Origin: the human T2T-CHM13v2.0 reference genome, Homo sapiens | Assembly: GCA_009914755.4 (NCBI GenBank) | Contig: CP086569.2 | Span: 36,000,001-36,064,000 of the forward strand | DNA length: 64,000 bases | Direction: 5' to 3' | Shown here: piece after piece, positions 1 through 64,000 of the stretch | Position numbering within the stretch: position 1 is the first letter of the stretch | How the letters are laid out: every line of letters starts with the position of its first letter | Notes under the pieces: generated by a model | Database searches by the model: none | What the model saw: only the letters and a program-made list of their open reading frames with translations | What the model was told of the DNA's origin: nothing | Position numbers and translations under genes: made by a program

Positions 1-3000
1 GAGTCGAAACTAATGGACTGGAATAGAATGGACTCGACTGGTACGGACTCCAATGGAATGGAATCGAATGGAAGGGAATCGAACGGAATGGACTCGAAGG
101 GAAATGACTGCAATGGAAAGGTCTCGAATGGAATGGAAATTAATGGAATGGAATGGAATCGAATGAAATGGAGTCAAAAGGAATGGAATCGAATGGCAAG
201 AAATCGAATGTAATGGAATCACAAGGAATTGATGTGAACGGAACGGAATGGAATGGAATCCAAAGGAATGGAATAGAATGGAATGGAATCGAATGGAAAG
301 GACTCGAATGGAAATCACTCGAATAGAATGCAATTTAATAAAATAGGATCAAATGTAATGGAATGGAATGGAAAGGAATCGAAACGAAAGGAATGGAGAC
401 AGATGGAATGGAATGGAACAGAGAGCAATGGTATAGAATGGAATGGAATCATCTGGAATGGAATTGAATGGAATGGAATAATATGAAATGGAATGGAATG
501 GAATGGAATGGAATGCCCTTGAATTAAATGGACTGGAATGGAATGGACTCGAACAGAGTGGAATGGAAAGTGTTGAGATAGAATGGAATGGACTCCTTTG
601 GAATGGTGTAGTATGCAATGCAATCGACTGGCACGGAATCAAAAGGAATGTAATGGAATGGATTGGACTGGAATGCAATGGACTCGAATAGATTGCAAAC
701 GGAATGCAAAGGAATGGAATGGAATAGTATGGAATGGAATGGAAAGGAATGGAGTGGAATAGACTAGAGTGGAATGGAATGGACTGGAAAGCAATGGACT
801 GGAATGGAACTTTATTGAATGGACTGGAATCAAACGGAATGGAATGCAATGCAATCAAATGGCATGGAATAAAATAGAATGAAAGAGAATCAAATGGAAT
901 TGAATCGAATGGAATCGAATGGATTGGAAAGGAATAGAATGGAATGGAATGGAATTGACTCAAATGGAATGGACTAGAATGGAATGGATTCGAATGGAAG
1001 GCAAAGGAATGGAATCTATTGGAATGGACTGTAATGGAATGGAATGGAAGGGATTGGAATGGACTCGAATGGAATGGACTGCAATAGAAAGGATTCGAAT
1101 GGAATGAAAAAGAATTGAATGGAATAGAACAGAATGGAATCAAATCGAATGAAATGGAATGGAATAGAAAGGAATGGAATGAAATGGAATGGAAAGGATT
1201 CGAATGGAATGCAATCGAATGGAATGGAATCGAACGGAATGGAATAAAATGGAAGAAAACAGGCAAGAAATGGAATCGAAAGGAATGGAGTGTTATGGAA
1301 CGGACTCAAAAGGAATTGAATGTAATAGAATGGAGTGGAGTGGACTCGAATATAATGGACTGGAATGGAATGAAATCACATGGAATGGGAACGAATGGAA
1401 TGGAATGGAAAGGAATGGAATCGAATGGAAAGGAATCGAATGGAAGGGAATGAAATTGAATCAACAGGAATGGAAGGGAATAGAATAGACGGTAATGGAA
1501 TGGACTCGAATAGAATGGACACGAATGCTCAAATTGAATGGACTCGAATGGAATGGAAACGAAAGGAATGTCATCGAATGGAATTGAATGGATTGGAATG
1601 AAATCGCATAGAATGGAGTGGAATCAAATGGAATTGAATCGAAAGGAAAGGAAGCGAATGGACTGAAATGAAATGGAATGGAATTGAATGGAAAGTAATG
1701 CAATGGAATAGAATGGAACGAAATTTCACGGAATGGAATCAAACTGAATGGAATCAAATCAATGGAATCAAATCAAATGGAATGGAAAGGAATTGAATGG
1801 AGTAGATTGGATTGGATGGGATTGGAATGAAATGTACTGGAAAGGACTCGAATTTCATGAAACGGAATGGAATGAATTGGAACGGAATGGACTCGAATGG
1901 AATGGAATGTCATGGAATGGCATCAAATGGAATGGCATCAAATGGAATGGAATCGAATGCAATGGAATGCTATGGAATGGAATGGAATGCATTGGAATGG
2001 AATGTCCTCTAATGGAATGGATTCGAGTGGAATGGAATCGAATATAATGGAGTCGAATGAAATGGAATTGAAAGGAATGGGATCGAATACAATGGAATAT
2101 ACTGGAATGTAATGTAATGAACTCGAATGTAATTGACTGGAATGGAATGTACATGAATGGAATGTAATCGAATGGAAAGTAATCCAATGGAATAGAATCT
2201 AATGCAATAAAATCGACTCAGATAGAGTAGAATGTAATGGAATGGAGTGCAGTGCAATGCAATGGAATGGAATGGAATGCAATGGAATGGAATGGAATGG
2301 AATGGAATGGAATGGGATGGAATGGTATGGAATGGATAGTAGTGGACTGGAGTGAAATGGACTGGAAAGGAATGGACTCAAATTGAAAGGGCTCGAAAGG
2401 AATGGAGTCAAATGGAATGGTCTGGAATGGAATGAACACGAATGTAATGCAATCCAATAGAATGGAATCGAATGGCATGGAATATAAAGAAATGGAATCG
2501 AAGAGAATGGAAACAAATGGAATGGAATTGAATGGAATGGAATTGAATGGAATGGGAACGAATGGAGTGAAATTGTATGCAGTAGAAGGGAATAGAATGG
2601 AATGCAAGCGAAAGGAAAGGAATGGATTGGAATGGAATGGAATTCATTGGACTGGAAGGGAATGTAGTGTAATGGACAGGCCTGGAATAAAGTGGAATGC
2701 TACGGTCTCGAATGGAATAAAAATGTATGGAATGGAATGCAATGAAACGGAATCGAATGTCATAGAATGTAATGGAATGCAAAAAAATGGAATCCAAAAT
2801 CATTGACTGGAAAGGCTGGGTGTCGAAAGGAATTGACTCCAATGGAATGGAATCGAATGGAGTGGAAGTGAATAGAATCGAACTAAATCGAATGGAATGG
2901 AATTGATAGGAACGGAATGGAAAGGAATGCAATGATTTGGCACGGAATGGAATCGAATGACATCGAATGGAATGGAATGGAATGCAATGGAATGGAACGT

Positions 3001-3554
3001 ATTAGAATGTAATGAACTTTAACGGAATGTACTCGAATGGATTCGACTGGAATGGAATGTTATGGAAGTGAATGGACTCCAATGGAATGGATTCAAAAGG
3101 AATGGAATCGTACGGAATGGAATCTAATGGAATGGAATTAAATGGAAATGAATCAAATTGAATAGCACGGAATTGAATTGAATGGAATGGAATGCAATGG
3201 AATCTAATGAAACGGAAAGGAAAGGAATGGAATGGAATGGAATGGGCTGGAATGGAAAGGAATCGAAACGAATGGAATGGAATCGAACTGAAGAGACTGG
3301 AATGGAATGCACTGGAATGGAAGGGAGTGTAATGGAAGTTTCTCGAAAAAAATGGAATCGAATGGAATGGAATTGAATGGAACGGAATAGAGTCGAATGG
3401 AATTGAATGGAATGGAATGGACTAGAGTGAAATGGAATCGAACCACAAGGAATGGACTGGAATAGAATGGTCTCGAATTGAATGGAATCGTATGGAATGG
3501 CATCAAACGGAATGGAATGGACAGCCACGGAATGGAATGCACTCGAATGCAATG
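1..3554 (+). repeat. HOR unit 1 (3554 bp; phase arbitrarily anchored on the motif gagtcgaaactaatggactgg)
   Basis: Anchor motif at 1 and next at 3555. Phase is arbitrary because the window starts inside the array. Confidence 0.85.
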
Positions 3555-6500
3555 GAGTCGAAACTAATGGACTGGAATAGAATGGACTCGACTGGTACGG
3601 ACTCCAATGGAATGGAATCGAATGGAAGGGAATCGAACGGAATGGACTCGAAGGGAAAAGACTGCAATGGAAAGGTCTCGAATGGAATGGAAATAAATGG
3701 AATGGAATGGAATCGAATGAAATGGAGTCAAAAGGAATGGAATCGAATGGCAAGAAATCGAATGTAATGGAATCGCAAGGAATTGATGTGAACGGAACGG
3801 AATGGAATGGAATCCAAAGGAATGGAATAAAATGGAATGGAATCGAATGGAAAGGACTCGAATGGAAATCACTCGAATAGAATGCAATTTAATAAAATAG
3901 GACCAAATGTAATGGAATGGAATGGAAAGGAATCGAAACGGAAGGAATGGAGACAGATGGAATGGAATGGAACAGAGAGCAATGGTATAGAATGGAATGG
4001 AATCATCTGGAATGGAATGGAATGGAATGGAATGAAATGCCCTTGAATTAAATGGACTGGAATGGAATGGACTCGAACAGAGTGGAATGGAAAGTGTTGA
4101 GATAGAATGGAATGGACTCTTTTGGAATGGTCTAGTATGCAATGCAATCGACTGGCAGGGAATCAAAAGGAATGTAATCGAATGGATTGGACTGGAATGC
4201 AATGGACTGGAATAGATTACAAACGGGATGCAAAGGAATGGAATGGAATAGTATGGAATGGAATGGAAAGGAATGGAGTGGAATAGACTAGAGTGGAATG
4301 GAATGGACTGGAAAGAAATGGACTGGAATGGAACTTTCTTGAATGGACTGGAATCAAACGGAATGGAATGCAATGCAATCAAATGGCATGGAATAAAATA
4401 GAATGAAAGAGAATCAAATGGAATTGAATCGAATGGAATCGAATGGATTGGAAAGGAATAGAATGGAATGGAATGGAATTGACTCAAATGGAATGGACTA
4501 GAATGGAATGGATTCGAATGGAAGGCAAAGGAATGGAATCTATTGGAATGGAATGTAATGGAATGGAATGGAAGGGATTGGAATGGACTCGAATGGAATG
4601 GACTGCAATAGAAAGGATTCGAATGGAATGAAAAAGAATTGAATGGAATAAAACAGAATGGAATGAAATCGAATGAAATGGAATGGAATAGAAAGGAATG
4701 GAATGAAATGGAATGGAAAGGATTCGAATGGAATGCAATCGAATGGAATGGAATCGAACGGAATGGAATAAAATGGAAGAAAACTGGCAAGAAATGGAAT
4801 CGAAATGAATGGAGTGTTATGGAACGGACTCAAAAGGAATTGAATGTAATAGAATGGAGTGGAGTGGACTCGAATATAATGGACTGGAATGGAATGAAAT
4901 CACATGGAATGGGAACGAATGGAATGGAATGGAAAGGAATGGAATCGAATGGAAAGGAATCGAATGGAAGGGAATGAAATTGAATCAACAGGAATGGAAG
5001 GGAATAGAATAGACGGTAATGGAATGGACTCGAATAGAATGGACACGAATGCTCAAATTGAATGGACTCGAATGGAATGGAAACGAAAGGAATGTCATCG
5101 AATGGAATTGAATGGATTGGAATGAAATCGCATAGAATGGAGTGGAATCAAATGGAATTGAATCGAAAGGAAAGGAAGCGAATGGACTGAAATGAAATGG
5201 AATGGAATTGAATGGAAAGTAATGCAATGGAATAGAATGGAACGAAATTTCACGGAATGGAATCAAACTGAATGGAATCAAATCAATGGAATCAAATCAA
5301 ATGGAATGGAAAGGAATTGAATGGAGTAGATTGGATTGGATGGGATTGGAATGAAATGTACTGGAAAGGACTCGAATTTCATGAAACGGAATGGAATGAA
5401 TTGGAACGGAATGGACTCGAATGGAATGGAATGTCATGGAATGGCATCAAATGGAATGGCATCAAATGGAATGGAATCGAATGCAATGGAATGCTATGGA
5501 ATGGAATGGAATGCATTGGAATGGAATGTCCCCTAATGGAATGGATTCGAGTGGAATGGAATCGAATATAATGGAGTCGAATGAAATGGAATTGAAAGGA
5601 ATGGGATCGAATAGAATGGAATATACTTTAATGTAATGTAATGAACTCGAATGTAATTGACTGGAATGGAATGTACATGAATGGAATGTAATCGAATGGA
5701 AAGTAATCCAATGGAATAGAATCTAATGCAATAAAACCGACTCAGATAGAGTAGAATGTAATGGAATGGAGTGCAGTGCAATGGAAGGGAATGGAATTGA
5801 ATGCAATGGAATGGAATGGAATGGAATGGAATGGAATGGAATGGAATGGAATGGAATGGGATGGAATGGTATGGAATGGATAGTAATGGACTGGAGTGAA
5901 ATGGACTGGAAAGGAATGGACTCAAATTGAAAGGGCTCGAAAGGAATGGAGTCAAATGGAATGGTCTGGAATGGAATGAACACGAATGTAATGCAATCCA
6001 ATAGAATGGAATCGAATGGCATGGAATATAAAGAAATGGAATCGAAGAGAATGGAAACAAATGGAATGGAATTGAATGGAATGGAATTGAATGGAATGGG
6101 AACGAATGGAGTGAAATTGTATGCAGTAGAAGGGAATAGAATGGAATGCAAGCGAAAGGAAAGGAATGGATTGGAATGGAATGGAATTCATTGGAATGGA
6201 AGGGAATGTAGTGTAATGGACAGGCCTGGAATAAAGTGGAATGCTACGGTCTCGAATGGAATAAAAATGTATGGAATGGAATGCAATGAAACGGAATCGA
6301 ATGTCATAGAATGTAATGGAATGCAAAAAAATGGAATCCAAAATCATTGACTGGAAAGGCTGGGTGTCGAAAGGAATTGACTCCAATGGAATGGAATCGA
6401 ATGGAATGGAAGTGAATAGAATCGAACTAAATCGAATGGAATGGAATTGATAGGAACGGAATGGAAAGGAATGCAATGATTTGGCATGGAATGGAATCGA

Positions 6501-7098
6501 ATGGCATCGAATGGAATGGAATGGAATGCAATGGAATGGAATGTATTAGAATGTAATGAACTTTAATGGAATGTACTCGAATGGATTCGACTGGAATGGA
6601 ATGTTCTGGAAGTGAATGGACTCCAATGGAATGGATTCCAAAGGAATGGAATCGTACGGAATGGAATCTAATGGAATGGAATTAAATGGAAATGAATCAA
6701 ATTGAATAGCACGGAATTGAATTGAATGGAATGGAATGCAATGGAATCTAATGAAACGGAAAGGAAAGGAATGGAATGGAATGGAATGGACTGGAATGGA
6801 AAGGAATCGAAACGAATGGAATGGAATCGAACTGAAGAGACTGGAATGGAATGCACTGGAATGGAAGGGAGTGTAATGGAAGGTTCTCGAAAAAAATGGA
6901 ATCGAATGGAATGGAATTGAATGGAACGGAATAGAGTCGAATGGAATTGAATGGAATGGAATGGACTAGAGTGAAATGGAATCGAACCACAAGGAATGGA
7001 CAGGAATAGAATGGTCTCGAATTGAATGGAATCGTATGGAATGGCATCAAACGGAATGGAATGGACAGCCACGGAATGGAATGCACTCGAATGCAATG
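3555..7098 (+). repeat. HOR unit 2 (3544 bp)
   Basis: Anchor motif gagtcgaaactaatgg at 3555 and 7099. Confidence 0.85.
5805..5869 (+). repeat. Perfect (AATGG)13 run at the pentamer-run length hotspot of unit 2
   Basis: Direct count: the run follows gcaatgg at 5803 and ends before gatgg at 5870. Confidence 0.9.
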
Positions 7099-10000
7099 GA
7101 GTCGAAACTAATGGACTGGAATAGAATGGACTCGACTGGTACGGACTCCAATGGAATGGAATCGAATGGAAGGGAATCGAACGGAATGGACTCGAAGGGA
7201 AATGACTGCAATGGAAAGGTCTCGAATGGAATGGAAATTAATGGAATGGAATGGAATCGAATGAAATGGAGTCAAAAGGAATGGAATCGAATGGCAAGAA
7301 ATCGAATGTAATGGAATCACAAGGAATTGATGTGAACGGAACGGAATGGAATGGAATCCAAAGGAATGGAATAGAATGGAATGGAATCGAATGGAAAGGA
7401 CTCGAATGGAAATCACTCGAATAGAATGCAATTTAATAAAATAGGATCAAATGTAATGGAATGGAATGGAAAGGAATCGAAACGAAAGGAATGGAGACAG
7501 ATGGAATGGAATGGAACAGAGAGCAATGGTATAGAATGGAATGGAATCATCTGGAATGGAATTGAATGGAATGGAATAATATGAAATGGAATGGAATGGA
7601 ATGGAATGGAATGCCCTTGAATTAAATGGACTGGAATGGAATGGACTCGAACAGAGTGGAATGGAAAGTGTTGAGATAGAATGGAATGGACTCCTTTGGA
7701 ATGGTCTAGTATGCAATGCAATCGACTGGCAGGGAATCAAAAGGAATGTAATGGAATGGATTGGACTGGAATGCAATGGACTCGAATAGATTGCAAACGG
7801 AATGCAAAGGAATGGAATGGAATATTATGGAATGGAATGGAAAGGAATGGAGTGGAATAGACTAGAGTGGAATGGAATGGACTGGAAAGAAATGGACTGG
7901 AATGGAACTTTCTTGAATGGACCTGAATCAAACGGAATGGAATGCAATGCAATCAAATGGCATGGAATAAAATAGAATGAAAGAGAATCAAATGGAATTG
8001 AATCGAATGGAATCGAATGGATTGGAAAGGAATAGAATGGAATGGAATGGAATTGACTCAAATGGAATGGACTAGAATGGAATGGATTCGAATGGAAGGC
8101 AAAGGAATGGAATCTATTGGAATGGACTGTAATGGAATGGAATGGAAGGGATTGGAATGGACTCGAATGGAATGGACTGCAATAGAAAGGATTCGAATGG
8201 AATGAAAAAGAATTGAATGGAATAAAACAGAATGGAATGAAATCGAATGAAATGGAATGGAATAGAAAGGAATGGAATGAAATGGAATGGAAAGGATTCG
8301 AATGGAATGCAATCGAATGGAATGGAATCGAACGGAATGGAATAAAATGGAAGAAAACTGGCAAGAAATGGAATCGAAATGAATGGAGTGTTATGGAACG
8401 GACTCAAAAGGAATTGAATGTAATAGAATGGAGTGGAGTGGACTCGAATATAATGGACTGGAATGGAATGAAATCACATGGAATGGGAACGAATGGAAAG
8501 GAATGGAATCGAATGGAAAGGAATCGAATGGAAGGGAATGAAATTGAATCAACAGGAATGGAAGGGAATAGAATAGACGGTAATGGAATGGACTCGAATA
8601 GAATGGACACGAATGCTCAAATTGAATGGACTCGAATGGAATGGAAACGAAAGGAATGTCATCGAATGGAATTGAATGGATTGGAATGAAATCGCATAGA
8701 ATGGAGTGGAATCAAATGGAATTGAATCGAAAGGAAAGGAAGCGAATGGACTGAAATGAAATGGAATGGAATTGAATGGAAAGTAATGCAATGGAATAGA
8801 ATGGAACGAAATTTCACGGAATGGAATCAAACTGAATGGAATCAAATCAATGGAATCAAATCAAATGGAATGGAAAGGAATTGAATGGAGTAGATTGGAT
8901 TGGATGGGATTGGAATGAAATGTACTGGAAAGGACTCGAATTTCATGAAACGGAATGGAATGAATTGGAACGGAATGGACTCGAATGGAATGGAATGTCA
9001 TGGAATGGCATCAAATGGAATGGCATCAAATGGAATGGAATCGAATGCAATGGAATGCTATGGAATGGAATGGAATGCATTGGAATGGAATGTCCCCTAA
9101 TGGAATGGATTCGAGTGGAATGGAATCGAATATAATGGAGTCGAATGAAATGGAATTGAAAGGAATGGGATCGAATAGAATGGAATATACTGGAATGTAA
9201 TGTAATGAACTCGAATGTAATTGACTGGAATGGAATGTACATGAATGGAATGTAATCGAATGGAAAGTAATCCAATGGAATAGAATCTAATGCAATAAAA
9301 CCGACTCAGATAGAGTAGAATGTAATGGAATGGAGTGCAGTGCAATGGAAGGGAATGGAATTGAATGCAATGGAATGGAATGGAATGGAATGGAATGGAA
9401 TGGAATGGAATGGAATGGAATGGAATGGGATGGAATGGTATGGAATGGATAGTAATGGACTGGAGTGAAATGGACTGGAAAGGAATGGACTCAAATTGAA
9501 AGGGCTCGAAAGGAATGGAGTCAAATGGAATGGTCTGGAATGGAATGAACACGAATGTAATGCAATCCAATAGAATGGAATCGAATGGCATGGAATATAA
9601 AGAAATGGAATCGAAGAGAATGGAAACAAATGGAATGGAATTGAATGGAATGGAATTGAATGGAATGGGAACGAATGGAGTGAAATTGTATGCAGTAGAA
9701 GGGAATAGAATGGAATGCAAGCGAAAGGAAAGGAATGGATTGGAATGGAATGGAATTCATTGGAATGGAAGGGAATGTAGTGTAATGGACAGGCCTGGAA
9801 TAAAGTGGAATGCTACGGTCTCGAATGGAATAAAAATGTATGGAATGGAATGCAATGAAACGGAATCGAATGTCATAGAATGTAATGGAATGCAAAAAAA
9901 TGGAATCCAAAATCATTGACTGGAAAGGCTGGGTGTCGAAAGGAATTGACTCCAATGGAATGGAATCGAATGGAATGGAAGTGAATAGAATCGAACTAAA

Positions 10001-10667
10001 TCGAATGGAATGGAATTGATAGGAACGGAATGGAAAGGAATGCAATGATTTGGCATGGAATGGAATCGAATGGCATCGAATGGAATGGAATGGAATGCAA
10101 TGGAATGGAATGTATTAGAATGTAATGAACTTTAATGGAATGTACTCGAATGGATTCGACTGGAATGGAATGTTCTGGAAGTGAATGGACTCCAATGGAA
10201 TGGATTCCAAAGGAATGGAATCGTACGGAATGGAATCTAATGGAATGGAATTAAATGGAAATGAATCAAATTGAATAGCACGGAATTGAATTGAATGGAA
10301 TGGAATGCAATGGAATCTAATGAAACGGAAAGGAAAGGAATGGAATGGAATGGAATGGACTGGAATGGAAAGGAATCGAAACGAATGGAATGGAATCGAA
10401 CTGAAGAGACTGGAATGGAATGCACTGGAATGGAAGGGAGTGTAATGGAAGGTTCTCGAAAAAAATGGAATCGAATGGAATGGAATTGAATGGAACGGAA
10501 TAGAGTCGAATGGAATTGAATGGAATGGAATGGACTAGAGTGAAATGGAATCGAACCACAAGGAATGGACATGAATAGAATGATCTCGAATTGAATGGAA
10601 TCGTATGGAATGGCATCAAACGGAATGGAATGGACAGCCACGGAATGGAATGCACTCGAATGCAATG
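7099..10667 (+). repeat. HOR unit 3 (3569 bp); near-identical to unit 4
   Basis: Anchors at 7099 and 10668. The ORF-track peptides of units 3 and 4 match at a 3569 offset (for example 7825..8364 = 11394..11933, and 8213..8689 = 11782..12258 except the final codons). Confidence 0.85.
9369..9428 (+). repeat. Perfect (AATGG)12 run at the homologous hotspot of unit 3
   Basis: Direct count: 9369-9428 followed by gatgg. Confidence 0.9.
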
Positions 10668-13600
10668 GAGTCGAAACTAATGGACTGGAATAGAATGGAC
10701 TCGACTGGTACGGACTCCAATGGAATGGAATCGAATGGAAGGGAATCGAACGGAATGGACTCGAAGGGAAATGACTGCAATGGAAAGGTCTCGAATGGAA
10801 TGGAAATTAATGGAATGGAATGGAATCGAATGAAATGGAGTCAAAAGGAATGGAATCGAATGGCAAGAAATCGAATGTAATGGAATCACAAGGAATTGAT
10901 GTGAACGGAACGGAATGGAATGGAATCCAAAGGAATGGAATAGAATGGAATGGAATCGAATGGAAAGGACTCGAATGGAAATCACTCGAATAGAATGCAA
11001 TTTAATAAAATAGGATCAAATGTAATGGAATGGAATGGAAAGGAATCGAAACGAAAGGAATGGAGACAGATGGAATGGAATGGAACAGAGAGCAATGGTA
11101 TAGAATGGAATGGAATCATCTGGAATGGAATTGAATGGAATGGAATAATATGAAATGGAATGGAATGGAATGGAATGGAATGCCCTTGAATTAAATGGAC
11201 TGGAATGGAATGGACTCGAACAGAGTGGAATGGAAAGTGTTGAGATAGAATGGAATGGACTCCTTTGGAATGGTCTAGTATGCAATGCAATCGACTGGCA
11301 GGGAATCAAAAGGAATGTAATGGAATGGATTGGACTGGAATGCAATGGACTCGAATAGATTGCAAACGGAATGCAAAGGAATGGAATGGAATATTATGGA
11401 ATGGAATGGAAAGGAATGGAGTGGAATAGACTAGAGTGGAATGGAATGGACTGGAAAGAAATGGACTGGAATGGAACTTTCTTGAATGGACCTGAATCAA
11501 ACGGAATGGAATGCAATGCAATCAAATGGCATGGAATAAAATAGAATGAAAGAGAATCAAATGGAATTGAATCGAATGGAATCGAATGGATTGGAAAGGA
11601 ATAGAATGGAATGGAATGGAATTGACTCAAATGGAATGGACTAGAATGGAATGGATTCGAATGGAAGGCAAAGGAATGGAATCTATTGGAATGGACTGTA
11701 ATGGAATGGAATGGAAGGGATTGGAATGGACTCGAATGGAATGGACTGCAATAGAAAGGATTCGAATGGAATGAAAAAGAATTGAATGGAATAAAACAGA
11801 ATGGAATGAAATCGAATGAAATGGAATGGAATAGAAAGGAATGGAATGAAATGGAATGGAAAGGATTCGAATGGAATGCAATCGAATGGAATGGAATCGA
11901 ACGGAATGGAATAAAATGGAAGAAAACTGGCAAGAAATGGAATCGAAATGAATGGAGTGTTATGGAACGGACTCAAAAGGAATTGAATGTAATAGAATGG
12001 AGTGGAGTGGACTCGAATATAATGGACTGGAATGGAATGAAATCACATGGAATGGGAACGAATGGAAAGGAATGGAATCGAATGGAAAGGAATCGAATGG
12101 AAGGGAATGAAATTGAATCAACAGGAATGGAAGGGAATAGAATAGACGGTAATGGAATGGACTCGAATAGAATGGACACGAATGCTCAAATTGAATGGAC
12201 TCGAATGGAATGGAAACGAAAGGAATGTCATCGAATGGAATTGAATCGATTGGAATGAAATCGCATAGAATGGAGTGGAATCAAATGGAATTGAATCGAA
12301 AGGAAAGGAAGCGAATGGACTGAAATGAAATGGAATGGAATTGAATGGAAAGTAATGCAATGGAATAGAATGGAACGAAATTTCACGGAATGGAATCAAA
12401 CTGAATGGAATCAAATCAATGGCATCAAATCAAATGGAATGGAAAGGAATTGAATGGAGTAGATTGGATTGGATGGGATTGGAATGAAATGTACTGGAAA
12501 GGACTCGAATTTCATGAAACGGAATGGAATGAATTGGAACGGAATGGACTCGAATGGAATGGAATGTCATGGAATGGCATCAAATGGAATGGCATCAAAT
12601 GGAATGGAATCGAATGCAATGGAATGCTATGGAATGGAATGGAATGCATTGGAATGGAATGTCCCCTAATGGAATGGATTCGAGTGGAATGGAATCGAAT
12701 ATAATGGAGTCGAATGAAATGGAATTGAAAGGAATGGGATCGAATAGAATGGAATATACTGGAATGTAATGTAATGAACTCGAATGTAATTGACTGGAAT
12801 GGAATGTACATGAATGGAATGTAATCGAATGGAAAGTAATCCAATGGAATAGAATCTAATGCAATAAAACCGACTCAGATAGAGTAGAATGTAATGGAAT
12901 GGAGTGCAGTGCAATGGAAGGGATTGGAATTGAATGCAATGGAATGGAATGGAATGGAATGGAATGGAATGGAATGGAATGGAATGGGATGGAATGGTAT
13001 GGAATGGATAGTAATGGACTGGAGTGAAATGGACTGGAAAGGAATGGACTCAAATTGAAAGGGCTCGAAAGGAATGGAGTCAAATGGAATGGTCTGGAAT
13101 GGAATGAACACGAATGTAATGCAATCCAATAGAATGGAATCGAATGGCATGGAATATAAAGAAATGGAATCGAAGAGAATGGAAACAAATGGAATGGAAT
13201 TGAGTGGAATGGAATTGAATGGAATGGGAACGAATGGAATGAAATTGTATGCAGTAGAAGGGAATAGAATGGAATGCAAGCGAAAGGAAAGGAATGGATT
13301 GGAATGGAATGGAATTCATTGGAATGGAAGGGAATGTAGTGTAATGGACAGGCCTGGAATAAAGTGGAATGCTACGGTCTCGAATGGAATAAAAATGTAT
13401 GGAATGGAATGCAATGAAACGGAATCGAATGTCATAGAATGTAATGGAATGCAAAAAAATGGAATCCAAAATCATTGACTGGAAAGGCTGGGTGTCGAAA
13501 GGAATTGACTCCAATGGAATGGAATCGAATGGAATGGAAGTGAATAGAATCGAAGTAAATCGAATGGAATGGAATTGATAGGAACGGAATGGAAAGGAAT

Positions 13601-14226
13601 GCAATGATTTGGCATGGAATGGAATCGAATGGCATCGAATGGAATGGAATGGAATGCAATGGAATGGAATGTATTAGAATGTAATGAACTTTAATGGAAT
13701 GTACTCGAATGGATTCGACTGGAATGGAATGTTGTGGAAGTGAATGGACTCCAATGGAATGGATTCCAAAGGAATGGAATCGTACGGAATGGAATCTAAT
13801 GGAATGGAATTAAATGGAAATGAATCAAATTGAATAGCACGGAATTGAATTGAATGGAATGGAATGCAATGGAATCTAATGAAACGGAAAGGAAAGGAAT
13901 GGAATGGAATGGAATGGGCTGGAATGGAAAGGAATCGAAACGAATGGAATGGAATCGAACTGAAGAGACTGGAATGGAATGCACTGGAATGGAAGGGAGT
14001 GTAATGGAAGGTTCTCGAAAAAAATGGAATCGAATGGAATGGAATTGAATGGAACGGAATAGAGTCGAATGGAATTGAATGGAATGGAATGGACTAGAGT
14101 GAAATGGAATCGAACCACAAGGAATGGACAGGAATAGAATGGTCTCGAATTGAATGGAATCGTATGGAATGGCATCAAACGGAATGGAATGGACAGCCAC
14201 GGAATGGAATGCACTCGAATGCAATG
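10668..14226 (+). repeat. HOR unit 4 (3559 bp)
   Basis: Anchors at 10668 and 14227. Confidence 0.85.
12938..12987 (+). repeat. Perfect (AATGG)10 run at the homologous hotspot of unit 4
   Basis: Direct count: 12938-12987 followed by gatgg. Confidence 0.9.
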
Positions 14227-17200
14227 GAGTCGAAACTAATGGACTGGAATAGAATGGACTCGACTGGTACGGACTCCAATGGAATGGAATCGAATGGAAG
14301 GGAATCGAACGGAATGGACTCGAAGGGAAAAGACTGCAATGGAAAGGTCTCGAATGGAATGGAAATTAATGGAATGGAATGGAATCGAATGAAATGGAGT
14401 CAAAAGGAATGGAATCGAATGGCAAGAAATCGAATGTAATGGAATCGCAAGGAATTGATGTGAACGGAACGGAATGGAATGGAATCCAAAGGAATGGAAT
14501 AGAATGGAATGGAATCGAATGGAAAGGACTCGAATGGAAATCACTCGAATAGAATGCAATTTAATAAAATAGGATCAAATGTAATGGAATGGAATGGAAA
14601 GGAATCGAAACGAAAGGAATGGAGACAGATGGAATGGAATGGAACAGAGAGCAATGGTATAGAATGGAATGGAATCATCTGGAATGGAATTGAATGGAAT
14701 GGAATAATATGAAATGGAATGGAATGGAATGGAATGGAATGCCCTTGAATTAAATGGACTGGAATGGAATGGACTCGAACAGAGTGGAACGGAAAGTGTT
14801 GAGATAGAATGGAATGGACTCCTTTGGAATGGTGTAGTATGCAATGCAATCGACTGGCAGGGAATCAAAAGGAATGTAATCGAATGGATTGGACTGGAAT
14901 GCAATGGACTCGAATAGATTGGAAACGGAATGCAAAGGAATGGAATGGAATAGTATGGAATGGAATGGAAAGGAATGGAGTGGAATAGACTAGAGTGGAA
15001 TGGAATGGACTGGAAAGCAATGGACTGGAATGGAACTTTCTTGAATGGACTGGAATCAAACGGAATGGAATGCAATGCAATCAAATGGCATGGAATAAAG
15101 TAGAATGAAAGAGAATCAAATGGAATTGAATCGAATGGAATCGAATGGATTGGAAAGGAATAGAATGGAATGGAATGGAATTGACTCAAATGGAATGGAC
15201 TAGAATGGAATGGATTCGAATGGAAGGCAAAGGAATGGAATCTATTGGAATGGACTGTAATGGAATGGAATGGAAGGGATTGGAATGGACTCGAATGGAA
15301 TGGACTGCAATAGAAAGGATTCGAATGGAATGAAAAAGAATTGAATGGAATAGAACAGAATGGAATCAAATCGAATGAAATGGAATGGAATAGAAAGGAA
15401 TGGAATGAAATGGAATAGAAAGGATTCGAATGGAATGCAATCGAATGGAATGGAATCGAAAGGAATGGAATAAAATGGAAGAAAACTGGCAAGTGGAGTG
15501 TTATGGAACGGACTCAAAAGGAATTGAATGGAATAGAATGGAATGGAGTGGACTCGAATATAATGGACTGGAATGGAATGAAATCACATGGAATGGGAAC
15601 GAATGGAATGGAATGGAAAGGAATGGAATCGAATGGAAAGGAATCGAATGGAAGGGAATGAAATTGAATCAACAGGAATGGAAGGGAATAGAATAGACGG
15701 TAATGGAATGGACTCGAATAGAATGGACAGGAATGCTCAAATTGAATGGACTCGAATGGAATGGAAACGAAAGGAATGTCATCGAATGGAATTGAATCGA
15801 TTGTAATGAAATCGCATAGAATGGAGTGGAATCAAATGGAATTGAATCGAAAGGAAAGGAAGCAAATGGACTGAAATGAAATGGAATGGAATTGAATGGA
15901 AAGTTATGTAATGGAATAGAATGGAACGAAATTTCACGGAATGGAATCAAACTGAATGGAATCAAATCAATGGAATCAAATCAAATGGAATGGAAAGGAA
16001 TTGAATGGAGTAGATTGGATTGGATGGGATTGGAATGAAATGTACTGGAAAGGACTCGAATTTCATGAAACAGAATGGAATGAATTGGAACGGAATGGAC
16101 TCGAATGGAATGGAATGTCATGGAATGGCATCAAATGGAATGGCATCAAATGGAATGGAATCGAATGCAATGGAAGGCTATGGAATGGAATGGAATGCAT
16201 TGGAATGGAATGTCCTCTAATGGAATGGATTCGAGTGGAATGGAATCGAATATAATGGAGTCGAATGAAATGGAATTGAAAGGAATGGGATCGAATAGAA
16301 TGGAATATACTGGAATGTAATGTAATGAACTCGAATGTAATTGACTGGAATGGAATGTACATGAATGGAATGTAATCGAATGGAAAGTAATCCAATGGAA
16401 TAGAATCTAATGCAATAAAACCGACTCAGATAGAGTAGAATGTAATGGAATGGAGTGCAGTGCAATGGAATGGAATGGAATGGAATGCAATGGAATGGAA
16501 TGGAATGGAATGGAATGGAATGGAATGGAATGGAATGGTGTGGAATGGATAGTAATGGACTGGAGTGAAATGGACTGGAAAGGAATGGACTCAAATTGAA
16601 AGGGCTCGAAAGGAATGGAGTCAAATGGAATGGTCTGGAATGGAATGAACACGAATGTAATGCAATCCAGTAGAATGGAATCGAATGGCATGGAATATAA
16701 AGAAATGGAATCGAAGAGAATGGAAACAAATGGAATGGAATTGAATGGAATGGAATTGAATGGAATGGGAACGAATGGAGTGAAATTGTATGCTGTAGAA
16801 GAGAATAGAATGGAATGCAAGCGAAAGGAAAGGAATGGATTAGAATGGAATGGAATTCATTGGAATGGAAGGGAATGTAGTGTAATGGACAGGCCTGGAA
16901 TAAAGTGGAATGCTACGGTCTCGAATGGAATAAAAATATATGGAATGGAATGCAATGAAACGGAATCGAATGTCATAGAATGTAATGGAATGAAAGAAAT
17001 GGAATCCAAAAACATTGACTGGAAAGGCTGGGTGTCGAAAGGAATTGACTCCAATGGAATGGAATCGAATGGAATGGAAGTGAATAGAATCGAACTAAAT
17101 CGAATGGAATGGAATTGATAGGAACGGAATGGAAAGGAATGCAATGATTTGGCATGGAATGGAATCGAATGGCATCGAATGGAATGGAATGGAATGCAAT

Positions 17201-17766
17201 GGAATGGAAAGTATTAGAAAGTAATGAACTTTAATGGAATGTACTCGAATGGATTCGACTGGAATGGAATGTTCTGGAAGTGAATGGACTCCAATGGAAT
17301 GGATTCAAAAGGAATGGAATCGTACGGAATGGAATCTAATGGAATGGAATTAAATGGAAATGAATCAAATTGAATAGCACGGAATTGAATTGAATGGAAT
17401 GGAATGCAATGGAATCTAATGAAACGGAAAGGAAAGGAATGGAATGGAATGGAAAGGGCTGGAATGGAAAGGAATCGAAACGAATGGAATGGAATCGAAC
17501 TGAAGAGACTGGAATGGAATGCACTGGAATGGAAGGGAGTGTAATGGAAGGTTCTCGAAAAAAATGGAATCGAATGGAATGGAATTGAATGGAACGGAAT
17601 AGAGTCGAATGGAATTGAATGGAATGGAATGGACTAGAGTGAAATGGAATCGAACCACAAGGAATGGAGAGGAATAGAATGGTCTCGAATTGAATGGAAT
17701 CGTATGGAATGGCATCAAACGGAATGGAATGGACAGCCACGGAATGGAATGCACTCGAATGCAATG
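14227..17766 (+). repeat. HOR unit 5 (3540 bp; shortest full unit, with a ~19-bp loss near 15481-15500)
   Basis: Anchors at 14227 and 17767. Unit 5 reads gaaaactggcaagtggagtgttatgg where other units read gaaaactggcaagaaatggaatcgaaatgaatggagtgttatgg. Confidence 0.85.
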
Positions 17767-20700
17767 GAGTCGAAACTAATGGACTGGAATAGAATGGACT
17801 CGACTGGTACGGACTCCAATGGAATGGAATCGAATGGAAGGGAATCGAACGGAATGGACTCGAAGGGAAAAGACTGCAATGGAAAGGTCTCGAATGGAAT
17901 GGAAATTAATGGAATGGAATGGAATCGAATGAAATGGAGTCAAAAGGAATGGAATCGAATGGCAAGAAATCGAATGTAATGGAATCGCAAGGAATTGATG
18001 TGAATGGAGCGGAATGGAATGGAATCCAAAGGAATGGAATCGAATGGAAAGGACTAGAATGGAAATCACTCGAATAGAATGCAATTTAATAAAATAGGAT
18101 CAAATGTAATGGAATGGAATGGAAAGGAATCGAAACGAAAGGAATGGAGACAGATGGAATGGAATGGAACAGAGAGCAATGGTATAGAATGGAATGGAAT
18201 CATCTGGAATGGAATTGAATGGAATGGAATAATATGAAATGGAATGGAATGGAATGGAATGGAATGCCCTTGAATTAAATGGACTGGAATGGAATGGACT
18301 CGAACAGAGTGGAATGGAAAGTGTTGAGATAGAATGGAATGGACTCCTTTGGAATGGTGTAGTATGCAATGCAATCGACTAGCAGGGAATCAAAAGGAAT
18401 GTAATGGAATGGATTGGACTGGAATGCAATGGACTCGAATAGATTGGAAACGGAATGCAAAGGAATGCAATGGAATAGGATGGAATGGAATGGAAAGGAA
18501 TGGAGTGGAATAGACTAGAGTGGAATGGAATGGACTGGAAAGCAATGGACTGGAATGGAACTTTCTTGAATGGACTGGAATCAAACGGAATAGAATGCAA
18601 TGCCATCAAATGGCATGGAATAAAATAGAATGAAAGAGAATCAAATGGAATTGAATCGAATGGAATCGAATGGATTGGAAAGGAATAGAATGGAATGGAA
18701 TGGAATTGACTCAAATGGAATGGATTCGAATGGAATGGATTCGAATGGAAGGCAAAGGAATGGAATCTATTGGAATGGACTGTAATGGACTGTAATGGAA
18801 TGGAATGGAAAGGATTGGAATGGACTCGAATGGAATGGACTGCAATAGAAAGGATTCGAATGGAATGAAAAAGAATTGAATGGAATAGAACAGAATGGAA
18901 TCAAATCGAATGAAATGGAATGGAATAGAAAGGAATGGAATGAAATGGAATGGAAAGGATTCGAATGGAATGCAATCGAATGGAATGGAATCGAACGGAA
19001 TGGAATAAAATGGAAGAAAACTGGCAAGAAATGGAATCGAAATGAATGGAGTGTTATGGAACGGACTCAAAAGGAATTGAATGTAATAGAATGGAGTGGA
19101 GTGGACTCGAATATAATGGACTGGAATGGAATGAAATCACATGGAATGGGAACGAATGGAATGGAATGGAAAGGAATGGAATCGAATGGAAAGGAATCGA
19201 ATGGAAGGGAATGAAATTGAATCAACAGGAATGGAAGGGAATAGAATAGACGGTAATGGAATGGACTCGAATAGAATGGACACGAATGCTCAAATTGAAT
19301 GGACTCGAATGGAATGGAAATGAAAGGAATGTCATCGAATGGAATTGAATCGATTGGAATGAAATCGCATAGAATGGAGTGGAATCAAATGGAATTGAAT
19401 CGAAAGGAAAGGAAGCGAATGGACTGAAATGAAATGGAATGGAATTGAATGGAAAGTAATGCAATGGAATAGAATGGAACGAAATTTCACGGAATGGAAT
19501 CAAACTGAATGGAATCAAATCAATGGAATCAAATCAAATGGAATGGAAAGGAATTGAATGGAGTAGATTGGATTGGATGGGATTGGAATGAAATGTACTG
19601 GAAAGGACTCGAATTTCATGAAACGGAATGGAATGAATTGGAACGGAATGGACTCGAATGGAATGGAATGTCATGGAATGGCATCAAATGGAATGGCATC
19701 AAATGGAATGGAATCGAATGCAATGGAATGCTATGGAATGGAATGGAATGCATTGGAATGGAATGTCCTCTAATGGAATGGATTCGAGTGGAATGGAATC
19801 GAATATAATGGAGTCGAATGAAATGGAATTGAAAAGAATGGGATCGAATACAATGGAATATACTGGAATGTAATGTAATGAACTCGAATGTAATTGACTG
19901 GAATGGAATGTACATGAATGGAATGTAATCGAATGGAAAGTAATCCAATGGAATAGAATCTAATGCAATAAAACCGACTCAGATAGAGTAGAATGTAATG
20001 GAATGGAGTGCAGTGCAATGGAAGGGAATGGAATTGAATGCAATGGAATGGAATGGAATGGAATGGAATGGAATGGAATGGAATGGAATGGAATGGGATG
20101 GAATGGTATGGAATGGATAGTAATGGACTGGAGTGAAATGGACTGGAAAGGAATGGACTCAAATTGAAAGGGCTCGAAAGGAATGGAGTCAAATGGAATG
20201 GTCTGGAATGGAATGAACACGAAAGTAATGCAATCCAATAGAATGGAATCGAATGGCATGGAATATAAAGAAATGGAATCGAAGAGAATGGAAACAAATG
20301 GAATGGAATTGAATGGAATGGAATTGAATGGAATGGGAACGAATGGAGTGAAATTGTATGCAGTAGAAGGGAATAGAATGTAATGCAAGCGAAAGGAAAG
20401 GAATGGATTGGAATGGAATGGAATTCATTGGAATGGAAGGGAATGTAGTGTAATGGACAGGCCTGGAATAAAGTGGAATGCTACGGTCTCGAATGGAATA
20501 AAAATGTATGGAATGGAATGCAATGAAACGGAATCGAATGTCATAGAATGTAATGGAATGCAAAAAAATGGAATCCAAAATCATTGACTGGAAAGGCTGG
20601 GTGTCGAAAGGAATTGACTCCAATGGAATGGAATCGAATGGAATGGAAGTGAATAGAATCGAACTAAATCGAATGGAATGGAATTGATAGGAACGGAATG

Positions 20701-21335
20701 GAAAGGAATGCAATGATTTGGCATGGAATGGAATCGAATGGCATCGAATGGAGTGGAATGGAATGCAATGGAATGGAATGTATTAGAATGTAATGAACTT
20801 TAATGGAATGTACTCGAATGGATTCGACTGGAATGGAATGTTCTGGAAGTGAATGGACTCCAATGGAATGGATTCAAAAGGAATGGAATCGTACGGAATG
20901 GAATCTAATGGAATGGAATTAAATGGAAATGAATCAAATTGAATAGCACGGAATTGAATTGAATGGAATCGAATGCAATGGAATCTAATGAAACGGAAAG
21001 GAAAGGAATGGAATGGAATGGAATGGACTGGAATGGAAAGGAATCGAAACGAATGGAATGGAATCGAACTGAAGAGACTGGAATGGAATGCACTGGAATG
21101 GAAGGGAGTGTAATGGAAGGTTCTCGAAAGAAATGGAATCGAATGGAATGGAATTGAATGGAACGGAATAGAGTCGAATGGAATTGAATGGAATGGAACG
21201 GACTAGAGTGAAATGGAATCGAACCGCAAGGAATGGACAGGAATAGAATGGTCTCGAATTGAATGGAATCATATGGAATGGCATCAAACGGAATGGAATG
21301 GACAGCCACGGAATGGAATGCACTCGAATGCAATG
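17767..21335 (+). repeat. HOR unit 6 (3569 bp; carries a 15-bp deletion near 18040-18060)
   Basis: Anchors at 17767 and 21336. The 107-aa minus-strand ORF seen in other units is 102 aa here (17776..18084). Confidence 0.85.
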
Positions 21336-24300
21336 GAGTCGAAACTAATGGACTGGAATAGAATGGACTCGACTGGTACGGACTCCAATGGAATGGAATC
21401 GAATGGAAGGGAATCGAACGGAATGGACTCGAAGGGAAAAGACTGCAATGGAAAGGTCTCGAATGGAATGGAAATTAATGGAATGGAATGGAATCGAATG
21501 AAATGGAGTCAAAAGGAATGGAATCGAATGGCAAGAAATCGAATGTAGTGGAATCGCAAGGAATTGATGTGAACGGAACGGAATGGAATGGAATCCAAAG
21601 GAATGGAATAGAATGGAATGGAATCGAATGGAAAGGACTCGAATGGAAATCACTCGAATAGAATGCAATTTAATAAAATAGGATCAAATGTAATGGAATG
21701 GAATGGAAAGGAATCGAATCGAAAGGAATGGAGACAGATGGAATGGAATGGAACAGAGAGCAATGGTATAGAATGGAATGGAATCATCTGGAATGGAATT
21801 GAATGGAATGGAATAATATGAAATGGAATGGAATGGAATGGAATGGAATGCCCTTGAATTAAATGGACTGGAATGGAATGGACTCGAACAGAGTGGAATG
21901 GAAAGTGTTGAGATAGAATGGAATGGACTCCTTTGGAATGGTGTAGTATGCAATGCAATCGACTGGCAGGGAATCAAAAGGAATGTAATGGAATGGATTG
22001 GAGTGGAATGCAATGGACAGGAATAGATTGGAAACGGAATGCAAAGGAATGGAATGGAATAGTATGGAATGGAATGGAAAGGAATGGAGTGGAATAGACT
22101 AGAGTGGAATGCAATGGACTGGAAAGCAATGGACTGGAATGGAACTTTCTTGAATGGACTGGAATCAAACGGAATGGAATGCAATGCAATCAAATGGCAT
22201 GGAATAAAATAGAATGAAAGAGAATCAAATGGAATTGAATCGAATGGAATCGAATGGATTGGAAAGGAATAGAATGGAATGGAATGGAATTGACTCAAAT
22301 GGAATGGACTAGAATGGAATGGATTCGAATGGAAGGCAAAGGCATGGAATCTATTGGAATGGACTGTAATGGAATGGAATGGAAGGGATTGGAATGGACT
22401 CGAATGGAATGGACTGCAATAGAAAGGATTCGAATGGAATGAAAAAGAATTGAATGGAATAGAACAGAATGGAATCAAATCGAATGAAATGGAATGGAAT
22501 AGAAAGGAATGGAATGAAATGGAATGGAAAGGATTCGAATGGAATGCAATCGAATGGAATGGAATCGAACGGAATGGAATAAAATGGAAGAAAACTGGCA
22601 AGAAATGGAATCGAAATGAATGGAGTGTTTTGGAACGGACTCAAAAAGAATTGAATGTAATAGAATGGAGTGGAGTGGACTCGAATATAATGGACTGGAA
22701 TGGAATGAAATCACATGGAATGGGAACGAATGGAATGGAATGGAAAGGAATGGAATCGAATGGAAAGGAATCGAATGGAAGGGAATGAAATTGAATCAAC
22801 AGGAATGGAAGGGAATAGAATAGACGGTAATGGAATGGACTCGAATAGAATGGACACGAATGCTCAAATTGAATGGACTCGAATGGAATGGAAACGAAAG
22901 GAATGTCATCGAATGGAATTGAATCGATCGGAATGAAATCGCATAGAATGGAGTGGAATCAAATGGAATTGAATCGAAAGGAAAGGAAGCGAATGGACTG
23001 AAATGAAATGGAATGGAATTGAATGGAAAGTAATGAAATGGAATAGAATGGAACGAAATTTCACGGAATGGAATCAAACTGAATGGAATCAAATCAATGG
23101 AATCTAATCAAATGGAATGGAAAGGAATTGAATGGAGTAGATTGGATTGGATGGGATTGGAATGAAATGTACTGGAAAGGACTCGAATTTCATGAAACGG
23201 AATGGAATGAATTGGAACGGAATGGACTCGAATGGAATGGAATGTCATGGAATGGCATCAAATGGAATGGCACCAAATGGAATGGAATCGAATGCAATGG
23301 AATGCTATGGAATGGAATGGAATGCATTGGAATGGAATGTCCTCTAATGGAATGGATTCGAGTGGAATGGAATCGAATATAATGGAGTCGAATGAAATGG
23401 AATTGAAAGGAATGGGATCGAATACAATGGAATATACTGGAATGTAATGTAATGAACTCGAATGTAATTGACTGGAATGGAATGTACATGAATGGAATGT
23501 AATCGAATGGAAAGTAATCCAATGGAATAGAATCTAATGCAATAAAACCGACTCAGATAGAGTAGAATGTAATGGAATGGAGTGCAGTGCAATGGAATGG
23601 AATGGAATTGAATGCAATGGAATGGAATGGAATGGAATGGAATGGAATGGGATGGAATGGTATGGAATGGATAGTAATGGACTGGAGTGAAATGGACTGG
23701 AAAGGAATGGACTCAAATTGAAAGGGCTCGAAAGGAATGGAGTCAAATGGAATGGTCTGGAATGGAATGAACACGAATGTAATGCAATCCAATAGAACGG
23801 AATCGAATGGCATGGAATATAAAGAAATGGATTCGAAGAGAATGGAAACAAATGGAATGGAATTGAATGGAATGGAATTGAATGGAATGGGAACGAATGG
23901 AGTGAAATTGTATGCAGTAGAAGGGAATAGAATGGAATGCAAGCGAAAGGAAAGGAATGGATTGGAATGGAATGGAATTCATTGGAATGGAAGGGAATGT
24001 AGTGTATTGGACAGGCCTGGAATAAAGTGGAATGCTACGGTCTCGAATGGAATAAAAATGTATGGAATGGAATGCAATGAAACGGAATCGAATGTCATAG
24101 AATGTAATGGAATGCAACAAAATGGAATCCAAAATCATTGACTGGAAAGGCTGGGTGTCGAAAGGAATTGACTCCAATGGAATGGACTCGAATGGAATGG
24201 AAGTGAATAGAATCGAACTAAATCGAATGGAATGGAATTGATAGGAACGGAATGGAAAGGAATGCAATGATTTGGCATGGAATGGAATCGAATGGCATCG

Positions 24301-24884
24301 AATGGAATGGAATGGAATGTAATGGAATGGAATGTATTAGAATGTAATGAGCTTTAATGGAATGTACTCGAATGGATTCGACTGGAATGGAATGTTCTGG
24401 AAGTGAATGGACTCCAATGGAATGGATTCAAAAGGAATGGAATCGTACGGAATGGAATCTAATGGAATGGAATTAAATGGAAATGAATCAAATTGAATAG
24501 CACGGAATTGAATTGAATGGAATGGAATGCAATGGAATCTAATGAAACGGAAAGGAAAGGAATGGAATGGAATGGGCTGGAATGGAAAGGAATCGAAACG
24601 AATGGAATGGAATCGAACTGAAGAGACTGGAATGGAATGCACTGGAATGGAAGGGAGTGTAATGGAAGGTTCTCGAAAAAAATGGAATCGAATGGAATGG
24701 AATTGAATGGAACGGAATAGAGTCGAATGGAATTGAATGGAATGGAATGGACTAGAGTGAAATGGAATCGAACCACAAGGAATGGACAGGAATAGAATGG
24801 TCTCGAATTGAATGGAATCGTATGGAATGGCATCAAACGGAATGGAATGGACAGCCACGGAATGGAATGCACTCGAATGCAATG
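21336..24884 (+). repeat. HOR unit 7 (3549 bp)
   Basis: Anchors at 21336 and 24885. Confidence 0.85.
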
Positions 24885-27800
24885 GAGTCGAAACTAATGG
24901 AATGGAATAGAATGGACTCGACTGGTACGGACTCCAATGGAATGGAATCGAATGGAAGGGAATCGAACGGAATGGACTCGAAGGGAAAAGACTGCAATGG
25001 AAAGGTCTCGAATGGAATGGAAATTAATGGAATGGAATGGAATCGAATGAAATGGAGTCAAAAGGAATGGAATCGAATGGCAAGAAATCGAATGTAATGG
25101 AATCGCAAGGAATTGATGTGAACGGAACGGAATGGAATGGAATCCAAAGGAATGGAATAGAATGGAATGGAATCGAATGGAAAGGACTCGAATGGAAATC
25201 ACTCGAATAGAATGCAATTTAATAAAATAGGATCAAATGTAATGGAATGGAATGGAAAGGAATCGAAACGAAAGGAATGTAGACAGATGGAATGGAATAG
25301 AACAGAGAGCAATGGTATAGAATGGAATGGAATCATCTGGAATGGAATTGAATGGAATGGAATAATATGAAATGGAATGGAATGGAATGGAATGGAATGC
25401 CCTTGAATTAAATGGACTGGAATGGAATGGACTCGAACAGAGTGGAATGGAAAGTGTTGAGATAGAATGGAATGGACTCCTTTGGAATGGTGTAGTATGC
25501 AATGCAATCGACTGGCATGGAATCAAAAGGAATGTAATGGAATGGATTGGACTGGAATGCAATGGACTCGAATAGATTGCAAACGGAATGCAAAGGAATG
25601 GAATGGAATAGTATGGAATGGAATGGAAAGGAATGGAGTGGAATAGACTAGAGTGGAATGCAATGGACTGGAAAGCAATGGACTGGAATGGAACTTTCTT
25701 GAATGGACTGGAATCAAACGGAATGGAATGCAATGCAATCAAATGGCATGGAATAAAATAGAATGAAAGAGAATCAAATGGAATTGAATCGAATGGAATC
25801 GAATGGATTGGAAAGGAATAGAATGGAATGGAATGGAATTGACTCAAATGGAATGGACTAGAATGGAATGGATTCGAATGGAAGGCAAAGGAATGGAATC
25901 TATTGGAATGGACTGTAATGGAATGGAATGGAAGGGATTGGAATGGACTCGAATGGAATGGACTGCAATAGAAAGGATTCGAATGGAATGAAAAAGAATT
26001 GAATGGAATAGAACAGAATGGAATCAAATCGAATGAAATGGAATGGAATAGAAAGGAATGGAATGAAATGGAATGGAAAGGATTCGAATGGAATGCAATC
26101 GAATGGAATGGAATCGAACGGAATGGAATAAAATGGAAGAAAACTGGCAAGAAATGGAATCGAAATGAATGGAGTGTTATGGAACGGACTCAAAAGGAAT
26201 TGAATGTAATAGAATGGAGTGGAGTGGACTCGAATATAATGGACTGGAATGGAATGAAATCACATGGAATGGGAACGAATGGAATGGAATGGAAAGGAAT
26301 GGAATCGAATGGAAAGGAATCGAATGGAAGGGAATGAAATTGAATCAACAGGAATGGAAGGGAATAGAATAGACGGTAATGGAATGGACTCGAATAGAAT
26401 GGACACGAATGCTCAAATTGAATGGACTCGAATGGAATGGAAACGAAAGGAATGTCATCGAATGGAATTGAATCGATTGGAATGAAATCGCATAGAATGG
26501 AGTGGAATCAAATGGAATTGAATCGAAAGGAAAGGAAGCGAATGGACTGAAATGAAATGGAATGGAATTGAATGGAAAGTAATGCAATGGAATAGAATGG
26601 AACGAAATTTCACGGAATGGAATCAAACTGAATGGAATCAAATCAATGGAATCTAATCAAATGGAATGGAAAGGAATTGAATGGAGTAGATTGGATTGGA
26701 TGGGATTGGAATGAAATGTACTGGAAAGGACTCGAATTTCATGAAACGGCATGGAATGAATTGGAACGGAATGGACTCGAATGGAATGGAATGTCATGGA
26801 ATGGCATCAAATGGAATGGCATCAAATGGAATGGAATCGAATGCAATGGAATGCTATGGAATGGAATGGAATGCATTGGAATGGAATGTCCTCTAATGGA
26901 ATGGATTCGAGTGGAATGGAATCGAATATAATGGAGTCGAATGAAATGGAATTGAAAGGAATGGGATCGAATACAATGGAATATACTGGAATGTAATGTA
27001 ATGAACTCGAATGTAATTGACTGGAATGGAATGTACATGAATGGAATGTAATCGAATGGAAAGTAATCCAGTGGAATAGAATCTAATGCAATAAAATCGA
27101 CTCAGATAGAGTAGAATGTAATGGATTGGAGTGCAGTGCAATGGAATGGAATGGAATGGAATGCAATGGAATGGAATGGAATGGAATGGAATGGAATGGA
27201 ATGGGATGGAATGGTATGGAATGGATAGTAATGGACTGGAGTGAAATGGACTGGAAAGGAATGGACTCAAATTGAAAGGGCTCGAAAGGAATGGAGTCAA
27301 ATGGAATGGTCTGGAATGGAATGAACACGAATGTAATGCAATCCAATAGAATGTAATCGAATGGCATGGAATATAAAGAAATGGAATCGGAGAGAATGGA
27401 AACAAATGGAGTGGAATTGAATGGAATGGAATTGAATGGACTGGGAACGAATGGAGTGAAATTGTATGCAGTAGATGGGAATAGAATGGAATGCAAGCGA
27501 AAGGAAAGGAATGGATTGGAATGGAATGGAATTCATTGGAATGGAAGGGAATGTAGTGTAATGGACAGGCCTGGAATAAAGTGGAATGCTACGGTCTCGA
27601 ATGGAATAAAAATGTATGGAATGGAATGCAATGAAATGGAATCGAATGTCATAGAATGTAATGGAATGCAACAAAATGGAATCCAAAATCATTGACTGGA
27701 AAGGGTGGGTGTCGAAAGGAATTGACTCCAATGGAATGGAATCGAATGGAATGGAAGTGAATAGAATCGAACTAAATCGAATGGAATGGAATTGATAGGA

Positions 27801-28443
27801 ACGGAATGGAAAGGAATGCAATGATTTGGCATGGAATGGAATCGAATGGCATCGAACGGAATGGAATGGAATGCAATGGAATGGAATGTATTAGAATGTA
27901 ATGAACTTTAATGGAATGTACTCGAATGGATTCGACTGGAATGGAATGTTCTGGAAGTGAATGGACTCCAATGGAATGGATTCAAAAGGAATGGAATCGT
28001 ACGGAATGGAATCTAATGGAATGGAATTAAATGGAAATGAATCAAATTGAATAGCACGCAATTGAATTGAATGGAATGGAATGCAATGGAATCTAATGAA
28101 ACGGCAAGGAAAGGAATGGAATGGAATGGAATGGGCTGGAATGGAAAGGAATCGAAACGAATGGAATGGAATCGAACTGAAGAGACTGGAATGGAATGCA
28201 CTGGAATGGAAGGGAGTGTAATTGAAGTTTCTCGAAAAAAATGGAATCGAATGGAATGGAATTGAATGGAACGGAATAGAGTCGAATGGAATTGAATGGA
28301 ATGGAATGGACTAGAGTGAAATGGAATCGAACCACAAGGAATGGACAGGAATAGAATGGTCTCGAATTGAATGGAATCGTATGGAATGGCATCAAACGGA
28401 ATGGAATGGACAGCCACGGAATGGAATGCACTCGAATGCAATG
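24885..28443 (+). repeat. HOR unit 8 (3559 bp)
   Basis: Anchors at 24885 and 28444. The anchor at 28444 reads gagtcgacactaatgg (aaac->acac variant). Confidence 0.85.
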
Positions 28444-31400
28444 GAGTCGACACTAATGGACTGGAATAGAATGGACTCGACTGGTACGGACTCCAATGGA
28501 ATGGAATCGAATGGAAGGGAATCGAACGGAATGGACTCGAAGGGAAAAGACTGCAATGGAAAGGTCTCGAATGGAATGGAAATTAATGGAATGGAATGGA
28601 ATCGAATGAAATGGAGTCAAAAGGAATGGAATCGAATGGCAAGAAATCGAATGTAATGGAATCGCAAGGAATTGATGTGAACGGAACGGAATGGAATGGA
28701 ATCCAAAGGAATGGAATAGAATGGAATGGAATCGAATGGAAAGGACTCGAATGGAAATCACTCGAATAGAATGCAATTTAATAAAATAGGATCAAATGTA
28801 ATGGAATGGAATGGAAAGGAATCGAAACGAAAGGAATGGAGACAGATGGAATGGAATGGAACAGAGAGCAATGGTATAGAATGGAATGGAATCATCTGGA
28901 ATGGAATTGAATGGAATGGAATAATATGAAATGGAATGGAATGGAATGGAATGGAATGCCCTTGAATTAAATGGACTGGAATGGAATGGACTCGAACAGA
29001 GTGGAATGGAAAGTGTTGAGATAGAATGGAATGGACTCCTTTGGAATGGTGTAGTATGCAATGCAATCGACTGGCAGGGAATCAAAAGGAATGTAATCGA
29101 ATGGATTGGACTGGAATGCAATGGACTCGAATAGATTGGAAACGGAATGCAAAGGAATGGAATGGAATAGTATGGAATGGAATGGAAAGGAATGGAGTGG
29201 AATAGACTAGAGTGGAATGGAATGGACTGGAAAGCAATGGACTGGAATGGAACTTTCTTGAATGGACTGGAATCAAACGGAATGGAATGCAATACAATCA
29301 AATGGCATGGAATAAAATAGAATGAAAGAGAATCAAATGGAATTGAATCGAATGGAATCGAATGGATTGGAAAGGAATAGAATGGAATGGAATGGAATTG
29401 ACTCAAATGGAATGGACTAGAATGGAATGGATTCGAATGGAAGGCAAAGGAATGGAATCTATTGGAATGGACTGTAATGGAATGGAATGGAAGGGATTGG
29501 AATGGACTCGAATGGAATGGACTGCAATAGAAAGGATTCGAATGGAATGAAAAAGAATTGAATGGAATAGAACAGAATGGAATCAAATCGAATGAAATGG
29601 AATGGAATAGAAAGGAATGGAATGAAATGGAATGGAAAGGATTCGAATGGAATGCAATCGAATGGAATGGAATCGAACGGAATGGAATAAAATGGAAGAA
29701 AACTGGCAAGAAATGGAATCGAAATGAATGGAGTGTTATGGAACGGACTCAAAAGGAATTGAATGTAATAGAATGGAGTGGAGTGGACTCGAATATAATG
29801 GACTGGAATGGAATGAAATCACATGGAATGGGAACGAATGGAATGGAATGGAAAGGAATGGAATCGAATGGAAAGGAATCGAATGGAAGGGAATGAAATT
29901 GAATCAACAGGAATGGAAGGGAATAGAATAGACGGTAATGGAATGGACTCGAATAGAATGGACACGAATGCTCAAATTGAATGGACTCGAATGGAATGGA
30001 AACGAAAGGAATGTCATCGAATGGAATTGAATCGATTGGAATGAAATCGCATAGAATGGAGTGGAATCAAATGGAATTGAATCGAAAGGAAAGGAAGCGA
30101 ATGGACTGAAATGAAATGGAATGGAATTGAATGGAAAGTAATGCAATGGAATAGAATGGAACGAAATTTCACGGAATGGAATCAAACTGAATGGAATCAA
30201 ATCAATGGAATCAAATCAAATGGAATGGAAAGGAATTGAATGGAGTAGATTGGATTGGATGGGATTGGAATGAAATGTACTGGAAAGGACTCGAATTTCA
30301 TGAAACGGAATGGAATGAATTGGAACGGAATGGACTCGAATGGAATGGAATGTCATGGAATGGCATCAAATGGAATGGCATCAAATGGAATGGAATCGAA
30401 TGCAATGGAATGCTATGGAATGGAATGGAATGCATTGGAATGGAATGTCCTCTAATGGAATGGATTCGAGTGGAATGGAATCGAATATAATGGAGTCGAA
30501 TGAAATGGAATTGAAAGGAATGGGATCGAATACAATGGAATATACTGGAATGTAATGTAATGAACTCGAATGTAATTGACTGGAATGGAATGTACATGAA
30601 TGGAATGTAATCGAATGGAAAGTAATCCAATGGAATAGAATCTAATGCAATAAAACCGACTCAGATAGAGTAGAATGTAATGGAATGGAGTGCAGTGCAA
30701 TGGAAGGGAATGGAATTGAATGCAATGGAATGGAATGGAATGGAATGGAATGGAATGGAATGGAATGGAATGGGATGGAATGGTATGGAATGGATAGTAA
30801 TGGACTGGAGTGAAATGGACTGGAAAGGAATGGACTCAAATTGAAAGGGCTCGAAAGGAATGGAGTCAAATGGAATGGTCTGGAATGGAATGAACACGAA
30901 AGTAATGCAATCCAATAGAATGGAATCGAATGGCATGGAATATAAAGAAATGGAATCGAAGAGAATGGAAACAAATGGAATGGAATTGAATGGAATGGAA
31001 TTGAATGGAATGGGAACGAATGGAGTGAAATTGTATGCAGTAGAAGGGAATAGAATGTAATGTAAGCGAAAGGAAAGGAATGGATTGGAATGGAATGGAA
31101 ATCATTGGAATGGAAGGGAATGTAGTGTAATGGACAGGCCTGGAATAAAGTGGAATGCTACGGTCTCGAATGGAATAAAAATGTATGGAATGGAATGCAA
31201 TGAAACGGAATCGAATGTCATAAAATGTAATGGAATGCAAAAAAATGGAATCCAAAATCATTGACTGGAAAGGCTGGGTGTCGAAAGGAATTGACTCCAA
31301 TGGAATGGAATCGAATGGAATGGAAGTGAATAGAATCGAACTAAATCGAATGGAATGGAATTGATAGGAACGGAATGGAAAGGAATGCAATGATTTGGCA

Positions 31401-32012
31401 TGGAATGGAATCGAATGGCATCGAATGGAATGGAATGGAATGCAATGGAATGGAATGTATTAGAATGTAATGAACTTTAATGGAATGTACTCGAATGGAT
31501 TCGACTGGAATGGAATGTTCTGGAAGTGAATGGGCTCCAATGGAATGGAATCAAAAGGAATGGAATCGTACGGAATGGAATCTAATGTAATGGAATTAAA
31601 TGGAAATGAATCAAATTGAATAGCACGGAATTGAATTGAATGGAATCGAATGCAATGGAATCTAATGAAACGGAAAGGAAAGGAATGGAATGGAATGGAA
31701 TGGGCTGGAATGGAAAGGAATCGAAACGAATGGAATGGAATCGAACTGAAGAGACTGGAATGGAATGCACTGGAATGGAAGGGAGTGTAATGGAAGGTTC
31801 TCGAAAGAAATGGAATCGAATGGAATGGAATTGAATGGAACGGAATAGAGTCGAATGGAATTGAATGGAATGGAATGGACTAGAGTGAAATGGAATCGAA
31901 CCACAAGGAATGGACAGGAATAGAATGGTCTCGAATTGAATGGAATCGTATGGAATGGCATCAAACGGAATGGAATGGACAGCCACGGAATGGAATGCAC
32001 TCGAATGCAATG
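28444..32012 (+). repeat. HOR unit 9 (3569 bp)
   Basis: Anchors at 28444 and 32013. Confidence 0.85.
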
Positions 32013-34073
32013 GAGTCGAAACTAATGGACTGGAATAGAATGGACTCGACTGGTACGGACTCCAATGGAATGGAATCGAATGGAAGGGAATCGAACGGAA
32101 TGGACTCGAAGGGAAAAGACTGCAATGGAAAGGTCTCGAATGGAATGGAAATTAATGGAATGGAATGGAATCGAATGAAATGGAGTCAAAAGGAATGGAA
32201 TCGAATGGCAAGAAATCGAATGTAATGGAATCGCAAGGAATTGATGTGAACGGAACGGAATGGAATGGAATCCAAAGGAATGGAATAGAATGGAATGGAA
32301 TCGAATGGAAAGGACTAGAATGGAAATCACTCGAATAGAATGCAATTTAATAAAATAGGATCAAATGTAATGGAATGGAATGGAAAGGAATCGAAACGAA
32401 AGGAATGGAGACAGATGGAATGGAATGGAACAGAGAGCAATGGTATAGAATGGAATGGAATCATCTGGAATGGAATTGAATGGAATGGAATAATATGAAA
32501 TGGAATGGAATGGAATGGAATGGAATGCCCTTGAATTAAATGGACTGGAATGGAATGGACTCGAACAGAGTGGAATGGAAAGTGTTGAGATAGAATGGAA
32601 TGGACTCCTTTGGAATGGTCTAGTATGCAATGCAATCGACTGGCAGGGAATCAAAAGGAATGTAATGGAATGGATTGGACTGGAATGCAATGGACAGGAA
32701 TAGATTGGAAACGGAATGCAAAGGAATGGAATGGAATAGTATGGAATGGAATGGAAAGGAATGGAGTGGAATAGACTAGAGTGGAATGCAATGGACTGGA
32801 AAGCAATGGACTGGAATGGAACTTTCTTGAATGGACTGGAATCAAACGGAATGGAATGCAATGCAATCAAATGGCATGGAATAAAATAGAATGAAAGAGA
32901 ATCAAATGGAATTGAATCGAATGGAATCGAATGGATTGGAAAGGAATAGAATGGAATGGAATGGAATTCACTCAAATGGAATGGACTAGAATGGAATGGA
33001 TTCGAATGGAAGGCAAAGGAATGGAATCTATTGGAATGGACTGTAATGGAATGGAATGGAATTGAATGGAATGGGAACGAATGGAGTGAAATTGTATGCA
33101 GTAGAAGGGAATAGAATGGAATGCAAGCAAAAGGAAAGGAATGGATTGGAATGGAATGGAATTCATTGGAATGGAAGGGAATGTAGTGTAATGGACAGGC
33201 CTGGAATAAAGTGGAATGCTACGGTCTCGAATGGAATAAAAATGTATGGAATGGAATGCAATGAAATGGAATCGAATGTCATAGAATGTAATGGAATGCA
33301 ACAAAATGGAATCCAATATCATTGACTGGAAAGGCTGGGTGTTGAAAGGAATTGACTCCAATGGAATGGAATCGAATGGAATGGAAGTGAATAGAATCGA
33401 ACTAAATCGAATGGAATGGAATTGATAGGAACGGAATGGAAAGGAATGCAATGATTTGGCATGGAATGGAATCGAATGGCATCGAATGGAATGGAATGGA
33501 ATGCAATGGAATGGAATGTATTAGAATGTAATGAACTTTAATGGAATGTACTCGAATGGATTCGACTGGAATGGAATGTTCTGGAAGTGAATGGACTCCA
33601 ATGGAATGGATTCAAAAGGAATGGAATCGTACGGAATGGAATCTAATGGAATGGAATTAAATGGAAATGAATCAAATTGAATAGCACGGAATTGAATTGA
33701 ATGGAATGGAATGCAATGGAATCTAATGAAACGGAAAGGAAAGGAATGGAATGGAATGGAATGGGCTGGAATGGAAAGGAATCGAAACGAATGGAATGGA
33801 ATCGAACTGAAGAGACTGGAATGGAATGCACTGGAATGGAAGGGAGTGTAATGGAAGGTTCTCGAAAAAAATGGAATGGAATGGAATGGAATTGAATGGA
33901 ACGGAATAGAGTCGAATGGAATTGAATGGAATGGAATGGACTAGAGTGAAATGGAATCGAACCACAAGGAATGGACAGGAATAGAATGGTCTCGAATTGA
34001 ATGGAATCGTATGGAATGGCATCAAACGGAATGGAATGGACAGCCACGGAATGGAATGCACTCGAATGCAATG
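32013..34073 (+). repeat. HOR unit 10: 2061-bp deletion derivative (lacks ~1.5 kb, unit-relative ~1055-2560)
   Basis: Anchors at 32013 and 34074. Sequence near 33040-33070 joins the ...ctgtaatggaatggaatgga segment (unit-relative ~1040-1060) directly to attgaatggaatgggaacgaatggagtgaaattgtatgcag (unit-relative ~2545-2590). Confidence 0.85.
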
Positions 34074-37000
34074 GAGTCGAAACTAATGGACTGGAATAGA
34101 ATGGACTCGACTGGTACGGACTCCAATGGAATGGAATCGAATGGAAGGGAATCGAACGGAATGGACTCGAAGGGAAAAGACTGCAATGGAAAGGTCTCGA
34201 ATGGAATGGAAATTAATGGAATGGAATGGAATCGAATGAAATGGAGTCAAAAGGAATGGAATCGAATGGCAAGAAATCGAATGTAATGGAATCGCAAGGA
34301 ATTGATGTGAACGGAACGGAATGGAATGGAATCCAAAGGAATGGAATAGAATGGAATGGAATCGAATGGAAAGGACTCGAATGGCAATCACTCGAATAGA
34401 ATGCAATTTAATAAAATAGGATCAAATGTAATGGAATGGAATGGAAAGGAATCGAAACGAAAGGAATGGAGACAGATGGAATGGAATGGAACAGAGAGCA
34501 ATGGTATAGAATGGAATGGAATCATCTGGAATGGAATTGAATGGAATGGAATAATATGAAATGGAATGGAATGGAATGGAATGGAATGGAATGGAATGCC
34601 CTTGAATTAAATGGACTGGAATGGAATGGACTCGAACAGAGTGGAATGGAAAGTGTTGAGATAGAATGGAATGGACTCCTTTGGAATGGTCTAGTATGCA
34701 ATGCAATCGACTGGCAGGGAATCAAAAGGAATGTAATCGAATGGATTGGACTGGAATGCAATGGACTCGAATAGATTGGAAACGGAATGCAAAGGAATGG
34801 AATGGAATAGTATGGAATGGAATGGAAAGGAATGGAGTGGAATAGACTAGAGTGGAATGGAATGGACTGGAAAGCAATGGACTGGAATGGAACTTTCTTG
34901 AATGGACTGCAATCAAACGGAATGGAATGCAATGCAATCAAATGGCATGGAATAAAATAGAATGAAAGAGAATCAAATGGAATTGAATCGAATGGAATCG
35001 AATGGATTGGAAAGGAATAGAATGGAATGGAATGGAATGGACTCAAATGGAATGGACTAGAATGGAATGGATTCGAATGGAAGGCAAAGGAATGGAATCT
35101 ATTGGAATGGACTGTAATGGAATGGAATGGAAGGGATTGGAATGGACTCGAATGGAATGGACTGCAATAGAAAGGATTCGAATGGAATGAAAAAGAATTG
35201 AATGGAATAGAACAGAATGGAATCAAATCGAATGAAATGGAATGGAATAGAAAGGAATGGAATGAAATGGAATGGAAAGGATTCGAATGGAATGCAATCG
35301 AATGGAATGGAATCGAACGGAATGGAATAAAATGGAAGAAAACTGGCAAGAAATGGAATCGAAATGAATGGAGTGTTATGGAACGGACTCAAAAGGAATT
35401 GAATGTAATAGAATGGAGTGGAGTGGACTCGAATATAATGGACTGGAATGGAATGAAATCACATGGAATGGGAACGAATGGAATGGAATGGAAAGGAATG
35501 GAATCGAATGGAAAGGAATCGAATGGAAGGGAATGAAATTGAATCAACAGGAATGGAAGGGAATAGAATAGACGGTAATGGAATGGACTCGAATAGAATG
35601 GACACGAATGCTCAAATTGAATGGACTCGAATGGAATGGAAACGAAAGGAATGTCATCGAATGGAATTGAATCGATTGGAATGAAATCGCATAGAATGGA
35701 GTGGAATCAAATGGAATTGAATCGAAAGGAAAGGAAGCGAATGGACTGAAATGAAATGGAATGGAATTGAATGGAAAGTAATGCAATGGAATAGAATGGA
35801 ACGAAATTTCACGGAATGGAATCAAACTGAATGGAATCAAATCAATGGAATCTAATCAAATGGAATGGAAAGGAATTGAATGGAGTAGATTGGATTGGAT
35901 GGGATTGGAATGAAATGTACTGGAAAGGACTCGAATTTCATGAAACGGAATGGAATGAATTGGAACGGAATGGACTCGAATGGAATGGAATGTCATGGAA
36001 TGGCATCAAATGGAATGGCATCAAATGGAATGGAATCGAATGCAATGGAATGCTATGGAATGGAATGGAATGCATTGGAATGGAATGTCCTCTAATGGAA
36101 TGGATTCGAGTGGAATGGAATCGAATATAATGGAGTCGAATGAAATGGAATTGAAAGGAATGGGATCGAATAAAATGGAATATACTGGAATGTAATGTAA
36201 TGAACTCGAATGTAATTGACTGGAATGGAATGTACATGAATGGAAGGTAATCGAATGGAAAGTAATCCAATGGAATAGAATCTAATGCAATAAAACCGAC
36301 TCAGATAGAGTAGAATGTAATGGAATGGAGTGCAGTGCAATGGAATGGAATGGAATTGAATGCAATGGAATGGAATGGAATGTAATGGAATGGAATGGAA
36401 TGGAATGGAATGGAATGGAATGGGATGGAATGGTATGGAATGGATAGTAATGGACTGGAGTGAAATGGACTGGAAAGGAATGGACTCAAATTGAAAGGGC
36501 TCGAAAGGAATGGAGTCAAATGGAATGGTCTGGAATGGAATGAACACGAATGTAATGCAATCCAATAGAATGGAATCGAATGGCATGGAATATAAAGAAA
36601 TGGATTCGAAGAGAATGGAAACAAATGGAATGGAATTGAATGGAATGGAATTGAATGGAATGGGAACGAATGGAGTGAAATTGTATGCAGTAGAAGGGAA
36701 TAGAAAGGAATGTAAGCGAAAGGAAAGGAATGGATTGGAATGGAATGGAATTCATTGGAATGGAAGGGAATGTAGTGTAATGGACAGGCCTGGAATAAAG
36801 TGGAATGCTACTGTCTCGAATGGAATAAAAATGTATGGAATGGAATGCAATGAAATGGAATCGAATGTCATAGAATGTAATGGAATGCAACAAAATGGAA
36901 TCCAATATCATTGACTGGAAAGGCTGGGTGTCGAAAGGAATTGACTCCAATGGAATGGAATCGAATGGAATGGAAGTGAATAGAATCGAACTAAATCGAA

Positions 37001-37662
37001 TGGAATGGAATTGATAGGAACGGAATGGAAAGGAATGCAATGATTTGGCATGGAATGGAATCGAATGGCATCGAATGGAATGGAATGGAATGCAATGGAA
37101 TGGAATGTATTAGAATGGAATGAACTTTAATGGAATGTACTCGAATGGATTCGACTGGAATGGAATGTTCTGGAAGTGAATGGACTCCAATGGAATGGAT
37201 TCAAAAGGAATGGAATCGTACGGAATGGAATCTAATGGAATGGAATTAAATGGAAATGAATCAAATTGAATAGCACGGAATTGAATTGAATGGAATGGAA
37301 TGCAATGGAATCTAATGAAACGGAAAGGAAAGGAATGGAATGGAATGGAAAGGGCTGGAATGGAAAGGAATCGAAACGAATGGAATGGAATCGAACTGAA
37401 GAGACTGGAATGGAATGCACTGGAATGGAAGGGAGTGTAATGGAAGGTTCTCGAAAAAAATGGAATCGAATGGAATGGAATTGAATGGAACGGAATAGAG
37501 TCGAATGGAATTGAATGGAATGGAATGGACTAGAGTGAAATGGAATCGAACCACAAGGAATGGAGAGGAATAGAATGGTCTCGAATTGAATGGAATCGTA
37601 TGGAATGGCATCAAACGGAATGGAATGGACAGCCACGGAATGGAATGCACTCGAATGCAATG
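34074..37662 (+). repeat. HOR unit 11 (3589 bp; longest, with extra pentamers at ~34561-34600)
   Basis: Anchors at 34074 and 37663. The 67-aa MEWNG ORF seen in other units is 77 aa here (34541..34774). Confidence 0.85.
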
Positions 37663-39723
37663 GAGTCGAAACTAATGGACTGGAATAGAATGGACTCGAC
37701 TGGTACGGACTCCAATGGAATGGAATCGAATGGAAGGGAATCGAACGGAATGGACTCGAAGGGAAAAGACTGCAATGGAAAGGTCTCGAATGGAATGGAA
37801 ATTAATGGAATGGAATGGAATCGAATGAAATGGAGTCAAAAGGAATGGAATCGAATGGCAAGAAATCGAATGTAATGGAATCGCAAGGAATTGATGTGAA
37901 CGGAACGGAATGGAATGGAATCCAAAGGAATGGAATAGAATGGAATGGAATCGAATGGAAAGGACTAGAATGGAAATCACTCGAATAGAATGCAATTTAA
38001 TAAAATAGGATCAAATGTAATGGAATGGAATGGAAAGGAATCGAAACGAAAGGAATGGAGACAGATGGAATGGAATGGAACAGAGAGCAATGGTATAGAA
38101 TGGAATGGAATCATCTGGAATGGAATTGAATGGAATGGAATAATATGAAATGGAATGGAATAGAATGGAATGGAATGCCCTTGAATTAAATGGACTGGAA
38201 TGGAATGGACTCGAACAGAGTGGAATGGAAAGTGTTGAGATAGAATGGAATGGACTCCTTTGGAATGGTCTAGTATGCAATGCAATCGACTGGCAGGGAA
38301 TCAAAAGGAATGTAATGGAATGGATTGGACTGGAATGCAATGGACAGGAATAGATTGGAAACGGAATGCAAAGGAATGGAATGGAATAGTATGGAATGGA
38401 ATGGAAAGGAATGGAGTGGAATAGACTAGAGTGGAATGCAATGGACTGGAAAGCAATGGACTGGAATGGAACTTTCTTGAATGGACTGGAATCAAACGGA
38501 ATGGAATGCAATGCAATCAAATGGCATGGAATAAAATAGAATGAAAGAGAATCAAATGGAATTGAATCGAATGGAATCGAATGGATTGGAAAGGAATAGA
38601 ATGGAATGGAATGGAATTCACTCAAATGGAATGGACTAGAATGGAATGGATTCGAATGGAAGGCAAAGGAATGGAATCTATTGGAATGGACTGTAATGGA
38701 ATGGAATGGAATTGAATGGAATGGGAACGAATGGAGTGAAATTGTATGCAGTAGAAGGGAATAGAATGGAATGCAAGCAAAAGGAAAGGAATGGATTGGC
38801 ATGGAATGGAATTCATTGGAATGGAAGGGAATGTAGTGTAATGGACAGGCCTGGAATAAAGTGGAATGCTACGGTCTCGAATGGAATAAAAATGTATGGA
38901 ATGGAATGCAATGAAATGGAATCGAATGTCATAGAATGTAATGGAATGCAACAAAATGGAATCCAATATCATTGACTGGAAAGGCTGGGTGTTGAAAGGA
39001 ATTGACTCCAATGGAATGGAATCGAATGGAATGGAAGTGAATAGAATCGAACTAAATCGAATGGAATGGAATTGATAGGAACGGAATGGAAAGGAATGCA
39101 ATGATTTGGCATGGAATGGAATCGAATGGCATCGAATGGAATGGAATGGAATGCAATGGAATGGAATGTATTAGAATGTAATGAACTTTAATGGAATGTA
39201 CTCGAATGGATTCGACTGGAATGGAATGTTCTGGAAGTGAATGGACTCCAATGGAATGGATTCAAAAGGAATGGAATCGTACGGAATGGAATCTAATGGA
39301 ATGGAATTAAATGGAAATGAATCAAATTGAATAGCACGGAATTGAATTGAATGGAATGGAATGCAATGGAATCTAATGAAACGGAAAGGAAAGGAATGGA
39401 ATGGAATGGAATGGGCTGGAATGGAAAGGAATCGAAACGAATGGAATGGAATCGAACTGAAGAGACTGGAATGGAATGCACTGGAATGGAAGGGAGTGTA
39501 ATGGAAGGTTCTCGAAAAAAATGGAATGGAATGGAATGGAATTGAATGGAACGGAATAGAGTCGAATGGAATTGAATGGAATGGAATGGACTAGAGTGAA
39601 ATGGAATCGAACCACAAGGAATGGACAGGAATAGAATGGTCTCGAATTGAATGGAATCGTATGGAATGGCATCAAACGGAATGGAATGGACAGCCACGGA
39701 ATGGAATGCACTCGAATGCAATG
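37663..39723 (+). repeat. HOR unit 12: 2061-bp deletion derivative
   Basis: Anchors at 37663 and 39724. Same junction as unit 10, at ~38700-38712. Confidence 0.85.
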
Positions 39724-42700
39724 GAGTCGAAACTAATGGACTGGAATAGAATGGACTCGACTGGTACGGACTCCAATGGAATGGAATCGAATGGAAGGGA
39801 ATCGAACGGAATGGACTCGAAGGGAAAAGACTGCAATGGAAAGGTCTCGAATGGAATGGAAATTAATGGAATGGAATGGAATCGAATGAAATGGAGTCAA
39901 AAGGAATGGAATCGAATGGCAAGAAATCGAATGTAATGGAATCACAAGGAATTGATGTGAACGGAACGGAATGGAATGGAATCCAAAGGAATGGAATAGA
40001 ATGGAATGGAATCGAATGGAAAGGACTCGAATGGCAATCACTCGAATAGAATGCAATTTAATAAAATAGGATCAAATGTAATGGAATGGAATGGAAAGGA
40101 ATCGAAACGAAAGGAATGGAGACAGATGGAATGGAATGGAACAGAGAGCAATGGTATAGAATGGAATGGAATCATCTGGAATGGAATTGAATGGAATGGA
40201 ATAATATGAAATGGAATGGAATGGAATGGAATGGAATGCCCTTGAATTAAATGGACTGGAATGGAATGGACTCGAACAGAGTGGAATGGAAAGTGTTGAG
40301 ATAGAATGGAATGGACTCCTTTGGAATGGTCTAGTATGCAATGCAATCGACTGGCAGGGAATCAAAAGGAATGTAATCGAATGGATTGGACTGGAATGCA
40401 ATGGACTCGAATAGATTGGAAACGGAATGCAAAGGAATGGAATGGAATAGTATGGAATGGAATGGAAAGGAATGGAGTGGAATAGACTAGAGTGGAATGG
40501 AATGGACTGGAAAGCAATGGACTGGAATGGAACTTTCTTGAATGGACTGGAATCAAACGGAATGGAATGCAATGCAATCAAATGGCATGGAATAAAATAG
40601 AATGAAAGAGAATCAAATGGAATTGAATCGAATGGAATCGAATGGATTGGAAAGGAATAGAATGGAATGGAATAGAATGGACTCAAATGGAATGGACTAG
40701 AATGGAATGGATTCGAATGGAAGGCAAAGGAATGGAATCTATTGGAATGGACTGTAATTGAATGGAATGGAAGGGATTGGAATGGACTCGAATAGAATGG
40801 ACTGCAATAGAAAGGATTCGAATGGAATGAAAAAGAATTGAATGGAATAGAACAGAATGGAATCAAATCGAATGAAATGGAATGGAATAGAAAGGAATGG
40901 AATGAAATGGAATGGAAAGGATTCGAATGGAATGCAATCGAATGGAATGGAATCGAACGGAATGGAATAAAATGGAAGAAAACTGGCAAGAAATGGAATC
41001 GAAATGAATGGAGTGTTATGGAACGGACTCAAAAGGAATTGAATGTAATAGAATGGAGTGGAGTGGACTCGAATATAATGGACTGGAATGGAATGAAATC
41101 ACATGGAATGGGAACGAATGGAATGGAATGGAAAGGAATGGAATCGAATGGAAAGGAATCGAATGGAAGGGAATGAAATTGAATCAACAGGAATGGAAGG
41201 GAATAGAATAGACGGTAATGGAATGGACTCGAATAGAATGGACACGAATGCTCAAATTGAATGGACTCGAATGGAATGGAAACGAAAGGAATGTCATCGA
41301 ATGGAATTGAATCGATTGGAATGAAATCGCATAGAATGGAGTGGAATCAAATGGAATTGAATCGAAAGGAAAGGAAGCGAATGGACTGAAATGAAATGGA
41401 ATGGAATTGAATGGAAAGTAATGCAATGGAATAGAATGGAACGAAATTTCACGGAATGGAATCAAACTGAATGGAATCAAATCAATGGAATCAAATCAAA
41501 TGGAACGGAAAGGAATTGAATGGAGTAGATTGGATTGGATGGGATTGGAATGAAATGTACTGGAAAGGACTCGAATTTCATGAAACGGAATGGAATGAAT
41601 TGGAACGGAATGGACTCGAATGGAATGGAATGTCATGGAATGGCATCAAATGGAATGGCATCAAATGGAATGGAATCGAATGCAATGGAATGCTATGGAA
41701 TGGAATGGAATGCATTGGAATGGAATGTCCTCTAATGGAATGGATTCGAGTGGAATGGAATCGAATATAATGGAGTCGAATGAAATGGAATTGAAAGGAA
41801 TGGGATCGAATACAATGGAATATACTGGAATGTAATGTAATGAACTCGAATGTAATTGACTGGAATGGAATGTACATGAATGGAAGGTAATCGAATGGAA
41901 AGTAATCCAATGGAATAGAATCTAATGCAATAAAACCGACTCAGATAGAGTAGAATGTAATGGAATGGAGTGCAGTGCAATGGAATGGAATGGAATTGAA
42001 TGCAATGGAATGGAATGGAATGTAATGGAATGGAATGGAATGGAATGGAATGGAATGGAATGGGATGGAATGGTATGGAATGGATAGTAATGGACTGGAG
42101 TGAAATGGACTGGAAAGGAATGGACTCAAATTGAAAGGGCTCGAAAGGAATGGAGTCAAATGGAATGGTCTGGAATGGAATGAACACGAATGTAATGCAA
42201 TCCAATAGAATGGAATCGAATGGCATGGAATATAAAGAAATGGATTCGAAGAGAATGGAAACAAATGGAATGGAATTGAATGGAATGGAATTGAATGGAA
42301 TGGGAACGAATGGAGTGAAATTGTATGCAGTAGAAGGGAATAGAAAGGAATGCAAGCGAAAGGAAAGGAATGGATTGGAATGGAATGGAATTCATTGGAA
42401 TGGAAGGGAATGTAGTGTAATGGACAGGCCTGGAATAAAGTGGAATGCTACGGTCTCGAATGGAATAAAAATGTATGGAATGGAATGCAATGAAATGGAA
42501 TCGAATGTCATAGAATGTAATGGAATGCAACAAAATGGAATCCAATATCATTGACTGGAAAGGCTGGGTGTCGAAAGGAATTGACTCCAATGGAATGGAA
42601 TCGAATGGAATGGAAGTGAATAGAATCGAACTAAATCGAATGGAATGGAATTGATAGGAACGGAATGGAAAGGAATGCAATGATTTGGCATGGAATGGAA

Positions 42701-43302
42701 TCGAATGGCATCGAATGGAATGGAATGGAATGCAATGGAATGGAATGTATTAGAATGGAATGAACTTTAATGGAATGTACTCGAATGGATTCGACTGGAA
42801 TGGAATGTTCTGGAAGTGAATGGACTCCAATGGAATGGATTCAAAAGGAATGGAATCGTACGGAATGGAATCTAATGGAATGGAATTAAATGGAAATGAA
42901 TCAAATTGAATAGCACGGAATTGAATTGAATGGAATGGAATGCAATGGAATCTAATGAAACGGAAAGGAAAGGAATGGAATGGAATGGAATGGGCTGGAA
43001 TGGAAAGGAATCGAAACGAATGGAATGGAATCGAACTGAAGAGACTGGAATGGAATGCACTGGAATGGAAGGGAGTGTAATGGAAGGTTCTCGAAAAAAA
43101 TGGAATCGAATGGAATGGAATTGAATGGAACGGAATAGAGTCGAATGGAATTGAATGGAATGGAATGGACTAGAGTGAAATGGAATCGAACCACAAGGAA
43201 TGGAGAGGAATAGAATGGTCTCGAATTGAATGGAATCGTATGGAATGGCATCAAACGGAATGGAATGGACAGCCACGGAATGGAATGCACTCGAATGCAA
43301 TG
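39724..43302 (+). repeat. HOR unit 13 (3579 bp)
   Basis: Anchors at 39724 and 43303. Confidence 0.85.
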
Positions 43303-45363
43303 GAGTCGAAACTAATGGACTGGAATAGAATGGACTCGACTGGTACGGACTCCAATGGAATGGAATCGAATGGAAGGGAATCGAACGGAATGGACTCGAA
43401 GGGAAAAGACTGCAATGGAAAGGTCTCGAATGGAATGGAAATTAATGGAATGGAATGGAATCGAATGAAATGGAGTCAAAAGGAATGGAATCGAATGGCA
43501 AGAAATCGAATGTAATGGAATCGCAAGGAATTGATGTGAACGGAACGGAATGGAATGGAATCCAAAGGAATGGAATAGAATGGAATGGAATCGAATGGAA
43601 AGGACTAGAATGGAAATCACTCGAATAGAATGCAATTTAATAAAATAGGATCAAATGTAATGGAATGGAATGGAAAGGAATCGAAACGAAAGGAATGGAG
43701 ACAGATGGAATGGAATGGAACAGAGAGCAATGGTATAGAATGGAATGGAATCATCTGGAATGGAATTGAATGGAATGGAATAATATGAAATGGAATGGAA
43801 TAGAATGGAATGGAATGCCCTTGAATTAAATGGACTGGAATGGAATGGACTCGAACAGAGTGGAATGGAAAGTGTTGAGATAGAATGGAATGGACTCCTT
43901 TGGAATGGTCTAGTATGCAATGCAATCGACTGGCAGGGAATCAAAAGGAATGTAATGGAATGGATTGGACTGGAATGCAATGGACAGGAATAGATTGGAA
44001 ACGGAATGCAAAGGAATGGAATGGAATAGTATGGAATGGAATGGAAAGGAATGGAGTGGAATAGACTAGAGTGGAATGCAATGGACTGGAAAGCAATGGA
44101 CTGGAATGGAACTTTCTTGAATGGACTGGAATCAAACGGAATGGAATGCAATGCAATCAAATGGCATGGAATAAAATAGAATGAAAGAGAATCAAATGGA
44201 ATTGAATCGAATGGAATCGAATGGATTGGAAAGGAATAGAATGGAATGGAATGGAATTCACTCAAATGGAATGGACTAGAATGGAATGGATTCGAATGGA
44301 AGGCAAAGGAATGGAATCTATTGGAATGGACTGTAATGGAATGGAATGGAATTGAATGGAATGGGAACGAATGGAGTGAAATTGTATGCAGTAGAAGGGA
44401 ATAGAATGGAATGCAAGCAAAAGGAAAGGAATGGATTGGAATGGAATGGAATTCATTGGAATGGAAGGGAATGTAGTGTAATGGACAGGCCTGGAATAAA
44501 GTGGAATGCTACGGTCTCGAATGGAATAAAAATGTATGGAATGGAATGCAATGAAATGGAATCGAATGTCATAGAATGTAATGGAATGCAACAAAATGGA
44601 ATCCAATATCATTGACTGGAAAGGCTGGGTGTCGAAAGGAATTGACTCCAATGGAATGGAATCGAATGGAATGGAAGTGAATAGAATCGAACTAAATCGA
44701 ATGGAATGGAATTGATAGGAACGGAATGGAAAGGAATGCAATGATTTGGCATGGAATGGAATCGAATGGCATCGAATGGAATGGAATGGAATGCAATGGA
44801 ATGGAATGTATTAGAATGTAATGAACTTTAATGGAATGTACTCGAATGGATTCGACTGGAATGGAATGTTCTGGAAGTGAATGGACTCCAATGGAATGGA
44901 TTCAAAAGGAATGGAATCGTACGGAATGGAATCTAATGGAATGGAATTAAATGGAAATGAATCAAATTGAATAGCACGGAATTGAATTGAATGGAATGGA
45001 ATGCAATGGAATCTAATGAAACGGAAAGGAAAGGAATGGAATGGAATGGAATGGGCTGGAATGGAAAGGAATCGAAACGAATGGAATGGAATCGAACTGA
45101 AGAGACTGGAATGGAATGCACTGGAATGGAAGGGAGTGTAATGGAAGGTTCTCGAAAAAAATGGAATGGAATGGAATGGAATTGAATGGAACGGAATAGA
45201 GTCGAATGGAATTGAATGGAATGGAATGGACTAGAGTGAAATGGAATCGAACCACAAGGAATGGACAGGAATAGAATGGTCTCGAATTGAATGGAATCGT
45301 ATGGAATGGCATCAAACGGAATGGAATGGACAGCCACGGAATGGAATGCACTCGAATGCAATG
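43303..45363 (+). repeat. HOR unit 14: 2061-bp deletion derivative
   Basis: Anchors at 43303 and 45364. Same junction, at ~44340-44352. Confidence 0.85.
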
Positions 45364-48300
45364 GAGTCGAAACTAATGGACTGGAATAGAATGGACTCGA
45401 CTGGTACGGACTCCAATGGAATGGAATCGAATGGAAGGGAATCGAACGGAATGGACTCGAAGGGAAAAGACTGCAATGGAAAGGTCTCGAATGGAATGGA
45501 AATTAATGGAATGGAATGGAATCGAATGAAATGGAGTCAAAAGGAATGGAATCGAATGGCAAGAAATCGAATGTAATGGAATCGCAAGGAATTGATGTGA
45601 ACGGAACGGAATGGAATGGAATCCAAAGGAATGGAATAGAATGGAATGGAATCGAATGGAAAGGACTCGAATGGCAATCACTCGAATAGAATGCAATTTA
45701 ATAAAATAGGATCAAATGTAATGGAATGGAATGGAAAGGAATCGAAACGAAAGGAATGGAGACAGATGGAATGGAATGGAACAGAGAGCAATGGTATAGA
45801 ATGGAATGGAATCATCTGGAATGGAATTGAATGGAATGGAATAATATGAAATGGAATGGAATGGAATGGAATGGAATGGAATGGAATGCCCTTGAATTAA
45901 ATGGACTGGAATGGAATGGACTCGAACAGAGTGGAATGGAAAGTGTTGAGATAGAATGGAATGGACTCCTTTGGAATGGTCTAGTATGCAATGCAATCGA
46001 CTGGCAGGGAATCAAAAGGAATGTAATCGAATGGATTGGACTGGAATGCAATGGACTCGAATAGATTGGAAACGGAATGCAAAGGAATGGAATGGAATAG
46101 TATGGAATGGAATGGAAAGGAATGGAGTGGAATAGACTAGAGTGGAATGGAATGGACTGGAAAGCAATGGACTGGAATGGAACTTTCTTGAATGGACTGG
46201 AATCAAACGGAATGGAATGCAATGCAATCAAATGGCATGGAATAAAATAGAATGAAAGAGAATCAAATGGAATTGAATCGAATGGAATCGAATGGATTGG
46301 AAAGGAATAGAATGGAATGGAATGGAATGGACTCAAATGGAATGGACTAGAATGGAATGGATTCGAATGGAAGGCAAAGGAATGGAATCTATTGGAATGG
46401 ACTGTAATTGAATGGAATGGAAGGGATTGGAATGGACTCGAATAGAATGGACTGCAATAGAAAGGATTCGAATGGAATGAAAAAGAATTGAATGGAATAG
46501 AACAGAATGGAATCAAATCGAATGAAATGGAATGGAATAGAAAGGAATGGAATGAAATGGAATGGAAAGGATTCGAATGGAATGCAATCGAATGGAATGG
46601 AATCGAACGGAATGGAATAAAATGGAAGAAAACTGGCAAGAAATGGAATCGAAATGAATGGAGTGTTATGGAACGGACTCAAAAGGAATTGAATGTAATA
46701 GAATGGAGTGGAGTGGACTCGAATATAATGGACTGGAATGGAATGAAATCACATGGAATGGGAACGAATGGAATGGAATGGAAAGGAATGGAATCGAATG
46801 GAAAGGAATCGAATGGAAGGGAATGAAATTGAATCAACAGGAATGGAAGGGAATAGAATAGACGGTAATGGAATGGACTCGAATAGAATGGACACGAATG
46901 CTCAAATTGAATGGACTCGAATGGAATGGAAACGAAAGGAATGTCATCGAATGGAATTGAATCGATTGGAATGAAATCGCATAGAATGGAGTGGAATCAA
47001 ATGGAATTGAATCGAAAGGAAAGGAAGCGAATGGACTGAAATGAAATGGAATGGAATTGAATGGAAAGTAATGCAATGGAATAGAATGGAACGAAATTTC
47101 ACGGAATGGAATCAAACTGAATGGAATCAAATCAATGGAATCTAATCAAATGGAATGGAAAGGAATTGAATGGAGTAGATTGGATTGGATGGGATTGGAA
47201 TGAAATGTACTGGAAAGGACTCGAATTTCATGAAACGGAATGGAATGAATTGGAACGGAATGGACTCGAATGGAATGGAATGTCATGGAATGGCATCAAA
47301 TGGAATGGCATCAAATGGAATGGAATCGAATGCAATGGAATGCTATGGAATGGAATGGAATGCATTGGAATGGAATGTCCTCTAATGGAATGGATTCGAG
47401 TGGAATGGAATCGAATATAATGGAGTCGAATGAAATGGAATTGAAAGGAATGGGATCGAATACAATGGAATATACTGGAATGTAATGTAATGAACTCGAA
47501 TGTAATTGACTGGAATGGAATGTACATGAATGGAAGGTAATCGAATGGAAAGTAATCCAATGGAATAGAATCTAATGCAATAAAACCGACTCAGATAGAG
47601 TAGAATGTAATGGAATGGAGTGCAGTGCAATGGAATGGAATGGAATTGAATGCAATGGAATGGAATGGAATGTAATGGAATGGAATGGAATGGAATGGAA
47701 TGGAATGGAATGGGATGGAATGGTATGGAATGGATAGAAATGGACTGGAGTGAAATGGACTGGAAAGGAATGGACTCAAATTGAAAGGGCTCGAAAGGAA
47801 TGGAGTCAAATGGAATGGTCTGGAATGGAATGAACACGAATGTAATGCAATCCAATAGAATGGAATCGAATGGCATGGAATATAAAGAAATGGATTCGAA
47901 GAGAATGGAAACAAATGGAATGGAATTGAATGGAATGGAATTGAATGGAATGGGAACGAATGGAGTGAAATTGTATGCAGTAGAAGGGAATAGAAAGGAA
48001 TGCAAGCGAAAGGAAAGGAATGGATTGGAATGGAATGGAATTCATTGGAATGGAAGGGAATGTAGTGTAATGGACAGGCCTGGAATAAAGTGGAATGCTA
48101 CGGTCTCGAATGGAATAAAAATGTATGGAATGGAATGCAATGAAATGGAATCGAATGTCATAGAATGTAATGGAATGCAACAAAATGGAATCCAATATCA
48201 TTGACTGGAAAGGCTGGGTGTCGAAAGGAATTGACTCCAATGGAATGGAATCGAATGGAATGGAAGTGAATAGAATCGAACTAAATCGAATGGAATGGAA

Positions 48301-48937
48301 TTGATAGGAACGGAATGGAAAGGAATGCAATGATTTGGCATGGAATGGAATCGAATGGCATCGAATGGAATGGAATGGAATGCAATGGAATGGAATGAAC
48401 TTTAATGGAATGTACTCGAATGGATTCGACTGGAATGGAATGTTCTGGAAGTGAATGGACTCCAATGGAATGGATTCAAAAGGAATGGAATCGTACGGAA
48501 TGGAATCTAATGGAATGGAATTAAATGGAAATGAATCAAATTGAATAGCACGGAATTGAATTGAATGGAATGGAATGCAATGGAATCTAATGAAACGGAA
48601 AGGAAAGGAATGGAATGGAATGGAATGGGCTGGAATGGAAAGGAATCGAAACGAATGGAATGGAATCGAACTGAAGAGACTGGAATGGAATGCACTGGAA
48701 TGGAAGGGAGTGTAATGGAAGGTTCTCGAAAAAAATGGAATCGAATGGAATGGAATTGAATGGAACGGAATAGAGTCGAATGGAATTGAATGGAATGGAA
48801 TGGACTAGAGTGAAATGGAATCGAACCACAAGGAATGGAGAGGAATAGAATGGTCTCGAATTGAATGGAATCGTATGGAATGGCATCAAACGGAATGGAA
48901 TGGACAGCCACGGAATGGAATGCACTCGAATGCAATG
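45364..48937 (+). repeat. HOR unit 15 (3574 bp)
   Basis: Anchors at 45364 and 48938. Confidence 0.85.
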
Positions 48938-51900
48938 GAGTCGAAACTAATGGACTGGAATAGAATGGACTCGACTGGTACGGACTCCAATGGAATGGAA
49001 TCGAATGGAAGGGAATCGAACGGAATGGACTCGAAGGGAAAAGACTGCAATGGAAAGGTCTCGAATGGAATGGAAATTAATGGAATGGAATGGAATCGAA
49101 TGAAATGGAGTCAAAAGGAATGGAATCGAATGGCAAGAAATCGAATGTAATGGAATCGCAAGGAATTGATGTGAACGGAACGGAATGGAATGGAATCCAA
49201 AGGAATGGAATAGAATGGAATGGAATCGAATGGAAAGGACTCGAATGGAAATCACTCGAATAGAATGCAATTTAATAAAATAGGATCAAATGTAATGGAA
49301 TGGAATGGAAAGGAATCGAAACGAAAGGAATGGAGACAGATGGAATGGAATAGAACAGAGAGCAATGGTATAGAATGGAATGGAATCATCTGGAATGGAA
49401 TTGAATGGAATGGAATAATATGAAATGGAATGGAATGGAATGGAATGGAATGCCCTTGAATTAAATGGACTGGAATGGAATGGACTCGAACAGAGTGGAA
49501 TGGAAAGTGTTGAGATAGAATGGAATGGACTCCTTTGGAATGGTCTAGTATGCAATGCAATCGACTGGCAGGGAATCAAAAGGAATGTAATCGAATGGAT
49601 TGGACTGGAATGCAATGGACTCGAATAGATTGCAAACGGGATGCAAAGGAATGGAATGGAATAGTATGGAATGGAATGGAAAGGAATGGAGTGGAATAGA
49701 CTAGAGTGGAATGGAATGGACTGGAAAGCAATGGACTGGAATGGAACTTTCTTGAATGGACTGGAATCAAACGGAATGGAATGCAATGCAATCAAATGGC
49801 ATGGAATAAAATAGAATGAAAGAGAATCAAATGGAATTGAATCGAATGGAATCGAATGGATTGGAAAGGAATAGAATGGAATGGAATGGAATGTACTCAA
49901 ATGGAATGGACTAGAATGGAATGGATTCGAATGGAAGGCAAAGGAATGGAATCTATTGGAATGGACTGTAATGGAATGGAATGGAAGGGATTGGAATGGA
50001 CTCGAATGGAATGGACTGCAATAGAAAGGATTCGAATGGAATGAAAAAGAATTGAATGGAATAGAACAGAATGGAATCAAATCGAATGAAATGGAATGGA
50101 ATAGAAAGGAATGGAATGAAATGGAATGGAAAGGATTCGAATGGAATGCAATCGAATGGAATGGAATCGAACGGAATGGAATAAAATGGAAGAAAACTGG
50201 CAAGAAATGGAATCGAAATGAATGGAGTGTTATGGAACGGACTCAAAAGGAATTGAATGTAATAGAATGGAGTGGAGTGGACTCGAATATAATGGACTGG
50301 AATGGAATGAAATCACATGGAATGGGAACGAATGGAATGGAATGGAAAGGAATGGAATCGAATGGAAAGGAATCGAATGGAAGGGAATGAAATTGAATCA
50401 ACAGGAATGGAAGGGAATAGAATAGACGGTAATGGAATGGACTCGAATAGAATGGACACGAATGCTCAAATTGAATGGACTCGAATGGAATGGAAACGAA
50501 AGGAATGTCATCGAATGGAATTGAATCGATTGGAATGAAATCGCATAGAATGGAGTGGAATCAAATGGAATTGAATCGAAAGGAAAGGAAGCGAATGGAC
50601 TGAAATGAAATGGAATGGAATTGAATGGAAAGTAATGCAATGGAATAGAATGGAACGAAATTTCACGGAATGGAATCAAACTGAATGGAATCAAATCAAT
50701 GGAATCTAATCAAATGGAATGGAAAGGAATTGAATGGAGTAGATTGGATTGGATGGGATTGGAATGAAATGTACTGGAAAGGACTCGAATTTCATGAAAC
50801 GGAATGGAATGAATTGGAACGGAATGGACTCGAATGGAATGGAATGTCATGGAATGGCATCAAATGGAATGGCATCAAATGGAATGGAATCGAATGCAAT
50901 GGAATGCTATGGAATGGAATGGAATGCATTGGAATGGAATGTCCTCTAATGGAATGGATTCGAGTGGAATGGAATCGAATATAATGGAGTCGAATGAAAT
51001 GGAATTGAAAGGAATGGGATCGAATACAATGGAATATACTGGAATGTAATGTAATGAACTCGAATGTAATTGACTGGAATGGAATGTACATGAATGGAAG
51101 GTAATCGAATGGAAAGTAATCCAATGGAATAGAATCTAATGCAATAAAACCGACTCAGATAGAGTAGAATGTAATGGAATGGAGTGCAGTGCAATGGAAT
51201 GGAATGGAATTGAATGCAATGGAATGGAATGGAATGTAATGGAATGGAATGGAATGGAATGGAATGGAATGGAATGGGATGGAATGGTATGGAATGGATA
51301 GAAATGGACTGGAGTGAAATGGACTGGAAAGGAATGGACTCAAATTGAAAGGGCTCGAAAGGAATGGAGTCAAATGGAATGGTCTGGAATGGAATGAACA
51401 CGAATGTAATGCAATCCAATAGAATGGAATCGAATGGCATGGAATATAAAGAAATGGATTCGAAGAGAATGGAAACAAATGGAATGGAATTGAATGGAAT
51501 GGAATTGAATGGAATGGGAACGAATGGAGTGAAATTGTATGCAGTAGAAGGGAATAGAAAGGAATGCAAGCGAAAGGAAAGGAATGGATTGGAATGGAAT
51601 GGAATTCATTGGAATGGAAGGGAATGTAGTGTAATGGACAGGCCTGGAATAAAGTGGAATGCTACGGTCTCGAATGGAATAAAAATGTATGGAATGGAAT
51701 GCAATGAAATGGAATCGAATGTCATAGAATGTAATGGAATGCAACAAAATGGAATCCAATATCATTGACTGGAAAGGCTGGGTGTCGAAAGGAATTGACT
51801 CCAATGGAATGGAATCGAATGGAATGGAAGTGAATAGAATCGAACTAAATCGAATGGAATGGAATTGATAGGAACGGAATGGAAAGGAATGCAATGATTT

Positions 51901-52501
51901 GGCATGGAATGGAATCGAATGGCATCGAATGGAATGGAATGGAATGCAATGGAATGGAATGAACTTTAATGGAATGTACTCGAATGGATTCGACTGGAAT
52001 GGAATGTTCTGGAAGTGAATGGACTCCAATGGAATGGATTCAAAAGGAATGGAATCGTACGGAATGGAATCTAATGGAATGGAATTAAATGGAAATGAAT
52101 CAAATTGAATAGCACGGAATTGAATTGAATGGAATGGAATGCAATGGAATCTAATGAAACGGAAAGGAAAGGAATGGAATGGAATGGAATGGGCTGGAAT
52201 GGAAAGGAATCGAAACGAATGGAATGGAATCGAACTGAAGAGACTGGAATGGAATGCACTGGAATGGAAGGGAGTGTAATGGAAGGTTCTCGAAAAAAAT
52301 GGAATCGAATGGAATGGAATTGAATGGAACGGAATAGAGTCGAATGGAATTGAATGGAATGGAATGGACTAGAGTGAAATGGAATCGAACCACAAGGAAT
52401 GGAGAGGAATAGAATGGTCTCGAATTGAATGGAATCGTATGGAATGGCATCAAACGGAATGGAATGGACAGCCACGGAATGGAATGCACTCGAATGCAAT
52501 G
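48938..52501 (+). repeat. HOR unit 16 (3564 bp; modal length)
   Basis: Anchors at 48938 and 52502. All ORF-track peptides are identical to unit 17 at a 3564 offset. Confidence 0.9.
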
Positions 52502-55500
52502 GAGTCGAAACTAATGGACTGGAATAGAATGGACTCGACTGGTACGGACTCCAATGGAATGGAATCGAATGGAAGGGAATCGAACGGAATGGACTCGAAG
52601 GGAAAAGACTGCAATGGAAAGGTCTCGAATGGAATGGAAATTAATGGAATGGAATGGAATCGAATGAAATGGAGTCAAAAGGAATGGAATCGAATGGCAA
52701 GAAATCGAATGTAATGGAATCGCAAGGAATTGATGTGAACGGAACGGAATGGAATGGAATCCAAAGGAATGGAATAGAATGGAATGGAATCGAATGGAAA
52801 GGACTCGAATGGAAATCACTCGAATAGAATGCAATTTAATAAAATAGGATCAAATGTAATGGAATGGAATGGAAAGGAATCGAAACGAAAGGAATGGAGA
52901 CAGATGGAATGGAATAGAACAGAGAGCAATGGTATAGAATGGAATGGAATCATCTGGAATGGAATTGAATGGAATGGAATAATATGAAATGGAATGGAAT
53001 GGAATGGAATGGAATGCCCTTGAATTAAATGGACTGGAATGGAATGGACTCGAACAGAGTGGAATGGAAAGTGTTGAGATAGAATGGAATGGACTCCTTT
53101 GGAATGGTCTAGTATGCAATGCAATCGACTGGCAGGGAATCAAAAGGAATGTAATCGAATGGATTGGACTGGAATGCAATGGACTCGAATAGATTGCAAA
53201 CGGGATGCAAAGGAATGGAATGGAATAGTATGGAATGGAATGGAAAGGAATGGAGTGGAATAGACTAGAGTGGAATGGAATGGACTGGAAAGCAATGGAC
53301 TGGAATGGAACTTTCTTGAATGGACTGGAATCAAACGGAATGGAATGCAATGCAATCAAATGGCATGGAATAAAATAGAATGAAAGAGAATCAAATGGAA
53401 TTGAATCGAATGGAATCGAATGGATTGGAAAGGAATAGAATGGAATGGAATGGAATGTACTCAAATGGAATGGACTAGAATGGAATGGATTCGAATGGAA
53501 GGCAAAGGAATGGAATCTATTGGAATGGACTGTAATGGAATGGAATGGAAGGGATTGGAATGGACTCGAATGGAATGGACTGCAATAGAAAGGATTCGAA
53601 TGGAATGAAAAAGAATTGAATGGAATAGAACAGAATGGAATCAAATCGAATGAAATGGAATGGAATAGAAAGGAATGGAATGAAATGGAATGGAAAGGAT
53701 TCGAATGGAATGCAATCGAATGGAATGGAATCGAACGGAATGGAATAAAATGGAAGAAAACTGGCAAGAAATGGAATCGAAATGAATGGAGTGTTATGGA
53801 ACGGACTCAAAAGGAATTGAATGTAATAGAATGGAGTGGAGTGGACTCGAATATAATGGACTGGAATGGAATGAAATCACATGGAATGGGAACGAATGGA
53901 ATGGAATGGAAAGGAATGGAATCGAATGGAAAGGAATCGAATGGAAGGGAATGAAATTGAATCAACAGGAATGGAAGGGAATAGAATAGACGGTAATGGA
54001 ATGGACTCGAATAGAATGGACACGAATGCTCAAATTGAATGGACTCGAATGGAATGGAAACGAAAGGAATGTCATCGAATGGAATTGAATCGATTGGAAT
54101 GAAATCGCATAGAATGGAGTGGAATCAAATGGAATTGAATCGAAAGGAAAGGAAGCGAATGGACTGAAATGAAATGGAATGGAATTGAATGGAAAGTAAT
54201 GCAATGGAATAGAATGGAACGAAATTTCACGGAATGGAATCAAACTGAATGGAATCAAATCAATGGAATCTAATCAAATGGAATGGAAAGGAATTGAATG
54301 GAGTAGATTGGATTGGATGGGATTGGAATGAAATGTACTGGAAAGGACTCGAATTTCATGAAACGGAATGGAATGAATTGGAACGGAATGGACTCGAATG
54401 GAATGGAATGTCATGGAATGGCATCAAATGGAATGGCATCAAATGGAATGGAATCGAATGCAATGGAATGCTATGGAATGGAATGGAATGCATTGGAATG
54501 GAATGTCCTCTAATGGAATGGATTCGAGTGGAATGGAATCGAATATAATGGAGTCGAATGAAATGGAATTGAAAGGAATGGGATCGAATACAATGGAATA
54601 TACTGGAATGTAATGTAATGAACTCGAATGTAATTGACTGGAATGGAATGTACATGAATGGAAGGTAATCGAATGGAAAGTAATCCAATGGAATAGAATC
54701 TAATGCAATAAAACCGACTCAGATAGAGTAGAATGTAATGGAATGGAGTGCAGTGCAATGGAATGGAATGGAATTGAATGCAATGGAATGGAATGGAATG
54801 TAATGGAATGGAATGGAATGGAATGGAATGGAATGGAATGGGATGGAATGGTATGGAATGGATAGAAATGGACTGGAGTGAAATGGACTGGAAAGGAATG
54901 GACTCAAATTGAAAGGGCTCGAAAGGAATGGAGTCAAATGGAATGGTCTGGAATGGAATGAACACGAATGTAATGCAATCCAATAGAATGGAATCGAATG
55001 GCATGGAATATAAAGAAATGGATTCGAAGAGAATGGAAACAAATGGAATGGAATTGAATGGAATGGAATTGAATGGAATGGGAACGAATGGAGTGAAATT
55101 GTATGCAGTAGAAGGGAATAGAAAGGAATGCAAGCGAAAGGAAAGGAATGGATTGGAATGGAATGGAATTCATTGGAATGGAAGGGAATGTAGTGTAATG
55201 GACAGGCCTGGAATAAAGTGGAATGCTACGGTCTCGAATGGAATAAAAATGTATGGAATGGAATGCAATGAAATGGAATCGAATGTCATAGAATGTAATG
55301 GAATGCAACAAAATGGAATCCAATATCATTGACTGGAAAGGCTGGGTGTCGAAAGGAATTGACTCCAATGGAATGGAATCGAATGGAATGGAAGTGAATA
55401 GAATCGAACTAAATCGAATGGAATGGAATTGATAGGAACGGAATGGAAAGGAATGCAATGATTTGGCATGGAATGGAATCGAATGGCATCGAATGGAATG

Positions 55501-56065
55501 GAATGGAATGCAATGGAATGGAATGAACTTTAATGGAATGTACTCGAATGGATTCGACTGGAATGGAATGTTCTGGAAGTGAATGGACTCCAATGGAATG
55601 GATTCAAAAGGAATGGAATCGTACGGAATGGAATCTAATGGAATGGAATTAAATGGAAATGAATCAAATTGAATAGCACGGAATTGAATTGAATGGAATG
55701 GAATGCAATGGAATCTAATGAAACGGAAAGGAAAGGAATGGAATGGAATGGAATGGGCTGGAATGGAAAGGAATCGAAACGAATGGAATGGAATCGAACT
55801 GAAGAGACTGGAATGGAATGCACTGGAATGGAAGGGAGTGTAATGGAAGGTTCTCGAAAAAAATGGAATCGAATGGAATGGAATTGAATGGAACGGAATA
55901 GAGTCGAATGGAATTGAATGGAATGGAATGGACTAGAGTGAAATGGAATCGAACCACAAGGAATGGAGAGGAATAGAATGGTCTCGAATTGAATGGAATC
56001 GTATGGAATGGCATCAAACGGAATGGAATGGACAGCCACGGAATGGAATGCACTCGAATGCAATG
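52502..56065 (+). repeat. HOR unit 17 (3564 bp; modal length)
   Basis: Anchors at 52502 and 56066. Confidence 0.9.
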
Positions 56066-59000
56066 GAGTCGAAACTAATGGACTGGAATAGAATGGACTC
56101 GACTGGTACGGACTCCAATGGAATGGAATCGAATGGAAGGGAATCGAACGGAATGGACTCGAAGGGAAAAGACTGCAATGGAAAGGTCTCGAATGGAATG
56201 GAAATTAATGGAATGGAATGGAATCGAATGAAATGGAGTCAAAAGGAATGGAATCGAATGGCAAGAAATCGAATGTAATGGAATCGCAAGGAATTGATGT
56301 GAACGGAACGGAATGGAATGGAATCCAAAGGAATGGAATAGAATGGAATGGAATCGAATGGAAAGGACTCGAATGGAAATCACTCGAATAGAATGCAATT
56401 TAATAAAATAGGATCAAATGTAATGGAATGGAATGGAAAGGAATCGAAACGAAAGGAATGGAGACAGATGGAATGGAATAGAACAGAGAGCAATGGTATA
56501 GAATGGAATGGAATCATCTGGAATGGAATTGAATGGAATGGAATAATATGAAATGGAATGGAATGGAATGGAATGGAATGCCCTTGAATTAAATGGACTG
56601 GAATGGAATGGACTCGAACAGAGTGGAATGGAAAGTGTTGAGATAGAATGGAATGGACTCCTTTGGAATGGTCTAGTATGCAATGCAATCGACTGGCAGG
56701 GAATCAAAAGGAATGTAATCGAATGGATTGGACTGGAATGCAATGGACTCGAATAGATTGCAAACGGGATGCAAAGGAATGGAATGGAATAGTATGGAAT
56801 GGAATGGAAAGGAATGGAGTGGAATAGACTAGAGTGGAATGGAATGGACTGGAAAGCAATGGACTGGAATGGAACTTTCTTGAATGGACTGGAATCAAAC
56901 GGAATGGAATGCAATGCAATCAAATGGCATGGAATAAAATAGAATGAAAGAGAATCAAATGGAATTGAATCGAATGGAATCGAATGGATTGGAAAGGAAT
57001 AGAATGGAATGGAATGGAATGTACTCAAATGGAATGGACTAGAATGGAATGGATTCGAATGGAAGGCAAAGGAATGGAATCTATTGGAATGGACTGTAAT
57101 GGAATGGAATGGAAGGGATTGGAATGGACTCGAATGGAATGGACTGCAATAGAAAGGATTCGAATGGAATGAAAAAGAATTGAATGGAATAGAACAGAAT
57201 GGAATCAAATCGAATGAAATGGAATGGAATAGAAAGGAATGGAATGAAATGGAATGGAAAGGATTCGAATGGAATGCAATCGAATGGAATGGAATCGAAC
57301 GGAATGGAATAAAATGGAAGAAAACTGGCAAGAAATGGAATCGAAATGAATGGAGTGTTATGGAACGGACTCAAAAGGAATTGAATGTAATAGAATGGAG
57401 TGGAGTGGACTCGAATATAATGGACTGGAATGGAATGAAATCACATGGAATGGGAACGAATGGAATGGAATGGAAAGGAATGGAATCGAATGGAAAGGAA
57501 TCGAATGGAAGGGAATGAAATTGAATCAACAGGAATGGAAGGGAATAGAATAGACGGTAATGGAATGGACTCGAATAGAATGGACACGAATGCTCAAATT
57601 GAATGGACTCGAATGGAATGGAAACGAAAGGAATGTCATCGAATGGAATTGAATCGATTGGAATGAAATTGCATAGAATGGAGTGGAATCAAATGGAATT
57701 GAATCGAAAGGAAAGGAAGCGAATGGACTGAAATGAAATGGAATGGAATTGAATGGAAAGTAATGCAATGGAATAGAATGGAACGAAATTTCACGGAATG
57801 GAATCAAACTGAATGGAATCAAATCAATGGAATCTAATCAAATGGAATGGAAAGGAATTGAATGGAGTAGATTGGATTGGATGGGATTGGAATGAAATGT
57901 ACTGGAAAGGACTCGAATTTCATGAAACGGAATGGAATGAATTGGAACGGAATGGACTCGAATGGAATGGAATGTCATGGAATGGCATCAAATGGAATGG
58001 CATCAAATGGAATGGAATCGAATGCAATGGAATGCTATGGAATGGAATGGAATGCATTGGAATGGAATGTCCTCTAATGGAATGGATTCGAGTGGAATGG
58101 AATCGAATATAATGGAGTCGAATGAAATGGAATTGAAAGGAATGGGATCGAATACAATGGAATATACTGGAATGTAATGTAATGAACTCGAATGTAATTG
58201 ACTGGAATGGAATGTACATGAATGGAATGTAATCGAATGGAAAGTAATCCAATGGAATAGAATCTAATGCAATAAAATCGACTCAGATAGAGTAGCATGT
58301 AATGGAATGGAGTGCAGTGCAATGGAATGGAATGGAATGGAATGCAATGGAATGGAATGGAATGGAATGGAATGGAATGGAATGGAATGGAATGGAATGG
58401 GATGGGATGGAATGGTATGGAATGGATAGTAATGGACTGGAGTGAAATGGACTGGAAAGGAATGGACTCAAATTGAAAGGGCTCGAAAGGAATGGAGTCA
58501 AATGGAATGGTCTGGAATGGAATGAACACGAATGTAATGCAATCCAATAGAATGGAATCGAATGGCATGGAATATAAAGAAATGGAATCGGAGAGAATGG
58601 AAACAAATGGAATGGAATTGAATGGAATGGAATTGAATGGAATGGGAACGAATGGAGTGAAATTGTATGCAGTAGAAGGGAATAGAATGGAATGCAAGCA
58701 AAAGGAAAGGAATGGATTGGAATGGAATGGAATTCATTGGAATGGAAGGGAATGTAGTGTAATGGACAGGCCTGGAATAAAGTGGAATGCTACGGTCTCG
58801 AATGGAATAAAAATGTATGGAATGGAATGCAATGAAACGGAATCGAATGTCATAGAATGTAATGGAATGCAACAAAATGGAATCCAATATCATTGACTGG
58901 AAAGGCTGGGTGTCGAAAGGAATTGACTCCAATGGAATGGAATCGAATGGAATGGAAGTGAATAGAATCGAACTAAATCGAATGGAATGGAATTGATAGG

Positions 59001-59644
59001 AACGGAATGGAAAGGAATGCAATGATTTGGCATGGAATGGAATCGAATGGCATCGAATGGAATGGAATGGAATGCAATGGAATGGAATGTATTAGAATGG
59101 AATGAACTTTAATGGAATGTACTCGAATGGATTCGACTGGAATGGAATGTTCTGGAAGTGAATGGACTCCAATGGAATGGATTCCAAAGGAATGGAATCG
59201 TACGGAATGGAATCTAATGGAATGGAATTAAATGGAAATGAATCAAATTGAATAGCACGGAATTGAATTGAATGGAATGGAATGCAATGGAATCTAATGA
59301 AACGGAAAGGAAAGGAATGGAATGGAATGGAATGGGCTGGAATGGAAAGGAATCGAAACGAATGGAATGGAATCGAACTGAAGAGACTGGAATGGAATGC
59401 ACTGGAATGGAAGGGAGTGTAATGGAAGGTTCTCGAAAAAAATGGAATCGAATGGAATGGAATTGAATGGAACGGAATAGAGTCGAATGGAATTGAATGG
59501 AATGGAATGGACTAGAGTGAAATGGAATCGAACCACAAGGAATGGACAGGAATAGAATGGTCTCGAATTGAATGGAATCGTATGGAATGGCATCAAACGG
59601 AATGGAATGGACAGCCACGGAATGGAATGCACTCGAATGCAATG
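56066..59644 (+). repeat. HOR unit 18 (3579 bp)
   Basis: Anchors at 56066 and 59645. Confidence 0.85.
58346..58400 (+). repeat. Perfect (AATGG)11 run at the homologous hotspot of unit 18, followed by two GATGG
   Basis: Direct count: 58346-58400 then gatgggatgg. Confidence 0.9.
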
Positions 59645-62600
59645 GAGTCGAAACTAATGGACTGGAATAGAATGGACTCGACTGGTACGGACTTCAATGG
59701 AATGGATTCGAATGGAAGGGAATCGAACGGAATGGACTCGAAGGGAAAAGACTGCAATGGAAAGGTCTCGAATGGAATGGAAATTAATGGAATGGAATGG
59801 AATCGAATGAAATGGAGTCAAAAGGAATGGAATCGAATGGCAAGAAATCGAATGTAATGGAATCGCAAGGAATTGATGTGAACGGAACGGAATGGAATGG
59901 AATCCAAAGGAATGGAATAGAATGGAATGGAATCGAATGGAAAGGACTCGAATGGAAATCACTCGAATAGAATGCAATTTAATAAAATAGGATCAAATGT
60001 AATGGAATGGAATGGAAAGGAATCGAAACGAAAGGAATGGAGACAGATGGAATGGAATGGAACAGAGAGCAATGGTATAGAATGGAATGGAATCATCTGG
60101 AATGGAATTGAATGGAATGGAATAATATGAAATGGAATGGAATGGAATGGAATGGAATGCCCTTGAATTAAATGGACTGGAATGGAATGGACTCGAACAG
60201 AGTGGAATGGAAAGTGTTGAGATAGAATGGAATGGACTCCTTTGGAATGGTGTAGTATGCAATGCAATCGACTGGCAGGGAATCAAAAGGAATGTAATCG
60301 AATGGAATGGACTGGAATGCAATGGACTCGAATAGATTGGAAACGGAATGCAAAGGAATGGAATGGAATAGTATGGAATGGAATGGAAAGGAATGGAGTG
60401 GAATAGACTAGAGTGGAATGGAATGGACTGGAAAGCAATGGACTGGAATGGAACTTTCTTGAATGGACTGGAATCAAACGGAATGGAATGCAATGCAATC
60501 AAATGGCATGGAATAAAATAGAATGAAGAAAATGAAATGGAATTGAATCGAATGGAATCGAATGGATTGGAAAGGAATAGAATGGAATGGAATGGAATTG
60601 ACTCAAATGGAATGGACTAGAATGGAATGGATTCGAATGGAAGGCAAAGGAATGGAATCTATTGGAATGGACTGTAATGGAATGGAATGGAAGGGATTGG
60701 AATGGACTCGAATGGAATGGACTGCAATAGAAAGGATTCGAATGGAATGAAAAAGAATTGAATGGAATAGAACAGAATGGAATCAAATCGAATGAAATGG
60801 AATGGAATAGAAAGGAATGGAATGAAATGGAATGGAAAGGATTCGAATGGAATGCAATCGAATGGAATGGAATCGAACGGAATGGAATAAAATGGAAGAA
60901 AACTGGCAAGAAATGGAATCGAAATGAATGGAGTGTTATGGAACGGACTCAAAAGGAATTGAATGTAATAGAATGGAGTGGAGTGGACTCGAATATAATG
61001 GACTGGAATGGAATGAAATCACATGGAATGGGAACGAATGGAATGGAATGGAAAGGAATGGAATCGAATGGAAAGGAATCGAATGGAAGGGAATGAAATT
61101 GAATCAACAGGAATGGAAGGGAATAGAATAGACGGTAATGGAATGGACTCGAATAGAATGGACACGAATGCTGAAATGGAATGGACTCGAATGGAATGGA
61201 AACGAAAGGAATGTCATCGAATGGAATTGAATCGATTGGAATGAAATCGCATAGAATGGAGTGGAATCAAATGGAATTGAATCGAAAGGAAAGGAAGCGA
61301 ATGGACTGAAATGAAATGGAATGGAATTGAATGGAAAGTAATGCAATGGAATAGAATGGAACGAAATTTCACAGAATGGAATCAAACTGAATGGAATCAA
61401 ACCAATGGAATCAAATCAAATGGAATGGAAAGGAATTGAATGGAGTAGATTGGATTGGATGGGATTGGAATGAAATGTACTGGAAAGGACTCGAATTTCA
61501 TGAAACGGAATGGAATGAATTGGAACGGAACGGACTCGAATGGAATGGAATGTCATGGAATGGCATCAAATGGAATGGCATCAAATGGAATGGAATCGAA
61601 TGCAATGGAATGCTATGGAATGGAATGGAATGCATTGGAATGGAATGTCCTCTAATGGAATGGATTCGAGTGGAATGGAATCGAATATAATGGAGTCGAA
61701 TGAAATGGAATTGAAAGGAATGGGATCGAATACAATGGAATATACTGGAATGTAATGTAATGAACTCGAATGTAATTGACTGGAATGGAATGTACATGAA
61801 TGGAATGTAATCGAATGGAAAGTAATCCAATGGAATAGAATCTAATGCAATAAAATCGACTCAGATAGAGTAGAATGTAATGGAATGGAGTGCAGTGCAA
61901 TGGAATGGAATGGAATGGAATGCAATGGAATGGAATGGAATGGAATGGAATGGAATGGAATGGGATGGAATGGTATGGAATGGATAGTAATGGACTGGAG
62001 TGAAATGGACTGGAAAGGAATGGACTCAAATTGAAAGGGCTGGAAAGGAATGGAGTCAAATGGAATGGTCTGGAATGGAATGAACACGAAAGTAATGCAA
62101 TCCAATAGAATGGAATCGAATGGCATGGAATATAATGAAATGGAATCGAAGAGAATGGAAACAAATGGAATGGAATTGAATGGAATGGAATTGAATGGAA
62201 TGGGAACGAATGGAGTGAAATTGTATGCAGTAGAAGGGAATAGAATGGAATGCAAGCGAAAGGAAAGGAATGGATTGGAATGGAATGGAATTCATTGGAA
62301 TGGAAGGGAATGTAGTGTAATGGACAGGCCTGGAATAAAGTGGAATGCTACGGTCTCGAATGGAATAAAAATGTATGGAATGGAATGCAATGAAACGGAA
62401 TCGAATGTCATAGAATGTAATGGAATGCAAAAAAATGGAATCCAAAATCATTGACTGGAAAGGCTGGGTGTCGAAAGGAATTGACTCCAATGGAATGGAA
62501 TCGAATGGAATGGAAGTGAATAGAATCGAACTAAATCGAATGGAATGGAATTGATAGGAACGGAATAGAAAGGAATGCAATGATTTGGCACGGAATGGAA

Positions 62601-63202
62601 TCGAATGGCATCGAATGGAATGGAATGGAATGCAATGGAATGGAACGTATTAGAATGTAATGAACTTTAATGGAATGTACTCGAATGGAATCGAGTGGAA
62701 TGGAATGTTCTGGAAGTGAATGGACTCCAATGGAATGGATTCAAAAGGAATGGAATCGTACGGAATGGAATCTAATGGAATGGAATTAAATGGAAATGAA
62801 TCAAATTGAATAGCATGGAATTGAATTGAATGGAATCGAATGCAATGGAATCTAATGAAACGGAAAGGAAAGGAATGGAATGGAATGGAATGGGCTGGAA
62901 TGGAAAGGAATCGAAACGAATGGAATGGAATCGAATTGACGAGACTGGAATGGAATGCACTGGAATGGAAGGGAGTGTAATGGAAGGTTCTCGAAAAAAA
63001 TGGAATCGAATGGAATGGAATTGAATGGAACGGAATAGAGTCGAATGGAATTGAATAGAATGGAATGGACTAGAGTGAAATGGAATCGAACCACAAGGAA
63101 TGGACAGAAATAGAATGGTCTCGAATTGAATGGAATCGTATGGAATGGCATCAAACGGAATGGAATGGACAGCCACGGAATGGAATGCACTCGAATGCAA
63201 TG
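59645..63202 (+). repeat. HOR unit 19 (3558 bp)
   Basis: Anchors at 59645 and 63203. Confidence 0.85.
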
Positions 63203-64000
63203 GAGTCGAAACTAATGGACTGGAATAGAATGGACTCGACTGGTACGGACTCCAATGGAATGGAATCGAATGGAAGGGAATCGAACGGAATGGACTCGAA
63301 GGGAAAAGACTGCAATGGAAAGGTCTCGAATGGAATGGAAATTAATGGAATGGAATGGAATCGAATGAAATGGAGTCAAAAGGAATGGAATCGAATGGCA
63401 AGAAATCGAATGTAATGGAATCACAAGGAATTGATGTGAACGGAACGGAATGGAATGGAATCCAAAGGAATGGAATAGAATGGAATGGAATCGAATGGAA
63501 AGGACTCGAATGGAAATCACTCGAATAGAATGCAATTTAATAAAATAGGATCAAATGTAATGGAATGGAATGGAAAGGAATCGAAACGAAAGGAATGGAG
63601 ACAGATGGAATGGAATGGAACAGAGAGCAATGGTATAGAATGGAATGGAATCATCTGGAATGGAATTGAATGGAATGGAATAATATGAAATGGAATGGAA
63701 TGGAATGGAATGGAATGCCCTTGAATTAAATGGACTGGAATGGAATGGACTCGAACAGAGTGGAATGGAAAGTGTTGAGATAGAATGGAATGGACTCCTT
63801 TGGAATGGTGTAGTATGCAATGCAATCGACTGGCAGGGAATCAAAAGGAATGTAAAGGAATGGATTGGACAGGAATGAAATGGACTCGAATAGATTGGAA
63901 ACGGAATGCAAAGGAATGGAATGGAATAGTATGGAATGGAATGGAAAGGAATGGAGTGGAATAGACTAGAGTGGAATGGAATGGACTGGAAAGCAATAGA
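63203..64000 (+). repeat. HOR unit 20 (partial, 798 bp, truncated by the window edge)
   Basis: Anchor at 63203; the sequence continues in register to the end of the window. Confidence 0.8.

What the first reader, a model, noticed from the sequence alone, without database searches (positions are those of the whole stretch)
28444..45363. A 2061-bp deletion-derivative unit alternates with full units as a ~5.64-kb compound super-repeat, three times over
Units 10, 12 and 14 are each exactly 2061 bp. They alternate with full units 9/11/13 and 11/13/15. This gives anchor spacings of 3569+2061, 3589+2061 and 3579+2061 (about 5.63-5.65 kb, repeated three times over 16.9 kb). The three short units share private variants, for example a ...SEFHS... 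peptide and an extra GAATTC site. The shared variants argue for a single deletion followed by amplification of a full+short pair as a larger repeat unit. This is nested higher-order structure inside the satellite array.
Basis: seen in the sequence. Interest (0 to 1): 0.6.

Follow-up and report, generated by a model that had tools for sequence, protein, structure and literature searches.

The report
Local compound repeat in human DYZ1
Inside an ordinary stretch of the human Y-chromosome satellite DYZ1, one repeat unit lost about 1.5 kb and was then copied together with its full-length neighbour by misaligned exchange, giving about three 5.64-kb compound repeats: a real, clean but textbook example of how satellite arrays evolve.

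Summary
GGCC (HaeIII) sites, one per unit, are spaced 3569, 2061, 3589, 2061, 3579, 2061, 3589 bp. The window is human DYZ1/HSat3A6: (GGAAT)n base, modal 3564-bp unit, published DYZ1 primers at their published offsets, and only the HSat3A6 diagnostic 24-mer.

The three 2061-bp units carry the same roughly 1518-bp deletion. The junction is identical over ±60 bp and lies in a 13-bp microhomology that occurs 40 times per unit. They also share a private G>C that creates the extra EcoRI site. A single deletion is therefore well supported.

The first "pair" (H8 plus the 5' part of H9) is not an amplified copy. The high-identity periodic domain runs from about 31916 to about 49240, roughly three periods that differ by 0.12-0.23%, against about 1% between unrelated units. 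H11 and H13 are hybrids, H15-type on the 5' side and H9-type on the 3' side. Both ends of the domain map to the same 401-bp interval of the unit. That is the footprint of an unequal exchange between the short unit and the full unit 5.65 kb downstream, followed by a second exchange.

This is a neutral local variant of a known kind. Hallast et al. already report DYZ1 units of 1,165-3,608 bp. Interest is low.

The parts
31137..33197 (.). Short unit H9 (2061 bp, HaeIII-phased). It is the founder-type deletion derivative. Its first 779 bp are unrelated to those of H11/H13; the rest differs from them by 1-2 mismatches.
36787..38847 (.). Short unit H11 (2061 bp). A hybrid: unit positions 1-764 are H15-type and positions from 1166 to the end are H9-type.
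42427..44487. Short unit H13 (2061 bp). The same hybrid as H11, differing from it by 2 mismatches in the 1994 columns ungapped in all units and 3 over the whole unit. Its 5' 758 columns are identical to H15/H16/H17.
33049..33061 (.). Deletion junction, copy 1. The 13-bp microhomology GAATGGAATGGAA joins unit position about 1897 to about 3416; 1518 bp are missing relative to H15.
38699..38711 (.). Deletion junction, copy 2, identical over ±60 bp.
44339..44351 (.). Deletion junction, copy 3, identical over ±60 bp.
32964..32969 (.). Private EcoRI site (G>C at unit position 1818), 84 bp left of the junction. Also present at 38614-38619 and 44254-44259.
33198..36786 (.). Full unit H10 (3589 bp). 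It belongs to the tight H10/H12/H14 cluster: 6-9 mismatches in 3459 columns, with private 666G and 1173C.
38848..42426 (.). Full unit H12 (3579 bp), same cluster. It lacks the 10-bp insert at unit position 1347.
44488..48076 (.). Full unit H14 (3589 bp), same cluster.
31916..49241 (.). Maximal extent of the high-identity 5.64/5.65-kb periodic domain, about 3 periods. Period 1 vs 2: 13 mismatches and 1 indel. Period 2 vs 3: 7 mismatches and 2 indels.
31916..32316 (.). Left crossover interval (unit positions 765-1165 in H9). The homologous intervals are 37566-37966 (H11), 43206-43606 (H13) and 48841-49241 (H15, the right end of the domain).
27568..31136 (.). Full unit H8 (3569 bp). It has also lost the canonical EcoRI site (GAAATC at 31098-31103).

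Best explanation
The window is human Y-chromosome DYZ1 (HSat3A6) satellite. I infer the following history.

1. One DYZ1 unit lost about 1.52 kb (unit positions 1898-3415, counted from the HaeIII site on the + strand). The cause was an out-of-register exchange or replication slippage at a 13-bp GAATGGAATGGAA microhomology. This produced a 2061-bp unit, represented by H9.
2. An unequal exchange, most likely between sister chromatids, paired this short unit with the full unit that begins 5.65 kb downstream (H15-type). The crossover fell within unit positions 765-1165. It duplicated a 5.65-kb segment and created a hybrid short unit with an H15-type 5' part and an H9-type 3' part.
3. A second exchange, with the two periods one period out of register, added a third period.

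The result is a non-coding and presumably neutral local compound repeat of about 5.64 kb, not a functional element.

Shown directly: the identical junctions, the hybrid structure, the domain limits and the family identity. Inferred: the type of exchange (sister chromatid versus intrachromatid or replication-based) and the order of events.
For: Identity:
- A (GGAAT)n base with 69% matches across 12-63991.
- The modal k-mer period is 3564, with one HaeIII site per unit. This matches the published 3,564/3,569-bp HaeIII fragments of DYZ1.
- Published DYZ1 primers C, D, E, F and the corrected H hit once per unit at the published offsets.
- The HSat3A6-specific 24-mer occurs 37 times, and the 13 other subfamily 24-mers occur 0 times.
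- Independent contaminant contigs are 96-99% identical to the unit over its full length.

Single deletion:
- The gap is the same (reference dimer 5461->6980) in all three copies.
- The flanks are identical over ±60 bp, with 13 bp of microhomology.
- That 13-mer occurs 40 times per unit, so about 780 partner pairs were available.
- 1818C is private to the short units.

Exchange model:
- 5' partition: H13 is 0 mismatches and H11 is 1 mismatch from H15-17, while H9 is 10-11 from them.
- 3' partition: H9, H11 and H13 are 1-2 mismatches apart but 12-14 from H15.
- Change points: H9 vs H11, 13 mismatches in 779 bp then 2 in 1282 bp (p=1.4e-4). H13 vs H15, 0 in 1180 bp then 11 in 732 bp (p=2.5e-5).
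- Both change points bracket the same unit interval, 765-1165.

Other support:
- H10, H12 and H14 differ by 6-9 mismatches in 3459 columns, against 25-51 for other pairs.
- Yq12 shows frequent sister-chromatid exchange, whole-unit de novo structural variants and interlocus gene conversion.
Against: H15-H17 lack a 15-bp segment (after unit position 317) that H11 and H13 carry. The donor must therefore have been an H15-type unit before that 15-bp loss, or a relative no longer present.

H10, H12 and H14 show a mosaic of shared variants: 146T in H10/H12, 1897T/1932A in H12/H14, 2631T in H10/H14, and 3491T in H8/H10. Two clean exchanges do not explain these, so later gene conversion or further exchanges are needed.

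No reads are available to validate the assembly. Neither the reciprocal product nor an unrearranged ancestral haplotype is available.
Confidence: 0.8

Rival explanations
1. A [full + short] pair phased as H8+H9, H10+H11, H12+H13 was amplified three times. The first copy later diverged or was overwritten by gene conversion from neighbouring units.
For: The anchor spacings fit. H8 and H10 alone share 3491T. Gene conversion is documented in Yq12.
Against: It needs conversion of more than 4.3 kb of contiguous sequence (all of H8 plus 779 bp of H9), ending exactly where H13 stops matching H15 (unit positions 765-1165). That coincidence is unexplained under this model. H8 is as far from H10/H12/H14 (25-28 mismatches) as from unrelated units.
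Confidence: 0.1
2. Three independent, recurrent deletions at a deletion-prone site in DYZ1 units.
For: The pentamer satellite offers abundant microhomology: the 13-mer occurs 40 times per unit.
Against: The partner pair is the same each time, out of about 780 possible. The flanks are identical over ±60 bp. The units share private 1818C and share 1166A, 1545A/1546G, 1638C and 3496A. Their 3' partitions differ by only 1-2 mismatches. There were 0 junctions against 20 normal left and 31 normal right breakpoint contexts in independent DYZ1 contigs.
Confidence: 0.01
3. An assembly artefact: collapse or mis-join in a long-read assembly of a near-identical array.
For: Satellite arrays are error-prone in assembly. 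No reads are available here. The junction is absent from every other collection searched.
Against: The three copies each have their own substitutions and indels, in a phylogenetically coherent recombinant pattern. A mis-join would not produce a private base change 84 bp from the junction in all three copies. The nulls in other collections are weak, because short-read contigs collapse to the consensus unit.
Confidence: 0.04
4. A selected, functional new higher-order repeat, for example one that alters protein-binding or transcript content of DYZ1.
For: None found here.
Against: There are only about 3 periods, in a 64-kb window of otherwise canonical units. The structure is fully explained by neutral exchange. 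The sequence is non-coding pentamer satellite.
Confidence: 0.02

Closest known systems
DYZ1 / HSat3A6, the roughly 3.56-kb HaeIII repeat of human Yq12 (Nakahori 1986 as cited; Altemose 2014; Rhie 2023; Hallast 2023)
   Same: The pentamer base, the 3564/3569-bp units with one HaeIII site, the published primers and the diagnostic 24-mer all match. Unit-length heterogeneity is already reported: 1,165-3,608 bp, with 95% of units over 3 kb.
   Different: The specific 2061-bp unit, its junction and the 5.64-kb compound period are not mentioned in the text or supplement I could search.
Structural-variant higher-order repeats generated by unequal crossing-over in satellite arrays (Smith 1976 model, from my own knowledge; examples of deleted-monomer HORs in Warburton 2008)
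   Same: A deletion-derivative unit plus its neighbour becomes a longer period that is locally amplified. Copies of the long period are more alike than their subunits are to each other.
   Different: There are only about 3 periods and the structure is not homogenised across an array. Here the recombinant unit and the 401-bp exchange interval can be read directly.
The 2.7-kbp repeat of the Yq11/Yq12 transition zone (Hallast 2023)
   Same: It is also a shortened unit derived largely from DYZ1 (77% of it is 97% identical to DYZ1).
   Different: That repeat is a DYZ18/DYZ1 chimera forming its own array. The 2061-bp unit is pure DYZ1 with an internal deletion and alternates with full units.
The Yq11.1 pericentromeric GAATG array with '3360 bp, 5630 bp' HORs (Warburton 2008 Table 1)
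   Same: It is a Y-linked GAATG satellite with a period numerically close to 5.63-5.65 kb.
   Different: Its base HOR is different (3360 vs 3564 bp). This window carries the HSat3A6 24-mer and none of the other Y-specific subfamily, HSat3A3. Any relationship was not testable here.

Membership tests
DYZ1 / HSat3A6 | Built from diverged GGAAT/ATTCC pentamers | tested here: met
   TRF reports periods of 15/20/25 with an AATGG consensus over 12-63991.
DYZ1 / HSat3A6 | A higher-order unit of about 3.56 kb, cut once by HaeIII (3,564/3,569-bp fragments) | tested here: met
   15 of 18 HaeIII intervals are 3541-3589 bp, and 3564 is the modal k-mer distance.
DYZ1 / HSat3A6 | The subfamily-specific 24-mer TCGTTTCGATTCCTTTCCATTCCA is present and those of other HSat2/3 subfamilies are absent | tested here: met
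   37 hits against 0 for the 13 other subfamily 24-mers.
DYZ1 / HSat3A6 | Published DYZ1 primers match at their published unit coordinates | tested here: met
   Primers C, D, E and F match exactly once per unit at about 1700, 2600, 880 and 1700 bp from the HaeIII site. Primer H matches after restoring one G. Primers A, B and G have no exact match. The Y1.1/Y1.2 sexing primers, recalled from memory, give a 154-bp amplicon in every unit.
DYZ1 / HSat3A6 | Located in Yq12 and male-specific | not testable with these tools
   No human assembly or read set is available. Support is indirect, through the subfamily markers only.
Higher-order repeat (compound period) within a satellite | Copies of the long period are more similar to each other than the constituent subunits are | tested here: met
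   Successive periods differ by 0.12-0.23%. Short versus adjacent full units differ by 13-18 mismatches in 1994 shared columns, and unrelated full units differ by about 1%.
Higher-order repeat (compound period) within a satellite | The period is repeated many times and homogenised over an array or domain | tested here: not met
   There are only about 2.8-3.1 periods (31916-49241). The rest of the 64-kb window is canonical single units.
Unequal-exchange duplication product | A recombinant unit with a parental change point, and both ends of the duplicated domain mapping to the same position in the unit | tested here: met
   Partitioned distances and Fisher tests. Both boundaries fall in unit positions 765-1165.
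Unequal-exchange duplication product | A reciprocal (contracted) product or an ancestral single-copy haplotype exists in related chromosomes | not testable with these tools
   This needs other Y assemblies.

The most novel reading that the evidence does not exclude
The 5.64-kb compound unit is a nascent DYZ1 higher-order repeat caught within a few exchange events of its birth. It would be restricted to one branch of the Y phylogeny and variable in copy number among men. Because the recombinant unit and the exchange interval are readable, it could serve as a datable marker for measuring unequal-exchange and conversion rates in Yq12. A rough inference: 0.12-0.23% divergence divided by (2 x 3.86e-7 per bp per generation) gives about 1,600-3,000 generations.
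Probability: 0.3. Interest if true: 0.3.

Novelty: new member of a known kind. Interest (0 to 1): 0.15.

Why it matters
It matters little for biology at large. The finding illustrates the accepted model that satellite arrays evolve by out-of-register exchange, and short DYZ1 units are already on record. Its modest value is practical. The junction 42-mer and the private EcoRI variant are unique tags inside an otherwise nearly unmappable 20-Mb satellite. They could anchor reads, validate Yq12 assemblies, or mark a Y lineage. The 2,061-bp HaeIII fragment would co-migrate with the classical 2.1-kb male-specific band, which I recall is attributed to DYZ2. At 3 copies its contribution to that band would be negligible.

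Tried and rejected
- Literature searches for the Y1.1 primer sequence found nothing, so that primer's identity rests on my memory. I replaced it with published primers and k-mers.
- A search of the Hallast supplement for '2061' and '5.6 kbp' gave 0 hits.
- A literature search for the 2.1-kb HaeIII band assignment gave 0 papers.
- Junction searches in genome contigs, metagenome contigs and viral contigs gave 0 hits. The positive control showed that DYZ1 is present in the first two (39 loci) but absent from viral contigs. The null is weak because the short-read contigs are consensus-collapsed single units.
- A 250-bp shift-identity scan could not discriminate, because all units are about 99% alike. 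I replaced it with explicit difference lists.
- MAFFT placed the large gap differently, as 1432 columns plus fragments. I used the affine-gap pairwise alignment for the breakpoints.
- I rejected a coding interpretation. 'SEFHS' is only the minus-strand reading of AGTGAATTCCATTCC at the private EcoRI site.
- I rejected a link to the pericentromeric HSat3A3 array, because its 24-mer is absent.
Full report
WHAT THE WINDOW IS

The whole 64-kb window is a diverged (GGAAT)n satellite (TRF, 12-63991). GC content is uniform at 38-40% and the strand skew is strong. On top of the pentamers sits a higher-order unit of about 3.56 kb. The commonest distance between successive identical 24-mers is 3564 bp, and GGCC (HaeIII) occurs exactly once per unit.

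This matches human Y-chromosomal DYZ1 as published:
- A HaeIII unit of 3,564 bp, with 3,569 bp the commonest fragment in six of seven complete Yq12 assemblies.
- About 38% GC.
- Also known as HSat3A6.

I tested membership with published sequences. DYZ1 primers C, D, E and F of PMC3925983 match exactly once per unit at the published distances from the HaeIII site, and primer H matches after restoring one G. Primers A, B and G have no exact match. The commonest HSat3A6-specific 24-mer of Altemose 2014 occurs 37 times, about twice per unit. The corresponding 24-mers of the 13 other HSat2/3 subfamilies occur 0 times, including the other Y-specific subfamily, HSat3A3. The Y1.1/Y1.2 sexing primers, which I recalled from memory and could not find in the paper library, give a 154-bp amplicon in every unit. 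Chromosomal location cannot be tested with these tools.

THE OBSERVATION

The HaeIII intervals are 3544, 3569, 3559, 3541, 3568, 3554, 3554, 3569, 2061, 3589, 2061, 3579, 2061, 3589, 3564, 3564, 3564 and 3558. I call these units H1 to H18. The short units are H9 (31137-33197), H11 (36787-38847) and H13 (42427-44487).

The extra EcoRI sites (32964, 38614, 44254) are confined to the short units. 'SEFHS' occurs only three times in the six-frame translation, at those sites on the minus strand. It is a reading of AGTGAATTCCATTCC and not a peptide.

ONE DELETION, NOT THREE

I aligned each full+short pair to a dimer of H15/H16 with an affine-gap aligner. Each pair gave the same large gap (reference dimer 5461->6980). 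This removes unit positions 1898-3415, or 1518 bp, with junctions at 33048|33049, 38698|38699 and 44338|44339.

The 60 bp on each side of the junction are identical in the three copies. The join lies in a 13-bp microhomology, GAATGGAATGGAA. That 13-mer occurs 40 times per unit, so about 780 partner pairs were available. The junction 42-mer is found only at these three places in the window.

The three units also share G>C at unit position 1818, which creates the EcoRI site and is private to them. They share 1166A, 1545A/1546G, 1638C and 3496A with at most one or two other units. Primer E (published 861-880) is missing from them, as expected if it lies inside the deletion.

Independent recurrence is therefore effectively excluded.

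WHAT WAS AMPLIFIED

- **Full units.** H10, H12 and H14 form a tight cluster, with 6-9 mismatches in 3459 columns. H8 is 25-28 mismatches from them, no closer than an unrelated unit.
- **Short units.** H11 and H13 differ by 2 mismatches in the columns shared by all units, but H9 differs from them by 11-13.
- **Left limit.** Between H8+H9 and H10+H11 there are 39 differences up to 31915 and only 2 from 31916 to 33197.
- **Right limit.** H13 matches H15 with no substitution, only a 15-bp indel, for its first 1180 bp. It then differs at 11 sites in 732 bp. Both change points are significant (p=1.4e-4 and 2.5e-5).
- **5' partition (unit positions 1-764).** H13 is identical to H15/H16/H17 and H11 is 1 mismatch from them. 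H9 is 10-11 mismatches from all of these.
- **3' partition (1166 to the end).** H9, H11 and H13 are 1-2 mismatches apart and 12-14 from H15.

So H11 and H13 are recombinants, H15-type on the 5' side and H9-type on the 3' side. Both ends of the high-identity domain map to the same 401-bp interval of the unit (765-1165).

The domain runs from 31916 to at most 49241, or about 3 periods. Period 1 vs 2 differ by 13 mismatches and 1 indel (0.23%). Period 2 vs 3 differ by 7 mismatches and 2 indels (0.12%). Background divergence between unrelated units is about 1%.

MECHANISM

Shown: the identical junctions, the hybrid units and the coincident domain ends.

Inferred:
1. A 1.5-kb deletion at a microhomology produced an H9-type short unit.
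2. An unequal exchange paired that short unit with the full unit 5.65 kb downstream. It crossed over in positions 765-1165, duplicating 5.65 kb and creating the hybrid short unit.
3. A second exchange, one period out of register, added a third period.

This is the classical unequal-crossover route to longer periodicities (Smith 1976, from my own knowledge). It fits what is reported for Yq12:
- Evolution by unequal exchange, with sister-chromatid exchanges in about 15% of Strand-seq libraries.
- Unequal sister-chromatid crossing-over proposed for DYZ1/DYZ2 dynamics.
- About one whole-unit de novo structural variant per Y transmission, and 29% of de novo SNVs attributable to interlocus gene conversion.

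Loose ends:
- H15-H17 lack a 15-bp segment that H11 and H13 retain. The donor therefore predates that loss or is no longer present.
- A few variants are shared among H10, H12, H14 and H8 in a mosaic pattern that implies later conversion.

A rough age uses the published Yq12 rate of 3.86e-7 per bp per generation, which includes conversion. It gives about 1,600-3,000 generations. This is an inference with wide uncertainty.

RIVALS

- **Three-fold amplification of [H8+H9] followed by conversion of the first copy.** This needs a conversion tract of more than 4.3 kb ending exactly at the interval where H13 stops matching H15, so I rate it about 0.1.
- **Independent deletions.** About 0.01.
- **Assembly artefact.** This cannot be excluded without reads. 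It is unlikely given the coherent recombinant pattern and the private substitution 84 bp from the junction. About 0.04.
- **A selected function.** No support.

COMPARISON WITH INDEPENDENT SEQUENCE

The junction is absent from the bacterial and archaeal genome collection, the metagenome collection and the viral collection. A positive control with the HaeIII-site motif found 33 metagenome stretches and 6 contigs of 'bacterial' assemblies that are DYZ1. They are 96-99% identical to H15 over whole units. They carry 20 normal left and 31 normal right breakpoint contexts, no junction and no private EcoRI variant. The canonical arrangement is therefore the norm and the junction is at most rare. Most of these contigs are consensus-collapsed short-read assemblies, so the null is weak. 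Viral contigs contain no DYZ1 at all.

WHAT IS KNOWN

Hallast et al. performed the same virtual HaeIII digest. They reported considerable fragment-length variation, and DYZ1 units of 1,165-3,608 bp with 95% above 3 kb. Neither '2061' nor a 5.6-kbp period appears in the text or the supplement held.

Warburton 2008 described the 3.6-kb HOR of the Yq12 GAATG array. It also described HOR variants lacking monomers, attributed to unequal crossing-over, in other arrays. It lists a Yq11.1 GAATG array with 3360- and 5630-bp HORs. The numerical similarity to 5.63-5.65 kb is noted, but this window belongs to a different subfamily.

VERDICT

The feature is real and the single-deletion inference is correct. 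The amplification model is right in kind but wrong in phase. The evidence supports a specific reconstruction involving two exchanges.

It is a new instance of a well-known kind of satellite variant, local (about 3 periods) and presumably neutral. Interest is 0.15. Its main use would be as a unique tag within Yq12.

Noticed in passing
window 48077-58768 (H15-H17); 6223-13350 (H2, H3): H15 and H16 are identical 3564-bp units, and H17 differs from them by 2-11 mismatches. H2 and H3 differ by 4-6. Recent single-unit duplications therefore sit next to the compound repeat.
   Followed up: partly
window 2679-31136 vs 33198-58768: Units H1-H8 are about 1% diverged from one another, while H10-H17 are much more homogeneous. 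The founder short unit H9 sits at the boundary between the diverged and the homogenised domain.
   Followed up: no
window 31098-31103: H8 alone has lost the canonical EcoRI site 39 bp upstream of the HaeIII site (GAATTC>GAAATC). This gives the one 5435-bp EcoRI interval.
   Followed up: yes
whole window (unit positions 317, 546, 1126, 1318, 1347, 1898, 2254, 3127-3147): Most small indels between units are multiples of 5 bp (5, 10, 15, 30), as expected from pentamer slippage. Unit positions 3127-3147 are an indel hotspot.
   Followed up: no
L034-L039 (e.g. BMRF01000076.1 Actinomadura cremea JCM 3308; BMTN01000077.1 Streptomyces kurssanovii; BNBB01000077.1 Streptosporangium violaceochromogenes): Contigs deposited in bacterial genome assemblies contain the DYZ1 HaeIII-site motif. 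The two I aligned, L034 and L039, are about 99% identical to the DYZ1 unit over their full length. This is human male DNA contamination of the kind Rhie et al. described.
   Followed up: partly
L021 (BNJU01001848.1), L009, L027: These DYZ1-like sequences are only about 90% identical to the window's unit. In L021 the GGCC spacing is 3454-3458 bp. They may be a diverged DYZ1-related subfamily or a peripheral array.
   Followed up: no
literature: PMC2588610 Table 1: A Yq11.1 GAATG array is listed with HORs of 3360 and 5630 bp. The second value is close to the 5.63-5.65-kb period here. The window carries no HSat3A3 marker, and any relationship is untested.
   Followed up: partly
L020 (JACSEC010000082.1) 2110-2437; L025; L015; L022: Some contaminant contigs show extra or oddly spaced GGCC or HaeIII-motif copies (305, 320, 1907 and 1369 bp apart). 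These could be other rearranged DYZ1 units or short-read assembly chimeras.
   Followed up: no
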